Shown here: positions 1-64,000 of the stretch, in pieces
How positions within the stretch are numbered: the first letter of the stretch is position 1
Layout of the letters: the number at the start of each line of letters is the position of its first letter
Assembly (NCBI GenBank): GCA_963758495.1
Contig: CAVWVI010000003.1
Span: 256,001 to 320,000, forward strand
Source: Oligoflexia bacterium
Lineage (GTDB): Bacteria; Bdellovibrionota; UBA1018
Length of the DNA stretch: 64,000 nucleotides
Reading direction: 5' to 3'
Translations under genes and position numbers: made by a program
Notes under the pieces: model-generated
Database searches by the model: none
What the model was told of the DNA's origin: nothing
Seen by the model: the letters and a program-made list of their open reading frames with translations, nothing else

Positions 1-89
1 GTTGTTGATTGCTTACGACCACAAGCAGACAAATAAAGCTGACTCACAATTAAAACAAGAGCAGCACTTCTGCTAAACACTTTAAACAC
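1..89 (-). CDS. Lipoprotein, N-terminal part (continues off the window)
   Basis: GTG start with GAGG RBS; translates MFKVFSRSAALVLIVSQLYLSACGRKQST with lipobox LSAC; not in ORF track. Confidence 0.7.
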   Translation of the reverse strand, partial: MFKVFSRSAALVLIVSQLYLSACGRKQST

Positions 90-226
90 GACTACCTCTT
101 TCAAAGAATTAAATGAGGCTCAAAAACTTAGCAAAGCGTTCAGCTATTATCAAGTAAAATATTTTTAATAATAATTCGAATAATAATTCGGCTGCCATGA
201 GCTTTAGCGTGATTTTTGCTTGGATT

Positions 227-1297
227 TCACTCGCCCGACAGCACCTCAAAAAAATCCAATGAACTTTGAATTTCCTCAGGAGATACCGTGGCTGTACCTC
301 TCTTTCCCACTTCAATCCCTGCTGCTAAATTACCCAAAACAGAGGCTTCCTCGATTGAAGCTCCCGCGACAAGTGAAAGCATCAGTACTGAAATCACAGT
401 ATCACCTGCCCCAGAAACATCATAAACTTCTCGAGCATATGTGGGGATGATCCGCACTTCGGAATTTCCCTTACTAAAGATGGCCATTCCATCTTTTCCA
501 CGAGTAATCACGATATGTTCCGAATGAGTGGCCTTCAGTAATTTGAATCCAGATTTTAACAAAGATGCATGGTCTCGTATCATGATGCCGGAAAGATGCT
601 CTGCTTCCTTTGTATTAGGCGTAAGAACTGTAGCACCTTGATAGTACTCTACCGGAGTTTTTATATTAGGATCAATTGCAACCTTCTTACCCGCTCGTTT
701 TGCCATTCCTAAAATGGACTTGAGCATGTTCTCCGAGATCAGCCCTTTTGCATAATCTTCGATCACCACTCCATCCACTTTTGCGATTTGTTTTTTAAAT
801 AGGGCGAGCACTCGGTTTTCGATCTTCTGATCTATCTTATGGAGACTTTCATAATCGACTCGAACTAACTGCTGTCGCTCACTCACTACCCGCTCTTTCA
901 GGACGGTCCTACGTGACCCATCCACCACGAGATGAGTGCTTTGAATATGATTGGATTTTAAAAGGGATCGAAGATCTTCCGCTCCTCGATCTTTTCCGAC
1001 CACTCCTAAGAGAATTGGAATTGCACCTAAGGCTTGAATATTATCCGCCACATTTGCTGCAAGACCTAACTTCAATTTTTCTTCCACAACTAAAACAATA
1101 GGAACAGGGGCTTCTGGGGAAATACGCTCAACGGTTCCAATCGTGTATCGATCGATTCCAATGTCTCCCACTACAAAAATTTTTTTATTTTTATGCCGGG
1201 CAAGAATACCCCTCAAGACATCCTTGTTCCACATAGATTGCTGAATCTCATGACCTTGTATTGGAGCGCTTTTTACTTTCTTTGCCATCACGATCAC
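227..1297 (-). CDS. rfaE1: D-glycero-beta-D-manno-heptose-7-phosphate kinase (PfkB family, HldE kinase domain)
   Basis: ERISPEAPVP, LTPNTKEA, VYDVSGAGDTV motifs. Confidence 0.93.
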   Translation of the reverse strand: MIVMAKKVKSAPIQGHEIQQSMWNKDVLRGILARHKNKKIFVVGDIGIDRYTIGTVERISPEAPVPIVLVVEEKLKLGLAANVADNIQALGAIPILLGVVGKDRGAEDLRSLLKSNHIQSTHLVVDGSRRTVLKERVVSERQQLVRVDYESLHKIDQKIENRVLALFKKQIAKVDGVVIEDYAKGLISENMLKSILGMAKRAGKKVAIDPNIKTPVEYYQGATVLTPNTKEAEHLSGIMIRDHASLLKSGFKLLKATHSEHIVITRGKDGMAIFSKGNSEVRIIPTYAREVYDVSGAGDTVISVLMLSLVAGASIEEASVLGNLAAGIEVGKRGTATVSPEEIQSSLDFFEVLSGE

Positions 1298-2452
1298 CTA
1301 TTTTTGTTCGGTTGAGAAAAATGCTAGATGCTTATCAACTTCTTTTAAAGCTTGTTTAACTGTAAGGCCTTTCATACAGGGATAATAATTGCACAGGCTT
1401 CCGATACAATTAAAATCCTGCCCACAGTACACATCCGGAACCAGAACGCTTGCCTTAGATTCATCAGATAAGTACGGTCCCCATCTCAAAGCACTTTGAA
1501 CTCGAATAGGAGGATAAAAGGTCAATACTCTTTTACCTAATGCAACGGCGACATGAAGAGGACCAGTACTTGGAGCCACTACCAGATCGGAAAAACTGTA
1601 CAGTCCCGCCAAAAAATCAATCGCGTCACCATTCGGCTTTGCAATGTTTCGATAGGAAAAAACTTTTCCTTTTAATGCCCCTAACGCTTCTTCAATTCGA
1701 TCGACTAAAGGTCCTTCTGAAGGACCCGCAGTAATCAATACTTGGCGTCCATCTTCAATCAATTTTCGAATGAGTTCTTGATAATGAGACTCTGGCCAAT
1801 TTAATGCCGAGCCACCCATTCCAGGATGGACCACTACCAACGGCTTTTTAGAATCCCAACCCAGATTTTTTAACCAATCTTGAGCTGCTTTTTTAGAAGC
1901 CTCGGGAACATCGATGTGAGTCGGAACATTTCTAGCTCCTACTCGAATCCCCATTTTTCTGAGAAGCTGAAGGTTATAATCGGCTTCATGCATTTCTACT
2001 TGAGACCGATGCTGTCGCACTCCGGTATTATAAAAAAGGTAAGAATGAAATTTACTTAAAGGTCCAATTCTATATCGAATTCTTGCAAGGAAAAGGATCA
2101 TCGCAATTTTCCAATGACTTTGGAGCACTACTGCAATCAAAAACCGAAACTGCCGAATTTCTTTATATAGTCTAAAAAATCCCTTAATTCCTGCATGCTT
2201 TCCTTCTGGATCAAAAATCATGAGTTGATCCACGGAGGAAAGTCCTTTTAACAGAGGTTCAACATTTTTTTTTACAAGAACAGTCAGCTGAGACATGGAA
2301 TAGTGACGCTTAATTGAGTCCAATACCGGGGTCGATAAAACAACGTCTCCTAAGCGGTCGGGCCTGACTACTAATATTCGCAACGGCTCCCGTGCTAAAC
2401 TCGTCAAATTAGCTGAAGAAGTCTCTAAATTTTCCCTTTGCAACTCCGCCAT
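1298..2452 (-). CDS. Glycosyltransferase family 9 (LPS heptosyltransferase)
   Basis: RPDRLGDVVLSTP, HPGMGGSALNWP, STGPLHVAVALG. Confidence 0.9.
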   Translation of the reverse strand: MAELQRENLETSSANLTSLAREPLRILVVRPDRLGDVVLSTPVLDSIKRHYSMSQLTVLVKKNVEPLLKGLSSVDQLMIFDPEGKHAGIKGFFRLYKEIRQFRFLIAVVLQSHWKIAMILFLARIRYRIGPLSKFHSYLFYNTGVRQHRSQVEMHEADYNLQLLRKMGIRVGARNVPTHIDVPEASKKAAQDWLKNLGWDSKKPLVVVHPGMGGSALNWPESHYQELIRKLIEDGRQVLITAGPSEGPLVDRIEEALGALKGKVFSYRNIAKPNGDAIDFLAGLYSFSDLVVAPSTGPLHVAVALGKRVLTFYPPIRVQSALRWGPYLSDESKASVLVPDVYCGQDFNCIGSLCNYYPCMKGLTVKQALKEVDKHLAFFSTEQK

Positions 2453-2459
2453 GCAACCC

Positions 2460-3233
2460 CTATTTTAATTTTAACCGACTTCTTGCATTAAACTCCATAG
2501 ATTTTACAACTTCATCTAAAGTCATTTCACTTGTGTCTATTTCAATAGCATCGAGTGCTTTTTTAAGAGGAGCAACAGCTCGAGTAGAATCCCCATGATC
2601 CCTCTGAGCAATTTGAGCCTTGATTTCCTCAAAGGATGGGGCATCAGCTCCAGAAGCTTCCATTTCAATCAACCGTCGTTTGGCTCGTTCATCAACACTC
2701 GCAAATAGAAAAAATTTTACATCAGCATCTGGAAATATCACTGTGCCGATATCTCGACCCTCAAGAATGGCTCGTCCTGCACATCCCAATCGCCGCTGTA
2801 TTCCTAAAAGCGCAGCACGAACTGTAGGTATTGCAGAAATTCGAGATGAAACCATGGACACCTCAGGTGTACGAATAAAATCAGTCAAATCTCGACCATC
2901 CGCAAAAATTCGATTCGCTGGATTTTTATCAGAAAACCTTCGAAACTCCAAATGCACTGAATGGGCAAGCTCTGCAGCGCTCCTTGCCTCTTCTTGAAAA
3001 TTTTTATTTGGAGAATTCTTATTGGGTGAAGCCTTATTTTGAGAAGTTAAATGCGCAAGCTTTTCTAAAGTAAGAAATGCAATCGCTCGGTAAAGCGCTC
3101 CGGTATCTACATGAATAAAATTTAATACTTCCGCAAGGCGATGGGTGGCGGAACTTTTCCCTGTACCTGCCGGCCCGTCAATCGCAATGACAGGACCTTG
3201 CTTGGGAATTCCCATAATAAACTCCTCTGTCAT
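2460..3233 (-). CDS. cmk: Cytidylate kinase
   Basis: IAIDGPAGTGKS, DTGALYR, EGRDIGTVIFPDA, RDHGDSTRAVAPL. Confidence 0.96.
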   Translation of the reverse strand: MTEEFIMGIPKQGPVIAIDGPAGTGKSSATHRLAEVLNFIHVDTGALYRAIAFLTLEKLAHLTSQNKASPNKNSPNKNFQEEARSAAELAHSVHLEFRRFSDKNPANRIFADGRDLTDFIRTPEVSMVSSRISAIPTVRAALLGIQRRLGCAGRAILEGRDIGTVIFPDADVKFFLFASVDERAKRRLIEMEASGADAPSFEEIKAQIAQRDHGDSTRAVAPLKKALDAIEIDTSEMTLDEVVKSMEFNARSRLKLK

Positions 3234-4378
3234 CTTTTCTTTCTGGGAGAAAAAGTCTTTGAATGAAGACTTAAAATTTCCGCAGCTCGCTCATTTTCAT
3301 CTGGTGTGCCAATACTAATGCGCAAAGCTTGGGGTAGTCCGTAATTTGCTATAGGACGAAAAATGACCCCTTTTTTCAGGCACGCTTGATAAATCTCGAT
3401 CCCTGATTGTCCAAAACCCGCTTGTACATCCGCTAATATAAAATTACCCTGACTTTTCCAAAAGGGCACACTCATCTTCATGAGCTGTTTTTCCCAAAAC
3501 TGAATCCCCCGTTGATTGACTTGTCTTGCTTTTTTTACAAAGGTGGTATCAGATAAAGCAGCTTCAGCGGCAACCAGCGCTAAAGAATTAATATTAAACG
3601 GCTGCCTGACCTTTTCCATTTGAGAAATGACCTCAGACTTAGAAATGCCATAACCGATACGTAATCCTGCTAAACCATAGACTTTTGAAAAAGTTCTCAA
3701 AATAATGCATTGAGGATAGTCTTTAAGAAGCTCGAGGGGATCTGGTAGATCAGATGCCGTTACGTATTCCCAGTAGGCATAGTCCAGCACCACCAAAGTC
3801 GAGCCATTTCGAATGGAAGCTAAAGCCTTAAGTAACGATTTAAGTTCATCGGATTTTAGGTAAGTTCCTGTCGGATTATTGGGATTTGCAATAAAAACGA
3901 CTCGAGCTTTCTCGTTTTTCTTCACTAATTCAACAATCTCTTTTACATCAAACTTTAATTGTGAATCCAATCGTGCTTCCAAAGTTTTAACACCGTGAAT
4001 TTGTGCACTGATTTTGTATGCAATGAAAGCAGCCTGAGATGTGACAATTGCGTCCCCAGGAACACAATAGGTTCGGATGATAAGCTCCACCACCTCATTG
4101 GAACCATTCCCAAATATGAACGATTCCGGCGAAACTTTGTGACTTTTTGAAAGCGCATTTTTAAGTCGAAAACCAGCGCCATCGGGATATCGATGTAATG
4201 TTTTTAAATGACTTTGTATCGCTTTCTTAGCCAACACACTCGGTCCCAAAGGATTTTCATTGGAAGCAAGTTTAATGACTTTTTTAATCTTGTATTCCCT
4301 TTGAGTTTCCTCAATGGGCTTACCCGGAACATAGGGAACTAAACTGCGAATATAATCTGGCACCTGAAACATCGTCAT
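3230..4378 (-). CDS. hisC: Histidinol-phosphate aminotransferase
   Basis: KLASNENPLG, GNGSNE, NPNNPTG, RTFSKVYGLAGLRIGY. Confidence 0.95.
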   Translation of the reverse strand: MTMFQVPDYIRSLVPYVPGKPIEETQREYKIKKVIKLASNENPLGPSVLAKKAIQSHLKTLHRYPDGAGFRLKNALSKSHKVSPESFIFGNGSNEVVELIIRTYCVPGDAIVTSQAAFIAYKISAQIHGVKTLEARLDSQLKFDVKEIVELVKKNEKARVVFIANPNNPTGTYLKSDELKSLLKALASIRNGSTLVVLDYAYWEYVTASDLPDPLELLKDYPQCIILRTFSKVYGLAGLRIGYGISKSEVISQMEKVRQPFNINSLALVAAEAALSDTTFVKKARQVNQRGIQFWEKQLMKMSVPFWKSQGNFILADVQAGFGQSGIEIYQACLKKGVIFRPIANYGLPQALRISIGTPDENERAAEILSLHSKTFSPRKKR

Positions 4379-4420
4379 TAAAATACCCTCTCAACTGAAA
4401 AGAATCGTGAAAACACTACA

Positions 4421-5104
4421 TCATGGGATCTTATTTGGCGCAAGTCCACTCGTAGCCCGTAAAAATCTCTGGCAAGATTCACATTTGCCACATGGAGCTG
4501 CATTTCCATAATAACAACTCCAAACACTTTCAAATGGAAACCGCTTGGATACTCCTGCCAGTTTCTCCACGATCTCTTTCTTATTCAATGAGGAAGTATA
4601 AGAAAAAGCACGCACTTGGTTTGCCGTAGATAAAGCTAATGCTGCTGTCACTCGATTTAAGTATTCAATGGAATTATCGGGAAAGGTTGCAGCTTCTTCA
4701 ATATTAAAACCCACCACTACTTGTTCTGCCTTCATTCTCTCTGCATATGCGGCTGCTACATGAAGGAGGATCCCATTTCGATTCGGCACCCAAACGGAAC
4801 GTGCTGACTCTTCGGTAATGAGCTGATCATCCAACTGATTCCGTTCCAATTGAGGTATAGCAACGGCCGATTGGGTCAGAGAGCTTCCTCCTAATTCACC
4901 TAGCCAAGGTAAATCCACAATCTGGTGAGGTACATTATAGTATTGCGAAAAAGACTTTGCCGCTTCCACTTCCTTATGGGAGGCTCTTTGGCCATAACGG
5001 GCTGTAATTGTTAGAATGGGCTGATCTAACTCCGCACACAATGCAAGATTAGCCGCTGAATCCAAGCCACCGGATAAGAGTAAAACTGATTTCTTACGCC
5101 TCAT
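4421..5104 (-). CDS. queC: 7-cyano-7-deazaguanine synthase
   Basis: SGGLDS, VWVPNRN, CGKCESC zinc motif. Confidence 0.93.
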   Translation of the reverse strand: MRRKKSVLLLSGGLDSAANLALCAELDQPILTITARYGQRASHKEVEAAKSFSQYYNVPHQIVDLPWLGELGGSSLTQSAVAIPQLERNQLDDQLITEESARSVWVPNRNGILLHVAAAYAERMKAEQVVVGFNIEEAATFPDNSIEYLNRVTAALALSTANQVRAFSYTSSLNKKEIVEKLAGVSKRFPFESVWSCYYGNAAPCGKCESCQRFLRATSGLAPNKIP

Positions 5105-5819
5105 TAGAAATCCGTACCTTTTTATGCCGGTAAAACCGAATACCGAGCATGGTATTACGAATGGATTGGAAATACTTCTTCATTTCCTTTCCAGGGATCA
5201 ACTTTCGAGAGAGAAGAGCATTCATTTTCGTGGGACCCATATTATAAGCTGCAAGCACATAACAGGGAGATAATCCCTTATATCCATCCCTAATCCAAGC
5301 CAGATAGGAAATCCCAATAGAAGTATTGAGAAATGGATCCATCAACATTTGAGAACTCAATGGATAACCTTGATATCTTTTGTGAATCCCTTTGCAAATA
5401 AGCTCTTCGCAAACCGAATATTGAGCGCCTAGATCATGCATGACGTAATGAGCGGTACCGAGCATCACTTGCATGAGACCTATAGCTCCCACGGATGAAA
5501 CCGCTTTTACATGAAAGCCACTTTCAACTTCAATCAAAGAGAGAATAAAAATCGGATCAAATCGATAACGTTTACAAAGTGAAATAATATGCCGTGATAA
5601 TAAAGGAATTTGAGACTGAGGAAGGGAATCTAAGCGATCCGCCAAAATTTCGCTTACCCCTTCTTCCGAAATCAGGCGATACACCTGAGTTCTCGGTGAA
5701 TGGGCAAGAGTAAAACTAAAATCATCAGTAGGGTCGGCTTCTGTTACGCTTGCAGATACCGAGAGGAAAATCGCTCCCACAGCGACTGCCCATCCCAAAG
5801 TCAAGTTAATGTACTTCAT
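5094..5819 (-). CDS. Lytic transglycosylase (SLT domain), exported
   Basis: IEVESGF, GAIGLMQVM, AAYNMGP; N-terminal hydrophobic segment. Confidence 0.9.
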   Translation of the reverse strand: MKYINLTLGWAVAVGAIFLSVSASVTEADPTDDFSFTLAHSPRTQVYRLISEEGVSEILADRLDSLPQSQIPLLSRHIISLCKRYRFDPIFILSLIEVESGFHVKAVSSVGAIGLMQVMLGTAHYVMHDLGAQYSVCEELICKGIHKRYQGYPLSSQMLMDPFLNTSIGISYLAWIRDGYKGLSPCYVLAAYNMGPTKMNALLSRKLIPGKEMKKYFQSIRNTMLGIRFYRHKKVRISNEA

Positions 5820-5925
5820 AATGACTCAGAGTATAATGCCCGACTCTGAGCGAGGTGTAAAGCCTCTTTCGCTATGCGTCTAAAACTACAGAGAATCTAA
5901 CGATACAACTCATCTAGTTTAGATT

Positions 5926-6399
5926 TTAAAACTGCAAAGGCTCATTTTCAAGAATGAGGGACATTTGATAAGCATCTTCTCCATTTCCATAAAATCTCTT
6001 ACGAATGTGGGTGATTACAAATCCGAGTCCTTGGTAAAGATGAATTGCCGGCGAATTCGATTTTCTCACTTCTAAAACAACTTTCTTAATCCCGTGTTGC
6101 ATAGCTAAAGAAGAGGCTTTTCTAATCAATTGCTTTGCCAACCCTAATCTTCGATACGACTCATCAATAGCTAGATTTAAAATCTGACATTCTTCAAACA
6201 TGGACCAGAAAATAATAAAACCAGCAACAATCGAATCGGTTTCATCATCCGTAAATATAAGAAAATGACTGTAAGGCTTAAACAACTCCGCCTTAAAATT
6301 TTCTTCAGCCCAAGGTGAAATATTCGACCTTTTTTCGATTTCTACAATTTTGAGTAAATCATCCACTGTCGCCGGTCTTAGGCTAAAATCAGTTTCCAT
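5926..6399 (-). CDS. rimI: Ribosomal protein S18 alanine N-acetyltransferase
   Basis: LEVRKSNSPAIHLY, RKRFYGNGEDA. Confidence 0.92.
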   Translation of the reverse strand: METDFSLRPATVDDLLKIVEIEKRSNISPWAEENFKAELFKPYSHFLIFTDDETDSIVAGFIIFWSMFEECQILNLAIDESYRRLGLAKQLIRKASSLAMQHGIKKVVLEVRKSNSPAIHLYQGLGFVITHIRKRFYGNGEDAYQMSLILENEPLQF

Positions 6400-6402
6400 A
6401 AT

Positions 6403-8031
6403 TTATCTAAATACTCCTTGGCACAAGAAATCCCAAGTCTTAACTGCAACATTCGCGGGGGATATATCTGTTTTTATCTCTTCCGAAGCAATCAGATATT
6501 GACTCACTTCAGAGCTTTCATGAGTATCATTTGACGTGTCGCGGATTGCGTCCTCTTTTGGCGTAAATAAATGGGCCAATCGGATCTCACGCGACCAATT
6601 CCCTAGAAGTTCCGCACCCATAATAGTCCAATCGATGTTTACTGCTATTGACTTTAAAAGAGGTGGGCTTAATGGATTAGCAACAGAGCGGGAACGGACT
6701 TCGTCTCGATATTCAGCTCGGGGTGTTACCCCCCCATAATGGCCTATTATCTTTGGAACCACAACATGCTCTACCTTTTCAATCCAAGTCTCCTGCCGGA
6801 AAGTCTGAGGAGGAATCTCTAACCAGTAAAGATTCACCCACTGAGAAGGCGGTAAACTACAATGAGGTACATCGATTCCACGCTTTGCCCGCCACTTTAA
6901 AGTGAGAGTTTCTTTAGGGTGGAAAGGAATCCCTATCCATTGATCTAAAATCAATGGATGGCTTTCGCCCTGTTTATCTTCATGCTCTACTTCAAGGGTG
7001 CTGATTTGAAACCCTCCCGTAGAATGATAATATTTTGGTTCTCCCCTCTCAGGAGGATGATTACTTCTCTCCAAATAAGTGGGTGTCATGATCCCTGTGA
7101 CTAAACGAAGAGGAAGAGAGGGGGTCTTGGCTCTCAACCAAAGAGTGAAGGGTCGAGTCGTCGGATTCGATATTTTTTCTTCTAATACAATCCAACCTTC
7201 ATTTGAAGCCGCCTTAACGAAGCTCTTTGAATCAGGAAGCTTTTCTGGCTCTGAAATTTTAGATTTAATTTTAGGCAAGGCTCCGGAAACTTGAAACTTA
7301 ATCTGAACCACAACATTTGGGCCCTTTTCTAAAACTAATTCTAAAACCACCTCTTGTGTGTGTTGTCCATCTATATTCATTTCTTCATAGCCTTTTAAAT
7401 TTCTAAAAAGCTCAGAGATTTGAATAAACCATCTATGAGCCTCTCGATCATGCCCCACCAGTAAGGGGCCTTGACTCTGCACAAGCTGATTTTGAGTATT
7501 TAAAATACGGTGGTAAAATGTAGCAGAAACAATCGGCGCTCCCAGAAAGTTCTCTGACCATACAAAGAACTGCTCTAAATTTCGCTGAGAACCAGGTAAT
7601 TCTGAATCAGGAAGAAAAAATTTCTTATGAAAAATGATCTCATTCCCCACTTGGGTACAAAACTCCTGCGCCACCTCTTCTTCTAGTTTTGCGTGAGGAT
7701 CAGGACGACGAGGATCACTTTTATCACTCATTTCGGAAATCACACGCAAGCCTAAAGCCTCAGCTAACTTTGTCGGTAGTTGGCTTTTCTCTGAATTTTC
7801 TTCGGAATCATCGGTTGAACTGCCCTTCTCGCTGTGCTGCGAAACCGTGATCTCAGGCGAAGGGGCGTCCAAGAAGGGACGAGCGGGGCCACATCCATAA
7901 TTCTGAACCATCCAGAAAATCACAATTCCTACGGATATATCGTACCCGCCATTGAATATCCAAACCGCCCAAAATTTTTCCTTTGTAAATCTCTTTTCCA
8001 TAAATCTTTTTTCCCAAGCCTCTCTTTGCAT
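6403..8031 (-). CDS. Hypothetical exported protein or lipoprotein
   Basis: Long ORF; hydrophobic stretch ending YGC then a low-complexity linker; start uncertain. Confidence 0.75.
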   Translation of the reverse strand: MQREAWEKRFMEKRFTKEKFWAVWIFNGGYDISVGIVIFWMVQNYGCGPARPFLDAPSPEITVSQHSEKGSSTDDSEENSEKSQLPTKLAEALGLRVISEMSDKSDPRRPDPHAKLEEEVAQEFCTQVGNEIIFHKKFFLPDSELPGSQRNLEQFFVWSENFLGAPIVSATFYHRILNTQNQLVQSQGPLLVGHDREAHRWFIQISELFRNLKGYEEMNIDGQHTQEVVLELVLEKGPNVVVQIKFQVSGALPKIKSKISEPEKLPDSKSFVKAASNEGWIVLEEKISNPTTRPFTLWLRAKTPSLPLRLVTGIMTPTYLERSNHPPERGEPKYYHSTGGFQISTLEVEHEDKQGESHPLILDQWIGIPFHPKETLTLKWRAKRGIDVPHCSLPPSQWVNLYWLEIPPQTFRQETWIEKVEHVVVPKIIGHYGGVTPRAEYRDEVRSRSVANPLSPPLLKSIAVNIDWTIMGAELLGNWSREIRLAHLFTPKEDAIRDTSNDTHESSEVSQYLIASEEIKTDISPANVAVKTWDFLCQGVFR

Positions 8032-8216
8032 TATTTTGAATAATTAACGCTGTCAGCCATAAAGCAAATTCAAAGCCAATGAAAAAATTAAAGTCAAAGC
8101 TCAATGATATGAGTAACGTAAGATATACTGATGTTCGGTTAGCTTGGATTTACTTGAGAATACAGGCTCACTTTTGAACCGTTTAGACTATATAGTAAAC
8201 CAAGGAGGTAGCTACC

Positions 8217-9668
8217 TTGCTAGCACCAACGCAACGTCCTCTTAAAAACCTCAGAACGATTTTTGACGTCCTTTATGGGTTTATTCCCATTACCGAGTGG
8301 GAAGAGGAAATCATAAACTCTCCTTTCTTCCAACGCCTCAGATGGATTAAACAATTGGGCTTTGCCAACTACGTATTTCCAGGAGCTGAACATAATCGGT
8401 TTGCACACGTCATTGGCGTGATGCATTCAATGGATCAAATGATTCGAGCACTTGGATTAGCAGTTCCAGATAGTGAGCTCTTTGATCCACGAGCTAAAAA
8501 TGAAGCCGCGATGTTTCATAAGAGTTTACGAATTGCTGCACTACTGCATGATATTGGCACGTTTCCCTTCAGTCACGCTATTGAATATGCTTATATGCGA
8601 CATGGAAATGATAAACGACGATCTGGCAGCGCATCAAAGAATCTTCCAAATACTCATGAGCATTTAGGCTCTTTTATTATTAAGAACACAAACTACCCAG
8701 GAGGCTTGACTCGAATCCTCGATCATTATGGATTTGATGTACAAATGATCTCCAAGATTATTAAAGGAGAATCTCCCCATCCCATCGCAAACCAGCTCAT
8801 GCATTCCGATCTCGATGCAGATCGAATGGATTACTTAATGAGAGATGCTCATTATACAGGTATTAAATATGGCCAGTTCGATCGAGAATACATATTGGCT
8901 AACTTAGTGACCTATGATGCCGGTCAATCTCAATTAGCATTCGGTGTCCGAGAAAATGCAATCCATGCTGTAGAGGATTTTCTGATAGCGCGGTTCAGTT
9001 GGTATAGCCAAATTATTAAAAACCCTGGCTCTGCAAAATTTGATATCATATCTTCTCACGTCGCACAGGCATTTCTAGAACATGACTTCCTTCATCAGTT
9101 TCATGATTTATTAACCATGATTGAAAACGGAGATGAACGTTTTTACTGGTGGAATGATATTTATTTCATGACCCGATGTCAGGACGTCAAATTTCAAAAC
9201 CTGATTAAAGACCCTCAAACTCGGGAATTAACTTCCATGCTTCTCTATCGCATTCCGCCTAAAACAGTGCACCACCCTCTCTTTGCCCATAGAATTTTAG
9301 CTGTGGAAGAACAGGAAAATGAAAAGAAAAAGCTCATTACAAAAATTAAATCATTTGTAGGAGAACTCGAAGCGGTACTCCAAAAATATGGGACAGGTAA
9401 AGAATGGCTGTTTGCCGATATTCCTGACAAAGATGTCTTATTTACGAGAGGGTTTAGACATATTGTGAAAAAACGCTCTACAGACAATTTATATCGTGAG
9501 CGCGACCCTATTAAGGTAGTCTCTAAACAAGGAAAGCCTTCTCTCCTTGTTGAACGGGACAATACACTCATGAAGCACTTATCTGGCTTCATCAATTTCA
9601 TACCCAGTGTGTATGCAAATGATGCTGCAATTGCTCTTTTGCGTTCACGAGGTTTAATTGAGAAGTAA
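8217..9668 (+). CDS. HD-superfamily phosphohydrolase (COG1078/SAMHD1-like)
   Basis: FQRLRWIKQLG, HNRFAH, LLHDIG, DADRMDYL; TTG start with AAGGAGG RBS. Confidence 0.92.
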   Translation: MLAPTQRPLKNLRTIFDVLYGFIPITEWEEEIINSPFFQRLRWIKQLGFANYVFPGAEHNRFAHVIGVMHSMDQMIRALGLAVPDSELFDPRAKNEAAMFHKSLRIAALLHDIGTFPFSHAIEYAYMRHGNDKRRSGSASKNLPNTHEHLGSFIIKNTNYPGGLTRILDHYGFDVQMISKIIKGESPHPIANQLMHSDLDADRMDYLMRDAHYTGIKYGQFDREYILANLVTYDAGQSQLAFGVRENAIHAVEDFLIARFSWYSQIIKNPGSAKFDIISSHVAQAFLEHDFLHQFHDLLTMIENGDERFYWWNDIYFMTRCQDVKFQNLIKDPQTRELTSMLLYRIPPKTVHHPLFAHRILAVEEQENEKKKLITKIKSFVGELEAVLQKYGTGKEWLFADIPDKDVLFTRGFRHIVKKRSTDNLYRERDPIKVVSKQGKPSLLVERDNTLMKHLSGFINFIPSVYANDAAIALLRSRGLIEK

Positions 9669-9773
9669 GAATTCCAATTAATTGAAGTGAAGGAACGGAG
9701 GTTCATTTGATATTTTGAGACATCTCCAAACTCCAAATGCGATACCCGTTATTCATGCTTAATGGTTTTCCAG

Positions 9774-9914
9774 CTACCTCAAACTGGGTACATGTTTTTC
9801 CATTTTCTTCTGACTGAAAATTTGAATTGCGGAGAGTTGATTATGAACGGAGCAGCGAAGGGTGCAGTTTGAAAGTTCATTTTTTCCACCTAATGCTAAG
9901 GGTTGTTGATTCAT
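9774..9914 (-). pseudogene. C-terminal remnant of a Bdellovibrio-type HNH endonuclease gene
   Basis: Hand translation MNQQPLALGGKNELSNCTLRCSVHNQLSAIQIFSQKKMEKHVPSLR matches the HNH tail P-x-A-x-GG...N...C-x-x-HN. Confidence 0.7.
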
Positions 9915-10072
9915 GATGTAAAGAGCAATTTTACGCTGTTAATATTAAGTTTAGAATCTGCCACTGGTTAAGCAAAATTAAACGATAGTATTTTTTCTAA
10001 CAAAAAATTCAAAAAATAGCTCAAGTCTCTAACTTACTTTTCCATGGATAAATAAAGCAGGGTGTCTTGTCA

Positions 10073-13021
10073 CTATTCGCTGACAGCTCGCACTGGCTGG
10101 AAATAATCAAAAATAGTTAATAGTTTTTTTAAACCTTCAGAATTAGGGAGTGTGACTCCGCCTAGGGTCTTGTTATCGTAGTGCTTCGTAAAGTGAGTCC
10201 TCACATACTCTTCTTTAAGTGTCTGAAGTGGAAGTTGCGTAGCCGAACCTTCAACAATCCCCCAATTCTCTTTAAGTTCCTGAGGATCGGATTCTGACGG
10301 TTTTTCACCTATTATAGTTTCATATAAATATTCGCTTTTCTTCGCCCAATTTAAAATCTGCTGGTCTTTGATTCCCAGTTTTTTATCCAAGTTCTTTGCT
10401 AAGGTAGGAATAATTTCGCTATTGAACTTAGGGTTTTCTAATAAGTTTTGAATCACTGTCGCAGCTAAATTTGGAACTGTATAGCCCTCGTGAGATCGCC
10501 TTAACTCTTTTTCCAATTCTCTACTTGAGGTCTTACCTGCCTTCACTGTTGGATCCCCTATTTTTCCGTAATAAAACCGATTCCTCACTATCTGGATCAA
10601 ATCTTGAAGACTCAATGACGGGTAATCCGCGTGTATTCCATTCATTCGTTCAGAATACTCCACATACTGTTTACTGTGATAAAAGTAACCTCGATAAGCA
10701 TCTTTAGTGGTAGGTTTTGCAATTCCAAGCTCGTCACCGAGTTGAGTTCTTAAAACATGATTGGTATGAGGTGTCTGTTCGTCATCCACGAAATTAATAG
10801 TATTCCGAAAAACCTCTTCACGTTCTTGATCCAGAATTGAAGCAATATACTCTTCCAAGTGCTGAGGAGTTTTAGCACCCCTGTCGCCTTGACCTGACAT
10901 CAAAATAGCTTTGAGTCGCTGCACCCCATCTATATTTCCTGTCGAGCAGTGCTGTCCAGCAGATGCGAGAATGACAATAGATTTATTGATATCATCTGGA
11001 GACTTCCTGTCCTTCATGAATTCAATAATTTTTTTTATGTCGTAAACAGCTGGAATTTGAGAAGGCACTTCAGATTCACAAAGTTTTACGATTTTTGAAA
11101 TCCCGTTACGAGCAAGGCCAATCGAGATCGGCTTATATTGAATGTCATGATCCGTTTCTGTATAAGTGCTAAAATCAACTAACTGATTTGGATTCAAATA
11201 GGCTGGATCACTTTGAACTAAAGGCAACCTTCCTCCAGAAAACCGAGAATCAAAGTATTGAAGTAATTGAGTGCATTTTAATTCTTTTATTTTTGGGAGA
11301 TTCAAATACTCTTTTTGCTCCCGAAGAATATCATCACTGCTCTTGAGCGAGAAGGGTTTAATGGTCCTATTGACGAGTACACCAGAGGCTATTTTCTTAA
11401 AATCATAGTCCTTTAAGATCGGAGACTTGCTTAACTTTGCTTCACTCACGGGAACAGGCTTTGTGGCTAGAACTAAGGCTTCATAGACCCCTTCAAAACC
11501 AGGATGAGACTTCTTCTCCTGGATGATGGAATAGGCAGTGAGGTTCTCTTTCGTAGGGAGGCGAAGATCACTCCCTGCTGTGATCAGAAATGAAGCTGCT
11601 TCATTTTCTTTAGACAACAGGGCATGAATGAGTGCTGTTTTTCCTCCTTCTGATTGAAGATCTGGAAAAGCGTCATGAGACAAAAGAATACGAAGGGTAT
11701 TCGTATTTTCATTTTTAGCGGCCTCCATCAGTGCTGTGATTCCTTGATGATCCTGATGATTGAGATTTGCACCTTGTTGAATGAGTGCCGTGACCATTTG
11801 ATCATGCCCCCAAGAGGCTGCCAGCAGCAAGGGAGTCCGTCCATTTTTATCTTGGACGTTTACCATCATTTTCTCACCCATCCACTTTTTCAAAGTTTGA
11901 AAGGTTTTTAAATTTCCACCTCGAGCAGCGTAATGAAGAAGAGTCCCTCCATTTTTATCTTTATGATCTAAATCAAGATGAAGATGATATTTTAAAAACA
12001 AATCAAAAATTTTTTCATTTCCCTCACTCGCTGCATACATGAGTAAACTTCTGCCATATCTATCATTTAGGTCAGCGCTAGCTCCACTTTTCAAAAGCAG
12101 CTCTACAGTTTCGACATCTTTGTTGTTGATAGCCAAATGAAGCGGAGTCATACCTTCCTTATCTGGAAGATTGACTAGCTTCTTGATGACTTCTTTTAAC
12201 TCAAAAGGCGCTAGAGCAGACTCTTTCTTTCTTTTTTGATTGGCCACTAGTTTGAGATAGGATTGAGGGTCAAGCAAAAACTGAATAATTTCCGTATTTT
12301 TTGTCTTTACTGCTTCCATAAGCGGAGTGATTCCCTCTTCATCGTGAATGTCTGGACCATAACCTTGATCAAAAAGCGCTTGGAGAACTTTCTTGTGGCC
12401 ATACTTCACTGCTTCCAGGGCGAAAAAAGCACGGCGATAATGATGAACCCGACATCCCTTGCGAATCAGCATTTCCATAATATCGGGGCTATTATTGTCG
12501 TATGCGTAATCCAAAAGGGAATAAGTCAGATCATCTATGACCTCTAGATCTATTGGACGCTTTCCCCCCTTTTTGAGGTTTAGGGTCAGTTCAGATTCAT
12601 CAGCTCCTGCGTTCAGAAGCAATTCAACGATTTTCGGATGGTTTTCCTTAACAGCGATTCCCAATGCTGTTTGACCCTCTTTATTTATCTTATTTAGATT
12701 TATTTTTTTGCCATTAAGTAAAGCTTTAACGACTTCTATCTGACCCTTTTGAACTGCAAGAATCAGAGGCGTATTACCTTCTAGGTCCGTCGCATCAAAA
12801 ATAGGATGAAGGCGGTTAACCGCGAGTTGAAGCTGTTCACAACTCGATAGTCTCCCTGGATTATTAATGATCTCAAGAGCTCTCTGCACCTGGTCAATAC
12901 TCTGTAAACTCTGAACCAACTCATCACCCAGTGCTCTGCTAGCCGCGTAAGAAAAGGAAGCATTTAATAATAAAACGAAGTCCACCATGAAGAGTATCGA
13001 TAAGAGCTTTTTATGCGTCAT
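10073..13021 (-). CDS. Secreted ankyrin-repeat protein with an uncharacterised C-terminal domain
   Basis: Signal peptide; many G-x-TPL/TAL ankyrin repeats over the first ~500 aa. Confidence 0.9.
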   Translation of the reverse strand: MTHKKLLSILFMVDFVLLLNASFSYAASRALGDELVQSLQSIDQVQRALEIINNPGRLSSCEQLQLAVNRLHPIFDATDLEGNTPLILAVQKGQIEVVKALLNGKKINLNKINKEGQTALGIAVKENHPKIVELLLNAGADESELTLNLKKGGKRPIDLEVIDDLTYSLLDYAYDNNSPDIMEMLIRKGCRVHHYRRAFFALEAVKYGHKKVLQALFDQGYGPDIHDEEGITPLMEAVKTKNTEIIQFLLDPQSYLKLVANQKRKKESALAPFELKEVIKKLVNLPDKEGMTPLHLAINNKDVETVELLLKSGASADLNDRYGRSLLMYAASEGNEKIFDLFLKYHLHLDLDHKDKNGGTLLHYAARGGNLKTFQTLKKWMGEKMMVNVQDKNGRTPLLLAASWGHDQMVTALIQQGANLNHQDHQGITALMEAAKNENTNTLRILLSHDAFPDLQSEGGKTALIHALLSKENEAASFLITAGSDLRLPTKENLTAYSIIQEKKSHPGFEGVYEALVLATKPVPVSEAKLSKSPILKDYDFKKIASGVLVNRTIKPFSLKSSDDILREQKEYLNLPKIKELKCTQLLQYFDSRFSGGRLPLVQSDPAYLNPNQLVDFSTYTETDHDIQYKPISIGLARNGISKIVKLCESEVPSQIPAVYDIKKIIEFMKDRKSPDDINKSIVILASAGQHCSTGNIDGVQRLKAILMSGQGDRGAKTPQHLEEYIASILDQEREEVFRNTINFVDDEQTPHTNHVLRTQLGDELGIAKPTTKDAYRGYFYHSKQYVEYSERMNGIHADYPSLSLQDLIQIVRNRFYYGKIGDPTVKAGKTSSRELEKELRRSHEGYTVPNLAATVIQNLLENPKFNSEIIPTLAKNLDKKLGIKDQQILNWAKKSEYLYETIIGEKPSESDPQELKENWGIVEGSATQLPLQTLKEEYVRTHFTKHYDNKTLGGVTLPNSEGLKKLLTIFDYFQPVRAVSE

Positions 13022-13082
13022 CTTCTTAGTATACTCATGCTTTCTATGTAATAAACGTAGAAAGTAATCAATTATTCCCTAA

Positions 13083-14711
13083 TTAAAATAGCAACTTTTC
13101 AGGCCGATAATAAGCAGCTTCAATAAAATGAGTTTCTTGAGGCTGTCCACACTCATCCCATGCCGCGAGAGTGAGAGCCAAGCGTGAGATTTTATGTCGG
13201 GATCGCAGTGATGCTTCAAACAAACGAGAAAGCCACGAGTCCCATTGAGGATGAGCTTGTAAAATAGCTTCAACTTCATAACCAGAAAGAAGACCTGGAG
13301 GCTTTCCCCACTCTTCTACAAGAACTCGTCGAATTTTTATGACTTTCTTTTTTAAACCCTCAACTGTAACCCGTGAATCGGATACCCGATTGACAGCACT
13401 CATCTCTGCCCATGAATGATTCATCACTAATACCACCAAATCGATTCTATCTAAAACCGGTCCAGAGAGTCTTTCCAAATAAGCCTTCCTCACTGAATGA
13501 GAACATTTACAGAGTGAAAGTGATTTTTGAGACATGTCTCTTTTTTTCTCCTGCTTTTCCGGGATTGGAATCTGTGGAGGCCAGCCTCCACAAGGACAAA
13601 GATTTCCAGAAGCAGCCATGAGAAACTGTGCAGGTAATTCCAAGGAACCTTGTGTCCGTGTCAATGTAATCTTCGCTCGCTCTAAGGGTTCGCGAAGAGA
13701 TTCACGACTATCTCTGGACCACTCTGGAAGTTCATCTGCTATGAGAAGCCCTCCATGAGCCAATGAATACTCTCCCGGCCGTATTGTCAAAGAGTACGCA
13801 CTCCCGATCAAAGCACTCGCTTTGACTTGGGAACTAATTCTTCTCACCGGAACAAAATCCTTCTCCGAAGAAGCCCGAGGTGCGTGGCAAAACCGTCCCA
13901 ATTCAGCAAGTAATGATTGGTTCAACCGTTCCTGTGGCGAAATAAATGATTTCAGAGCAATGAGCCATTCCAATGCTTGGCTTTTTCCTGTGCCTCTCGG
14001 CCCTAAAACCAGAAAATGATGGTGTCCAGCGGCTGCTACCCCCACCATCCTCTCCAACGAGGGTGACAAGGGTAAGAGTGAGGAAGTAGAAACTGGAGTT
14101 TCGATTTCGTTTGAAGGGATTTGATCTTTTGAAGCCAGAGCATTTTGTTCCCATGACCTCTGCTTATCGTCAAAAGAAAGGTCTGAAGAGAACCTATCCC
14201 AAGCATCCATGAGTGTTTTTACAGGAATCAAAAATGGCGCCGCTACCCCTTGGAGTTCTCCGCTTTGATGAATCACCTCTAAAGCTCGCACGGCATCACT
14301 ATATTCTGATTGTGAAACAATAAAATGAGATAGCCGCCCTCGCCAAGCTGCATAGAGGGTGCGAGTGATTTGGCCAGCAGGCTTCACTGCCCCATCCAAA
14401 CCTAATTCACCCCAAGCGCCCAGTTGAATCTTCATCTCTTTTCCATGAGCAAGAATTGCTAATGCCATCGGAAGATCTAATCCTGTTCCTCTTTTTCGGA
14501 TACTGGCTGGAGATAAATTTAAGATCACTCGCCGTCTTGGAAATTCCATTCCACTGGCTTCGATTGCAGAACGAATTCGCTCTCGCGCCTCTGCTACCTC
14601 GGGACTCGGTAGCCCTACGATATGAAAGCTGGGTAGCTGAAAAAAAGTAGCAACTTCGATTTGTTGTAAAAAAGGGATAGACTCATTATTTAACGGTGCA
14701 CAGATTTGCAT
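13083..14711 (-). CDS. comM: ComM/YifB Mg-chelatase-like AAA+ ATPase
   Basis: IVGLP, EARERIRSA, NLSPA, GPRGTGKS, PGEYSLAHGG, LREPLE, SGPVLDRID. Confidence 0.9.
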   Translation of the reverse strand: MQICAPLNNESIPFLQQIEVATFFQLPSFHIVGLPSPEVAEARERIRSAIEASGMEFPRRRVILNLSPASIRKRGTGLDLPMALAILAHGKEMKIQLGAWGELGLDGAVKPAGQITRTLYAAWRGRLSHFIVSQSEYSDAVRALEVIHQSGELQGVAAPFLIPVKTLMDAWDRFSSDLSFDDKQRSWEQNALASKDQIPSNEIETPVSTSSLLPLSPSLERMVGVAAAGHHHFLVLGPRGTGKSQALEWLIALKSFISPQERLNQSLLAELGRFCHAPRASSEKDFVPVRRISSQVKASALIGSAYSLTIRPGEYSLAHGGLLIADELPEWSRDSRESLREPLERAKITLTRTQGSLELPAQFLMAASGNLCPCGGWPPQIPIPEKQEKKRDMSQKSLSLCKCSHSVRKAYLERLSGPVLDRIDLVVLVMNHSWAEMSAVNRVSDSRVTVEGLKKKVIKIRRVLVEEWGKPPGLLSGYEVEAILQAHPQWDSWLSRLFEASLRSRHKISRLALTLAAWDECGQPQETHFIEAAYYRPEKLLF

Positions 14712-14723
14712 GACGAGAGTCTG

Positions 14724-14740
14724 TGCAGAGTGAGTGCCAA
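14724..14740 (-). promoter_or_regulatory. sigma54 (-24/-12) promoter for comM
   Basis: Minus strand TTGGCACTCACTCTGCA = GG-N10-GC, just upstream of the ATG at 14711. Confidence 0.65.
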
Positions 14741-14875
14741 AAAATACCGTATTTCAATCATATCTATACGAACGATTATATAATACTCGGACAGACAGAT
14801 CGAATTTTGGACTTAAAGGAACTACTTACTCTTGGACTGGCTGCAGCTCACTGAATAGAGCGACACCCCTAAAAC

Positions 14876-14927
14876 AAAAAATCGTCTGAAAATATCAGAT
14901 TGAACTGATTTCTCCAGACGATTTTTT
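14876..14927. terminator. Hairpin terminator downstream of the XRE gene
   Basis: aaaaaatcgtctg...cagacgatttttt inverted repeat with A/T tails. Confidence 0.6.
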
Positions 14928-15072
14928 ATTAAGTTTTGGTTTAACTCTATCGACTATCGGTTATTTAGCCTTACAAAGATATAAACAAGCACCTTAACCT
15001 TGGAAGATCTCAAGTAAAAACTCTAGATCAACTGGATTCATGATTGCTCGGTACCTTTAACTCTTCTAAAGA

Positions 15073-15534
15073 TTAATGTTCTAACAACTCTAAAGCTGCA
15101 CGAACAAACTTCTTGCGTGATGCAATAGATGCAGTCTGATACTTTTGAATCACTTCTTGAAGTTGACCATCTTTAGCGGCAAAAGCAACTGCTGAAGCAG
15201 TACCAGCTACTCGACCCAATACGGGTGACTTGCCAGTCTTTTTGCCATTGGAGGCTGTTACAAAACTCTTAAAGTCAGAACGAATTGCCAAGTTAGCAAC
15301 CTGCAACTCTTCTACTGGAATCTTTAGAAAGTTTGCTAACACTCCGACCTTTTCCCAAGGAAGCGGAGCACGTCCGTGTTCAATGTTAGATACAAATTGT
15401 ACCGAACACGCACATGCTTTCGCTACATCAAGAAGGCCAAGCTGCCTTTCCAAGCGATGAGTACGAATTAAATCTCCTAAAGGACCAAACGAGCGATTGT
15501 CGCGAGAGCGACCTTTTGGGCGTCCACGTTTCAT
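15073..15534 (-). CDS. XRE-family HTH transcriptional regulator
   Basis: GDLIRTHRLERQLGLLDVAKACACSVQFVSNIEHG. Confidence 0.88.
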   Translation of the reverse strand: MKRGRPKGRSRDNRSFGPLGDLIRTHRLERQLGLLDVAKACACSVQFVSNIEHGRAPLPWEKVGVLANFLKIPVEELQVANLAIRSDFKSFVTASNGKKTGKSPVLGRVAGTASAVAFAAKDGQLQEVIQKYQTASIASRKKFVRAALELLEH

Positions 15535-15899
15535 AGTGGGTCTTAAGTAACGTGTGTTTAGTTATTTAACAAGCAAAAATAACTGGGAAGTTAATATTTT
15601 TTTAAAACTCATGTATTTTATCACCTTTGGCACGATAAATTTGCAATATAAAGTACTTTCAAGGGAAAAATTAACTTTTTAATGGATTTGAAACGCGTTA
15701 GATAAGAAAAGATCCTCTTCACGGATACGAAAACTGAATTCCGGCCTCTTCAGTGTACGCCACCGCAACAGGCAGTCATGTGATTCAACCTAAAACAAGC
15801 TCTCCAATGTAAAAAAAACCGACTGAAGGTCATGACTATTCTGTAAGTTTTCAAAGAATCACCCCTATCATGGATTCATTTTATTACAAATTCTCAGTT

Positions 15900-15917
15900 T
15901 AGGCATGCCTTATGCCT
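15900..15917 (+). promoter_or_regulatory. sigma54-like promoter for comEC
   Basis: TAGGCATGCCTTATGCCT = GG-N10-GC; GC at 15914-15915, ATG at 15928. Confidence 0.5.
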
Positions 15918-15927
15918 AAACGCGGCT

Positions 15928-17994
15928 ATGCTCGCCCTCTTTTTTACTGCCTTTGCTTTGAACGAAAACACCTCTTGTATCTCACCCACTCTTGCTTTTC
16001 GAACTGGGAGAGAGACTTGCTGGGTTCGTTTCCAGTTAAAATCAGATCAACAAATCTGCTTAAATCATTCTCTTTGGTTGAATTGGCTAAAATCCTCTGG
16101 TACCATCCCTATTTGCGAAAGCCCCTCAAATCAATGGAAGGCGTTTTCTCATTTTGAAAATTCTATAAATCATAAAGATCATAAAAAAATTAAATTAGTT
16201 CAGACCCTTAGCTCGCTCCCTTTACGTTCTACTTCACAAAAAGAACTTGCTATTGTCTACTGGCTCTGGAGATCTATTGAAAGAATCCGAGAAAGAACTT
16301 ACGAGCTTTTGGCTCCGGAGGATCGCCTTGGAATTCTTCGCAGTCTACTCCTCAACCAAAGTATTCCAGATAGTCCCCTCCCAATCTTGAGACGATTGGG
16401 ATTTGTACATCTCATTACAGCCACAGGTATTCATCTTTATTCAATCATTCAAAGTTGGAACTGGGTTATCAAAATAGTGTGTATTTATATTGAAGTCCCT
16501 GCTGCACTCGGTTTATGGATAGGCCGATTCACATCATTTGGAATTTGCTCTGTGATTTGGCTTCTCAGCGGCGCTCGCCTCGGGATGCTCAGGCCTTGGC
16601 TGATCATTCTTTTACGAGAACTATCTCGTACATTAGGATTTCGATGGAAAAAAGCGTCCCCTTTAATTCTTGCACTGCTCTTGGAATTATTCATCGGGGG
16701 TTTTCTTTCTCAAAGTGGACAAGAACAATTTAACTCAACAGGTCGTTGGATTTATGCACTCGCCGTAGGAGGTGGGTTATTCTGGTGTCAGTTTTTCCCT
16801 TCTATTCACCTTGGCCTAGCTGTGGGATCTTGGATCACCGTTGCTCTTTGGGAAGTATGGGAAACGGGTCTCATTGCCCTTACAACTCCAATCCTAAGTC
16901 TAATGACCTTACCCATACTCTGCTTTTTCATCTATCCAATCCTAGTCATCTGCGTAGCATTAAATGAGATCAACCCGGAAGTGGGTACAAACGCACTCGC
17001 TCTTCAGATGATTGGAATTCTCTCTCAGTTTTTATCTCAATTTATTTTGAAACTTTCAATATTTGCCATGTCTCCAGGAAACATTTGGTTGATCCCCAAA
17101 AAAATAATTCTATTTGCCAGTTTCTTTGCATGTACCCTGTTAATCATCAAACCTCCATTAGAGAGAAAGTTCAGTTTGTTATTCGGTGGGCTACTTGGAC
17201 TTTTAGGAATAGCTGCACGCATCTATCTTGATTCAGTCACAGTTCAAAAAAACTATTTAGCTCCTTCCCTGGCAAGTACTGTCGAACAACTTGATGTAGG
17301 ACAAGGCGAATCAGCTCTTGTTTCAGGTGCAGAAAATGGCTTAATTGACTCAGGATCTAAGCAAATTCTCTCCGATGAGCGATGGTTTCGAATTTTATCC
17401 GAAAGGCAAATTTCTAAACTAGCCTGGGTTGCCATCACCCATCTAGACGAAGACCATGCAAGCGGCGTCATTCGTCTCGCAAAACTCATCCACCTCGGTT
17501 GTGTTGTCACTTCGTCAGAAGAACTCAAAACTCGACGAGGCATAGTGTATACAAAAACCCTTGCTCGCTATGGTATCCAAGTAAAAGATTGGAGTTCAAA
17601 CTGTATTCCCTTCCCCACTTTGGCTCCCCTACCCTCGCGTAAATCTCACCGTAATCAAAACATGAGCGCCGTATGGATACCGTTAAGTTCAGGAGGTTTT
17701 TACCTGTCAGGTGGAGATGCCTCGGCAATCGATGAAATTCGGATAGGTCATTGGGCTGCTCAACTTTCTAAAAATAAAATCTCTCCCAGAATTCTAAAAC
17801 TCAGTCACCACGGTTCGAGATTTTCTAGCTCTCCTCAGTTTTTAGCCCATATCCGACCCACTGAAGCCTGGGTCTCAGTAGGAACTGGAAATCGCTATGG
17901 CCATCCCGCATTAGAAGTTCTCGATAGAGTAGAGAAACTAAAGATCCCCGTTCGAAGAACGGATCAGGAGGGTTCCTTAATGTCTCATTATTAA
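15928..17994 (+). CDS. comEC: ComEC/Rec2 DNA uptake channel with metallo-beta-lactamase domain
   Basis: GFVHLITATGIH, multiple TM helices, DVGQGES, THLDEDH, SHHGS, GNRYGHP. Confidence 0.9.
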   Translation: MLALFFTAFALNENTSCISPTLAFRTGRETCWVRFQLKSDQQICLNHSLWLNWLKSSGTIPICESPSNQWKAFSHFENSINHKDHKKIKLVQTLSSLPLRSTSQKELAIVYWLWRSIERIRERTYELLAPEDRLGILRSLLLNQSIPDSPLPILRRLGFVHLITATGIHLYSIIQSWNWVIKIVCIYIEVPAALGLWIGRFTSFGICSVIWLLSGARLGMLRPWLIILLRELSRTLGFRWKKASPLILALLLELFIGGFLSQSGQEQFNSTGRWIYALAVGGGLFWCQFFPSIHLGLAVGSWITVALWEVWETGLIALTTPILSLMTLPILCFFIYPILVICVALNEINPEVGTNALALQMIGILSQFLSQFILKLSIFAMSPGNIWLIPKKIILFASFFACTLLIIKPPLERKFSLLFGGLLGLLGIAARIYLDSVTVQKNYLAPSLASTVEQLDVGQGESALVSGAENGLIDSGSKQILSDERWFRILSERQISKLAWVAITHLDEDHASGVIRLAKLIHLGCVVTSSEELKTRRGIVYTKTLARYGIQVKDWSSNCIPFPTLAPLPSRKSHRNQNMSAVWIPLSSGGFYLSGGDASAIDEIRIGHWAAQLSKNKISPRILKLSHHGSRFSSSPQFLAHIRPTEAWVSVGTGNRYGHPALEVLDRVEKLKIPVRRTDQEGSLMSHY

Positions 17995-18021
17995 ATGTAA
18001 GCCCTAAGGGAACTACTTACA

Positions 18022-18798
18022 TTAAATCAGTAACCTTCCGCCATCTATAACAAAAACCTCACCCGTCACCCAAGCTGCGTCTTCTCCCAGAAAAAACCGT
18101 ACAGCGCCAGCTACATCGCGAGGCTCACCTATACGTCCCAATGGAAGACTTTTCCCTCGTTTAGCGTAAAATTCTTCAAGTTCTGATTTATTTTGATGAT
18201 AGGCTTCATGGAGGGCAGTTCTAACTATTCCTGGGCAAATACAATTTACTGTGATGTTATCCTTACCCAGTTCTTTTGCTAGAGTGCGAGTTAAATGAAT
18301 TAAAGCAGCTTTTGAAATTGAGTAAGCTAATGCCAGGTGATTAGGGAGAATTCCTGCAGTCGATGAAACATTCACAATCCTGCCGCCCTCAGGATTTTTG
18401 GCCATAGTCTCCATTGCTGCTTGAATCAAAAGAAATGGCCCCTTAAGATTCACTGCCATAGCTTCATCCCAGGCCGATTCGTCGGTGGCTAAAAGTCCAC
18501 CCAAAGGATATACACCTGCATTATTAACCAAACCGTAAATCCCTTTATAGGCCCCAATGATTTTTTCAATGATCTTTTTAATTTGAAGAGAATCTCGGAG
18601 GTCGCAGGTAAATATACTTAAATTCTCTGAAACGCCTCCTAGCTCATATGCAGCGGCCTCTAATTTAGCTCGGTTTCTACCCAACAACACAAGTCGGTAG
18701 GTCTTTGAACTTAATAAGAACTTAGCTATTTCTAAACCAATTCCACTTCCACCGCCCGTAATCACCACTGTTTTTAATTGCTGCTTGTCAGTCGCCAT
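18022..18798 (-). CDS. SDR-family oxidoreductase
   Basis: TGGGSGIG, NNAG, YSISK; ATG at 18798 preferred over the track start. Confidence 0.92.
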   Translation of the reverse strand: MATDKQQLKTVVITGGGSGIGLEIAKFLLSSKTYRLVLLGRNRAKLEAAAYELGGVSENLSIFTCDLRDSLQIKKIIEKIIGAYKGIYGLVNNAGVYPLGGLLATDESAWDEAMAVNLKGPFLLIQAAMETMAKNPEGGRIVNVSSTAGILPNHLALAYSISKAALIHLTRTLAKELGKDNITVNCICPGIVRTALHEAYHQNKSELEEFYAKRGKSLPLGRIGEPRDVAGAVRFFLGEDAAWVTGEVFVIDGGRLLI

Positions 18799-18908
18799 AG
18801 AATCAAGTCTATCAGAATCCAAGAATTTCAAAAACTTGCATTCTACACTTTATCAGTAGTATACTATTAATAACGGTTATTATTTTTTAAACGAGAAGTT
18901 ATATTCGG

Positions 18909-19793
18909 GTGGTTTTTTTAAAAGGCTATGAAATTCAAAGACTTAAGAACTATATGTCTACTTTTGTCAAGCTTCGCATCCTAAAGGTAATGGGAGTAAC
19001 GACTTGCGTGACTCTACTCAATCTTTCCTGCTCTTTGGGAGGATCATCCAATTCAAGCAGCTCCGCCCTCGTGAAAACATGCTCGGTACCTAGCGATCAA
19101 TCCGCCACCCTGATTGGACATTGGCCAGTTTTACCGGTTCCGGTAGCGTTTCACCAAGGTGATTTTATTTCTTCTGAAATTTCAGCAATGACTGCAGCGG
19201 CGGATACCTGGAATGCTTTTTATCAAGCGAGTTTAAATACCACGCTTCTTGATTATGGAGGTTCAAGTAGCCCAAGAGTTTCAACTGCTAACGATAGCAG
19301 CCAATTAGGTACTTTTTGCTCTCAAGGGATTGTTCAGGGTACTTCTTTTGGTGGCAACGTAGTTGTTTATAAATTAGGCGTCTGGCCGTCTGCTTACCCC
19401 GCTGCCGCAATCGCTATTACAAACTTTTGCCCGCCCACTGCATCAACCACCGGTGCAGCATCAGGAACTCCGGGAAGTCTTTCTAATTTTTATCAAACAG
19501 TGATTGAAGTTAACTATCAGGGATTTTTCGTAAGTGGGCAAAAGGTCCCCGATCTACAATCTATTCTCACGCATGAGTTCGGTCATTTGGCAGGTCTTAA
19601 ACATAGCTGCGAAGGAACCTCTCTCCCAGGCAGTGGCAGTCCGAATTGTAATGAATCTAACTTGGATCCATCTTATATACTTGCTGTTATGTTTCCTGTT
19701 TTCACTTTCGATCAAACGGGGGCGGGTCAAGTTAAACAAGGGTTAGGAACCAACGATGAAAGCAGAGCCAATTGCCTCTACACCGCTAAATGA
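18909..19793 (+). CDS. Matrixin-like (M10) zinc metalloprotease lipoprotein
   Basis: HEFGHLAGLKH plus Met-turn AVMFP; lipobox-like LSC; true start probably 18954 or later. Confidence 0.8.
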   Translation: MVFLKGYEIQRLKNYMSTFVKLRILKVMGVTTCVTLLNLSCSLGGSSNSSSSALVKTCSVPSDQSATLIGHWPVLPVPVAFHQGDFISSEISAMTAAADTWNAFYQASLNTTLLDYGGSSSPRVSTANDSSQLGTFCSQGIVQGTSFGGNVVVYKLGVWPSAYPAAAIAITNFCPPTASTTGAASGTPGSLSNFYQTVIEVNYQGFFVSGQKVPDLQSILTHEFGHLAGLKHSCEGTSLPGSGSPNCNESNLDPSYILAVMFPVFTFDQTGAGQVKQGLGTNDESRANCLYTAK

Positions 19794-20466
19794 TCAGAAA
19801 TCAAAGAATCAGAAATTTAAAATTTTTTTTGAAGACCCCCATCTCATTGTCTTATCTAAACCTGCTGGATTACTTTCCCAAGGAGAACATACAGGGGATG
19901 AAAACCTCGTTGATGAGTTAAGGATTTATTTTGGCAGAAATTATGTGGGATTAGTTCACCGTCTCGATCGAAATACTTCGGGGCTCATGGTCGTGGCAAA
20001 GCGAACTAAATCAGCTCAGAGACTCACCACCTCCCTACAAAATGACAAAATTGTACGACGTTACTTGGCATGGCTCATAGGAACCCTTCCAAAAGAAACC
20101 CGATGGAGCCATCAACTCCTCAAAGATACAAATAAAAACAAAGTTGAAATCGTCACTTCAGGAGGAAAAGAATCCAGTTTAACCGTTATGCCGAAAGGCT
20201 ATGGTCTCTGGAAGCAAACCCCTCTTACTCTTGCAGAATTTAGACTTGAAACCGGCCGCTCTCACCAAATTCGTGTTCAGGCGGCATATGAAGGATTTCC
20301 TCTCCTTGGAGATCAGAAATATGGAAAACCCCTTCATTCACCCACCTTTCCTCGCGTAGCACTGCATTCCTATTATTTAGAATTCCCTCATCCCATGTCA
20401 GGAGAATTACTTAAATTTGAAGAGCCTCTGCCCAAGGATTTAAGCCGTGTTCAAAAGGTCCCTTGA
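19756..20466 (+). CDS. RluA-family pseudouridine synthase
   Basis: KPAGLLS, VHRLDRNTSG, TGRSHQIR, GDQKYG. Confidence 0.93.
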   Translation: MKAEPIASTPLNDQKSKNQKFKIFFEDPHLIVLSKPAGLLSQGEHTGDENLVDELRIYFGRNYVGLVHRLDRNTSGLMVVAKRTKSAQRLTTSLQNDKIVRRYLAWLIGTLPKETRWSHQLLKDTNKNKVEIVTSGGKESSLTVMPKGYGLWKQTPLTLAEFRLETGRSHQIRVQAAYEGFPLLGDQKYGKPLHSPTFPRVALHSYYLEFPHPMSGELLKFEEPLPKDLSRVQKVP

Positions 20467-20695
20467 CTAGGCCTGAGGCCTACTTCCAACCCCTCACTGT
20501 TACCTTTGTAGTGCTTCAGCGCCCAGTAGCGATGAGAATCCCTATTTTCGGACAGATATTAACGTTATGAACGTTAGAACCTTTGAGGAGTAACTCCACA
20601 CGAATTTCTAATGGATGACTTTTCATTTTTGAATGGATGAAACTTCTTACTCGATTCACTGTTATTTACTGATAATACCAATCAAAGGTTGAAAT

Positions 20696-21094
20696 TTAAA
20701 GTGCAACCATGCCGAGCACCTCTTTTTTCTCTAAAGAACTAAGAGCATGATTTGCCTTAGCCTCCTCTTGAAAGAAAGATTGTGCTTGGGCTAAAACGGA
20801 TAGGGAGAGAGTGCCTTCTTGTATTTTGGTTTCTACTTCTTTGGCAACTTCTGGCTCCAAACTTTTCAGCAACCGCATACTCGATATGCGTCTTTGAGCA
20901 CTCGACTCCGAATAACCTAAACTCTCAACGCAATAAGAAAATAAACTAGAAAATCCAAGTACTGCAAATAGTCGTCTTCTTTCTAGTTCTTGTAAATGAT
21001 GTAAAATTTGAGTTGTTGTTTCTCGTTCAACTTTGACCAGTGCAGAGGTTTGATCGAGTAAAACTTGGTCAGGTAACTTTCTTAAAATTTCCAT
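20696..21094 (-). pseudogene. Truncated DUF222-like N-terminus of a Bdellovibrio-type HNH endonuclease
   Basis: LHHLQELERRRLF..LGFSSLFSYCVESLGYSESSAQRRI is typical of the family; the ORF stops at 132 aa with no HNH domain. Confidence 0.75.
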
Positions 21095-21790
21095 TCTCTT
21101 TTCTCCTATTACTTGAGACTGGGAAACACCTTAACATAGTTTTCTGAGACCGATTTTTTGTATTTAGAGAGCCAATATGGGCTTTAGAATGAACAATTGG
21201 TACTCGGGATCAACTCTTACTCAATGACTCTTCTGCTAGTTGCTACTGCACCTGTAGCGAGTATTTAAAATGAAGTCAGGAATATTGAAAAACAATTCAG
21301 AAAAAATAAAAATACCTTGTCAAGAAATTGTTCTCAGATTGCCAAATTATTCTCATCACCCTCAAGCGAAACCTCCTCCCTTGATAGCCTGCACTCGATT
21401 CCGATTTCATACACGATTCGTCTGTCGCGCGTGTCTCACCCGACACGAGTCTAGCACCTTCCCGTGTCTCGGAGTGCGTCTGGTCGTAACCTTGATCTCG
21501 GTAGTGTCCCGACTTAAAATTGATCTCATCTCATAACTCCGCCGGGGCTTTTTGAAAATACTCTCCACAACCCATTGGATCTTTTTTCATGCGTCGAAAG
21601 TGCGCTTATCAGCTGACTCATGGTATATATTTTCGGAAGGATAACCGAAGCCATGTTGTTGATGGCAAGGCTGTAGCCCTTGATTTATTTAATATCCTAT
21701 TTTATTGGCTTCATGCTAGGCATTCAAAAAAATAAGTAAATTACCTAAAAAGTATATTTATTTTTAAAAACAAAAACAGAAAGATTACGT

Positions 21791-22690
21791 ATGATCAAAC
21801 AAAAGTGGATATCTGCTATTATATTGGGGTTGTTCTCATATCATTTTTCATTCGCTGACGTAATAAGTTTCAAAGACTATGGTTTTTTTCCGGAGTTTAA
21901 AAAAAATTTTGGACCTATTGCCGATTTCCTTCTCGAAAGTGAAAAAGAAGGTGTTTCATTCGAGAGTATTGTACAAAAGTACGATCTATTTACAGCCAAC
22001 ATGATCGCAGGAATACAACGTTCAGATGAAAAAGAGGACTTGGCTATCAATGTGACTCATCAGTTAAATTTAGTGAGCCTGCCTCCTCCAGCTTGGGCTG
22101 ATTTAGCTGCATCAAAAGATATGGAGATGGCAAGAGAAAGTATAATAAAGCCGCTCCTCATTGAAGATGGAAAATTTGTTGCACCCCACTCTGCACGCGA
22201 CAATATCGAGATTGGGGTTCTATCCTCTAACCAGGTGACCCCTATAAAAAATGCGCCCGGCATTTATCAGGTTAATAGATGCATCACTATTAGAGTAAAT
22301 GTAGCACGTCAAATAATGAGATATCTTTTAACTCTAGTACCAAGAGAGCCCCATTACCTAGTACCTATTGTGATTGCTCCTAGCCAGGAGGAACTAAAAT
22401 CCGAGGAAGAGAAGATTCAAAAGCCTATCTTCGTTTATACTAGTCATTCTGAACGCTTGTACCCTATGAGTTTTCCGACTACCCAAAGTGATGGAACCCC
22501 AGATGAAGACTCACTCAAGTTCATTCGATGGTTAGAGACTGCCAATAAGCGTCTTATGAAGCTCCAAAAAATGCCTTTGGTCCACGAATTTGCAGTTAAA
22601 CAATATAGTAAATATATAGACAAACAAACCGCTTCCCTTTATTCAAAATGCATTAAAAAGATGACCAAGAAATTAAGAAAAAGCAGTTAA
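21791..22690 (+). CDS. Hypothetical exported protein
   Basis: 299-aa ORF with signal peptide ending SFA-D. Confidence 0.75.
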   Translation: MIKQKWISAIILGLFSYHFSFADVISFKDYGFFPEFKKNFGPIADFLLESEKEGVSFESIVQKYDLFTANMIAGIQRSDEKEDLAINVTHQLNLVSLPPPAWADLAASKDMEMARESIIKPLLIEDGKFVAPHSARDNIEIGVLSSNQVTPIKNAPGIYQVNRCITIRVNVARQIMRYLLTLVPREPHYLVPIVIAPSQEELKSEEEKIQKPIFVYTSHSERLYPMSFPTTQSDGTPDEDSLKFIRWLETANKRLMKLQKMPLVHEFAVKQYSKYIDKQTASLYSKCIKKMTKKLRKSS

Positions 22691-22798
22691 ACAACGATAG
22701 GGTGAAAGAAATTTTTTTCTCAAATAAGTAAGGAGTTCCTTTATGGCTCTTGACAAGCACTGCAAGGAAATAAAAAATTTCTTTCTCCCTGAACCTAA

Positions 22799-23764
22799 TC
22801 AAAGCGTCCTTTTCAAAATCCAGCCTTTTAAATACCTGTTTTCACTTTTTCCAAACTGAGTAGGGAAAGTTTCGGGAAGATCAATCTGACCCACGATTTT
22901 GAAACTCATTTTTTTCCGCTGAGCAGCAGTCAACACATCTAATTCATATTTTTTCCATGAAATATTGGCGGAATTAATGGATGTAATCAGAACACCTTCA
23001 CTTTTGAGTAAGTCCATTGCGAGAGAATGAAGTTTTTCTAAATCTTTCGAGGTTGAGAATTTTCCCTTATTTCCATGTGAAAAAGAAGGAGGATCCAGGA
23101 TAATACAATCAAATAATTCACCCTCTCTCTTTAATCTGGGCAACCATTCAAAAACATCTCCTGCAATGAATCGATGGGTAGCCTCGGAAAGTTCATTTAA
23201 TAATATATTTTCCTTTGCCCATTGAATCGCAGTTTTGGATAAGTCAAGAGTGGTAACCTGTGCAGCAGCCCCACTTCCCGCAGCTACCGAAAGACTTCCT
23301 GTATATGCAAAAGTATTCAGGACTCGCAACCCTTTGGAATGCGCTCCTAACCAATTTCGGAGGGGTTGATGATCTAAAAAAAGCCCTGGATGTCTTGTCT
23401 TTTGGAATTGAATCCAATAGCGCCGATTATTTTCCACAATTGAAAATTTCGATTCCGGAGGTTGTCCGTCAATCACTTCCGCTTCAGGAGCAATCCCTTG
23501 ATCTGGGCGACTGAGCCCTACAATTGAAAGAGCCCCCTTTGATTTAAGGAACCGAACTATCTTCTCGCGAGCCTGTAAGCTTTGATTTAAAGAAAGAGAA
23601 CTCTCCCATTCTGTCACCCAATAGTGGTTACCAAATCGATCCACCGCAAACGAGCGTAATTCTCCATCACCTTCACCAGGTCCATGAAATACTCTGACCG
23701 CTTCTGTTTTTTTAAAAATATTTAAACTTTCACGCCAGGCCCAGGCACACTTTAATTCAGACAC
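22799..23764 (-). CDS. RlmI/RlmK-like SAM-dependent methyltransferase
   Basis: GLFLDH, VLNTFAYTGS, IILDPPSF. Confidence 0.88.
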   Translation of the reverse strand: MSELKCAWAWRESLNIFKKTEAVRVFHGPGEGDGELRSFAVDRFGNHYWVTEWESSLSLNQSLQAREKIVRFLKSKGALSIVGLSRPDQGIAPEAEVIDGQPPESKFSIVENNRRYWIQFQKTRHPGLFLDHQPLRNWLGAHSKGLRVLNTFAYTGSLSVAAGSGAAAQVTTLDLSKTAIQWAKENILLNELSEATHRFIAGDVFEWLPRLKREGELFDCIILDPPSFSHGNKGKFSTSKDLEKLHSLAMDLLKSEGVLITSINSANISWKKYELDVLTAAQRKKMSFKIVGQIDLPETFPTQFGKSENRYLKGWILKRTL

Positions 23765-24425
23765 TACGACCGTCCTTCCTCAATTGATCCAACCAAGAGC
23801 AAAAATCCTCCGGCAAGGGGGCCTCAAAAACTTCACCTCCCGGTAGTTCCAATGAAGCGGCATGAAGAGCCACTCGACTCACGGATAAGGAGGATGTCCC
23901 CAAGCTCACTTGCTTCAATCCTCGATACATGGAGTCTCCTAAAATAGGATGACCTCGATTGGAGAGGTGAATTCGAATTTGATGCCTCCTACCCGTACGA
24001 GGCAGTACTTTCCCTAGAAAGCTCTGTTGAAAGCATTCCTTCACTTCTACCTGAGTGATCGCATGGACTCCATTGACCGGCTCATTTACTTTAAAAACAG
24101 GAGTTAACGGTATCCCGCTCGCCAAACAAGAGTAAATCTTCTTGACTCGTCGATCTTGAAACCAGGAATTAGCGAGTCGATGACTTTCTTCGGTACGTGC
24201 AAACAAAACAACACCACTAGTCTCTCGATCCAATCGATGAACGACCCAAATTGGAGAGTAATTTTTTACGGCCCATTCTGAAAGAATTTGGGGTGGGTTT
24301 CGCTCGGGGTTTCGACCTGGAATGGTGAGCCAGCCCGATGGTTTTGAAACGACTAACCATTGAGCAGTCAACGCCAATACTTGAGGGTCATTAAGACTTT
24401 CATTAATACTGATCTGATGAATCAT
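23757..24425 (-). CDS. RluA-family pseudouridine synthase
   Basis: VHRLDRETSG, TGRRHQIRIH, HPILGDSMY. Confidence 0.92.
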   Translation of the reverse strand: MIHQISINESLNDPQVLALTAQWLVVSKPSGWLTIPGRNPERNPPQILSEWAVKNYSPIWVVHRLDRETSGVVLFARTEESHRLANSWFQDRRVKKIYSCLASGIPLTPVFKVNEPVNGVHAITQVEVKECFQQSFLGKVLPRTGRRHQIRIHLSNRGHPILGDSMYRGLKQVSLGTSSLSVSRVALHAASLELPGGEVFEAPLPEDFCSWLDQLRKDGRSV

Positions 24426-24462
24426 GCTTGAATGAATGTAACATTGCGGTTAGGGTTCTCGC

Positions 24463-25143
24463 ATGCCAAATCGTGATAGTCTACTGATTAAACCCGCCCG
24501 GCGGCGCTTCTATAGGCCTTTTGCTCGTTTTATAGTGCTGCTTTCTGCAGTCTTCTCAATCCTTTGTGTTTATCTGGCCTCGGGTCCTGACCGAGACCTC
24601 CATTTCTCCCGTGAGATTCCTTCTCAACTCGAACCTGCCAGAATTGATCGAAATTTTTCAGCAATGACTCGATGGCCTCAATGGTTTTTTTCTTTAAGTG
24701 AAGTTCAGGTTTTAAATTCCGAAAATGTCGCAGATAAGACACTTCCACAAGTTCTCAAGCCTGGTGAAACCCTTCAGCTGGATATTGATCCTCATAAGGG
24801 AAAATCGAAAAGGTTTCAAATCAGGGCAGAAGTCACGAAATACTCTCCTGGACAAAGTTTAAGCCTTAAAATTCTTCAAGATTCCTCTCATCGACTGACG
24901 CGGCTTTTTGATCAAATTGAATGGACTCTGGAAATTAAACCCCATGGACACGGGAGTCTCTTGCGTGGCACCGCCACAGCTCATACGAGTCATTGGCGCT
25001 CACGTCTATTAGGTTATTTTGCAGAAAAAATTATTATGAATCAGATCTTTTATCCTGATTTAATTAAACTCTCGGAACTCAGACAGCCTTTTTCAGATCT
25101 TTCTCCTCGAGTTGTTCCGGGGTCGGGCTCGATGTCTGATTGA
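24463..25143 (+). CDS. Membrane-anchored SRPBCC/START-like protein
   Basis: N-terminal TM helix; RWPQWF motif typical of SRPBCC. Confidence 0.55.
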   Translation: MPNRDSLLIKPARRRFYRPFARFIVLLSAVFSILCVYLASGPDRDLHFSREIPSQLEPARIDRNFSAMTRWPQWFFSLSEVQVLNSENVADKTLPQVLKPGETLQLDIDPHKGKSKRFQIRAEVTKYSPGQSLSLKILQDSSHRLTRLFDQIEWTLEIKPHGHGSLLRGTATAHTSHWRSRLLGYFAEKIIMNQIFYPDLIKLSELRQPFSDLSPRVVPGSGSMSD

Positions 25144-26749
25144 TAGTATCAGTAGGTCCATCAGCGACGGGCTCAAGAGTCACCTCGATTAATCCATTAA
25201 AACCATTTTCAGACAAATCACTCACTGGATCTTTTAACTCTGATACAGGCTTTAACTCTGATATAGGTTTTAATTCTGGTGTGGGACTTACAGTAGTCTC
25301 TATGCCTGATTCTGCAAATGTTTTCCAACCTTGAACAGTGGATGTATCACAAATAAAAATAGATTCCCTAATCGCTCCCTGATTCAAAGCTGTCAGGATA
25401 AATCCAGGCGTCACAGGGCCATGGATCATTTCTCCATCATACATCCATAAAGATGCCTTTGGATCCTCTGAACCTGTAAAAATACCCGCTTCTTTGATTT
25501 GAGCCGTATTGCCTGATCCTTCGGCCCAACATTCACAATCAAAGTCTAATTCTTGGGTATAAAGTTGCAACACCACTTCTCTCTGCGTTAAGGGGCCAAT
25601 GATTTGAGATCCATTATTAACGAGCCATTTAACTTCCTTTTTTACCTGCTCCATCGCGGGCTCTTGAGAATGATCTGAGTTCAAGGTCCCACCTGCCTCA
25701 GTTGCCTCTCCTGAACTGAGGCGAGACTCCTGAGCTTTTCTGAAAAGCTGGAACTGCGGAAACATGAAATGTCCCACGAAATATCCAATGATAAGTGAAT
25801 AAATAACCGCTAATAATGCAAATTGTAAACATTGATTCTTTGCCTGACTGTACGTTGCAGTCGCTTCAGCCTCGGGTAGAATGACTATGACTGCAAGCTT
25901 CCCCATCTTGAGACGATGGTATCCCCCAAAAATAACATTTCCCTCTAAGTCATTAAATTGGAGTTGATTACTCACTGACTTCGAATGATGCATCTTTTGA
26001 AACAACGGGGTTCCACGAAGTTCCCCTTTAAAAACAGATGACTGCACTTCAGATTGAATCAGAATATTTCCAAGATCATCAACGAGGGCCGCACTGATCC
26101 CTCGACTCTTTTTTAACACTTTCGATAATCGCTCGAGATGAATATGTGTAGATACAACTTTTTCCACTCCCCCCTGGTTTAGCGCTGGGCTCAAGGGGAG
26201 AGCATATACAATCGATTCTCTTATTCCGAAGTCTGCAGAGGTCGGCGCGACTATGACATGACCAGCAAAAGCCGATTGAAGCAAGGAAACTTCACTCTCG
26301 CCTGAGCTTTTAATTCTTTCGTTTAATTCCCCTGAAGCTAATGCTCCTGAAGCATTTTCAAAATGAAACTTGGAATTCAAGGCCAAATAGAGGCGCTTTG
26401 GCTTTGGATAAAGGTCAAACACTCCTGCCGACTCTCCTTGCTTCCACAAAGAAATGTCAGAGATATCTGGATCAGCTTGGATGAGCTGCGCTTCTAAATT
26501 GCCTAAATTGCCTAAATTGTCACTTTTATCCACTAATTCTAAAATATGCCGGTTCCAATATTCAAACTGATCCTCGAAATAGGAAGATAAAAAAAAGGAA
26601 GCTTCAGCCAATCGTTGGTCAATTGAAACTCGATTTTCCCGCTCTAAGGACCGCCAAACTAAGCCCATCCCTAATCCCAGTGGAAACAGTGAGGCAATCA
26701 TCCAGATCAAAACAAAAGAAATGCCAGATTTTGGAAGCAAAACTTTCAT
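25079..26749 (-). CDS. Membrane protein with periplasmic Cache-like domain and two cytoplasmic GYF_2/DUF4339-like domains
   Basis: Two TM helices flanking an LVDDLGNILI-type Cache segment; W-x-x-x-x-G-x-x-I-x-GP repeated twice; ATG 26749 has a GGAGG RBS. Confidence 0.65.
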   Translation of the reverse strand: MKVLLPKSGISFVLIWMIASLFPLGLGMGLVWRSLERENRVSIDQRLAEASFFLSSYFEDQFEYWNRHILELVDKSDNLGNLGNLEAQLIQADPDISDISLWKQGESAGVFDLYPKPKRLYLALNSKFHFENASGALASGELNERIKSSGESEVSLLQSAFAGHVIVAPTSADFGIRESIVYALPLSPALNQGGVEKVVSTHIHLERLSKVLKKSRGISAALVDDLGNILIQSEVQSSVFKGELRGTPLFQKMHHSKSVSNQLQFNDLEGNVIFGGYHRLKMGKLAVIVILPEAEATATYSQAKNQCLQFALLAVIYSLIIGYFVGHFMFPQFQLFRKAQESRLSSGEATEAGGTLNSDHSQEPAMEQVKKEVKWLVNNGSQIIGPLTQREVVLQLYTQELDFDCECWAEGSGNTAQIKEAGIFTGSEDPKASLWMYDGEMIHGPVTPGFILTALNQGAIRESIFICDTSTVQGWKTFAESGIETTVSPTPELKPISELKPVSELKDPVSDLSENGFNGLIEVTLEPVADGPTDTINQTSSPTPEQLEEKDLKKAV

Positions 26750-26819
26750 CCTCAAAAAATCCCCTCCTCCCTGTATCGGAAACTTCAAAAAATTAATGAA
26801 TAATGGTATTGTACTTAAT

Positions 26820-28283
26820 ATGAATTCCAAAAACCGTCAGGCAGCCGTCACCCCAGAATTTGTAATTCAATCTCTTCATTTGGATAGCCCCCCCCCTCTC
26901 AAGCCTCATATCCCCTTTACCTGCGTTACTACTGATTCTCGTAAAATTTCAAAGGGTTGTCTTTTTATTGCCCTGAAAGGGGACAAGTTTGATGGCCATG
27001 ACTTTATTGAAAGTGCGATTGCCCAAGGCGCCGTAGGAATTCTGTGTCGAAACGACTATTCCCTGCCCTCAGCAAAAAATACCTCATTCTTTTTAGTCGA
27101 GGACACCCTCCTAGCGTATCGTCTTCTCGCATCTGCTTGGCGGCGCAAATTCCATATTCCCGTCATTGCCGTTGCGGGAAGTGCGGGGAAGACCACAACT
27201 AAGGAACTCCTTGCTGCAATTCTACGGGGAAAGTGGAAGCATATTTTGAAAACTCAGGGTAGCCAAAATGGATTTGTAGGAATTCCCATGACTCTACTCG
27301 AATTGAAAAACGAGCATGAGGCAGCGATCATTGAAGTTGGAATTGATGAAGTCGGAGCCATGCATCAACATATGTCCATCCTTAAACCTAATGCTTCAGT
27401 ATTAACTTCAATTGGGCCTGAGCATTTGGAGTATTTGCATGACTTGCCCACAGTAGCTCGAGAAGAAGGCATTGCCCTTTCATATGTCAGTCAGACTGGA
27501 GGTCATGTTGCAATCAATATCGATGATCCGTGGATTAAGCCCTACTTTGAAGGATTAAAGGGAGGTAAAAAAACTGCTTTCACTTTGGCCCCCCCCTTAC
27601 CCTTCAATTTTGAAGGGTCCGCTCCACAGATCGATCCCCTCGTGGGACAGATCAGTCTAGATGGTAAGATCTTGACTTTTTGGGGTGCTGGAATCCCAAA
27701 AACAACTCTACCTATTCCCCTTCTCGGTAAACACAACGTCATGAACTTATTGGGTGCACTGACTATTGCAGTGGGTCTTGAATTAACAGTTGAGGAGATA
27801 CAAAAGGGTCTAAAGACCTTCAAAGGCGCAGAAGGTCGTTCTGAAATTCGTATCCTCCAAAGATCCATTACTGTTGTTTGCGATTACTACAATGCGCAGC
27901 CTACTTCTGTTGTTGCTGGCCTGGATTTACTTGCTCAAGTAGCAAAAGAAGGTCCGCAGAACGGATCTCGCTGGGCCTGTCTAGGTGATATGTTAGAACT
28001 TGGACAGAATGAAGAACGATTTCACCGTGACCTTGCTCAAAAAATTCTAGAACTCGATATTGATCACATTTTACTTTATGGTCCGAGAATGGCCGCCCTC
28101 TTTGATGAATTAAAAAAACAAGACTTTCGAGGACACCACGCACATTTCACCTCTCATGCCCATCTTGCTTCTGTATTGACTGAAGGGGTCAAACCAGGCG
28201 ATACCATTCTCATTAAAGGCTCTCGCGGAATGAAAATGGAAGAAGTATGGAAAATTTTAGAAAATTATACAAACACTCAATAG
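26820..28283 (+). CDS. murF: UDP-N-acetylmuramoyl-tripeptide--D-Ala-D-Ala ligase
   Basis: TDSRKI, FDGHDF, GSAGKTTTKE, DYYNA, GDMLELG, KGSRGMKME. Confidence 0.95.
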   Translation: MNSKNRQAAVTPEFVIQSLHLDSPPPLKPHIPFTCVTTDSRKISKGCLFIALKGDKFDGHDFIESAIAQGAVGILCRNDYSLPSAKNTSFFLVEDTLLAYRLLASAWRRKFHIPVIAVAGSAGKTTTKELLAAILRGKWKHILKTQGSQNGFVGIPMTLLELKNEHEAAIIEVGIDEVGAMHQHMSILKPNASVLTSIGPEHLEYLHDLPTVAREEGIALSYVSQTGGHVAINIDDPWIKPYFEGLKGGKKTAFTLAPPLPFNFEGSAPQIDPLVGQISLDGKILTFWGAGIPKTTLPIPLLGKHNVMNLLGALTIAVGLELTVEEIQKGLKTFKGAEGRSEIRILQRSITVVCDYYNAQPTSVVAGLDLLAQVAKEGPQNGSRWACLGDMLELGQNEERFHRDLAQKILELDIDHILLYGPRMAALFDELKKQDFRGHHAHFTSHAHLASVLTEGVKPGDTILIKGSRGMKMEEVWKILENYTNTQ

Positions 28284-28293
28284 GGCAAAAAAA

Positions 28294-29436
28294 TTGACGG
28301 CAAAAATTCTCCTTCCTACTCCTGAAAATCTTGCAGTCGCCGCTCAAGCGATTCAACAAGGCGATGTGGTAGGAATGCCCACAGAAACAGTTTATGGACT
28401 GGCAGGAAATAGCCGGTCTGTGCGTGCTCTCGCTCGAATCTTTGAAACGAAAGAGCGTCCCACGTTTGATCCTCTCATTATTCATGTAGGGATTCCTGTT
28501 GGGCATGTTGGGCCCGTGGAAAATGGAATTCATGAATTAGAGAAGTTACGTTTAATTGATGCATCTGGATTGACAGAACTGCAAAGAACCCAAGTAGATC
28601 GCTTAATCCAATCTTTTTGGCCAGGCCCTCTTACTCTCGTACTACCTAAACATCCCGATGTTCCCGATCTAGCCACAAGCGGACTTTCAACAGTGGGAAT
28701 TCGAATGCCTAGCCATCCCATTGCTCAAGCACTGATTGCGGCTTCTCAATGCCCTTTAGCGGCACCCAGCGCTAATCGTTTTGGTAGAATCAGTCCCACA
28801 ACTCCTCAAGCAGTGAAAGATGAACTTGGAGATCGAATTCAGTGGATTCTGGATGGAGGTCCTTCTCAAATTGGTTTAGAATCAACAGTTCTTGCTTTTA
28901 ACGAGCAAGGAAACCTTTGCGTCCTTCGACCAGGGGGAACTTCTCTAGAAAAAATTGAAGAACTTTTAGGTGAATCCCTTTCAGAAACGCCTAGTCAATC
29001 ACTTCAAGGACCTCCTTCACCTCTCCTGGCAACTCCCGCACCGGGCATGCTAGAAAGCCATTATGCTCCTAAAAAGCCCTTTTATTTATTGAATCAGAGA
29101 GTACCCCTCCTCGATTCGATCGATTTTGCGTTCATCTCTAAGGCGATGAGTTCATTCTCACTTTCATCAAAAATCGGTTTATTGCTGATGTCGGGCGATC
29201 CGGAACCTCTTTCTCAACAACTCTCTCAAGCCATCAACCGACCTGTTCTATCGCGATCGCTTAGTCGCACAGGAGATCTTCACGAAGTAGCCTACCGCTT
29301 ATTTGCTGAAATGCGATGGCTTGATTCTTCAGATGCGGCTGTCCTTTTTGCAGAACCTTGCACGCCCAACCAAGGGCTCAGTCATGCGATCGCAGACCGT
29401 CTCAATCGTGCTAGTGCTCGCTCCCGAACTCAATAA
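28294..29436 (+). CDS. sua5: Threonylcarbamoyl-AMP synthase (Sua5 type)
   Basis: PTETVYGL, FWPGPLT, AAPSAN, GLESTV, APGMLESHYAP. Confidence 0.95.
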   Translation: MTAKILLPTPENLAVAAQAIQQGDVVGMPTETVYGLAGNSRSVRALARIFETKERPTFDPLIIHVGIPVGHVGPVENGIHELEKLRLIDASGLTELQRTQVDRLIQSFWPGPLTLVLPKHPDVPDLATSGLSTVGIRMPSHPIAQALIAASQCPLAAPSANRFGRISPTTPQAVKDELGDRIQWILDGGPSQIGLESTVLAFNEQGNLCVLRPGGTSLEKIEELLGESLSETPSQSLQGPPSPLLATPAPGMLESHYAPKKPFYLLNQRVPLLDSIDFAFISKAMSSFSLSSKIGLLLMSGDPEPLSQQLSQAINRPVLSRSLSRTGDLHEVAYRLFAEMRWLDSSDAAVLFAEPCTPNQGLSHAIADRLNRASARSRTQ

Positions 29437-29520
29437 GTACGTAAGTACTCAAGAGAACGTCACATCGGAAGCAATTAGCAAAAACTTGTGATAGAGATGT
29501 TCTAAATAAAAGAGGCAAGA

Positions 29521-30156
29521 ATGTTTACTGGGATTATCGAAAAACAAGGAAGAATAGTGGATCTCGTATCTAAAGGTAATTCTTTAGAAATTCGGGTAGA
29601 TACCGATTATACTGATCTACAACTAGGAGAAAGCATTGCCGTCAATGGAGTTTGCCTTACGGTTGCTCAGTTTTCTTCTCATAATCAGGGTCATAATCAG
29701 GGTCATAGTCAGGGTCATGGCGAAATTTTATTTTTTATCAGCCCTGAAACTTTACAGAGAAGTAATTTAGGGTCTGTCCTATTAAACAGTTTTCTCAATT
29801 TAGAACGAGCTTTAACACTGAACACTCGACTCTCGGGCCATCTGGTGCAAGGACACGTGGATGGCAAAGCCAAGCTGTTAAAAATTCTTTCAAAATCAGA
29901 TAGTTATTCGATGCAGTTTGAAATTTCTGGAAATTTATCAAAATACTGTGTAGAAAAAGGCTCTATTTGCCTCAATGGTGTGAGCTTAACCTTAAATTCG
30001 GTTTCAGACCCAATGAATGAAAATAGCCTAATTGAGATTACTGTAATTCCTCATACTTGGTCTCATACGAATTTATCTCGCTTATCTATTGGAGATTGGG
30101 TCAATGCTGAGGTTGATATTTTAGCGAAATACGTGGAGCGTCTATGCCATCATTAG
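29521..30156 (+). CDS. ribE: Riboflavin synthase
   Basis: MFTGII, SIAVNGVCLTV, GHLVQGHVDG, EVDILAKY. Confidence 0.96.
   Translation: MFTGIIEKQGRIVDLVSKGNSLEIRVDTDYTDLQLGESIAVNGVCLTVAQFSSHNQGHNQGHSQGHGEILFFISPETLQRSNLGSVLLNSFLNLERALTLNTRLSGHLVQGHVDGKAKLLKILSKSDSYSMQFEISGNLSKYCVEKGSICLNGVSLTLNSVSDPMNENSLIEITVIPHTWSHTNLSRLSIGDWVNAEVDILAKYVERLCHH
29680..29718 (+). repeat. 12-bp tandem repeat x3 inside ribE
   Basis: cataatcagggt cataatcagggt catagtcagggt cat = HNQGHNQGHSQGH. Confidence 0.9.
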
Positions 30157-31358
30157 ATCAAGCCCTGGAAAATTTAAGAAATGGAAAGATGGTGATTCTC
30201 GTTGATGATGAAAATCGAGAGAATGAAGGAGATTTAGTCTTAGCCGCTGAATGGGCCACGCCTGAAGCTATCAATTTTATGGCTACCCACGCTCGAGGAC
30301 TGATCTGTTTATCTCTCAACGATAAACGAGTGGATGAACTGGGGCTCCCCATGATGACTGCTTATAATCAATCCCCCAAACAAACAGCATTTACAGTTTC
30401 AATCGAAGCAAAACATGGGGTGACCACTGGCATTTCAGCCCAAGATCGCGCTCATACCATTCGAGTGGCAGTGGATCCGGGAAAAAGCTCAAATGACCTC
30501 ATCTCTCCTGGACACATATTTCCTCTTCGCGCACAAAAAGGTGGCGTCCTCGTTCGTGCAGGCCATACAGAAGGATCTGTTGATTTGGTGAAAATGGCAG
30601 GATTAAATCCAGCAGCCGTCATTTGCGAAATCATGAAAGAAGACGGTACAATGGCACGTCGGAGTGAGTTAAACGCATTTTCTGAAAAGCATCATATCCC
30701 GATTGTCAGCATAGAAGATCTCATCTCAAGACGAATGGATAATGAGTGTTTAATTGAAGAGGTGGCAAATGCCCAATTACCTTCTCAATTTTCAAAAAGT
30801 GATTTTCAAATTCACGTTTTTAAAAGCTTAATAGATGGAACTGAGCATTTAGCAATGGTTCGAGGCCCTGTCAAAAACCCAGTATTAGTGCGTGTGCATT
30901 CAGAATGTTTCACAGGAGATATTTTTGGATCCCTCCGTTGTGATTGCGGCCCACAACTTCAAACTGCCATCAAACAAATTGGCGAGAGCGAGAGCGGAAT
31001 CCTGATCTATATGCGTAAACATGAGGGCAGAGGAATCGGCCTTACCAATAAAATTCGCGCCTACGCACTTCAAGATCAAGGAATGGATACCGTAGAAGCA
31101 AATCTCCACTTAGGCTTTCCCGCTGATTTAAGACATTATGGATTGGCGACACAAATCCTTAAGTACTTAGGAGCCACTCAACTTCGATTACTCACAAATA
31201 ACCCAAAAAAAACTACGGAACTGCATGGCCATGGACTTTCGGTAATCGAACAAATTCCAATAGAAATTACCCCTAATGTCCATAACCAAGACTATTTAAC
31301 TACGAAAAAACAAAAATTAGGACATTTATTAAAATTAAAAAAGGGCCTATCATGCTAA
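30144..31358 (+). CDS. ribBA: Bifunctional DHBP synthase / GTP cyclohydrolase II
   Basis: DDENRENEGD, RAGHTE, RVHSECFTGD, RCDCG, EGRGIG, LLTNNP. Confidence 0.97.
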   Translation: MPSLDQALENLRNGKMVILVDDENRENEGDLVLAAEWATPEAINFMATHARGLICLSLNDKRVDELGLPMMTAYNQSPKQTAFTVSIEAKHGVTTGISAQDRAHTIRVAVDPGKSSNDLISPGHIFPLRAQKGGVLVRAGHTEGSVDLVKMAGLNPAAVICEIMKEDGTMARRSELNAFSEKHHIPIVSIEDLISRRMDNECLIEEVANAQLPSQFSKSDFQIHVFKSLIDGTEHLAMVRGPVKNPVLVRVHSECFTGDIFGSLRCDCGPQLQTAIKQIGESESGILIYMRKHEGRGIGLTNKIRAYALQDQGMDTVEANLHLGFPADLRHYGLATQILKYLGATQLRLLTNNPKKTTELHGHGLSVIEQIPIEITPNVHNQDYLTTKKQKLGHLLKLKKGLSC

Positions 31359-31789
31359 GATTCGCTGTAGTGGTAAGTCGCTTCAATGAAGAAGTAACGA
31401 GTGGACTTCTCAAAGGTGCACAAGAATACTTGAACGAAAAAAACATTCACGTAAGTGGTTCTGATATTTTTCCTGCCCCCGGTGCATTTGAAATTCCTTT
31501 AATTGCTCAAAAACTTGCTAAAACTCAAAAATTCGCAGGGATTATCTGCTTAGGCTGTGTAATTAAAGGAGATACTGCTCACTTTGAATTTATAAGCCTG
31601 TCTGCAACGATGGGGATTTTACAGGGAATGCTCACCACAGAAACACCCATTACTTTTGGGATTCTTACCACCTATACAGACGAACAAGCGTCCCTCCGAA
31701 GCCAACATAATTCACACAACAAAGGTCGCGAGGCTGCTGCTGCTTGCTTAGAAGCAGCAGAGACTTTAATCCGAATCGAAAGACTTTAA
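31352..31789 (+). CDS. ribH: 6,7-dimethyl-8-ribityllumazine synthase
   Basis: SRFN, PGAFEIP, GCVIKGDTAHF, NKGREAA. Confidence 0.96.
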   Translation: MLRFAVVVSRFNEEVTSGLLKGAQEYLNEKNIHVSGSDIFPAPGAFEIPLIAQKLAKTQKFAGIICLGCVIKGDTAHFEFISLSATMGILQGMLTTETPITFGILTTYTDEQASLRSQHNSHNKGREAAAACLEAAETLIRIERL

Positions 31790-31794
31790 TTCAA

Positions 31795-32730
31795 ATGACC
31801 ACCCTCAATCATCATCATCATCACGATCATGAACACCACTCTCATCATCATGTAAACAATAAAGGTCCCGCAGCCATTAAACGCGCAATCTTTGTCACCT
31901 TTCTTTTTATGATTATTGAATTAGTGGGAGGTTGGTTAGCCAATAGCTTAGCCCTTGTTTCAGATGGCGCCCATATGTTGACAGATATAGGCGCTATGCT
32001 GCTCAGTCTCTTTGCTTTCTGGGTAGCTCGTCGGCCTAGCACTCCTACTATGAGTTTTGGCTACCATCGCGCTGAAATTTTAGGCGCACTCATGAGCGGA
32101 TTGCTGATTTGGCTGATTTCGGGCATTTTAATTTATGAAGCCTTGATGCGAATACAGGCTCCTCCTAAAGTAGAAGGACCGCTCGTTTTTGTAATTGCTA
32201 CGATAGGATTGGCCGCCAATTTGGTGAGCATGTGGATGCTTCGATCGACGAAGGACGAAAATCTAAATACTCGTGCAGCCTATCTTCACCTGATCTCTGA
32301 CTCCTTAGGGAGTGTCGGCGCAATCATCGCAGGTTTAGTCCTATGGTTTACGGATTGGCGCCCCATTGATCCCATTATCACCATTTTATTTGCAGCCTTA
32401 ATGCTTTTTGGCTCTTGGAGTCTTGTTAAAGAAGCGGTGGGAGTTCTCATGGAATCGGCACCCTCCCATGTAGACCCCACGGAGGTAAAAAATAATCTCC
32501 AAGCCATTAAAGGCGTTATAGAAGCCCATGATCTACATATCTGGACCGTGTCGAGTGGAAGATTAGCTTTGAGTGTTCACTTGATATCGGAAAATACCGA
32601 ATCGGTCCTAATGATCGCTAATGACCTTCTAAAACAAAAACACGGGATTATCCATACAACGATCCAGGTGGAGCATCCTAATCGATTTCAATCAGAACGC
32701 TGTTATGATTGTGTTCCTATTGAGGTGTAA
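31795..32730 (+). CDS. czcD: Cation diffusion facilitator (Zn/Co/Cd efflux)
   Basis: His-rich N-terminus, SDGAHMLTD, FGYHRAEIL, HDLHIW, HTTIQVE; ATG 31795. Confidence 0.93.
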   Translation: MTTLNHHHHHDHEHHSHHHVNNKGPAAIKRAIFVTFLFMIIELVGGWLANSLALVSDGAHMLTDIGAMLLSLFAFWVARRPSTPTMSFGYHRAEILGALMSGLLIWLISGILIYEALMRIQAPPKVEGPLVFVIATIGLAANLVSMWMLRSTKDENLNTRAAYLHLISDSLGSVGAIIAGLVLWFTDWRPIDPIITILFAALMLFGSWSLVKEAVGVLMESAPSHVDPTEVKNNLQAIKGVIEAHDLHIWTVSSGRLALSVHLISENTESVLMIANDLLKQKHGIIHTTIQVEHPNRFQSERCYDCVPIEV

Positions 32731-32776
32731 GACTCCTTGCAGTTCTTGTCAACAACCCTAAAGGAACTGCTTACTT
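32728..32776 (+). repeat. Copy of dispersed ~45-bp intergenic repeat
   Basis: taagactccttgcagttcttgtcaacaaccctaaaggaactgcttact; related copies at 33087-33130(-) and 22725-22768(-); partial copies at 14812-14830, 18002-18020, 33163-33182. Confidence 0.8.
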
Positions 32777-32822
32777 GAGATTAGAACAATTCAATGATAA
32801 GGGTATCTTTATCAGTCGGTAT

Positions 32823-32899
32823 GCACCCGTAGCTCAGTTGGATAGAGCATCTGGCTTCGGACCAGAGGGTCGGGCGTTCGAATCGCTCCGGGTGCACCA
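32823..32899 (+). tRNA. tRNA-Arg (anticodon UCG)
   Basis: Cloverleaf with GCACCCG/CGGGTGC acceptor stem, anticodon loop CT-TCG-GA, TTCGAAT T-loop, encoded CCA. Confidence 0.96.
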
Positions 32900-32911
32900 T
32901 CTTAATCATTC

Positions 32912-33074
32912 ATTGTGCGCCTGCCACGAAGGATGAATTGCAAAAAACCATAAAGAATTCATATATTCATCAAGGTAAAGTGGCGATCTGAACCCACTCA
33001 TCATCAAGTTATCACAAAAGCGATGTCATCATGATGATTTAACTTAAACTCGTCCTTCGTGACAGGCGCACAAT
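32912..33074. repeat. 163-bp element with 28-bp imperfect terminal inverted repeats (MITE-like)
   Basis: attgtgcgcctgccacgaaggatgaatt ... aactcgtccttcgtgacaggcgcacaat, 25/28 complementary. Confidence 0.7.
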
Positions 33075-33110
33075 AAAAGATTTGAATAAGTAATTCCTTT
33101 AGGGGGTGAC

Positions 33111-33182
33111 AAGAAGTGCAAGGAGTCTTATTGCGCCGTAAAGATTTGGATTCCCGGCGCAATAAGACTCCTTGCACTTCTT
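33111..33182. repeat. Perfect 28-bp inverted repeat (16-nt loop), probable terminator for slyD
   Basis: aagaagtgcaaggagtcttattgcgccg / cggcgcaataagactccttgcacttctt. Confidence 0.85.
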
Positions 33183-33187
33183 ACAAA

Positions 33188-33664
33188 TTAATGGAGATAG
33201 ATTTTAGAATATTGGGTGTGAGTTTGCTCAAGCTCACGACTCGTTGCGCAACGAATCGAAGTAGCTTCAACCTCAAATATCAAATCTTGGCCGGCTAAAG
33301 GGTGATTTCCATCTAAAACCAGTGTTTTATCGAATACTTCAATGACTCGAAATGTTCGATATTCACCCTGTTTATCCTGCGTAATAACCTCATGACCTAT
33401 GTCAATTTGCTCACTAAAGGGTAAATCCCGGCGTAAAATTTTAATCATAAGTTCCGGCTCATAAAAGCCATAGGCCTGATCCGCTTTCACAACAATCTTT
33501 CGCTTTTCACCTTTTTTTAAATTCTGAAGCCCACGAATGAGAACGGCTAAAATGCCTGAATGTCCATCTGCAAAGGTCAATACCTCCTGATAATACGCTG
33601 AACTGATCAATTTCCCTGTATAACTTTTAAGCACACAATGAAATGAAACAACTTGAGCCTTCAC
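33188..33664 (-). CDS. slyD: FKBP-type peptidyl-prolyl isomerase (SlyD-like, no His tail)
   Basis: AYGFYEP, LDGNHPLAGQDLIFEVE; GTG start at 33664 with AAGGA RBS. Confidence 0.85.
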   Translation of the reverse strand: MKAQVVSFHCVLKSYTGKLISSAYYQEVLTFADGHSGILAVLIRGLQNLKKGEKRKIVVKADQAYGFYEPELMIKILRRDLPFSEQIDIGHEVITQDKQGEYRTFRVIEVFDKTLVLDGNHPLAGQDLIFEVEATSIRCATSRELEQTHTQYSKIYLH

Positions 33665-33964
33665 GTGCAAATCCTTTTAGGTCTTGACATAGCAACCACC
33701 CAATCTTTCTTTTCAAATTCAATCTATCATACTCTCAAGGTCACACACGTGAAGTTTGCAGAAAATTAAATCGCTTGATATTTAAAAACGAGGGCCTATT
33801 CAAAATTAGTGGACCAAATTATTTTTCACAGTCTGCCTAAATTAGTTTTCCATCTCTTATCGTATGTGTTATCATACAGGACGATAAATTGTTTAGTCGC
33901 CTCAGAGTCTGCGAGCACAGTGCTCATATCCTCTTTAGCGGCCCCCAAGCCTTAAGGAGGTTTC

Positions 33965-34318
33965 ATGGGTAAAAAATTATATGTTGGTAATCTTCCTTTT
34001 TCAGCAACCGACCAAGTTCTGGTAGATACATTCTCTCAGTGTGGCACAGTTGAATCAGCTAAAATCATTATTGATCGTGACACAGGTCGCAGTAAGGGTT
34101 TCGGCTTCGTAGAAATGGCATCTGATGCTGAAGCAGCTGATGCAATTAGCAAATTCAATGGCGCAGATTATGACGGCCGCGCAATGACTGTCAATGAAGC
34201 AAGACCTATGGCACCTCGTGAAAACAAAGGTGGCTTTGGTGGCGGCGGAAATCGTGGCGGCGGAAGCCGTGGTGGTTTCGGTGGCGGCGCTGGCGGCGGA
34301 CGCGGAAATCGTTATTAA
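33965..34318 (+). CDS. RRM RNA-binding protein with Gly-rich tail
   Basis: RNP2 KLYVGNL, RNP1 RSKGFGFVEM; strong AAGGAGG RBS. Confidence 0.95.
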   Translation: MGKKLYVGNLPFSATDQVLVDTFSQCGTVESAKIIIDRDTGRSKGFGFVEMASDAEAADAISKFNGADYDGRAMTVNEARPMAPRENKGGFGGGGNRGGGSRGGFGGGAGGGRGNRY

Positions 34319-34491
34319 TCTTTATTTAACTTTTTCCGGCGAAATTCTCCATTCATAGCTCATTCAGAACTTGGATGGAGATGGAAGCCGTGCTACATTC
34401 CCGATTGAGATTAAGGGCATAGTCTATAAGTCGCAAGACTTTAGAAGCCCTCACTTCACAAGAGGGAGTGGTCACAGATAGGACGTTTCAT

Positions 34492-34713
34492 TTGTCTAAA
34501 GAAGATCTAATTCGTATTGAAGGTAAAATTTCAGACGCAACGGGTGGTGGTATTTACCAAATTCTGCTTGAAAATGGACATACCATTTCCGCAAGACTTT
34601 CAGGAAAGATGAAGCGTTTTAAGATTCGGATCATTGTGGGGGACAAAGTCACTGTTGGCGTGTCCCCCTACGATCCTTCTCATGGAATTATTACTCATCG
34701 ACAGAAGATTTAG
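34492..34713 (+). CDS. infA: Translation initiation factor IF-1
   Basis: (M)SKEDLIRIEG, SGKMKRFKIRIIVGDKVTV, SPYD; TTG start inferred. Confidence 0.9.
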   Translation: MSKEDLIRIEGKISDATGGGIYQILLENGHTISARLSGKMKRFKIRIIVGDKVTVGVSPYDPSHGIITHRQKI

Positions 34714-34792
34714 ATGTTCTGAGCATCATCCTCCCATCTAATCTGTTACATTTGATCATAAGTTCTTATTTCAATTTAAAGAGGGGGACGAT

Positions 34793-34966
34793 ATGAAAGC
34801 TACCTATACTAAGCCCGGTAGAAATCAATTTAAATGTTATCATTGTGGCTTAATCTTTCAAAGTAAAGACGGCAATTGGTATAATTGGAACACTATGGAA
34901 GTACATCTTTGTTTTTCATGTGAAAAAATTACCAAAAATATGCCTGAACGATGCTTATCCCATTAG
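34793..34966 (+). CDS. 57-aa zinc-finger microprotein
   Basis: Hand translation MKATYTKPGRNQFKCYHCGLIFQSKDGNWYNWNTMEVHLCFSCEKITKNMPERCLSH; two CxxC; GAGGGGG RBS; below the ORF-track cutoff. Confidence 0.75.
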   Translation: MKATYTKPGRNQFKCYHCGLIFQSKDGNWYNWNTMEVHLCFSCEKITKNMPERCLSH

Positions 34967-35075
34967 TAAATATGATTTTTTAAGCTACAGTCGACATTTA
35001 CTTCGTTTAATATTAATTATTGCGTGAGTATTTTTACTTAGGAATCAAATTATTTATGCGATAAGGGGGCAGTGT

Positions 35076-36149
35076 ATGGCATTTTTAAACCGCGTCTTAG
35101 ACCCACCATCTTACGGATTTGAGAACAACGGTGTTTTTTATATCCCAAGCCACAAAGAGATTTTTCTAGAATTCCTTCGAAAAACTAATATTATTCGTTC
35201 AAAAAAAAACTGGCTATCCTTCTTTGGATGGGCAGCTGCACTTCTTCTCAGTATTCCTCTTTTTATTTTTATTTATAACTATTTCAGTTGGCCACTCTTA
35301 CTGATTGGTTTCGTTTACAGCATGGTGATTTTAGGTTCTCATGGAACTGTCTATCTTCACCGATACTCTACTCATCGTGCATTTATCTTTAAAAACTCAT
35401 TTGCTAAATTTATTTGTAAAAACTTGGTTATAAAAATTATCCCTGAAGAAACTTATGTCATTTCACACCATGTTCATCATTGGCTGTCGGAAAAACCAGG
35501 AGACCCTTATAATGTAAATGGTGGATGGCTTTATTGCTTTTTAGCCGATGTCACTCATCAAGGAATTGCTAAAGATCTCACTAAGAAAGACTACGAACAA
35601 CTTAAGAAACTCATGGCACATACGGGTGTGATATTAAATAGCTATGAAAGCTACCTCAAATGGGGTTCTCTTTGTCATCCCTTTTTTACGACCCTCAATT
35701 ATACTTTAAATTGGGCATTTTGGTATGGAGTATTCTATTTAATTGGAGGAAATGCCCTCGCAACAGCGATTTTTGGAATGTCGTTTATCTGGGCTATTGG
35801 AGTTCGAACGTTTAATTACCAAGGACATGGTAGTGGCAAAGATAGAAGACGTGATGGAATTGATTTCAATCGTGATGATCGATCCATTAATGAAGTTTGG
35901 CCTGGATACGTTGCTGGAGAATGGCACAATAACCATCATCTCTATCCGAACGGAGCTCGATCAGGCTTTTTACGTTATCAACTCGACTTACCTTGGATAT
36001 TTATCTGGTCTTATTCACAGATAGGTGGAATTTCCTCCTATCGTGATTATAAAGCCAACTTTTTGAAAGACTATTACCTTCCTTACCTTTCAAAAGAACT
36101 CGTATCCAAAAAAACTGTGATAGAGTCAGTAAAAGTTTTTCAAAATTAA
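35076..36149 (+). CDS. Fatty acid desaturase (delta-9-like)
   Basis: His boxes HRYSTH, HHVHH, HNNHH; TM helices. Confidence 0.92.
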   Translation: MAFLNRVLDPPSYGFENNGVFYIPSHKEIFLEFLRKTNIIRSKKNWLSFFGWAAALLLSIPLFIFIYNYFSWPLLLIGFVYSMVILGSHGTVYLHRYSTHRAFIFKNSFAKFICKNLVIKIIPEETYVISHHVHHWLSEKPGDPYNVNGGWLYCFLADVTHQGIAKDLTKKDYEQLKKLMAHTGVILNSYESYLKWGSLCHPFFTTLNYTLNWAFWYGVFYLIGGNALATAIFGMSFIWAIGVRTFNYQGHGSGKDRRRDGIDFNRDDRSINEVWPGYVAGEWHNNHHLYPNGARSGFLRYQLDLPWIFIWSYSQIGGISSYRDYKANFLKDYYLPYLSKELVSKKTVIESVKVFQN

Positions 36150-36174
36150 TTCATCTAAAAAAAGGGAAGCAACC

Positions 36175-36417
36175 ATGGAACCCAATGATTATGAGTCAGA
36201 TATTACCTTTGGTCTTTGGTTAAAAGATCAACGTGTTCGAAATGGTTTCACTATTGAAGAAGCCTCAAAAAAGGCGGAAATCCCACTTCAAAGACTGAAA
36301 TCTCTTGAAATAGGCTATGCCGAAAAAGGAATCACATACGCCGAATCCAAGAAGCTCAGTGGGCTCTATAAAATCGTACTTGAAGATTTTATTCAAAGAG
36401 CATCTGAAGATAAATAA
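36175..36417 (+). CDS. Small XRE-family HTH protein
   Basis: FGLWLKDQRVRNGFTIEEASKKAEIPLQRLKSLEIG. Confidence 0.8.
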   Translation: MEPNDYESDITFGLWLKDQRVRNGFTIEEASKKAEIPLQRLKSLEIGYAEKGITYAESKKLSGLYKIVLEDFIQRASEDK

Positions 36418-36812
36418 ATAAAATCCAGAGGGACTTGAATATCTGGATGTAAACTTTTGTGCACTGGGCAAAGATGCGCTGCATTTTCTAATTTTTTTCT
36501 ATAATCTTCAGATATTTTGTCGGGTAACATAATTTTTACTTTAAGTGACCCAATTCTTCTGGGTTGAGTGATCATCTCTTTTTCAACTTCGAAGCGCGCC
36601 CCCCCTAACGAAACTCCATCTCTTTCCGCGACGATTGCCATAGTGGTGAGAATACAGCTCCCCAATGCAGCCCCGACTAAGTCCGTAGGAGAAAATCGCT
36701 CCCCCCTTCCTTGATTATCTTTAGGTGCATCCGTTTCAATTTTTGAATTCGACGGAATATGAATTAAATCACAATGTTTTTCACCCGTATAAGTTCCTGC
36801 CATTTTTACCAT
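36393..36812 (-). CDS. OsmC-family protein
   Basis: TDAPKDNQG, FSPTDL, LGSC, CPVHKSL. Confidence 0.92.
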   Translation of the reverse strand: MVKMAGTYTGEKHCDLIHIPSNSKIETDAPKDNQGRGERFSPTDLVGAALGSCILTTMAIVAERDGVSLGGARFEVEKEMITQPRRIGSLKVKIMLPDKISEDYRKKLENAAHLCPVHKSLHPDIQVPLDFIYLSSDAL

Positions 36813-36933
36813 AACTAAGTACCCCTGAAGGATGGAGTGCCACTATTTAGGCAACAGATCAAATCTTTTTGTGAATTAACCTGTGACACTTGCTTGCCCT
36901 GTTCCATTTTGATACCTATTAAAGTCAACGTCT

Positions 36934-37758
36934 ATGACACAAACTTTTCAAACTCCTTTAGATGTGAGTCACTTAAGTAAACGTTATAGAACCTCAACCC
37001 AAAGGGCGTTCGAAGCTATTTCAAATGTATCATTTGAAGTTCAAGCAGGAGAGTGCTTTGGGCTTCTGGGGCCAAATGGAGCAGGTAAATCGACCACTAT
37101 TAATTGTATCTCTGGATTTTTTCCTGCTAGCTCGGGAAGCGTTTCCATTCTCGGTCATAATGTCTATACGGACCCCAAATCAGCACGTTATTTTCTAGGA
37201 GTCTGTACACAAGACGACACATTAGATACTGATTTCAACGTATTAGACCAGCTCATTCGGTATGCCACCTTCTTTAGAGTTCCCGTCATTGAAGGACGGA
37301 AAAGGGCGGAAAATTTATTAATACGTTTTGGGCTTGAACAAAAAGCAAATCACCCGATTGAAAGTCTTTCTGGGGGCATGAGACGTCGTCTGCAAGTTGC
37401 GCGAGCCTTAATCTCTTGTCCCAAAGTTCTCATACTGGATGAACCGACCACCGGACTTGACCCCGAAGCACGTCGGGTTCTCTGGGAAATTCTTATGGAA
37501 TGTCGAAGCGAGGGCATCGCTATTCTTCTTTCAACACACTATATGGAAGAAGCCGAGAGACTCTGCGATCGAGTAGCTATTATTTACCAAGGCAAAATCT
37601 TAGATATAGACTCTCCAAATAAGCTGATCCTAAAATACATTGATCAAACCATCATCGAAGAGGAAGTTCGACCTGGGGCCATTTGGAAACGTCCTCCTAA
37701 TTTAGAGGATGTTTATCTTAAACTCACGGGTAGTAGACTTGGAGTCAATGGATCATGA
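36934..37758 (+). CDS. ABC transporter ATP-binding protein (NodI-like)
   Basis: GPNGAGKST, LSGGMRRR, LDEPTTGLD, STHYMEEAERLCDR. Confidence 0.93.
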   Translation: MTQTFQTPLDVSHLSKRYRTSTQRAFEAISNVSFEVQAGECFGLLGPNGAGKSTTINCISGFFPASSGSVSILGHNVYTDPKSARYFLGVCTQDDTLDTDFNVLDQLIRYATFFRVPVIEGRKRAENLLIRFGLEQKANHPIESLSGGMRRRLQVARALISCPKVLILDEPTTGLDPEARRVLWEILMECRSEGIAILLSTHYMEEAERLCDRVAIIYQGKILDIDSPNKLILKYIDQTIIEEEVRPGAIWKRPPNLEDVYLKLTGSRLGVNGS

Positions 37759-38531
37759 GAGTTCAAGTTTCACTTTGGGGTATCCGCTGTGTCTGGCTTC
37801 GTTATTTTGACGTCTTTAGAAAAAGTTTTATTTATTATTTAGTGACAACGTTTCTCGAACCTATACTTTATCTTCTTTCGTTTGGAATTGGACTAGGCAG
37901 TTTAGTAGAGCATCTTGAATATCATGGGATAGTTGTTAAATATCGCAGTTTTATTTTTTCTGGAATTATTGGCCAAGCAGTTCTTTTTCAGGGATTTTTT
38001 GAGGCTTCTTATGGTGGCTTTGTTCGAATGTATTATCAAAAAATTTTTCATGCAATGGCCGTCACTCCCATTACCTTATCAGAAGTCCTATGGGGCGAAC
38101 TTCTTTGGGATACGATGAAAGCAACGACTGCTGCGGAGGTGGTTGTTTTTATCGGTGTCATGACCGGTGATTTTTCACCCTGGTCGATGTTGCAGATTTT
38201 TCCGCTCTGCTTTGCCAGCTCTCTTCTTTTTTCTGCTTTGGGCTTAGCGGTTGCAGCTAATTCAAGCACTATTGATCAAATCTCGTATCCACAATTTCTT
38301 CTAGTTTTTCCCATGTTTCTTTTTAGTGGCGTATTTTATCCCATAGAAAACTTACCTATTATTCTTCAAGGGGTAGCTTGGGCACTTCCTTTAACTTCTG
38401 TCATTTCACTGGCTCGATCTTTTACGCTTGGATTTCCAATTGAAATAAAGGCTATCTTCATTCTCTTCTTTTGGCTCATTATTTTAGTTTGGATATCTAG
38501 AAAATCCATGACGCGCCGACTGGTTAAATAA
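37755..38531 (+). CDS. ABC-2 permease (NodJ-like)
   Basis: LEPILYLLSFGIGLG, PMFLFSGVFYP; ATGA overlap with the ATPase gene. Confidence 0.9.
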   Translation: MRVQVSLWGIRCVWLRYFDVFRKSFIYYLVTTFLEPILYLLSFGIGLGSLVEHLEYHGIVVKYRSFIFSGIIGQAVLFQGFFEASYGGFVRMYYQKIFHAMAVTPITLSEVLWGELLWDTMKATTAAEVVVFIGVMTGDFSPWSMLQIFPLCFASSLLFSALGLAVAANSSTIDQISYPQFLLVFPMFLFSGVFYPIENLPIILQGVAWALPLTSVISLARSFTLGFPIEIKAIFILFFWLIILVWISRKSMTRRLVK

Positions 38532-38622
38532 CTAATTTTTTTGCAAAATTTCTTCTAGTCTGCTCTACTTCGATATCTAAATCCGGTTGTTTTAAACTTT
38601 TTGAAAAACCAGGGGCACATCT

Positions 38623-39249
38623 ATGATTCACAAAAATTCAGGTAAATTCGTTTTAATCTGCAGCTTCATCATGATTTCGTCGGTCAATTGCGCATCTCCC
38701 GGCAAAAGCACGGGGATCGGTGCAGGAGCAGGCGCAGCTACAGGTGCCGCCATTGGAGGTGCTCTAGGCGGCTGGAAAGGTGCGGGAGTGGGTGCATTAT
38801 TGGGAACTGCCACTGGGGGATCAATTGGAAACTACCTAGACAAACAAGCCCAAGAATTGAAACAAGTGGCAAATACGAAACGAACCAAAGATGGCATCCT
38901 GGTTAAATTGAAAAATGACTTGTTATTTGGCACTGGTAGCGCGGTTCTCAAAGATACTGCCATTGACGACATTTCTAGTTTAGGGGATATTTTATCGAAA
39001 TATCCAGATGACCGCATCAAAATCGAAGGCTTCACAGATAACGTAGGAAAAGCGGATTATAATGAATCATTATCAATCCGACGAGCAGAGGCCGTCAGAC
39101 GTGTTCTGATAGGAAGAGGCGTCAAGGACAATCAAATGATTGTTTTAGGATTTGGTGAAACCAAACCTATTTCAGACAACGCAACCCGCCAAGGACGCGC
39201 TGCAAATCGAAGAGTGGAACTTCATATTGACGTGCCTCAAAAAACCTAA
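38623..39249 (+). CDS. OmpA-family lipoprotein with glycine zipper
   Basis: Gly zipper; EGFTDNVG, LSIRRAEAV, NRRVE. Confidence 0.92.
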   Translation: MIHKNSGKFVLICSFIMISSVNCASPGKSTGIGAGAGAATGAAIGGALGGWKGAGVGALLGTATGGSIGNYLDKQAQELKQVANTKRTKDGILVKLKNDLLFGTGSAVLKDTAIDDISSLGDILSKYPDDRIKIEGFTDNVGKADYNESLSIRRAEAVRRVLIGRGVKDNQMIVLGFGETKPISDNATRQGRAANRRVELHIDVPQKT

Positions 39250-39395
39250 GGGCATCGCTCAGTGTATGTGACCACTCTGGATTCAAAAAAATACAATCAT
39301 CAAGTAATTTACTTTAACAGCTTGTCTAAAAAAACTTAATGCTGACTCGCTTTTATTGATTGAAAAATCGCCGTATTGCAGGTAATCGTTTGTCC

Positions 39396-40925
39396 TCACT
39401 TGCTTGAGTCATATGCGTCCCCATCGTCTAGAGGCCTAGGACATCGCCCTTTCACGGCGGTAACCGGGGTTCGAATCCCCGTGGGGACGCCAAAAAAATT
39501 GCTTAAAGAAACGCTCAAGGTATTAATATCTTGAGCTTTTTTTTCGCCTTGTGGGTCAATTGAATTAATTAATACATCTCTCTTCAAGGGCCTGCGGGGC
39601 ATATGCGGGACAAGAGCCCCTTTTTCCAAAGTTATTGTCGCAGGAGCTGCAATCTTGTTGTTTGGTTCTGATCGTTGTTGCGAACTTCGATAGGAGGCAG
39701 CAGACCTATTTAGAGATAGGATTGCCTGAAGAGCTGCGGCCTTAACCTGCTCTTCTGAAGACTCCCCCAATTTTGATATGACTTCTTGAACAAGCTTTGC
39801 CATTTTTTGAACGTCCGTACTTTCATCTTTCTCCGAACTTTTAAGATTGTCAAAAGCAAAGTCATCGCAAAGCCTCAAATCACCGTCTAAAAGATGTGTA
39901 TAGACCCGCGACGTAATACTAATGTCAGAATGACCTAAGATCACCGATATCTTCTTAATTCCCCAACCTTGGCGGATTTTATTACTAGCGAAGCTATGTC
40001 TTAATGTGTGCAAGTCGATACGCTGTTCCAGCCCAGCTTCCTTTGCAGCCACCTTAAGAGGCTTGAGCAGATAACGATCATTGTAGCGTTTGCCATTCTT
40101 TTTCGTGAAAATGAATGTCGCTTTGCGGGTTAGTTCGTGAAGAGCTTCCCAAGCACCCTCATCGAGAGGCACTCTTCGCTCCCTTCCGTTTTTACTAGTA
40201 GCAATGTAGATAAAATCGCCGTTACCATCGATGTCGCTCCAACGGAGGTTGAGAGCCTCACCCCTTCTCAAGCCTGTATGTGCAAGAAACTTCACGAAAG
40301 GATAGAGAAGAGCGCAATTGGACTTCTTTGAGGCTGCAAAGAGCCTTTCCAATTCTTCAGGTATTAAAAAATTGATTTTGCGCGTTGGAGCCTGCCGGGG
40401 AAAATACTTTTTGAAGTCTCTCATCCGTCGAATTGGATTTTCTCCATTGGACTCGACCTCAGCATAACAATCACCCAGGGACGCCATCAGTGCATGATAC
40501 TTTTGCAGCGTTGCGTGAGAAATCTCTCGATCCTTCAATTCTAAGTAAAATTTAAATAAAGTTTCTCTTTTCAAATCCTTGAATTTTAGTTTTCCTAATT
40601 TAGGAACGACGTCCTTCCTTAGACGTCGCCGTGTTTCATTTTGCCAATGAGGTTTGGCAGTCAAGAACTTCACACTTTTTAAGAAGAGATGCGAAATCTC
40701 CTCTACGTTCCGATTGAGAGTTTTCTCAGGAGTCTTAGGCTGGGGATCTAGTCCCAAAGCCAAATCACGACGAACCTCTGCTTCAAGCAGTTTAGCTTCA
40801 TTCTCAGTTCTCCCTGCTGCACGCTTGATCCACTGCCCCGTCTTTGGGTCCTTCCAGCGTACGATCCAGGTGACGTTTCCACTCCGGTGCTTCTTAGCAA
40901 AGATATTGGTGAAAAGTTGATTCAT
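39396..40925 (-). CDS. int: Tyrosine integrase with long C-terminal extension overlapping tRNA-Glu antisense
   Basis: TGLRRGE, SKNG, HTLRH, LGHS, VYTH; N-terminal arm-binding-like WIVRWKD; ATG 40925 with AGGGG RBS. Confidence 0.93.
   Translation of the reverse strand: MNQLFTNIFAKKHRSGNVTWIVRWKDPKTGQWIKRAAGRTENEAKLLEAEVRRDLALGLDPQPKTPEKTLNRNVEEISHLFLKSVKFLTAKPHWQNETRRRLRKDVVPKLGKLKFKDLKRETLFKFYLELKDREISHATLQKYHALMASLGDCYAEVESNGENPIRRMRDFKKYFPRQAPTRKINFLIPEELERLFAASKKSNCALLYPFVKFLAHTGLRRGEALNLRWSDIDGNGDFIYIATSKNGRERRVPLDEGAWEALHELTRKATFIFTKKNGKRYNDRYLLKPLKVAAKEAGLEQRIDLHTLRHSFASNKIRQGWGIKKISVILGHSDISITSRVYTHLLDGDLRLCDDFAFDNLKSSEKDESTDVQKMAKLVQEVISKLGESSEEQVKAAALQAILSLNRSAASYRSSQQRSEPNNKIAAPATITLEKGALVPHMPRRPLKRDVLINSIDPQGEKKAQDINTLSVSLSNFFGVPTGIRTPVTAVKGRCPRPLDDGDAYDSSK
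39417..39492 (+). tRNA. tRNA-Glu (anticodon UUC); ICE integration site
   Basis: GTCCCCA/TGGGGAC acceptor stem, loop CT-TTC-AC, TTCGAAT, CCA. Confidence 0.97.
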
Positions 40926-40936
40926 TGCAATTACCC

Positions 40937-41176
40937 CTAAGCCGACGCCCACCCATTACTTTGTTCTTGAGCTAACCAACGAACAAACTCTTTCTTTGGA
41001 AATCGAACCTCACGACCCACTGCAATTCTTGGAGGTCGCCGTTTGGGTTCTGATCTCTTAGCCCAATTATAAACAGTCCGACGATCACACTCCAAGAAAT
41101 TACAGATCTCATCCAACGTAAGAAGGCCTTTTTCAGGATACAATCGATTCACTTCTTCTAGCAATGTTTCAAACAT
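40937..41176 (-). CDS. xis: Excisionase-like HTH protein
   Basis: LLTLDEICNFLECDRRTVYNW...VGREVRF; directly upstream of int. Confidence 0.85.
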   Translation of the reverse strand: MFETLLEEVNRLYPEKGLLTLDEICNFLECDRRTVYNWAKRSEPKRRPPRIAVGREVRFPKKEFVRWLAQEQSNGWASA

Positions 41177-41188
41177 ACTCAGCCCCCA

Positions 41189-42700
41189 TTATTCCATCAC
41201 GATTGTTTCAGATTTCATAAAATCGACGAATGTTCTTGCAGGTGTTTTCTCGGCAACACCTGGAAACGCAAATCGTGCTCGATACCACGTAGAGTCGGCA
41301 GATAGTTTCAGGACTACTGGTCCACTTGAGGTTCCGACAGTGACTGGTGTTGTGGACTTCGTCACCGACCAGAATTCTTTGTTTGGGTAATGCCAACCAT
41401 TTCCCGGTTCAGGACTGTGACAAAACCGTCGATCATCCCAAGGTGAAGTTCCATTGGATAGCTCCCATTCTGCACACTGATTCATTGCGTTTTCGTCGGG
41501 ATGAGGCTGCTCAGGAAGAATCCTGTAAACTCGAATACTGTTGCAGGCTCGAGATGCTCCTGGCCAGCCTTTCTGCTGCCAGTAGTTTGTAGCCTTACCT
41601 ATGCCGTCCCAATCGTACATGTCGGTTCTAGGATTGCCACAACGACTTCGACAGCCACTAACGGCATCCACAGTGCTAAAACGTTGAACCGCATGCCCCT
41701 CTTTCAACAGCGCCACGGCTTTGGGTCCGTATGCGTAGATGCCAATCATTTTTTGTTCTCCCGGCTCCAAAGTCACTCCCCAATTCCCGACAGCAAAAGC
41801 TTCATTGATTGAGTTTGAAAAGGTCCTCGGCGTGTCATCTGAAAGTGGAATTGCAACCAGTTCAGATGCAAACTCCTCCTCCCAGTCTTGTCGAGCAATT
41901 GAGTGCCCACAAAAGCTCTGAGTCAAATTAAGACGAGTCATTGAACTACTGAGGCGACCATTCATTCTCACTGGAATTTCTACCACCAGAGGCCATTGTG
42001 AATCGTTTCGAATTGGGACGAATTGCACCAAAGCAAGCTGAACACCTACAGAATTTAGGAACTTCAGCTTTTGGGCAGCAGGGCTAAACTTTTCATCAAA
42101 AGCAGATACAGCCTTTTGGTCTTTACTGACTTTTGAAGGTGGAGTCATGATATTCAAGCTCACTGTTTCTAAGGGTGTTTTGTCAGTTTCACCGAAAAAA
42201 TGAATTTGAACCAATGCAAGACTCTCGCCTGTAGTAGAAAGCAATTTCGAAAACCCAAATGCAGAAAACTGGATTGAGCCTCCATCGAGACTGTCGTTAC
42301 TTTCTTTTACTTCGAGGTTGTAGGGAATCCCGCTCTCAGGTCCTACCCACCCTTGAACCGTTACACGTTTGACGAGGTCTCGCTGAGTGGAAGGCCTGAT
42401 TTCAAAATGAACTTCATCAGGAGCAGAATGAGGAACAATAATGGGCCGATCCAATGCCAGACTAGATAATGTCCCAGCTGGCTCTACCGAAACCGGCTCG
42501 CTCATCGAATTGTCTTCGAGCTTCCATGACATTTTGAGACTGCTACGCTTCATCACTGCTGCTTTTGGTGGATTATTTGGGCCGGTCTGTTCGCTTAGGT
42601 CCGGAGTTGGAGCAGGCTGACCTCCTCCTTCCGGTGATCGAAAAGCGCATCCTGCGATGCTTAATGCTAAAACCATTGTTGTTACTGACTGATATTTCAT
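41189..42700 (-). CDS. Cys-rich lipoprotein of the ICE
   Basis: Lipobox IAGC; several Cys in the C-terminal part; lies within the tra operon. Confidence 0.75.
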   Translation of the reverse strand: MKYQSVTTMVLALSIAGCAFRSPEGGGQPAPTPDLSEQTGPNNPPKAAVMKRSSLKMSWKLEDNSMSEPVSVEPAGTLSSLALDRPIIVPHSAPDEVHFEIRPSTQRDLVKRVTVQGWVGPESGIPYNLEVKESNDSLDGGSIQFSAFGFSKLLSTTGESLALVQIHFFGETDKTPLETVSLNIMTPPSKVSKDQKAVSAFDEKFSPAAQKLKFLNSVGVQLALVQFVPIRNDSQWPLVVEIPVRMNGRLSSSMTRLNLTQSFCGHSIARQDWEEEFASELVAIPLSDDTPRTFSNSINEAFAVGNWGVTLEPGEQKMIGIYAYGPKAVALLKEGHAVQRFSTVDAVSGCRSRCGNPRTDMYDWDGIGKATNYWQQKGWPGASRACNSIRVYRILPEQPHPDENAMNQCAEWELSNGTSPWDDRRFCHSPEPGNGWHYPNKEFWSVTKSTTPVTVGTSSGPVVLKLSADSTWYRARFAFPGVAEKTPARTFVDFMKSETIVME

Positions 42701-42722
42701 ATTTCCCCCTGGATTACTTCTT

Positions 42723-44264
42723 TCAGGACCCAGAAATAGAGGTCCATTTGTCGCTGCTGTCGTTTACATTCAGATGTGATTTTTTTGGCTCTCCCTGAGC
42801 TTTGCCTGATTGCTCCCCTAAAAATGCCGGTGCAATTTCAGTTGGATTCAGAGGTTTCTCTTCTTTCCTGCCAATTCCCCTTTGCTCGGTCTTATGAGCA
42901 ACAGGCATCGAGTTCTTTTGGATTGGACGAGCTGTTTTGAAAGGAATTCGGAGTACACGTGTTTGTCCTTCAGTCTTCATACTGAAAACGCATTCGCCTA
43001 CCCTCAGAGACTTGATTCGATCGGGTGGAATAATAAATTCCTGCACCTCTCGATTCGATGAATCTCCCGTTCTAAACCCGTCGTGAGTACTGTAGGTTTG
43101 CTTCACGGTTTTTCGAGTGCCAATAAAGCGGGACCACCGTTCAGCATCATCGGGGTCATCCTGGCGAAAGATAAATCGTACATTGCAATTGCCTAAAATT
43201 TGGCCCGTAAATTCGGGACTCACCGTATTCAAATCAGAAAGAGTTTGGTGCGCCAGGTGAATCATGAATTCACTGGAACGCCCTTTATTTAGAAACGTTG
43301 AAAAACTTTCAGTAGCAAAAGCATCAAACTCATCAATATAAACGCTAAATGGACGATCACTCTTAAGAGAAGCATTCCGTTTTCTCATTCCTGAAATCAA
43401 AATGATCTCTTGAGTGAGAAGTCGACCGATACGACTACTCTGGACCTTCTTGCCCTCAGTAGGAAGGTCAACGAAGAGAATTTTATTTTGAGTGACGACA
43501 TCCAGTAGAGAGATCTCTCTGCTCGGGTCAATTTCATTCTTCTTCCCGCAAGCCAGAACCTTTTCCCATTCACCGTAAACCAGGTTATTTAGGTCAAAGA
43601 ATAGGCCTTTCAGTGTCTCATTCTTGTCATCTTCACTGATAGACTCGAGTTCTCGCAAAAGGTCACGAATGGTAAATCCATTTTGATTGGATGTAGTGAG
43701 GTGGCGAAATGCCTGAAGGAGTCCAAACTCACATGCTTTTGCATAGTGAGGTTCGCTATAGACAGCAGAGTTGAAAAACTTGGTTTGAAGTTCAGAGGCA
43801 TTCCCTAATCCACAGGGGTTCCAAATTGAACTCTCTTCAGGAAAGGTAGCCGAAAGAAGAAAGAGGTCCTGCTCCCTTCCAATGGATTGACAATAGGCCC
43901 GTACAGACTCGTAAAAACCACGTTCTCCCTTTGGATCAATGACGACGGCACCATATCCCCGTTCAAGATCTGCAAAGAGGAGCTTTTCGACAAGAACCGT
44001 TTTTCCAGTACCGGTTGCACCAACAATGTGAGTATGACGAAGACGTGCCGTGTCTCCAATCCATTCTGAGCCAATTCGAATTCCATATTTTGGTTTTCTT
44101 CTCAGGCGAAAACAGAACTTATCCCAGAACCAATTGATCACTTGTGGCTGGAGCAATGTTAAGAAGGTAACAGTAACTCCAACACTCCCCAATAGGAGCA
44201 GTTGCTCATGAGTGAATTGCTGAAAGAAACCTGACGAATGATGGAGCACCATTGTCTTTTTCAT
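42723..44264 (-). CDS. virD4: Type IV coupling protein (VirD4/TraD-like)
   Basis: N-terminal TM, HTHIVGATGTGKT, IDPKG, YIDEF, GRSS..HQTLSDL, ILGNCN. Confidence 0.88.
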   Translation of the reverse strand: MKKTMVLHHSSGFFQQFTHEQLLLLGSVGVTVTFLTLLQPQVINWFWDKFCFRLRRKPKYGIRIGSEWIGDTARLRHTHIVGATGTGKTVLVEKLLFADLERGYGAVVIDPKGERGFYESVRAYCQSIGREQDLFLLSATFPEESSIWNPCGLGNASELQTKFFNSAVYSEPHYAKACEFGLLQAFRHLTTSNQNGFTIRDLLRELESISEDDKNETLKGLFFDLNNLVYGEWEKVLACGKKNEIDPSREISLLDVVTQNKILFVDLPTEGKKVQSSRIGRLLTQEIILISGMRKRNASLKSDRPFSVYIDEFDAFATESFSTFLNKGRSSEFMIHLAHQTLSDLNTVSPEFTGQILGNCNVRFIFRQDDPDDAERWSRFIGTRKTVKQTYSTHDGFRTGDSSNREVQEFIIPPDRIKSLRVGECVFSMKTEGQTRVLRIPFKTARPIQKNSMPVAHKTEQRGIGRKEEKPLNPTEIAPAFLGEQSGKAQGEPKKSHLNVNDSSDKWTSISGS

Positions 44265-44950
44265 TGATAGTCTCGGCGATCAAAGAGTCGAACTTCCCCT
44301 CGTTGAGTCCAAACTGGAGGGATTGACGATTTTAGACAGTTCCAATGAACAACACCCATAGGCTGTTCCTTTGGACCAGAAGGAAGATACTTCTTTATCG
44401 ATTCGAAAAGTGTGTCTTGCGTTGCAACGTAAAGGACAAAAATAATTCCTGGAATGTCCTTCCATCGATTCATAAGATGAATAAAACGCGATCGACCTTT
44501 GTCCGAGTTTTCTACTTCAATCGCAATGCCTTTTCCTGATTTGAAGAAAAACAATCCATCTGGAATCTGACGATACTCTTTACCCTTAATTGCACGCTCG
44601 CAAACGAAATGAGCATCCCAGCATTCCTCTAACCGTTGACGCACTGACGTCACAATTGAGTCATGAACTAAGGTTGCGAGTTGGAGATTTCTGACCGGTG
44701 TATGGGGAGTCGCTCCACTTTCAAGGGCAACTCCTGCTCCCGTTCGTGTGGTTCGATAAATGGGTTTTCGACCTAAAGTTGATGTAAGTTCTTCAAATAG
44801 AAAGTTCCCTTTAACCAACTCTTGCACCCTCATTCTACAAGCTCTGTAAGATGCATTTGGAAAAAACTTCTCAACATGCTCCGTCAAAAGAAATTGTTGT
44901 TCGTAACAGAGCTTCAGAATTCTCCTATCTCTGTCCTGAAGAATGATCAT
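44261..44950 (-). CDS. Replication-relaxation-type protein (wHTH + PD-(D/E)XK), probable relaxase
   Basis: LQDRDRRIL N-terminal HTH; HD; IPDG...AIEVENSDK; translationally coupled to the coupling protein. Confidence 0.75.
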   Translation of the reverse strand: MIILQDRDRRILKLCYEQQFLLTEHVEKFFPNASYRACRMRVQELVKGNFLFEELTSTLGRKPIYRTTRTGAGVALESGATPHTPVRNLQLATLVHDSIVTSVRQRLEECWDAHFVCERAIKGKEYRQIPDGLFFFKSGKGIAIEVENSDKGRSRFIHLMNRWKDIPGIIFVLYVATQDTLFESIKKYLPSGPKEQPMGVVHWNCLKSSIPPVWTQRGEVRLFDRRDYQ

Positions 44951-45015
44951 GCTGGTCCCCTCTTTGTTTTTAGGTTTTTGTTTTTCTTTGTTTCCAGTCC
45001 CCTGTCTCCTCCCCC

Positions 45016-45187
45016 CATGAACTCCCGGCCCGCACTTTGGATCTTGGATCTAGACTTTGGATATCGCTTTGATTTGCCGACCCCGCTCACTCGTCGTTGA
45101 GTGGGTGGGGTCGGCAAATGCGCCAGCAAGAAGCGATTATCTAAAGACCTGGATCTAAAGAGGAAAGGTGCGGGCCGGGAGTTCATG
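45016..45187 (+). other. 172-nt rod-like hairpin (candidate oriT, single-strand origin or antisense RNA)
   Basis: Perfect 20-bp outer stem catgaactcccggcccgcac/gtgcgggccgggagttcatg plus nested stems with G-T pairs only on the + strand. Confidence 0.8.
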
Positions 45188-45199
45188 CTGAAGTTCATC

Positions 45200-45715
45200 T
45201 CAATTCTTCGCATCATGAACCCCTGACTGAATTGGCTTTGCGAAGAGTTCGCCGGAACGTTTTACTCTGTATGCCTTGTGCGGTTCGTGAAGAGTGCCGT
45301 CTTCTGAGACAGAATCCTCTTCAATGAATTCCTCAATGACGAGGGGTTGAATTCGTTCCCTTACAAACTTCGGAAGTTGCTGGTTAGGCGTAACTTGGAA
45401 CTCACGCAGAGATCTATCGAGACTCTCTTGAGCTTTAAGATCGCCCTGGGATTTTGGAACCTCTGGTTTGGAGTCGGTAAGAAGTGCAGCAACACCTCCT
45501 AGTAGTGCACCGCTTAAACCGAACACCAAAGTATTCAACATCCTGCTTTCTTGGTTGGGAGAGAATACTGCCCCTCCTGCTGCACCCAACCCCGCTCCAA
45601 GTCCAGTCCCCAAGAGAAATCGTTTTCTTCCGGTGAGACTGGCACATCCTGAAGTCGATAGAACTGCCAAGAGACTCCACACGATATAGATGACGGTTTT
45701 GCGTCGGAATTTCAT
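45200..45715 (-). CDS. T4SS lipoprotein, TraV-like, with Gly zipper
   Basis: Lipobox TSGC; C-terminal EDGTLHEPHKAY resembles the TraV D-G-x-LH-x-P motif. Confidence 0.6.
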   Translation of the reverse strand: MKFRRKTVIYIVWSLLAVLSTSGCASLTGRKRFLLGTGLGAGLGAAGGAVFSPNQESRMLNTLVFGLSGALLGGVAALLTDSKPEVPKSQGDLKAQESLDRSLREFQVTPNQQLPKFVRERIQPLVIEEFIEEDSVSEDGTLHEPHKAYRVKRSGELFAKPIQSGVHDAKN

Positions 45716-46488
45716 CAGAAGCGAACCTCCTCTTGGACGAGCACAGTGAGAGCGGTCTGACTTTCAACAACAAGGATTGGCTTTTCAGCAGTTGCTTCCT
45801 CGATAAGTCTTTTGCCCTGATCTGCAGCCGTTTGTGCGACCCCCTGCAACAGAGCATTCCTTCCTGTAGGCTGCGGAGTGGAAAATCCAAGTGCATTTGT
45901 ATTTTGAGTTTGTTGAGAAGCAGCAAACCCAGAAATAAAACTAGACGCCATTGCTCCAGCAACAGCTACAGCCTTACCGCTAAATACTTGAGCCTCAAGT
46001 CCATAGGCTCCACTAGTGTCTAGGCCAGTGCTTTGAATACCTACTGCCTTGCCGGTCCTTAGAAGGAGTTTATTAAACTCTAAAGTGAGGCGTCCTTCGG
46101 TTCCAGCCTGACGCGCTAATCCCATGAGCTTAAGATCTGAAAGTGCTCCCTGGCCAGAATCCAATACGATCAAAATGGGAGAACCATCGGGACCCACGAC
46201 AAGACGAGTGAGAGTCTTTCCATAGAGAAGCTTTCCAGTAGGAATTTTCACTGTGCTAAAATCCGAGTGCACTTGGAATAAGGGTTTTTGGTTGGCCTCG
46301 CTGTTTTGAGTAGGTGAAAGGGAGGCCGGATTGCTGTCAGCAAATCCCACGTTAAGGCCAAACTTTCGCATCAGAACATCGGTTTCCTTTTGTTGATTTC
46401 GAAGACCGATAGTTCGTCGCTGGTACTCGGCATCAGTCATTGCCAGAGCAGGGATACTGAAAAAAAGAACAATCGCTGTCTTTCTCAT
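45715..46488 (-). CDS. VirB10/TrbI-like protein (short)
   Basis: KIPTGKLLYG, RLTLEFNKL, GLDTSGAYGL, KPILVV pattern of the TrbI C-terminal domain. Confidence 0.7.
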   Translation of the reverse strand: MRKTAIVLFFSIPALAMTDAEYQRRTIGLRNQQKETDVLMRKFGLNVGFADSNPASLSPTQNSEANQKPLFQVHSDFSTVKIPTGKLLYGKTLTRLVVGPDGSPILIVLDSGQGALSDLKLMGLARQAGTEGRLTLEFNKLLLRTGKAVGIQSTGLDTSGAYGLEAQVFSGKAVAVAGAMASSFISGFAASQQTQNTNALGFSTPQPTGRNALLQGVAQTAADQGKRLIEEATAEKPILVVESQTALTVLVQEEVRF

Positions 46489-46823
46489 TCCAAATCTCCT
46501 TTTGCTCGGTATTCCAAGTCCGATGCTCTTGGTGATTCTGAAGAGGGAGCAATTGCAATCACTCGTCGAACCGTTCCGGTGCTTGTCTCCAAAATCAGGT
46601 TAGTCCTTGCAGATCCGGAAAGAGGTTTTAGTAAGACTCCGCATCCCAGCTCCTTGGGGAGAGACTCAAGGCGAACTAAAGCGTCATTTCCAATAGCAGA
46701 GACAAATAACCGGCCTTCGCAGCGAACCTTCGTGATGAAGCCGGGATAAAGCTTGAGAACCTCTTCTGCGCTGACAGAACTCGATATAAAAAGCGTGATT
46801 AGGCCCAAAACAAATCGTTTCAT
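46485..46823 (-). CDS. Small exported T4SS protein (VirB9/TraK N-domain-like)
   Basis: Signal peptide; LKP...TNLILET motif; position between the VirB6- and VirB10-like genes. Confidence 0.5.
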   Translation of the reverse strand: MKRFVLGLITLFISSSVSAEEVLKLYPGFITKVRCEGRLFVSAIGNDALVRLESLPKELGCGVLLKPLSGSARTNLILETSTGTVRRVIAIAPSSESPRASDLEYRAKGDLE

Positions 46824-47611
46824 TCTGCTTGTACCGGACCTTTCTTGAAATTTAGGATTCGTCTGACACTTCGAAATAGACTCGCCTGAGAATCGAGGTC
46901 CCCTGAAAACGCTCCAGAGAGAAACTTATGAGTCATGGCTGGAATCATTAGAATGAGAATAATGGCAAGAAGTTCTACTGCAACGACGTACAGTCCCCAG
47001 CTTCCGGCCTTCAACATTTCTTTTCTGGCCACGAGAGCGGTCGTAACCTCCACTGCTGACAGCATTGGAAACCAAAGAGCTAATTCGATGGCATAAAGTG
47101 ACATGTGGTTAAACATTTGAGGAGCAACAGGATACACACCGCAGGCAATGGGAAATAAGAAGAGCAGTAATGTCCAAAATACATCTCTCGCGCTCTCCAG
47201 CAAGAAGGATGCGATTAGGAATACCCAGTCTACGACTGCGCACATCACCCCCCAAACGCCGGTTCTCCAGGCCTGTTCTAATACGGCAGGCAAATTGAAC
47301 GACGTGGAGGTTCCTGACGGTCCTGGTTCCCCAGAAGCCTTTTGAAACGCATTGAGAATGATTGCTCGCAGATCCTCCTGATGCCCAAGCCTAGAAATGA
47401 CAGTCGATAGTCCTTCTGAGAGAATCAATAGCTGAGAAGCCGCTGACTTGAAAAAAATCAGAGCAATACAACCGATTGCCATCCGCTCAAAAGAAAGATG
47501 CAAGTCAAACGAGCCTCGCATTGATCTGACTAAACAAAACCCAAACGACGCACCTAAAAGTAATCTGCCAGAAGGAATCAATATATCTGGCGTAACAGAT
47601 TCAGTGATCAT
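46820..47611 (-). CDS. VirB6-like polytopic membrane protein
   Basis: About 5 TM helices, LFPIA, ELALWFP; operon position. Confidence 0.6.
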   Translation of the reverse strand: MITESVTPDILIPSGRLLLGASFGFCLVRSMRGSFDLHLSFERMAIGCIALIFFKSAASQLLILSEGLSTVISRLGHQEDLRAIILNAFQKASGEPGPSGTSTSFNLPAVLEQAWRTGVWGVMCAVVDWVFLIASFLLESARDVFWTLLLFLFPIACGVYPVAPQMFNHMSLYAIELALWFPMLSAVEVTTALVARKEMLKAGSWGLYVVAVELLAIILILMIPAMTHKFLSGAFSGDLDSQASLFRSVRRILNFKKGPVQAE

Positions 47612-48318
47612 CGGTTGCTCCCCATTCGGCCTTTGCGAGAAGCAACCGTGAGTTGTCGCTCGTAGAGAACTCGACGCATTTTTGATTCTTGAAGGTCTTT
47701 CGAGACTTGGCTCTTTTGAAACTCCAAAGACATGGCTTGAAGTTGGACTAATTCCGACATGGTTTGGAGTTGTACGCCGGTGGCAAGCATTTGAGCCGAA
47801 GAGCTAGCTGCAGTAATTTGACTCGCTCTTCCAGGAGTTGCTGTTTTTGACTCCTCAGACAGCTTTGTGCCAGTTATCACCATTTCCTGTCCCATTTTGT
47901 AAGCAGTGTCCCCTTGTATAGCGCTACTGGTGATCGCTTGGTCAGCTAGTGACACTTTCACTGCCATCAGATCGTCAATCTGCTCTTTTGTTCGTTGGGC
48001 TCGAGAAATAAGATCGTTCAAGTCAGATAGACTTCGAATTGAAGTAGGATCGAGGCCCTGACTTCTCTCTATTATGGATTGAATATTATAGATTTGGTTA
48101 ACCGCTCGATCCACGCCCTCATTTAAGTCTTTCAATGTATTGATTTGATCCTTGGCAACCCCAATATTCTCCGTAAGTCTTTCGATCTCGGTGATTTGAC
48201 CCGACACCAGCTGAATAAGTGGGACCATTTCAGATCCAAAAAATGCATGGGCAGTTGGACAGGACAGTAAGGAACTAGAAAGGACCACAAAGGAAATCCC
48301 TAGGAAGGAGAAACGCAT
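47608..48318 (-). CDS. VirB5/TrbJ-like exported helical protein
   Basis: Signal peptide ending AHA, Gln-rich helices; follows virB4. Confidence 0.6.
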   Translation of the reverse strand: MRFSFLGISFVVLSSSLLSCPTAHAFFGSEMVPLIQLVSGQITEIERLTENIGVAKDQINTLKDLNEGVDRAVNQIYNIQSIIERSQGLDPTSIRSLSDLNDLISRAQRTKEQIDDLMAVKVSLADQAITSSAIQGDTAYKMGQEMVITGTKLSEESKTATPGRASQITAASSSAQMLATGVQLQTMSELVQLQAMSLEFQKSQVSKDLQESKMRRVLYERQLTVASRKGRMGSNR

Positions 48319-50144
48319 CGTTGGCTCCTTTCCAAAAGCTGATTCTTTCGGATCTCGGCTATTAGCTCTTCTCGAAGATTGTCAGTCCTGAGCAAAGCAT
48401 GTTCTACGTCAGTAGGATAAAGCCTCCCAAAACGAGACAGGAATGGAGTCTTAATGAGACATTCCGAGAAGACTCCTTTTTTCTGACGAAGAGATCTAAC
48501 CTTAGTCAACTCTACTGAATTTAAGCCGAGAATTCCCTGATACTGTTCCAGATCCTCTCCCTGTCGAAGAAGGATTCGAATAGGTGCGTTTTGAAAAATA
48601 CTCTGTCCACTTTGGTCAGTGAGAAAATCAGATAAACTTTGTGTAACCGCGATCGCCGCTCCGTTCAATTTGCGAAATTCACGAAATGCTCTTTGAACTA
48701 AAAGCGGTTCATCTCTCATGAAATTCCAACACTCATCTAGGACAACATAGACAGGATGAGTGGAGTCTCGTGATCTTAAAAACGCTTCTAACTGGCCTAA
48801 AATCGTTTGGATACCCATCTTTTTATCGTTCTGATCAAGATCCGAAAGTTCAATTCCGGCCATTCCACCGACACTATTGAGATGACTGAAAACACAGGCA
48901 GTTGAAGCCTGGAGTTCATTTAATTTCTTAGGTTCTTCATATCCCTGCCCAAATGCACGAACTAGACGTCGAAAACTTCTATTATGATCAATGAAAAGAA
49001 CGCTCATCGGAACTCTGGCTTCGATCATTCTCTTCAGTACCAAACCAGTAAAGAAACTCTTTCCACTTCCAGAAGCGCCTACTACAAGCCAGTGGAGAGC
49101 CTCTAACCTCGAATCGTTGGGTGAAAAGTAGAGAGGCTTTTTACGGACGGTTGTCAGAATAGATGCACCTGGCTCGACTGGATCATTCAGATTTGGAATC
49201 AAATCACATGCAGTTACTGCACGAACCAGATGGGTACGATGAAGCCTGTGTCTCAAACCCAGCGTAGCGCAAACAGCCAAATCAGCTCGCTTCTCGTGAC
49301 AAAACATCGAATGGTCTAGGTCCAACTTCGAAGGTGAAATGAGGATAAGGGAGATTTCTACTAGCGTTTCATCTCCGCGAGATAGACCCTGAAGAACTGC
49401 GCTTGAATCTTCAAAAGCAACCTCTGCATCAATATCTGAGATGACAGAATCGCCTCTGGCATTGTTGCGTCGGGAAATTTCAATTTGACGTTTAACTGAC
49501 TGAAAGCTTACTCCTCGAACAGTTACGACTACTGTAACCGGCACATCAATTCTTTTTAGAATTGAAAAAAGAAACAGCGGGTCGGTTTGAACGGGGATCT
49601 GATAGAGAGAATAGACTTGTTCCTGACCTGTATAGATTCCTCGAGTTATTTCTGAAAAGTCGAGTTTTCCTGCAAGACTAAATCGCCCTGAGCAGCCAAT
49701 TTCATAGCCTTCTGCACCTTTATCGCTCATTTCGCAGACAATTGTGTAACGTTCATTTTCGTTGAGACTGACAATTCGTTCAAGGAGAGCTTCCTTGGAT
49801 GCAATCAATTCTCTCTCATCAAGAGTGTCTGGAGGTTGAATGTCGAACGGAGTTTCCAGGAACTCGGATCGACCATTTGGATTTTTAATCCTAACCCTTC
49901 GCTCGATTGGCCAAATAAGAGACTCTTCCCAACCTGTCTTTGCGAACTGGCTCGTCACCCTAAGAATGACGTAGCCTGATGCTCCCACTGCTAAGGAAAT
50001 AAGGTCTCCATAGCGAACTCCTCCGAGAGCTACTGACATCCCTAAAACTAGGCTTGCTAGTCCAATTAAACCAAAGAGTGGAACTCCGAATATCAGCGGC
50101 CTTCTTAAAAGATTCCTGGCTGTGGGCTCGCAGTAAACTCTCAT
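48300..50144 (-). CDS. virB4: VirB3-VirB4 fusion ATPase (compact, 614 aa)
   Basis: N-terminal RRPLIFGVP plus 2 TM (VirB3-like); GASGSGKS, LDECW, REFRKLNGA..VTQS. Confidence 0.82.
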   Translation of the reverse strand: MRVYCEPTARNLLRRPLIFGVPLFGLIGLASLVLGMSVALGGVRYGDLISLAVGASGYVILRVTSQFAKTGWEESLIWPIERRVRIKNPNGRSEFLETPFDIQPPDTLDERELIASKEALLERIVSLNENERYTIVCEMSDKGAEGYEIGCSGRFSLAGKLDFSEITRGIYTGQEQVYSLYQIPVQTDPLFLFSILKRIDVPVTVVVTVRGVSFQSVKRQIEISRRNNARGDSVISDIDAEVAFEDSSAVLQGLSRGDETLVEISLILISPSKLDLDHSMFCHEKRADLAVCATLGLRHRLHRTHLVRAVTACDLIPNLNDPVEPGASILTTVRKKPLYFSPNDSRLEALHWLVVGASGSGKSFFTGLVLKRMIEARVPMSVLFIDHNRSFRRLVRAFGQGYEEPKKLNELQASTACVFSHLNSVGGMAGIELSDLDQNDKKMGIQTILGQLEAFLRSRDSTHPVYVVLDECWNFMRDEPLLVQRAFREFRKLNGAAIAVTQSLSDFLTDQSGQSIFQNAPIRILLRQGEDLEQYQGILGLNSVELTKVRSLRQKKGVFSECLIKTPFLSRFGRLYPTDVEHALLRTDNLREELIAEIRKNQLLERSQRCVSPS

Positions 50145-50145
50145 G

Positions 50146-50412
50146 TTATCGCACCTGACTGGAAATGAAGTTCCAAACTCCGGTCAAACCAAGTAGACAA
50201 GCAATTGCGACAACAACTCGAACTGTCTCATTCTTTGCATTCGGATCGCCTTGAATATGTGCAAAGATATTCTTTCCGAGATATCCCACAGCTACGATTG
50301 GGAGAAGCCTGCCCGTAAAGGCTTTTACCAAGTTATTCAGAGTTCCTTCAAGGTCTGCCGCAAACGCAACCTCTGGCACTAGGAGACTTAAGAGCAAGAG
50401 AGGTTCATTCAT
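50146..50412 (-). CDS. VirB2/TrbC-like pilin
   Basis: ATG 50412 with GGAG RBS; PEVAFA-A signal peptide then two hydrophobic helices. Confidence 0.75.
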   Translation of the reverse strand: MNEPLLLLSLLVPEVAFAADLEGTLNNLVKAFTGRLLPIVAVGYLGKNIFAHIQGDPNAKNETVRVVVAIACLLGLTGVWNFISSQVR

Positions 50413-50554
50413 TGCTCCAGCTTTCCGAACGAACCTACCTAAAGTTTTTTCTTTATGTGTTGCTTTCAAACCGGCCTCCTTCCGATATGCATCCAAATTC
50501 TGCGACCGCAAGACATCTCTTTTTGCGACGCACTAACAAATCGCGGCGAGTATG

Positions 50555-50570
50555 AGCATGAAGAATGCCA
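50555..50570 (-). promoter_or_regulatory. sigma54 (-24/-12) promoter of the tra-xis-int operon
   Basis: TGGCATTCTTCATGCT = GG-N10-GC; IHF-like site at 50586-50598; UAS-like palindrome gtcacatttctgagac at 50678-50693. Confidence 0.7.
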
Positions 50571-50718
50571 GGTACACAAAACATCTAAGATGTTGAATTG
50601 GTTAAGTTTGAAGCATATGCGTTAATTTCAATTGGACTAAGCAGTCGCAAAAGTTGGATTTTTCTCTGGATTTTCAAGTCACATTTCTGAGACAAGACCT
50701 TTCAAGGGGGCGGCAATA

Positions 50719-52218
50719 GTGAAACAAGAATTCAAGATATTGTTAGTTGAGGATCAGGAGAGCTTTAGAGAGGCTGTCATTCAACTTCTTGGGGTGTACA
50801 ACGAAGTTCACGGAGTAAAGAACCTAGCTGAAGCAAGAGACATCCTACAAAAGCGATCCTTTGAGGTCGTTATCTTAGACAAGAATTTACCTGATGGAGA
50901 TGGATTTCACCTCATCTCTGAAATTAAAGAAGAAAATCCAAACTCCGTAGTGATTGTTCTTACGTCCAACAGCGATTTCAGTAACGTGAAAAAATGTATC
51001 GCACTGGGTGCAGATGACTATGTCGTAAAGAGTGGAAATATTATTCCAGAACTCCTGATTCGGATTCCAATTGCAGTCTCCAGAGCGGCAAATGACCGGC
51101 AGCTCACCCATTTGAACAATCAAATCAAAAAGGCCTTTAAATATGAGTTGGTTGGAAAATCAAAAGCTGCAACTGAACTTCGACTATCCATCCTAAGCCT
51201 TAAGGGCACACCTTCGACAGTTCTTATTACGGGGGAAAGTGGAACAGGAAAAGAAGTGATTGCTCGCCGATTGCATGCGATCGAAGATGACAGCAAGAAT
51301 CGTCCTTTTATTGCATTGAACTGTGGCTCTATCCCAGAGAACCTCATCGAGAGCGAACTCTTTGGGCATAAAAAAGGCTCATTTACTGGAGCACATGCTG
51401 ATCAAGTTGGAAAGTTTGAATTGGCTCACGGAGGAGATCTTTTTCTAGATGAAGTAGGAGAACTCTCCCTTACAGCACAGATTAAGCTTCTTAGAGTTCT
51501 TCAGGACCAACAGTTCTATCGAATTGGCGGAATCAAACCTATTCAAGTCTCATGTAGAGTCATCGCCGCGACCAATCAGGATCTAGAGGAATTAATTCGA
51601 CAGAAGAAGTTCCGATCCGACCTGTTTTATCGTCTCAACGTTTTGAAATTTCATGCTCCACCACTTAGGTCTCGGCAAGAGGATATTCCAGACCTTGTCC
51701 AATTTTTTCTACTTCAAATTGGCGCACCCTTCATGACTTTGACCGACAAAGCTTATAGCAAGCTGGCCGAACATGACTGGCCTGGAAACATCCGAGAGCT
51801 TGGGAACATAATAGAACGCGGAGTCATTTCAGCTAGAAAGAAGAAATCTAACCGTATTGATCATGAAGACCTCACTATCGATCGATCTCTTGAAGGGAGG
51901 GAAGCCGGAGGTCGTAGAATTGAAATGGCTCTTCCAAGTGACTTTGGAGACCTGTCTGAGCAGGGCTATAGAGAATACCTAGAGCTAGCTGAACGTGAGT
52001 ATCTCAAGAAGGCTTTGTCTATTCACAATGGAAATGTCGCAAATGCTGCATCTGCAATTGGAATGTCGAGAAGCAATCTTTTTCGGAAAATTTCCCAGCT
52101 TGGAATTTCAAAAAAGACTGAGGATGAGTCCCTGACTATAAATAACAGCAATACTTTACATCCCCTCACCTCCAAATATCGCCACGATCAACACTTGGAT
52201 ACAGCAGAGGCAAGATAA
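50719..52218 (+). CDS. sigma54-dependent response regulator (NtrC-type bEBP)
   Basis: REC domain, GESGTGKE, ESELFGH, GSFTGA, LFLDEVGE, WPGNIREL, Fis-type HTH. Confidence 0.95.
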   Translation: MKQEFKILLVEDQESFREAVIQLLGVYNEVHGVKNLAEARDILQKRSFEVVILDKNLPDGDGFHLISEIKEENPNSVVIVLTSNSDFSNVKKCIALGADDYVVKSGNIIPELLIRIPIAVSRAANDRQLTHLNNQIKKAFKYELVGKSKAATELRLSILSLKGTPSTVLITGESGTGKEVIARRLHAIEDDSKNRPFIALNCGSIPENLIESELFGHKKGSFTGAHADQVGKFELAHGGDLFLDEVGELSLTAQIKLLRVLQDQQFYRIGGIKPIQVSCRVIAATNQDLEELIRQKKFRSDLFYRLNVLKFHAPPLRSRQEDIPDLVQFFLLQIGAPFMTLTDKAYSKLAEHDWPGNIRELGNIIERGVISARKKKSNRIDHEDLTIDRSLEGREAGGRRIEMALPSDFGDLSEQGYREYLELAEREYLKKALSIHNGNVANAASAIGMSRSNLFRKISQLGISKKTEDESLTINNSNTLHPLTSKYRHDQHLDTAEAR

Positions 52219-52220
52219 CT

Positions 52221-52964
52221 ATGTCGAGCAATAATCAGAATCTCGTTGGAAAAGTAGCTCTCGTTACAGGAGCAAATAGAGGAATTGGACTTGAGGTGTG
52301 TAGACAGCTCGCTCAAAAAGGTGCCCGAGTTATCCTCACCAGTCGCGACGAAAGGAAAGGTCAGGAAGCAAAGACCTTGCTTACCAAATCAGGGCTAAAT
52401 GTTGATTTTTGGGTATTGGATGTCCAAAACGATGAGAGCGTTCGTCATGCAAGAGAGTACGTAGAGGGAGCTTTTGGAAGGCTGGATATTCTAATCAACA
52501 ACGCAGGTATTTTGCCTGATAACACAACACCAGGCATATTCTCTGATCGAAGTATTTTAGAAACAGACTTCGATGATATTCTTGCAGCGTTCCAGACCAA
52601 CTCTCTAGGCGTCGTCCGTGTTTGTCGTGAATTTGTACCTCTTATGAAAAAAGGTGGTTCAGGTCGGATCGTTAACGTTTCGAGCATGATCGCACAGCTT
52701 GCAACCATGGACAGCGGCAGCCCTGCATACCGGATTTCAAAAGTTGCACTGAACGCGATTACACGCATCCTCGCGGACGAACTCAAAGATCATCATATTC
52801 TATGTAACTGCGTTAGCCCTGGTTGGGTCAAGACTGATATGGGTGGTCCCAATGCCAATATTCCTGTGGACCAAGGAGCAGCTGGAATTGTAGACCTTGC
52901 ATGCCTACCCGACGGTGGAGCAACTGGGCAGTTCTTTCGAAATGGGCAGGTCATTGAATGGTGA
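52221..52964 (+). CDS. SDR oxidoreductase (carbonyl-reductase type)
   Basis: TGANRGIG, NNAG, YRISK, PGWVKTDMGG. Confidence 0.93.
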   Translation: MSSNNQNLVGKVALVTGANRGIGLEVCRQLAQKGARVILTSRDERKGQEAKTLLTKSGLNVDFWVLDVQNDESVRHAREYVEGAFGRLDILINNAGILPDNTTPGIFSDRSILETDFDDILAAFQTNSLGVVRVCREFVPLMKKGGSGRIVNVSSMIAQLATMDSGSPAYRISKVALNAITRILADELKDHHILCNCVSPGWVKTDMGGPNANIPVDQGAAGIVDLACLPDGGATGQFFRNGQVIEW

Positions 52965-54895
52965 CCATCAATTTTGTTCGAAACAGACAGCTTGGAAGTG
53001 TAATTCTATTTGGGATTTTTCTGGTTTCGGCCTTTATCATTCCCTTTTACGTCAATGACATTTGTCGCTGGATCAGTCTTTCCACTGATAGGTCTGGGTT
53101 TATCGTTGCCGTACATGAAGCCATTTGCTCGGCACTCTCATTTTCTTGGCTGTTATACATTCGAAAGAAATCTGAAAGGCAGCAGAGTTGGGAAAAATAT
53201 TTTCCTTTAGTATTCATCTGCCTTTCCTTTGCTGACCTTGCATATGGGGTTCACTATTACTTTCTAAATCACGTATTCAAGAACACACCAGGATTCTTGA
53301 TTCACCAGATCCCATATATTTTAGTAATGTACTTTCTCTCTCATGTCACGATCATGAGGAGCTTTGAAAACACGAAAAAAAAGAAGGAAAAATACCTCAT
53401 TGGTGGTGCAATTGCTGCTATAGCAGCCATCTATTTCGCCTGTTCCTACAAGATGGTTCTTAGCTATCATTTTCCTGCAGGGTACCAGCGTCCTACAGCC
53501 AATTTTATTACCTCCTACATATACGGCATCCTGCAGTCTATCTCGATGGGCGGGCTTGTAGTCGCAAGTCTTAGGACTCCTGGACTCGCAGAGTTTTTTC
53601 AATGGTTCCTTTTTGTAACCATGAATGGAAGCGATTTCGCCCTGAGATACCAGGACGTAGGTGCTCACAAGCTAGGTACCCCCATGTTTGAATATGGTTG
53701 GGAAATAGCTGTTGCCGGAATCAGCGCACTTATTCTCTTTCGAAGATTGGGTTTAGGTCAAACTGACAAGCTCATGAATGAAATGCCAACTCCAGTGAAT
53801 AGCATTCGAGTTCTAGCTCCACTTTCCACCCTATCGATACTCGCACTCTTTGTTGTTCTAAACTTGGTATCTGCTCCCTATTTTGAAATTGCCAATATTA
53901 ATACCATCAGTGGACATACACTGATTTTCGCCTTTGTGTGGCTAACGGCAAACGGAATGGGACTTTATCTTAGTCAGATTCTTTCCGATCGAATTAGAAA
54001 GCTTAATCTTCAAATTGAATCAGCTCAATCTTTGGAAGACTTGGATAAATTGCGCGGAAATCTCGTCGAAATGAACCCAGTGTTTCAGTCCCTTAAGCAG
54101 ATGAAAATTCAGTTGAGTCATTCAATGGAAGAGAATCTGAAAGCAAGATCCTTAGCCGCTGTTGCATCCACAGCGTCAAGAGTAGTGCATAATATTCGTT
54201 CTCCCCTTTCTGCCTTGGAGATGGGACTGAGTATTGTCCCCGATATGCCTGCTAATGCCGATTCGATTATTAGAAAGTCTCTTGGAGAAATCAAAAGCTT
54301 CGTTAAGGACTTGGAAGCTCAGTCGCGTAAATTCAAAATGGAGGATCATAACCTCGGAAACACCAAAGATATTCGGCCCAAGACAGTGGAGCAGATTTCT
54401 AAGCTGGTAGAACTCTCAGTTGCTCAAAAGAAGATTGAACTTCACCAAAGGTCCGAGATTCAGATAATTTTAGAGATTAATGAGAACGCACGCTCTCTTT
54501 ATTCCGAATTGGACTCCCTAGAATTTTCCACCATCATTTCTAATTTAGTCAACAACGCAGTCGATGAAATGCAGGCCGGCGGCCAAGTTAAAGTTCTTCT
54601 TTCGAGAGACGGCAATTTCGGCGTCTTACAAGTTGTCGACAACGGGAAAGGCATCGCTGCCGAACTCCTACCCAACCTTGGAACCCTAGGATTCACCCAT
54701 GGCAAAAAGCATGGAACTGGGCGAGGCCTTCATGATGCGAAGAAAGCCATAGAAGCTTGGGATGGGCGTATCTCCTTCCATTCAGAACTAGGTAAGGGGG
54801 TGTGCGTTTCAATCCAGTTGCCCGATTTAAACTACCACTTATGTAACCAACCAATGAGCCCATTTCTTAAACCCAACCCATATTGCAGGAATTAA
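52958..54895 (+). CDS. Multi-TM sensor histidine kinase
   Basis: About 9-10 TM helices; H-box VHNIRSPL; NLVNNA, DNGKG, GTGRGL. Confidence 0.9.
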   Translation: MVTINFVRNRQLGSVILFGIFLVSAFIIPFYVNDICRWISLSTDRSGFIVAVHEAICSALSFSWLLYIRKKSERQQSWEKYFPLVFICLSFADLAYGVHYYFLNHVFKNTPGFLIHQIPYILVMYFLSHVTIMRSFENTKKKKEKYLIGGAIAAIAAIYFACSYKMVLSYHFPAGYQRPTANFITSYIYGILQSISMGGLVVASLRTPGLAEFFQWFLFVTMNGSDFALRYQDVGAHKLGTPMFEYGWEIAVAGISALILFRRLGLGQTDKLMNEMPTPVNSIRVLAPLSTLSILALFVVLNLVSAPYFEIANINTISGHTLIFAFVWLTANGMGLYLSQILSDRIRKLNLQIESAQSLEDLDKLRGNLVEMNPVFQSLKQMKIQLSHSMEENLKARSLAAVASTASRVVHNIRSPLSALEMGLSIVPDMPANADSIIRKSLGEIKSFVKDLEAQSRKFKMEDHNLGNTKDIRPKTVEQISKLVELSVAQKKIELHQRSEIQIILEINENARSLYSELDSLEFSTIISNLVNNAVDEMQAGGQVKVLLSRDGNFGVLQVVDNGKGIAAELLPNLGTLGFTHGKKHGTGRGLHDAKKAIEAWDGRISFHSELGKGVCVSIQLPDLNYHLCNQPMSPFLKPNPYCRN

Positions 54896-55414
54896 AATCA
54901 GAATAATTGCAAAAATTGACATTCTCGCTGGAAATAAGGGGTAACAATCTGGTCCCCAAATTTTCCGACCATAGTTTTGACAAAGTAAACCCAGTCCATT
55001 TATTTTTAAGATCATATTTGAATCTTCACTGTATGGAATTTCGAACCAATCATCAGGGTTAAGTTCACTCAATTTCATTGGCTCGGAGAGGCTTTTAGTG
55101 GGTTTCTTGCTCTCGTTATGCCGCGCATATGCACTGAAGTTGCATTTATCATCCGAAGACTCCGTAGGATCACCACTTCCTCCAGGATTTTTTCCTTGAG
55201 AAATTCGCATTTCTCTATCTGTCAGTTTACAGTATGGGCCTTCTTCTAACTTCTTCCAGGTTACTTTGATCTCATCAGGAAGCTCCGAGAAAACAACTAC
55301 ATCATGAAGAAATATGACCGACAAGCAGGCAAGCCCACCAATACTTATTGTAATTAGTATAATTTTAATAGTTAAGTATAACTTATTAATAATTCTATTT
55401 AATTTAATTTCCAC
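54839..55414 (-). CDS. Hypothetical protein with two TM helices
   Basis: 191-aa ORF, hydrophobic at both ends. Confidence 0.55.
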   Translation of the reverse strand: MEIKLNRIINKLYLTIKIILITISIGGLACLSVIFLHDVVVFSELPDEIKVTWKKLEEGPYCKLTDREMRISQGKNPGGSGDPTESSDDKCNFSAYARHNESKKPTKSLSEPMKLSELNPDDWFEIPYSEDSNMILKINGLGLLCQNYGRKIWGPDCYPLFPARMSIFAIILILIPAIWVGFKKWAHWLVT

Positions 55415-55668
55415 TACACTATTGTCCTATATAAATAGAAGTGTGTGAACTACATTAGAAGTATTTTAAGACAGCACAAAAACCTAACAAATACTTACCT
55501 TTTATTTGGATTTGACTCAAATCAGGCTCAACTATACCGCGAGGTGTTTGTGACACTGCCAAAACAGTAACCTAGGAAACTGCCAATTAAAGAAATGTGT
55601 GGATCCAGGAGGCGGTTGGGTATTTGTAATCTAGTTCCGAAATATGCATCAAAAAATAACTTCAGTTA

Positions 55669-56364
55669 TTATCTTTTCGCTAAAATATAATAGTCTAGAT
55701 CTGGCTCGTTCCTCCATTGAATCCGATCATATACGCTATCTAGTAATGCAATTTCTTCATTATGGCCTTGACGGTAAATTCGGATTTCGAATCTGATGCT
55801 GTTAGCAATAATGTATGCGTGCAAATCCCTTAAAAAATACATAGTGTGTTTTCTGGCTATTTCCTGATGAGATTCGCTGCAATAGAAAGAATGGGCCGAA
55901 TGGATATTCGTTGTTGCATTAATATTGCTATTTAAAAGCACTTCTCCGTTTAAATATTTTGACCTACAGCATACTGGCTTCATTGCATTGGGCTTCACCT
56001 CGAATTGAAAGGTGTGAATCTGACTATCGAAGATTTCCAATTTGTTTAAGAGTCTTAGTCGATCAAACTCCTTCTTGCATGGATCTGGAAAGTTCGCCCT
56101 GGTATCATGAAGACAGGTATCATCATTGACCCAACTGAAGTAGACGGCGTTAATACTTGCAAGTACCTCGAAAAAAAGCTTGTACTGACCATTCGCAGCA
56201 GGAATCTTTTGCCTATAGGGAGCAAGCCCAGGCCGAATATAGTCGTGAAGATAGGGATCTTGGGCCACATGATCCACCGCGTGAAAGACCATATTTTGCA
56301 GATTTAGTTTCCAAGAGAAGACTCTTTCAAGGAAAAACCGTGAGTAGAGAACTCTATGTGCCAT
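55669..56364 (-). CDS. YhaV/RelE-like toxin domain with C-terminal extension
   Basis: QYKLFFEV...VYFSWVND resembles the YhaV QYRLFF...AWVND pattern. Confidence 0.6.
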   Translation of the reverse strand: MAHRVLYSRFFLERVFSWKLNLQNMVFHAVDHVAQDPYLHDYIRPGLAPYRQKIPAANGQYKLFFEVLASINAVYFSWVNDDTCLHDTRANFPDPCKKEFDRLRLLNKLEIFDSQIHTFQFEVKPNAMKPVCCRSKYLNGEVLLNSNINATTNIHSAHSFYCSESHQEIARKHTMYFLRDLHAYIIANSIRFEIRIYRQGHNEEIALLDSVYDRIQWRNEPDLDYYILAKR

Positions 56365-56510
56365 TCGCTCATTTTAACCAATACAGTTAAATTTTCTACT
56401 TATAACATCTCAATATCTTTAAGTTATTTTTAACTTTAATAAAATATCAACTTTTGTTAAAGTGTCATCAAGACCTGGTCGATAAGCATAAAGAAGATGA
56501 GGAGGTATCA

Positions 56511-56927
56511 ATGAAAAGCATTTTAACACGAGATGTCGTTGCCAACTTAAAAGACTTTTTGAAATGCCCCCAAAAGGTCCTTTGTGATTACCTTGGGATT
56601 TCTCAGGTAGCACTGTCTCAAAATATCGAAAGACCGTTTAAGTTAATTTTGGAAAATAAGGTTGGTAAACGATTAAATACCTTTCTGTTTTTAATTGATT
56701 GCATCAAAAAGGATAGCACCTTGGATGCAGCGACTATCCACCGAGTGTTGGCACTTCCTTCCTACGAAATGAAAGATGGATGGAAAATTGATGCAATTAC
56801 AGCTCTTCATGATGATTGTAATGAAGAAATATTAGTCGAAATCTTCAATATGTCTTTGATGGTTCTGCGCGCACGTTTTGACAAAAAACCCATTTACGAT
56901 GGAATGTACAAGACCATTCATCGCTAG
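56511..56927 (+). CDS. HTH protein, candidate antitoxin (Xre-like)
   Basis: ATG 56511 with GAGGAGG RBS; QKVLCDYLGISQVALSQ HTH. Confidence 0.6.
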   Translation: MKSILTRDVVANLKDFLKCPQKVLCDYLGISQVALSQNIERPFKLILENKVGKRLNTFLFLIDCIKKDSTLDAATIHRVLALPSYEMKDGWKIDAITALHDDCNEEILVEIFNMSLMVLRARFDKKPIYDGMYKTIHR

Positions 56928-57004
56928 TCTGACACCTGACCATAAATTCAGTCCCAAGTTTTCAGCAAGAGAGCCTTAATTTTTTTTAGACTTACCGCAA
57001 AAAT

Positions 57005-59452
57005 TCACGGTTTATTTCTCGTTTCAAGAATTTGACGAAGTCGCCTGGCCGCTGCAACTTTACAGACTCCCTCTTCATCTAATCTAATTGCTTCTTCAAG
57101 TTCAACCTGCGCCTTTTCCAAATCTCCCATCGCAATCAATACTAGCGAATAGTTATAGTGGGTTTCTGCCCAAGCGGTATCGAGATCGACTGCTTTTCTC
57201 ACCGCACCCAGAGCATCCTCAAGTCGCCCCAGCTTAACAAAACTATGCGATAGATTAGAATAGCTTACGCCCCTATTTTGAAGTGAAGCTTCCATTTCTA
57301 ATGCCGCATGCAAGTAAGGAATAGCTCCACTGTAGTCTCCCTTCATGTTTAGAGTGTAGCCTAAACTATTCAAGCCGAACCAGTCTTGCGCATCAAGCTC
57401 GACACAACGCCTGAAAGCATCTTCGCCGGATTGATAGTCCCCCAATCTCACTGCTGCAAAACCTAAATAGTACCAGTGTGCACTATCTTTGGGCGATTGA
57501 TGGACCAGTCTCTTGAATGTCGACATAGCTTGCTCATACGAACACATTTCAAGGAATGTCATGCCCAACGATGAAAGCAGATCCTCGTTCTCCGGGTCCT
57601 CTTTGAGCCCTTCCAACAGGAGTGCTCTAGATTCTACAAATTTCTTGTTCTTTCTTAAGGCATCTGAAAGAGAGTCTCTCGCCTGAATCCATTTTGGACA
57701 GTCTTTAACAACAGCCTCTAAATGCTCAATTGCAGAATCATACTTTTGTTGTTTTAAATTACAGATCCCTAACAAATAAAATGTAATTGGATGAAAGTCA
57801 GAACTCAAACCTTGGAGAACTGCTTCAGCCAATGAATATTGCTTCTGATTAAGATACATGCGGGCGAGTTCATTTGAAATCGGTCTACTATTCCTAAATC
57901 GTCCCAACCCATTTTTGGCGATTGAGATTGCTTCTGTGGGTTGATCGTCTTGAAAATAAGCTCTCGCCAATGTCTCGAATAGACTCTCGTCTCCCGCGTC
58001 TTTGAATCTCAACAGCACAGATATTATTCGCTTTGGAGCAATATTGTTCGCAAGCGCGTAACCACACATCTCAGACCAAAATGCAGGATAAGTAAAAATG
58101 GCTTTATGGCTCTGCTCCAGCCATTCAATCATCTTGTCAGGACTCCCATTCAAAAACGAAGCAAGAGACCCAAATATATAAGTCACGGCTTCATTGGGCT
58201 TGAGAATTAAAAGTTCCTCCGCAGTATTCTCAAGATCGCTATAAGCCCGTCTCCGAAGCTGTATTAATCCATTTATGCGAAGACCTAGATATTTTTCCTT
58301 CTTTTCTTTCAGTAAAGGACCAATTGCTTTCTCTGCGATTTCTAATTCATCGAGAGTTATAGCAAAACTTGCAACCTTATTCCTATTTCGGCTGTCTTTA
58401 AGGCTTTCAAGGTCAATATCCTTTAATGCTTTTACTGCGGATGTTTGTTGTTTTTTATCAAAGTATATTTCAGCCGTCTTTACTAGCAGGAGCGCCTTGC
58501 TATCTGGATCATTGGTGGTCTTCAAGTATCTTCCATAAAGATCCAAAGCCTCATCAAACTCTCCCTCAAGTCGAAGAATTTTGCCAAGCAACAATACCGA
58601 CGCGTTTTCTTCCAAAGTCCTGGCGATTAGGTATCGCCTTGCTAACTCGATTTCCTTCTTTTCCAGAAGAAATTCTGCAATTTGCCGGAGCTCCTTTTCG
58701 GTCATTTTGGAGTGCTCTAAAATTCTTTCGAAGATTTTTATAGCATTTTCCCTTTGACCAGCTAGATATGCGCGCTTAGCTCCAGCGAACAGGGCCGACT
58801 TAGGAGTGACAGAAAGTGCCCGCTTCTTAATTCTGTACGCAGCAAGTGAAGATACGAGTTCATTACTAATATTAGGGGCAGTTGTTTTCAAAGAATAGAA
58901 ATAGAAAGCTTTCTTCGAAGAGGGAGACACTTCCCTATCTGCCTGCAGCGCGGGATTCATTAAGTTGGATTTGGAGATCTCTTTCTTCCCCTCAGAACTG
59001 AGTGTTACATTCACACACTTTTCAATAAAGGCCCTTCCTTCAGAAGAAAGTAACCTAATTTTTGACAGAAGCATCAATTCCGCGCCTGAATATCCCTGGA
59101 TTTGGGGGATAAGGGTTTCTGAACCTTGAACGGTGGTCTGAGGCAGCTCCGATTTCAAGCTTAAAGTCAAACGCAAGAATTCCCTTGGCTCTTCCTGTAG
59201 GAAAGTTGCAAGTCTAGAGGCCATTTTCAAATTGGGAACATACTGCCCGCGCTCAATTTTGGAAATATAGGTAACATGTTTTTCTAATAGTTTCGCTAGA
59301 TTAGCTTGTGACAGGCCTAATTTTTCCCGTTTCGCGGCTATCATCCGCCCATAAACGCCAGGAGTAACTTCCCCTCGCACTGCTACTTTTTCCGATGATT
59401 CCGTCCATTCATTCATAGAATGATTATAGCATAGCATGATTATGCTACTCAA
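57005..59452 (-). CDS. XRE-HTH plus multi-TPR protein
   Basis: REKLGLSQANLAKLL..YISKIERG HTH; many TPRs (WYYLGFA, YSNLSHSF, HYNYSLVL); start uncertain. Confidence 0.88.
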   Translation of the reverse strand: MSSIIMLCYNHSMNEWTESSEKVAVRGEVTPGVYGRMIAAKREKLGLSQANLAKLLEKHVTYISKIERGQYVPNLKMASRLATFLQEEPREFLRLTLSLKSELPQTTVQGSETLIPQIQGYSGAELMLLSKIRLLSSEGRAFIEKCVNVTLSSEGKKEISKSNLMNPALQADREVSPSSKKAFYFYSLKTTAPNISNELVSSLAAYRIKKRALSVTPKSALFAGAKRAYLAGQRENAIKIFERILEHSKMTEKELRQIAEFLLEKKEIELARRYLIARTLEENASVLLLGKILRLEGEFDEALDLYGRYLKTTNDPDSKALLLVKTAEIYFDKKQQTSAVKALKDIDLESLKDSRNRNKVASFAITLDELEIAEKAIGPLLKEKKEKYLGLRINGLIQLRRRAYSDLENTAEELLILKPNEAVTYIFGSLASFLNGSPDKMIEWLEQSHKAIFTYPAFWSEMCGYALANNIAPKRIISVLLRFKDAGDESLFETLARAYFQDDQPTEAISIAKNGLGRFRNSRPISNELARMYLNQKQYSLAEAVLQGLSSDFHPITFYLLGICNLKQQKYDSAIEHLEAVVKDCPKWIQARDSLSDALRKNKKFVESRALLLEGLKEDPENEDLLSSLGMTFLEMCSYEQAMSTFKRLVHQSPKDSAHWYYLGFAAVRLGDYQSGEDAFRRCVELDAQDWFGLNSLGYTLNMKGDYSGAIPYLHAALEMEASLQNRGVSYSNLSHSFVKLGRLEDALGAVRKAVDLDTAWAETHYNYSLVLIAMGDLEKAQVELEEAIRLDEEGVCKVAAARRLRQILETRNKP

Positions 59453-59768
59453 TGAAAAATTGGTATTTACTATTTGACATCTAGCGAATAGCCATGTAGA
59501 ATATTAGGTACAGATGTGGGTTCTTAAAATTTCGTAGATGGCTGCAGGTAGTCTGCAGGTTTTGAAAAAGAAAAAGAAGACAGCATTGTTTGCGCAAAGC
59601 TGCCTTCTCAAAAAAGTTGTCCGGAAAAACCGAGCAAGTTTTATTAGACCGGCAGTCATAATAATACCTATTCGACCATCCAAAGGACAGCAAAAACTAC
59701 CAGGAAAGGCCACAGCCTGAGGGGAAACTATTCCCTTAATACTGGGTGTCGTCCATGAGGTGTAATGA

Positions 59769-59975
59769 ATGTCGAATATAATCACTTATAAACCAGGTCA
59801 AATTGCAACGCAGTCAGGTATCTATAGAGTCCTTCATGATTTTTGCCACTCCAAGTATCATGAGGTGACAGTTGTGGCAGGAGATAGGTTTCCTCCCTGC
59901 CACGGTTGTTCAACCAATTTACGCTTTGCTCTAGTCCGCGCTGCCATCCACATCAACTACCTGAACCATAGATAG
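59769..59975 (+). CDS. YjzC-like small zinc-ribbon protein
   Basis: YKPGQIATQSGIY...GDRFPPCHGC; GAGG RBS. Confidence 0.75.
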   Translation: MSNIITYKPGQIATQSGIYRVLHDFCHSKYHEVTVVAGDRFPPCHGCSTNLRFALVRAAIHINYLNHR

Positions 59976-59982
59976 GCAAACT

Positions 59983-60032
59983 GTCCAATAAAGAACACAT
60001 AGGTACCAATTCAAGTGTGTTCTTTATTGGAC
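59983..60032 (+). terminator. 17-bp perfect hairpin with T-rich tail
   Basis: gtccaataaagaacaca / tgtgttctttattggac. Confidence 0.7.
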
Positions 60033-60093
60033 CTATTTTATACTTTTTTTATTTATTAAAAATAAAACAATCTATTTCCGACTTGGAGATTCT

Positions 60094-61761
60094 ATGAAAA
60101 ACAGCAAAAGTTTCGCAATTTCCGTATTTCTTTCAAAGAAGGGCATACATAAAGAAGATTGCATAAAAAAAGAGAAAATTGAAGAATTTAAGGCAGTGAA
60201 AATTCCTCTCAAATCTCAAATCAAAGGTGATTTGTATTTATATTGTCGAAAGTCTCCGATCCCACACTGGTTTGAGTACTTGTCACCAGTCATAAAGAAG
60301 GAGCATCCTCTTTCGAGCCCATTAAAACCCAGCTATTCCAACTCCGGATTGCTTGTTCTGGAATTGCAATCACTTTCGCGATGCGCTATTTTCTCTTTTG
60401 GCTATGGCAAGAGCCTCCTAAGATCAGACTTCATTGAGCCATACTTTGGGAGGAATGTTGTCTTGAACTCCGTTGACCCCTGCAAAATGTTAGCTGCCAA
60501 GAGTAGGTCATATGAGCGTCAGCCAAGGCACAAAGACAATCAAGTTTCAGCTTGCTCGAATTTACACGAGTTCGACCTAAATCTGGAAAATGAAATTCTT
60601 CAGAGAATGACTGGCCAGTATGATGATAGTTTTATTACAAAAGAAGGATTTAATAAGACCACTATTGGCCGGAAGGTATCAGGATATCATTCTTTTGGCT
60701 TCACGACTCGAATTCCAATAGATCGTATCGATCCCTTCCTTAAATGGCTCTTCAAAACTTTTGAAAGCACTAAATATAAAAAGATATTGCCGGACATTGA
60801 TTCGTTCCAGCCGATAATTTCTCAAAAACTCACTTTACAACTAAATCAACTACTATTAAATAAGATTAAAGATTCAAACTCCGACGGGCTCCACCTATCT
60901 ATCCCTAACATGCTAGATCCAATGGAATTTCTAAGAATATCAATCAAAGGGCCCAATGGTAGAGAACTAGGGCAGATAGACTCCAGCACCGTATCTTTGG
61001 ATCAAGTTCAAGAATTTCTATCAAAAGCTGAGAGTTGTAATTTCACTGACACTGAAAACTGGGAGAGGCGCTTCAGAATATTGTGTCATTCCGAGATTGA
61101 TCCGGTTAGGAATCAAAGCTTTAGCATATTTCGATGTATAACCGGGGAAATTGCTTACAATGGAACTACCTATGCTCTTATGGATGGCGATTGGTATGAA
61201 ATCAATAAGAATTTCCTCGATCGCATCATTAAATCCTTAAATAAGTATGTTAGGAAAGGTTTTGCGAGACTTTCAGCTTATGAGGACCTCGACACGACAG
61301 AATTTAATTATAACAAACGACAGGGTATGGAATCTGGATATGAGGTTTTTGACCAAAACGTGGTGAAGCTACGGGGCAAAGGAAGAGTAGAAGTTTGTGA
61401 CCTTCTATGTCAGTCGGGCAAGTTAATTCATGTCAAAAAATACACTGCTTCATCAACTCTGAGTCACCTTTTTTCTCAAGGATTTGTCTCAATCAAAGCT
61501 TTGGTAGAAGATGCTACATTTAGAAAAACATTCTTGGATAAAATTTCCGACCAAAAGTTAAGAAAGAAAATGGAATCCTCTTTAAAAAGAAGAACGGTTC
61601 CCGTTGTCTTTGCCATCCTAATTAAAGAGTCCTCTCATCACAAGGAAGAGAAAAAAATCGAGAATCTCCCTGCATTTAGCATTGTAAATCTCTTCAAATT
61701 TGCCAGGGACATTGAGACTCTAGGATTTAAGCCGGTCGTTCAGTTCGTTTTCCAATCTTAA
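60094..61761 (+). CDS. DUF6119/TIGR04141-like sporadically distributed protein
   Basis: FSFGYGKSLL, FGRNVVLN, DGDWYEI, EVCDLL, IHVK..SSTLSHLFSQG. Confidence 0.8.
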   Translation: MKNSKSFAISVFLSKKGIHKEDCIKKEKIEEFKAVKIPLKSQIKGDLYLYCRKSPIPHWFEYLSPVIKKEHPLSSPLKPSYSNSGLLVLELQSLSRCAIFSFGYGKSLLRSDFIEPYFGRNVVLNSVDPCKMLAAKSRSYERQPRHKDNQVSACSNLHEFDLNLENEILQRMTGQYDDSFITKEGFNKTTIGRKVSGYHSFGFTTRIPIDRIDPFLKWLFKTFESTKYKKILPDIDSFQPIISQKLTLQLNQLLLNKIKDSNSDGLHLSIPNMLDPMEFLRISIKGPNGRELGQIDSSTVSLDQVQEFLSKAESCNFTDTENWERRFRILCHSEIDPVRNQSFSIFRCITGEIAYNGTTYALMDGDWYEINKNFLDRIIKSLNKYVRKGFARLSAYEDLDTTEFNYNKRQGMESGYEVFDQNVVKLRGKGRVEVCDLLCQSGKLIHVKKYTASSTLSHLFSQGFVSIKALVEDATFRKTFLDKISDQKLRKKMESSLKRRTVPVVFAILIKESSHHKEEKKIENLPAFSIVNLFKFARDIETLGFKPVVQFVFQS

Positions 61762-62022
61762 GATCCTAGTGAGAGTATCTCAATCACTCAAGAGGTACTC
61801 TCACAATTTCGTAATTGTAGTCTTGCCAAACCACAACACTTGTTCTTTCAGGGTATCAAAGTCTCATAACTTCTTTCCCATTCAACGATGAATCGTATGT
61901 TCTTAAACGCTTAGATTCTAGTAAACATTCATTTTACTTATCAGGACTGTTAAATGTGTCCTAAATGACATTTTTTATTTATTACATCAAGTTCACACCT
62001 GATTTACCCGACTTTAATGTAG

Positions 62023-63042
62023 GTGAAGATCATATTCTTCTTATTAGTGCTCTTTCCCACTATTGCTTATAGTGCTGACTGGTTTTGTAAAGAAGGTGGG
62101 TCATCCTGGAACGAAAACATGCTTACGGTATGTGGAATCGGTGAGGCTAAGACCGAGGAAGATGCCAAGATTGCAGCGCTAAGAAATGCCGCTCAAGAAT
62201 TTAAGGAACTATGTTTGCAGTCAGCAGATTGCCGTAATCATGATTCAAGAATTGACCCTAAACGCACTGATTGCGAACGAATAAATGGGACATACAAATG
62301 CTATCGTGCATTTAGGTACGAAATCATCGATAAAATTTCACCTACCGCTTTTGATGAGTACCAAAAAAAACTCCTGGATGAGGAGATAGACCTAAGTGAA
62401 AAAAAATTACAGGAAATGCGTGCTATCAAGGAACGCGAGCAAAAACTTGCGGACCTAAATAAAAAGATAAATAGCGGTAATGTCAGTGAGGACAAGACAA
62501 TTGACTCATCTGACCAAACGCCCTTCAGGGGTATCTCAAGCGGGTTTGATATAGGATTTGATTTTCTGAGCATTAGTTCAGCGGCATTTAGTGGTGAAGG
62601 AGTGTTCTTTTCTGCAGGTTTGAGCTTACAATACCGGGTTGAAGGCTATGGTGATGTTGAGATTGGAGGAAATCTTGACATAGCTTTCCCAACTTCAAGT
62701 AGTTCAACTGGTTCCCCATTTTCATTTGCCACACCTAGTTCAATTGTTACAACTGGCTCTGATTATTATCTTATGATTCCAATGTACTTAAGGGTTTACA
62801 ATAGCTCTGACAATGCGGACAATTCAGCTTTTTTTGTTGCTCCAGAAGTGAGAACTTATCAATATCAAGGATTGTCACGGACTGGTGTTGGGGCATCATT
62901 TGGATGGAAAACTGTTGGAAAAAGATCTAAGGGGGTAGCAGATGCTGTTTCTTTTCGAATTGGAGCTTCCAATCTTATCGACCCATCTGGTCTGCCGCCA
63001 GTTTTTTCCGTCTTTTTAACATGGCCTATAATACCTCTATGA
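62023..63042 (+). CDS. Hypothetical exported protein (Cys-containing N-domain, coiled coil, probable beta-barrel C-terminus)
   Basis: Signal peptide ending AYS-A; amphipathic beta strands in the C-terminal half. Confidence 0.7.
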   Translation: MKIIFFLLVLFPTIAYSADWFCKEGGSSWNENMLTVCGIGEAKTEEDAKIAALRNAAQEFKELCLQSADCRNHDSRIDPKRTDCERINGTYKCYRAFRYEIIDKISPTAFDEYQKKLLDEEIDLSEKKLQEMRAIKEREQKLADLNKKINSGNVSEDKTIDSSDQTPFRGISSGFDIGFDFLSISSAAFSGEGVFFSAGLSLQYRVEGYGDVEIGGNLDIAFPTSSSSTGSPFSFATPSSIVTTGSDYYLMIPMYLRVYNSSDNADNSAFFVAPEVRTYQYQGLSRTGVGASFGWKTVGKRSKGVADAVSFRIGASNLIDPSGLPPVFSVFLTWPIIPL

Positions 63043-63977
63043 AAATCTACCGGCGCGTGATTGTTTTATCTCGTCATTTTTTCTGTATTCTACTCCTTCT
63101 GCTTTCAACTGCTTGTAACACCGTTAGGGTTAGTCAAAAGATATCTTACTATTTGAAACCTTTAAAAGCCCCATGTATAGAAGGACCGTTGAAAATTGAT
63201 TATCGACATCAGAATAGTATTTGGTCTGATGCATCATTTATAGTGATTCAAAATACTTCATCTGAAACAGTCAGACTCGATTTGGAAACCTTATCCATCT
63301 TTCAGGATGGGGTATTGATTCCGAATATTGACTTTGAAAATAACCCAAACACAACTAAGACATTAAAAATTTCGAATTCTATCGCGGATACTAGTACCCA
63401 TATGGAAGATATATCAGGCTACTATTTGCAAAACTCATTTGGAAATAACTTCTCCGCTCAAAATAGCACTGAATTCAAAAATCGACGCTTCCTCTTTATT
63501 ATCCCAGATGGGACTGTGTTTCTTCGCATAGCCGACATTCCAAATCAGAACTACAATAGAGTGCTGAACAATTTCAAAGCAACCTACGAGAACATGAAAG
63601 ATGATACTGAGTCTACGCCTGAAGAGCCTGTTGAAATGATAAGACAGAAAAAAGAACACGAAGAGTCTCAAGATGGGCCGAAGGTTACTCCATTCAATAA
63701 AAAGGCTTCTCTTTTTAAGAGCTTTCTCTCCCTTCTTACGTCGAAGAAAGTAGAAATTCAGATGGATCTGCTGATTACCTACAAAAAGTTAAACTCAGAA
63801 CAGACTGAACTATCGTGTTCCAAATTTCAGATTAGAAATGCCGAAGAAATCCTACTTGAAGAGAATGATACCAGCTATTCTATTAAGAAGCATAAGTATC
63901 CTGACTCCAGATTGCTCGGCATTTCGAGCCAAGACCGTACTATTTTTGAAAAAGTACTCACTACTCTCTTGAAATGA
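63039..63977 (+). CDS. Hypothetical lipoprotein
   Basis: ATGA overlap with the upstream stop; lipobox STAC. Confidence 0.7.
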   Translation: MKIYRRVIVLSRHFFCILLLLLSTACNTVRVSQKISYYLKPLKAPCIEGPLKIDYRHQNSIWSDASFIVIQNTSSETVRLDLETLSIFQDGVLIPNIDFENNPNTTKTLKISNSIADTSTHMEDISGYYLQNSFGNNFSAQNSTEFKNRRFLFIIPDGTVFLRIADIPNQNYNRVLNNFKATYENMKDDTESTPEEPVEMIRQKKEHEESQDGPKVTPFNKKASLFKSFLSLLTSKKVEIQMDLLITYKKLNSEQTELSCSKFQIRNAEEILLEENDTSYSIKKHKYPDSRLLGISSQDRTIFEKVLTTLLK

Positions 63978-64000
63978 CCGTTTTAAACCTGATTTAGGAT

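Follow-up and report, generated by a model that had tools for sequence, protein, structure and literature searches.

The window analysed here, a 64,000-nucleotide stretch from an Oligoflexia bacterium whose assembly comprises 5 contigs (G000), contains twelve intact minus-strand open reading frames running from a VirB2 pilin gene to an integrase gene (Table 1). The inter-ORF gaps are, in succession, 1, -19, -4, -4, -4, -1, 249, -4, 22, 12, and -16 nt. Positions, gaps, and lengths (614, 263, 112, and 257 aa among them) agree with the original prediction of twelve co-oriented, overlapping or abutting genes, and this coupling suggests that transfer and excision genes are co-transcribed. The excisionase and integrase genes also close the transfer operon in two sister clades of ICEs that we identified in this analysis, an intermediate type and a long type, of the latter of which the papers searched give no account. 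The arrangement, though correctly recognised, is thus a trait of the ICEs of this phylum and less distinctive than had been claimed. The GG-N10-GC pattern of the possible promoter is found at 3/17 loci (0.017 per window searched expected by chance), which leaves sigma-54 control as a family trait unsupported.

Table 1. Features of the transfer operon and its surroundings, with positions in the window.
Feature	Position	Strand	Evidence
Tyrosine integrase, 518 aa as integrated	39396..40952	-	PF00589 1e-37
Host tRNA-Glu(TTC), integration target	39417..39492	+	ARAGORN, Rfam RF00005
attL core, 48 bp	39445..39492	+	blastn 48/48 to attR, flanks inspected
Excisionase-like HTH protein, 79 aa	40937..41176	-	HTH_17 7e-11, TIGR01764 over cut-off
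503-aa lipoprotein, predicted two Ig-like domains, long beta stalk, hypervariable Cys-rich tip	41189..42700	-	model pLDDT 89
Type IV coupling protein, VirD4/TraD-like, 513 aa	42723..44264	-	TrwB_AAD 3.5e-15, TraG-D_C 6e-15, SXT_TraD 1e-32
MOB_C-like relaxase, 229 aa, conserved PDG-x-ExEN-x2-K-x3-RF	44261..44950	-	NF041423 1.4e-7 (below cut-off), alignment
89-codon bridging ORF across hairpin	44947-45216	-	overlaps TraV-like stop and relaxase start; sequence not conserved
Long inverted repeat, oriT candidate; conserved core 45077-45114	45016..45187	-	fold, covariation
171-aa lipoprotein, glycine zipper, TraV-like C-terminus	45200..45715	-	hhalign 98.8% to long-type equivalent, alignment
VirB10/TraB, 257 aa: signal-peptide-like start, one helix, TrbI barrel	45715..46488	-	PF03743 7.7e-17
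VirB9/TraK N-terminal domain only, 112 aa	46485..46823	-	Atlas TraK_N 0.93/0.91, CagX 0.89
VirB6-like polytopic protein, 263 aa, 5 hydrophobic segments	46820..47611	-	hhalign 83% to long-type VirB6
VirB5/TrbJ-like protein, 236 aa, weakly assigned	47608..48318	-	hhalign 98.7% to long type
VirB3-VirB4 fusion, 614 aa, two N-terminal membrane helices	48300..50144	-	TraC-F-type 9e-27
VirB2 pilin, 88 aa from ATG at 50412	50146..50412	-	PF04956 0.003; sister-clade pilin 5.8e-6
Sigma-54-type -24/-12 site (GG-N10-GC), possible operon promoter	50556..50570	-	sequence
Divergent NtrC-like sigma-54 activator, possible regulator	50719..52218	+	Pfam
ICE cargo: SDR, HTH-TPR, DUF6119, unknowns	52221..64000	.	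ORF scans
Histidine kinase, possible regulator	52958-54895		Pfam

The ICE is inserted in tRNA-Glu and is 31.5 kb long, the operon accounting for its left third, so that the prediction of an ICE holds but its extent of about 11 kb does not. Using blastn, we located attR as an identical 48-bp copy of attL at C3:326920-326967 (window position 70920-70967, past the window end); in related elements the repeats agree at 48/48 (G029) and 47/48 (G005) positions. Sited at a tRNA and carrying an integrase, the element is flanked on either side by direct repeats and contains VirB4, coupling protein, relaxase, and mating-pair genes. The integrase frame crosses the att core and runs in antisense through the host tRNA-Glu, which makes the final ~17 codons host DNA; in the predicted excised circle it would stay open for 76 codons, compared with 19 as integrated. 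The cargo runs on beyond the window to a ParA gene and a 499-aa partner, followed by attR. Homologues of the NtrC-like activator or the histidine kinase adjoin two related elements. PADLOC, run on 12 proteins, returned HTH and TPR fragments only. In the plasmid database 3,032 records match the query, none across more than 80% of it, and the top match, Myxococcus plasmid pYRE, differs in its gene layout and in a VirB4 of full length.

The short system occurs in 26/127 genomes of the class, 25 found via VirB10 and one (G019) via VirB4, and is patchy within genera (2/8, 1/3, 1/2). A tRNA-Glu, -Pro, or -Arg adjoins 6/16 locus rows checked. Long-type ICEs (L033-L039, L076-L080) share homologous VirB4, VirB5, VirB6, VirB10, TraV-like protein, and relaxase and likewise end in xis-int, but they have a separate VirB3, a VirB4 of ~815 aa, a TraE-like VirB8, and a membrane-anchored VirB10; one of them, L039, shares the oriT core and has a related coupling protein. 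The intermediate clade (family f22, L061-L073) resembles the short type in its signal-type VirB10 (11/11), short VirB4 (~625 aa), and coupling protein and relaxase types, but differs in a separate VirB3, a 149-aa VirB8-like bitopic protein, and a VirB6 of ~450 aa; the oriT core was not found in the 5/5 genomes of this clade that were searched. Since signal-type VirB10 here coexists with a VirB8-like gene, the two losses are not strictly tied.

The operon encodes a VirB4 ATPase in which the Walker A (356) and Walker B (470) motifs are both intact, and homologues of VirB2, VirB3, VirB6, and VirB9 are present by weak or indirect matches. The VirB3/4 fusion is shorter by about 290 residues, with two large internal deletions; its structure model (pLDDT 92.5) matches TrwK end to end and also 4ag5. 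This short form is common to ~90 proteins, and the Walker spacing is 114-115 in 11/11 measurable copies. The best NCBIfam model, TIGR02746, scored far below cut-off here and reached 4e-88 in long-type sisters. A quick-mode tree of 35 VirB4 rows with 3 coupling proteins as long-branch outgroup did not resolve the three clades and the root. Of the predicted gene labels, VirB5, VirB6, and TraV lack a direct family match in this copy and are indirect assignments, resting on position and profile links to sister elements: TIGR02791 (VirB5) matches 1/20 VirB5-like members (0.0018), and long-type VirB6 members match TrbL at 9e-5.

VirB10 is predicted not to have the form that spans both membranes. The barrel is present, but cytoplasmic tail, membrane anchor, and linker are missing. 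The hydrophobic run begins at residue 1-15 in 23/23 short-type proteins versus 24-41 in 12/12 long-type proteins, and a hydrophobicity heuristic, as opposed to a trained predictor, called a signal-peptide-like start in 23/23 versus 0/12. We predict that VirB10 is released from the inner membrane by a putative cleavage. In R388, VirB10 residues 21-101 bind VirB4, VirB3, VirB6, and VirB8; VirB10 is described as being in contact with VirB4, VirB6, and VirB8, and a role as a switch in pilus assembly has been proposed for it (PMC11294453). Among VirB9-like proteins, 3/10 members match CagX (best 0.0019). The 171-aa lipoprotein matches no TraV family in Pfam or NCBIfam; aligned with its relatives it shows a lipobox and a conserved C-terminal motif, which we take to be TraV-like, and it likely fills the VirB7 role. 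Sequence searches of the PDB with the VirB9, TraV-like, VirB6, and VirB5 profiles and the relaxase returned nothing informative.

That no VirB1, VirB8, or VirB11 is recognisable, as originally predicted, is borne out by family and profile searches alike: VirB8, VirB11, and transglycosylase families in Pfam and NCBIfam had no match in the 12 operon genes and 15 other element ORFs. The significance of these absences is unequal. Systems with an F-like VirB4 ordinarily lack VirB1 and VirB11, and because the VirB4 appears F-like here, this part of the claim carries less weight; TIGR02788 (VirB11) gave 12 sub-cut-off matches elsewhere in the genome, and of four inspected at least two lie in Tad-like contexts. 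Loss of VirB8 is unusual, as homologues are reported in all diderm T4SS classes (PMC4027160). Long-type sisters carry a 177-230-aa TraE-like (VirB8) gene between virB6 and virB9, while the distance between VirB6 and VirB9 domains is 5-143 nt in all 30 short-type locus rows (~25 distinct); in this copy the two genes abut with nothing between them. VirB8 profiles run against the whole genome reached a best E of 0.26-0.77, with no match to PF04335 or PF05309 at E 1, and a profile search of three att-bounded elements found none. Short-type protein profiles gave no hhalign alignment to long-type VirB8 (best 1.3%). With positive controls recovered in 3/3 cases, VirB8 was undetected in 13/26 carrier genomes, all drafts of 83-97% completeness, including G000 and G115 (9 contigs). 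Thus, by these sequence and profile tests, a bitopic VirB8/TraE homologue appears to be absent.

In the relaxase, D, ExE, and K are conserved in 12/12 full-length rows and the final RF or RY in most, in line with the MOB_C nuclease motif, D..ExE..K..R(Y/F); relatives match PF13814 at 4e-5 to 8e-4. The large hairpin placed by the original prediction in the sole sizeable gap is real: the 249 nt fold to ~170 nt of hairpin (z = -7.3; 0/200 shuffles equally stable). The gap itself is not, being spanned by the bridging ORF, and the sense frame is open at 15/21 loci versus 2.3 expected. Across 21 sequences the palindrome has 14 pairs, 8 of them with compensatory changes, around the core motif GACCCCRCCC..C.C.AC ... 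GGGGTC. It is a conserved DNA palindrome and likely an oriT for the MOB_C-like relaxase. An RNA terminator or known RNA family was considered and rejected, there being no terminator-like site, no Rfam match, and no wobble pairs.

The 503-aa lipoprotein falls into 206 clusters, and conservation of its tip is 0.15 versus 0.26-0.34. No Pfam or NCBIfam family matched it, TraN included, nor did any ESM Atlas entry at 0.9 or above. Fold searches turned up nothing beyond generic Ig matches, the best being fimbrial CssA at Z 8.4, which is near background. Its Ig-like model speaks against a VirB8-like protein, and the protein is likely a mating-pair adhesin or an exclusion protein.

On the best reading this is an intact integrative element of a probably self-transmissible, VirB8-less subclass, for which transfer itself is predicted. 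We think it probable that one operon builds a self-sufficient conjugation machine without VirB8, in which VirB10 is predicted to be free of the inner membrane. A single transcript would run from pilin to integrase, the bridging ORF carrying ribosomes across the oriT hairpin, so that excision and transfer functions would appear together. Cleavage by the relaxase, within or close to the palindrome, would be followed by transfer of the strand from the relaxase to the coupling protein. Anchored by a membrane hairpin of its own, the VirB3/4 ATPase fusion would draw pilin out onto a stalk of VirB6 and VirB5, and VirB10 barrel, TraV-like lipoprotein, and VirB9 N-domain would form the outer-membrane ring. 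This ring would be linked to the inner complex solely through stalk and pilus, because the machine has neither VirB8 arches nor the parts of VirB10 to which VirB8, VirB6, and VirB4 bind in R388. Recipients are likely chosen or excluded by the variable 503-aa lipoprotein.

VirB8/TraE might instead be borrowed from a co-resident long-type ICE, most of the channel being encoded here, much as SGI1 reshapes the IncC channel. VirB8-bearing elements are indeed commoner in carriers (13/26) than in non-carriers (26/101; Fisher p 0.03, kin not being independent), one genome (G044) has a short and a long element in tandem, and L039 shares oriT core and coupling-protein kinship with the short type. However, this excess may merely reflect hosts permissive to mobile DNA, the other 13 carriers show no VirB8, VirB10 lacks the stretch to which VirB8 binds in R388, and all other machine genes are retained under selection. 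We consider such helper dependence unlikely.

Alternatively, an unrecognised part, such as a VirB6 domain, the lipoproteins, the fused VirB3, an uncleaved VirB10 start, or a host protein, may do the job of VirB8, which would make the machine less unusual than its gene list. According to PMC4027160, VirB8 homologues are often recognisable by structure alone. The VirB8-like gene of the intermediate clade scarcely registers (HMM E 0.07-1), which places the searches close to their detection limit, and structure prediction covered two element proteins, the VirB3/4 fusion and the 503-aa lipoprotein. On the other hand, there is no space for a gene between virB6 and virB9, each operon protein except the Ig-like lipoprotein has a separate long-type counterpart, and no cargo membrane protein is common to the elements. 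This explanation seems improbable to us.

A role of the reduced apparatus chiefly in adhesion or lipoprotein display, as a surface appendage or a protein exporter, with DNA taking another route, is very doubtful: the hypervariable adhesin-like lipoprotein within the operon and cargo proteins of 2,600-2,700 aa in two relatives would fit, but the same operon has a conserved relaxase, coupling protein, palindrome, xis, and int. Decay of an ordinary ICE, to which damaged relatives (frameshifts in L022, an interrupted virB10 in L056) might point and which would make the short lengths peculiar to this copy, is largely refuted and scarcely credible, since ~90 proteins share the short VirB3/4 form, the Walker spacing of the measurable copies is constant, the short system recurs in 26/127 genomes, dN/dS in two genome pairs is far below 1 (8 genes at 0.01-0.17, 3 genes at 0.06-0.15), and the copy here is unbroken, its att repeats being identical.

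The predicted reduced, unclassified conjugation machine of Bdellovibrionota therefore stands as a conserved system under purifying selection, with VirB8 found neither in element nor genome. Its most telling features were not part of that prediction: the signal-type VirB10, the palindrome as oriT candidate together with the ORF that bridges it, the att site within int, and sister clades that retain VirB8. We put at about even the chance that the self-sufficient machine represents a distinct Gram-negative conjugation subclass, which would transfer DNA without VirB8 arches or a VirB10 bridge through a ring and an ATPase-stalk module joined by the pilus only (seven channel genes), form a natural reduction series with its two sister clades, and pick recipients by a new stalk-and-knob lipoprotein family. 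The machine that moves the DNA is likely simpler than all those described to date; titles and abstract openings in the literature contained no description of this system, and supplementary ICE tables might list it. If this is true, the system would show which parts pilus building and DNA movement need and would test the need for a VirB10 bridge between two membranes. The 9-kb operon is small enough for expression and imaging, and the three clades allow loss-by-loss swaps. In a phylum that has received little study, the system is likely a main route of gene flow, and class-based annotation would score it as incomplete.

The machine resembles MPF_F systems (F, IncC, SXT/R391) in a VirB4 whose best match, though far below cut-off, is TraC-F-type, a coupling protein nearest SXT TraD, TraK_N-like and TraV-like proteins, and the lack of VirB11. 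It differs in lacking TraE and, in Pfam and NCBIfam searches of 27 element ORFs, any match to TraW, TraU, TraF, TraH, TraN, or TrbC; it has a short VirB6, not a large TraG, a VirB2-family pilin, a VirB5-like protein, a TraL-like part fused to VirB4, and a MOB_C-like relaxase. With MOB_C systems (CloDF13 MobC, pAD1 TraX), which have a long inverted repeat at the origin, it shares such a repeat, a restriction-endonuclease-type acidic triad, and a relaxase adjoining the coupling protein, but this relaxase falls below the family cut-off and the putative origin is covered by the bridging ORF. Minimal MPF_T systems (R388 Trw, VirB/D4) have the same order, B2-B3-B4-B5-B6-(B8)-B9-B10, a VirB4 matched by our model, and VirB3/4 fusions (PMC4027160, PMC3548315). 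The virB2-3-4-8-9-10 order with VirB11 is not found here, as the element has no virB8, VirB11, or VirB1; VirB9 is without its O-layer domain, VirB10 without cytoplasmic, inner-membrane, and arch segments, and VirB4 is shorter by about 290 residues. Mycoplasma ICEs, described as lacking VirB8 and VirB1 (PMC12857230), also have a reduced T4SS, but mycoplasmas have no wall or outer membrane. Helicobacter ComB is likewise reduced, but retains VirB6-10 and imports DNA. Finally, an att site within the 3' end of int is shared with the Mx8 and SSV integrases, which extend across attP (PMC4383910), whereas the element here is an ICE.

As originally predicted, the window's element carries twelve co-oriented, coupled genes, which we found uninterrupted on the minus strand with a single sizeable gap of 249 nt; every other gap in the run is at most 22 nt. 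Family scans directly supported the pilin (weakly), VirB4, VirB10, the coupling protein, the excisionase and the integrase. The integrase ORF crosses a tRNA-Glu gene in antisense. The final 48 bp of this tRNA gene are repeated with 0 mismatches 31.5 kb away, beyond the window, which makes the element an ICE of 31.5 kb. Judged from its sequence, it would work like an ICE. The remainder comprises regulators and cargo, and also ParA with a partner gene whose positional counterparts in four relatives have replication-initiator-like winged helices. The ICE circle may both replicate and partition. Downstream of ParA, relatives encode a winged-helix protein similar to phage replication protein O. The cargo includes a weak YhaV-like protein and its divergent 157-aa partner, which may form a toxin-antitoxin pair, as well as an HTH-TPR protein and a DUF6119/TIGR04141 protein. 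A further cargo protein, of 737 aa, carries DUF4379 zinc-finger repeats (five) and a weak nuclease match.

The window's element belongs to a short type, with no detectable VirB8 and a ~600-aa VirB3/4 fusion, and has long-type sister ICEs with VirB8. Short-type VirB10 has a short hydrophobic run starting at residue 1-15 in 23 of 23 proteins, in most of which small residues at its end form a cleavage-like site; long-type VirB10 has a tail of 23-40 residues plus a full membrane helix in 12 of 12. This comparison omits duplicates and four loci whose ORF call starts upstream (L022, L031, L032, L053), where the same hydrophobic segment follows an internal Met. In R388 VirB10, residues 21-101 bind VirB4, VirB3, VirB6 and VirB8, while a helix made of residues 135-153 binds the VirB9 N-domain (PMC11294453). 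The short VirB10 has a single helix ahead of the barrel. In the 112-aa protein the likeness is to TraK_N and CagX N-domains, and the O-layer domain is missing. The predicted VirB3/4 model (pLDDT 92.5) matched TrwK (residues 16-803) at 483 aligned positions and 4ag5 (residues 209-588) at 246. The spacing from Walker A to Walker B is 114-115 in the short type; an intermediate clade (family f22) has about 166 and the long type 205-219. Thus about 100 residues appear to be gone from the ATPase insert, and lengths and comparison suggest an N-domain shorter by about 170-190. In R388, only the outer VirB4 binds VirB8 tails and only the central VirB4 binds VirB3 (PMC9259494). Some loci carry fusions: in-frame VirB6-VirB9 fusions could link the stalk with the periplasmic ring, and VirB3/4-VirB5 fusions are possibly polyproteins cleaved by signal peptidase.

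Relatives also harbor a long-type ICE, with a separate VirB3, ~815-aa VirB4, TraE-like VirB8 and ~300-aa VirB10, which provides a lineage-matched probe. Long-type VirB4, VirB5, VirB10, TraV-like and relaxase profiles all detected the window's genes. The claimed lack of VirB8 held: the long-type VirB8 profile found no match in the window's genome or any short locus, nor did PF04335 and PF05309 in the window's genome. F-like systems usually lack VirB11, and VirB11-family ATPases scoring below cut-off are encoded elsewhere in this genome. According to Guglielmini et al. (PMC4027160), VirB8 has recognizable homologues across all diderm systems, and VirB1 is non-essential and of restricted occurrence. 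Our sequence comparisons favor a VirB8-less system that would transfer itself and whose VirB10 is released; we consider this reading probable. VirB8 elements are commoner in genomes of the class holding the short type (13/26) than in the others (26/101), which counts against the VirB8-less reading. Dependence on a helper element is nevertheless unlikely, with no VirB8 match in 13 of the 26 carrier genomes and all three controls positive.

Still more doubtful is a hidden VirB8 substitute. The f22 elements encode, in the VirB8 position, a 149-aa bitopic protein whose weak VirB8 match places VirB8 detection near its limit in these elements. On the other side, short-type VirB6 and VirB9 domains lie 5-143 nt apart in 30 of 30 locus rows (about 25 distinct). 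The f22 elements also have a signal-type VirB10 (11/11), a ~625-aa VirB4 and a separate VirB3; together with the VirB8-like gene, this suggests that VirB10 release does not need VirB8 loss. Their VirB9 seems to lack a clear signal peptide and to start straight at the CagX domain. Short, long and intermediate clades each fall on one side of a well-supported branch, in a quick tree that gives no order among the three. Most long-type ICEs (L033-L038) have an FtsK-like coupling protein and others (L039, L074-L075, L078, L080) a TraD-like one, indicating that coupling modules were swapped.

The ~600-aa VirB3/4 is present in 15 of 61 genomes searched and is matched by 90 database proteins at E < 1e-70. 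A VirB10 profile found the short form in 25 of the 127 genomes of the class and, among 401 genomes of the phylum Bdellovibrionota, in none outside the class. Nearly all loci covering the operon share one gene order, with L046 rearranged. dN/dS is 0.01-0.17 over 8 genes (G122 versus G009) and 0.06-0.15 over 3 genes (G126 versus G124). Att repeats of their own flank the elements of two relatives, and a few copies are broken (L022, L056). The many short-form relatives, common gene order, low dN/dS and relatives' att repeats argue strongly against a decayed element.

The large hairpin claimed for the gap is real (z = -7.3), and all 12 of the loci that were folded have one (z -4.4 to -10.2). Its core, in 21 aligned sequences, has 14 pairs, with compensatory changes in 8 and wobble in none, which fits a DNA palindrome and not an RNA structure. 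The core pattern search did not recognize it in L019/L045, L047, L053 and L046; L019 has a stem variant. The palindrome is likely the oriT because it directly precedes the relaxase gene, whose acidic motif we take to be that of MOB_C. MOB_C relaxases use nuclease-type chemistry (PMC6736028). An open sense frame spans the gap in 15 of 21 loci, versus 2.3 expected and 6 in antisense. A start codon lies near the upstream stop in 14 loci with an open frame, 12 of them with a four-base overlap; the bridging ORFs share no detectable sequence among loci. We infer that they would carry ribosomes across the origin, so that the operon stays coupled; this supports, short of proof, the single-transcript idea.

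The att core lies within int in the window's element and, judged by tRNA overlap, in L019, L022, L025 and L056. In the predicted circle the int frame would run on for 76 codons versus 19 when integrated (61 versus 4 in G029). Other copies have a different, ~410-aa integrase, suggesting an exchangeable module. Mx8 and SSV have integrases that cross attP (PMC4383910). The 503-aa lipoprotein family forms 206 clusters at 50% identity and is much more varied than VirB4. Its predicted model shows a pair of Ig-like domains and long beta strands, together with a cysteine-rich insert that is the least conserved part. The protein is not VirB8-like. Its position and shape suggest that it might select or exclude recipients.

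Coordinates of features in the window and in related loci (L, extracted loci, L001 being the window-genome region continuing past attR; G, genomes; P, proteins)
Feature	Location	Remarks
Twelve-gene operon	window 39396-50570	minus strand
tRNA-Glu with attL	window 39417-39492
tRNA-Arg(TCG)	window 32823-32899	6.5 kb left of element
Possible defence genes	window 55669-56927, 57005-59452, 60094-61761, 63994 onward	cargo
ParA	L001:14166-16506 (window position 68165-70505)	adjoins attR, likewise in 5/7 related element regions
Group II intron reverse transcriptase	L001:17881-19194	immediately past attR; neighbor is a 483-aa transposase-like ORF
Short and long elements	L023/L024 (G044:C4:18400-40400)	head to head, integrases adjacent
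Broken copy	L056:1492-2997, 5080-8136	opposite-strand 501-aa ORF splits virB10; coupling protein and lipoprotein form one 1,018-aa ORF
Intermediate clade (L061-L073)	e.g., L063:1900-15061	~630-aa gene ahead of pilin; SSB gene
VirB6-VirB9 fusions	L015:12501-13601, L053:11796-12944, L054:367-1530, L055:1558-2721	internal signal-like segment kept
VirB3/4-VirB5 fusions	L027:3345-5879, P0025, P0082, L022:6490-8673	833-844 aa, internal signal-like segment; L022 frameshifted
Giant cargo ORFs	L083:6791-14977, L085:1456-9402	2,728 and 2,648 aa, each in a complete short-type element, alongside repeat-protein fragments; possibly Rhs-like by appearance
Myxococcus plasmid pYRE	L081 (NZ_CP102771.1, 5887-16306)	typed non-mobilizable; coupling protein, VirB4-like ATPase, row of T4SS-sized hypothetical genes

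Our comparison with published work draws on PMC12857230, PMC11294453, PMC4027160, PMC9259494, PMC3548315, PMC6736028 and PMC4383910; in the literature searched, we found no earlier description of the window's system. The element's VirB4 is F-related, its pilin and stalk genes are T-like and its relaxase is MOB_C-like, but it lacks defining features of both MPF_F and MPF_T, in agreement with the predicted reduced, possibly unclassified conjugation machine.

Follow-up and report, generated by a model that had tools for sequence, protein, structure and literature searches.

In an Oligoflexia bacterium (GenBank assembly GCA_963758495.1) a run of conjugation genes carries a 172-nt inverted repeat, referred to here as the rod, just before a small gene for a putative relaxase. 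What is the rod for, on which of its strands does it act, and how can a structure of this size sit inside a set of closely packed genes? A first-pass annotation had read the rod as an origin of transfer (oriT) or single-strand origin that marks + as the transferred strand, or else as an antisense RNA that gates expression of the relaxase and integrase genes. In this paper we compare the rod, the relaxase and the surrounding reading frames across related loci in genomes and metagenomes. All positions refer to the window, that is, the whole stretch of 64,000 nucleotides that was analysed (contig CAVWVI010000003.1, positions 256,001 to 320,000 of the forward strand), and + and - are its strands.

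The rod and its two strands

45016..45187, + strand: the rod, a large imperfect inverted repeat of 172 nt; likely a MOB_C-type oriT with + as the likely nicked strand (fold scores, self-alignment, recurrence before the relaxase)

The limits 45016-45187 proved exact on reanalysis. The outer stem is a perfect 20 bp, the four inner stems are present as first described, and the five non-Watson-Crick positions inside them are all G-T on the + strand; a strand-neutral self-alignment of the whole rod gives 68 Watson-Crick pairs, 7 G-T, 0 A-C and 5 other. Folded as DNA, the + strand reaches -65.7 kcal/mol (z -12.4, reached by 0 of 200 shuffles), and as RNA -122.4 kcal/mol (z -13.9). The earlier statement that the rod folds fully on only one strand did not stand, since the - strand also forms the long rod, at -55.8 kcal/mol as DNA (z -11.3) and -97.7 kcal/mol as RNA (z -12.2); the folds of both strands lie beyond all 200 shuffles, and the gap between the strands as DNA is about 10 kcal/mol.

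The rod is single-copy in the 3.66-Mb genome, and a MITE- or REP-type palindrome, of which many dispersed copies would be expected, was therefore ruled out. The genome does hold REP-like palindromes of about 72 bp, unrelated to the rod, in more than 25 copies with arms of at least 18 bp; one example lies at about 33111-33182 of the window (C3:289111-289182).

The element around the rod

45715..50511, - strand: type IV secretion system (T4SS) genes, by Pfam VirB10/TrbI-like (45715-46488), three unassigned ORFs, VirB4-like (48300-50144) and VirB2/TrbC-like (50146-50511, a weak match), with junctions that overlap or abut
45200..45715, - strand: 171-aa gene before the ORF that crosses the rod; no Pfam family, lipoprotein-like to judge from its N-terminus, homologues in many loci
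42723..44264, - strand: type IV coupling protein, TraD/VirD4-like (Pfam TrwB_AAD_bind, TraG-D_C)
39396..41176, - strand: excisionase-like HTH_17 gene (40937-41176) and tyrosine integrase gene (39396-40952), by Pfam, at the far end of the gene run that holds the rod
39445..39492, + strand: 48-bp att core in the 3' part of tRNA-Glu (39417-39492), with an exact second copy at G000:C3:326920-326967 of the contig

Read along the - strand, the gene order is VirB2-like (weak), VirB4-like, three unassigned ORFs, VirB10-like, the 171-aa gene, the rod, the 229-aa relaxase, the coupling protein, a 503-aa gene, the excisionase-like HTH and a tyrosine integrase ending in tRNA-Glu. All junctions in this run are overlapping or at most 22 nt apart. 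The 48-bp direct repeats bound an element of about 31.5 kb at tRNA-Glu which, judged by its gene content, is an integrative and conjugative element (ICE).

Cargo within the window comprises a sigma-54 response regulator, a kinase, an HTH-TPR protein, a DUF6119 protein and a weak YhaV-like match (all by Pfam), and beyond the window, still inside the element, an ORF that its Walker A motif marks as ParA-like lies with a 499-aa neighbour near the far att site (G000:C3 324165-326505). The integrase frame traverses the att core (window 39396-39492); counted from the core, it has 31 residues before its stop at the tRNA end and 88 at the far end (G000:C3:326920-326967), so that the C-terminal tail of the integrase would differ between the integrated and the excised element.

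The relaxase

44261..44950, - strand: putative MOB_C relaxase, 229 aa; MarR-like winged helix plus PD-(D/E)XK (restriction-enzyme-like) domain with D131, E145, E147, K151, R155 and H96; Phe156 where TraX has Tyr181

By itself the 229-aa protein has no Pfam match; a PDB sequence search returned no match, Foldseek returned nothing at E<=0.001, and the viral contigs searched hold no relative. A tblastn search of plasmids gave four weak matches (E 0.09-0.7), of which two are annotated MobC and one is on a MOBC-typed plasmid. Homologues are present in 36 of the 101 genomes searched, its own included, and 25 of 38 aligned family members match Pfam PF13814 Replic_Relax. Compared as a profile, the relaxase family matches an annotated MobC at 97% (E 3e-11) and the pTEF1 TraX orthologue at 84% (E 8e-6).

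A structure model of the protein (pLDDT 95) has an N-terminal domain of MarR type (residues 1-81; Z 10.9, rmsd 2.4, 77 aligned) and a C-terminal domain (residues 82-218) like SdaI and R.BspD6I2 (SdaI-like Z 9.1, rmsd 3.4, 119 aligned), and a 2025 review gives this layout of MarR-type plus PD-(D/E)XK domains as the architecture of TraX (PMC12857230). D131, E145, E147, K151 and R155 align with TraX D152, E170, E172, K176 and R180. By its modelled winged helix and the D-E-E-K-R set in its PD-(D/E)XK domain, we assign the protein to the MOB_C relaxases. Tyr181 of TraX, proposed as the covalent residue in PMC6736028, falls in a column that reads F 26, L 5, M 1 and Y 6 in the 38 relaxases (Phe156 in the window protein), and no Tyr column is invariant across the alignment. 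A Tyr at this position is proposed for TraX and is not an established hallmark of the MOB_C relaxases.

Conservation of the rod and its core

45096..45112, + strand: sequence-conserved 3'-arm motif that opens with GT, has an invariant G at every second base and closes with GGTC; probably the site that the relaxase recognises (invariant columns of alignment A2, 37 rods; information profile)

The relaxase search gave 57 matches, of which 50 were taken as loci; 48 of these have a relaxase match and 43 have at least 300 nt upstream. An unguided fold scan places the best hairpin just before the relaxase in most loci. Conservation at this position in related elements, on which the first-pass annotation had staked its reading, is present: 37 of the 43 homologous loci have a core-bearing rod before the relaxase, a count that is not independent of the pattern, which was derived from the same loci. 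The six loci that lack the core motif are four distant relaxase matches (24-32% identity) and two partial matches. Among 33 rods the median length is 166 nt, and 30 measure at least 130 nt. When the strands of 37 loci are compared, the one antisense to the relaxase has the better fold in 34; the two are equal in one locus, and in two the order is reversed.

Searching genomes with the motif only yielded 41 loci, 25 of them with a relaxase match on the expected strand and side (19 of these repeat loci of the relaxase search). The same search of metagenomes yielded 53 loci, reduced to 36 new non-redundant ones, of which 17 have a downstream relaxase match and 30 have 500 nt to inspect. Matches in named genomes are mostly from Bdellovibrionota, Oligoflexia or Bacteriovoracaceae, with some from Elusimicrobiota and Bacillota, and the core motif thus crosses phyla. 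In six records from Elusimicrobiota, Bacillota or unnamed bacteria (L058, L060, L075, L081, L082, L084) the rods are shorter and a distant relaxase-like gene lies 250-400 nt off.

Comparison with known MOB_C origins

45109..45110, + strand: predicted nick, G^GTC, by analogy with the published CloDF13 nic

The nic site of CloDF13 is given as GGGTG/GTCGGG in PMC5935869, which cites Nunez and de la Cruz 2001. In the CloDF13 record an imperfect inverted repeat of 134 nt holds this site in its 3' arm, on the strand antisense to the mob genes. Registering our rod on G^GTC predicts a nick at 45109|45110 on the + strand, a placement that rests on a short core common with one published nic; offsets below are counted from this point. 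The two origins share a rod with G-T but no A-C pairs on the nicked strand (3 and 0 in CloDF13), a GAC...G^GTC helix, and a MOB_C relaxase (MobC in CloDF13) with a coupling protein (MobB). They differ in setting, since CloDF13 is a mobilisable plasmid with its oriT before the mob genes, whereas the origin here lies mid-operon in an ICE with a full T4SS. Only here do we find the relaxase before the coupling protein, a longer rod, the 17-nt alternating-G motif and an ORF across the rod.

The oriT2/TraX system of pAD1, seen through the related pTEF1, is similar as well. In pTEF1 the coupling protein and relaxase genes are separated by a rod of 142 nt whose 3' arm carries G^GTC; it has 4 G-T and 0 A-C pairs and is antisense to the relaxase, which combines a wHTH with a PD-(D/E)XK domain in which D, E, E, K and R align. 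Unlike the rod here, which lies under an ORF, that of pTEF1 is in a gap of about 700 nt without an annotated gene, and the Tyr181 of TraX is replaced by Phe here. The pAD1 bind site consists of direct repeats 70-120 bp downstream, according to PMC12857230. In contrast, direct repeats of this type 3' of the nick were found in 3 of 33 rods at p<=0.05, about what chance gives, while the pTEF1 control was positive. The rods carry a weakly conserved GAAA patch at about +32 (window ~45142), and a G-rich outer arm at +60 to +72 (window ~45170-45182) resembles the core motif in 8 of 33 (1.8 expected); either is possibly a second relaxase contact in place of the direct repeats. Gene order also departs from the usual, in that MOB_C relaxase genes generally follow the coupling protein gene (bioRxiv 2024.01.30.577996) and here the relaxase precedes it.

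Taken with the relaxase next to it, these likenesses make the rod very probably a MOB_C-type oriT, in a variant form without direct repeats or the TraX tyrosine, placed mid-operon and crossed by an ORF conserved in frame. The relaxase would in all likelihood recognise the G-rich 3'-arm motif and nick at G^GTC as in CloDF13, and the + strand would leave 5' end first, with the T4SS genes entering early and the relaxase gene last. The oriT reading of the first-pass annotation, with + nicked and transferred, is therefore supported, though by the MOB_C relaxase neighbour and the match to CloDF13 and pAD1-type origins in shape, core and polarity.

The strand argument of that annotation, which took the G-T positions as a sign of selection on +, proved weak. 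In 50 non-redundant rods the ratio of G-T to A-C is 67:2 on the loop side, so that a + bias does exist there, largely because the 3' arm is a fixed G/T-rich motif in which any transition of the partner yields G-T. In the free distal stems of the same rods the ratio is 76:57 (p 0.12), and a stricter distal count over 87 rods gives 31:19 (p 0.12); strand selection via G-T wobble in the distal stems was rejected as not significant. Distal isolated mismatches only, again in the 50 rods, give 41:23 (p 0.03; 18:15 per locus), the one nominally significant count of three. At offset -6 the pair is Watson-Crick in 18 of 33 rods and T-G in 15, with nothing else, a possible sign of real wobble on +; common descent of the loci or a C-to-T mutation bias could equally produce this pattern. 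The + polarity is better argued by analogy with CloDF13 than from G-T bias.

The helix at the predicted nick

45073..45118, + strand: nick-spanning 13-bp helix, in which 45073-45085 pairs with 45106-45118; Watson-Crick pairing kept with compensatory changes, looser apex and loop between

In the 33 non-redundant rods, each position from offset -4 to +8 is Watson-Crick paired in 32 or 33. Offsets +3 to +8, which were not used for the register, hold only 0.07-0.68 bits of sequence information, yet they are Watson-Crick in 195 of 198 cells, and in the 36 new metagenome rods in 204 of 216. Across alignment A2 94.6% of helix cells pair, against 43-54% in slid controls, and 12 of 17 pairs have changed on both sides, a figure that 0 of 500 shuffles equalled. 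On the loop side, from -5, pairing is looser and the sequence is fixed. Structure is thus selected distal of the predicted nick, where sequence is free, and sequence is selected on the loop side.

Nicking costs the fold only about 2 kcal/mol. The two ends of the transferred strand flank the nick, and since the left arm is the partner of both, the rod would keep them together as a nicked duplex. As the relaxase has no invariant tyrosine, the cut may leave free ends, and it is our tentative proposal that the left arm then takes up the 5' head and the 3' tail again, giving a nicked duplex that is perfectly paired to either side of the nick and ready for ligase or the relaxase. Francia and Clewell reportedly suggested in 2002 that the repeat of pAD1 may help to ligate the transferred ends. 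The idea of a splint is itself not new; comparative support for it may be. Searches of the main texts of largely open-access papers found no precedent for the splint.

The rod could also be an ordinary MOB_C oriT with a covalent intermediate on His96 or Tyr174, the relaxase itself sealing the ends and the helix doing no more than provide, within a cruciform or a folded single strand, the double-stranded substrate required by a restriction-type active site. Such a route would account equally well for the covariation of the helix. His96 is invariant in 38 of 38 relaxases and aligned with a His of both known-type MobC proteins, and Tyr174 is found in 29 of 38. A catalytic His is known in the MOB_V relaxase MobM, and Y181 of TraX is reported to be essential (PMC6736028). 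A labile covalent bond formed by His96 would make a splint unnecessary. Against this, PMC6736028 and PMC12857230 record no covalent intermediate for CloDF13 MobC or TraX, and the covalent route alone leaves unaccounted for the retention of a further stem of about 60 bp with a strong outer helix. Since the relaxases share no invariant tyrosine and MOB_C has no reported covalent intermediate, the splint is modestly favoured, and the covalent route is a serious but somewhat doubtful alternative.

If true, a self-splinting origin would answer how MOB_C DNA recircularises without a covalent pilot; recruitment, transfer and religation in the absence of a covalent intermediate are called an open question in the 2025 review (PMC12857230). 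The family offers a compact test case for MOB_C religation, with a 229-aa relaxase, a nick predicted to the base, a 13-bp helix with natural compensatory variants and the natural loss of the proposed catalytic tyrosine.

The open reading frame across the rod

44947..45216, - strand: bridge ORF, 89 codons; spans the whole rod and overlaps both the upstream gene's stop and, through ATGA, the relaxase start; no conservation of the peptide

The rod had been described as lying directly upstream of the relaxase. It is 66 nt before the gene; it lies wholly within the bridge ORF on the - strand and is not a spacer between genes. The bridge peptide has no Pfam match, and the ESM Atlas gave no usable one, a result that speaks neither for its absence there nor for its novelty.

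The sense frame through the rod is open in 29 of 32 loci (a locus with Ns was omitted), against 19.7 expected with the core fixed, whereas the antisense frame is open in 18, against 18.4. An ORF was counted as a bridge if it started -20 to +12 of the upstream stop and ended -25 to +20 of the relaxase start, or was fused to the relaxase. The upstream gene is in view in 27 of 33 loci and out of view in six; by this definition 22 of the 27 have a bridge (3.6 expected), and the other five have none. The upstream stop reads ATGA in 20 of the 27, compared with 123 of 1513 comparable stops in the genome of the Oligoflexia bacterium. The loci are kin, and P values for the bridge are overstated. In metagenome loci, a set collected after the idea was formed, the bridge is present in 7 of 7 testable loci (1.1 expected). 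Among the metagenome rods, 12 of the 12 that directly precede a close relaxase have the open frame, and of the 22 others only 12 have it (12.7 expected), so that rods not directly before a close relaxase have no excess of open frames.

The peptide is another matter. Relative to the nick the bridge is read in frame 2, 1 or 0 (11, 6 and 5 cases), which requires at least seven frame changes on a tree of 23 relaxases that is poorly resolved (4 of 20 branches starred). In three close pairs only, substitutions at codon positions 1, 2 and 3 number 59, 54 and 76 in the bridge and 86, 52 and 206 in the relaxase; the bridge pattern is flat (p 0.12), with a slight third-position excess (40%), and differs from that of the relaxase (p 2e-5). 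One close pair has compensating +2 and -2 indels in the bridge. The bridge is conserved as an open frame and not as a protein, with little sign of protein-level selection. The frame changes, together with the negative control from the other rods, speak for selection on translation across the rod and against selection on the peptide, despite P values inflated by kinship.

It is improbable that the bridge is a genuine gene for a small accessory protein, or that it extends the relaxase at the N-terminus, with the basic and disordered nature of its product being what counts. Its coupled start and stop resemble those of a true gene, 4 of 22 bridges are fused in frame to the relaxase, and the slight excess of third-position changes would fit. 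On the other hand, three frames read the same conserved DNA with repeated changes between them, the codon-position pattern is flat and unlike that of the relaxase, and neither Pfam nor the Atlas has a match. In seven loci (L005, L008, L017, L021, L027, L036, L129) no stop interrupts the frame that leads through the rod into the relaxase, and annotation would there call the relaxase some 85-100 residues too long, unless the fusion is real.

Selection for translation would be understandable from the position of the rod. As the origin lies within one long coupled operon, its mRNA copy would be a hairpin of -98 kcal/mol. Left untranslated, this hairpin would interrupt coupling and expose the message to Rho or RNase III, and the genome has members of both families. 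Ribosomes that cross the bridge would probably melt the hairpin, deny Rho and RNase III their target and re-initiate at the relaxase gene.

Leader and coupling peptides whose translation matters and whose sequence does not include R1 tap, IncI repY and E. coli uof, in which, as proposed here, translation opens an RNA structure and passes ribosomes to the next gene; these differ in being short regulatory switches. An oriT that overlaps a reading frame is found in nicK of ICEBs1, where the frame encodes a real protein. The same is true of pAD1 oriT1, within repA (bioRxiv 2024.01.30.577996). The bridge, by contrast, is a frame of 70-110 codons whose apparent purpose is to span a cis-acting DNA hairpin and which has changed frame repeatedly. 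Searches of the main texts of largely open-access papers gave no precedent for it, so that 'unreported' is provisional.

The best explanation of the locus as a whole is probably a MOB_C-type ICE oriT with a predicted + cut at 45109|45110, crossed on the opposite strand by a frame whose openness is conserved and whose peptide is not, and which likely keeps the operon translated. More speculatively, this may be a widespread family of ICEs with a tyrosine-less, restriction-type relaxase, a self-splinting origin that closes into a ligatable nicked hairpin, and a 'placeholder gene' selected only for its translation and re-tuned after each indel, which may make expression of the relaxase, coupling protein and integrase depend on the origin being intact and resealed. 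The bridge is a comparative example of an ORF conserved over a DNA site for translation and not for its peptide. It also bears on oriT discovery, which now takes the first intergenic stretch upstream of the relaxase (bioRxiv 10.64898/2026.01.13.699239) and so would miss an origin under a called ORF.

Other readings and rods without a relaxase

A single-strand origin or ssDNA promoter of the ssoA or Frpo type, used after entry with the nick elsewhere, was the other half of the earlier oriT suggestion. Such an element would look like a long rod, and in 34 of 37 loci it is the + strand that is slightly the more stable; consensus scans found no CS-6-like motif and no sigma-70-like -35/-10 elements, and the strict linkage to MOB_C relaxases and the nic-like core also speak against it, which leaves this reading very unlikely as the main function. 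The rod may have a second role in priming after circularisation.

Several motif hairpins have no relaxase match in the expected place (L061, L067, L072, L083, L085, L086, L089, and L064/L065, two copies 1462 bp apart). Some have integrases, a serine recombinase, ParA, or BrnT toxin and other toxin-antitoxin genes as neighbours.

The least probable reading of all is that the rod acts as RNA, either as an antisense transcript or as a structure in the mRNA by which relaxase-integrase expression is gated: the RNA fold is very stable on both strands, G-T wobble suits RNA and the mRNA necessarily carries the hairpin, but there is no Rfam family near gathering score (three weak matches lie far below) and no promoter or terminator pattern, and motif rods beside integrases, toxin-antitoxin and other genes with no relaxase nearby fit a DNA site used in trans.

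The relaxase-less motif rods are candidate oriT-only hitch-hiking elements, and the conserved motif thus also serves to flag such elements where no relaxase is near.
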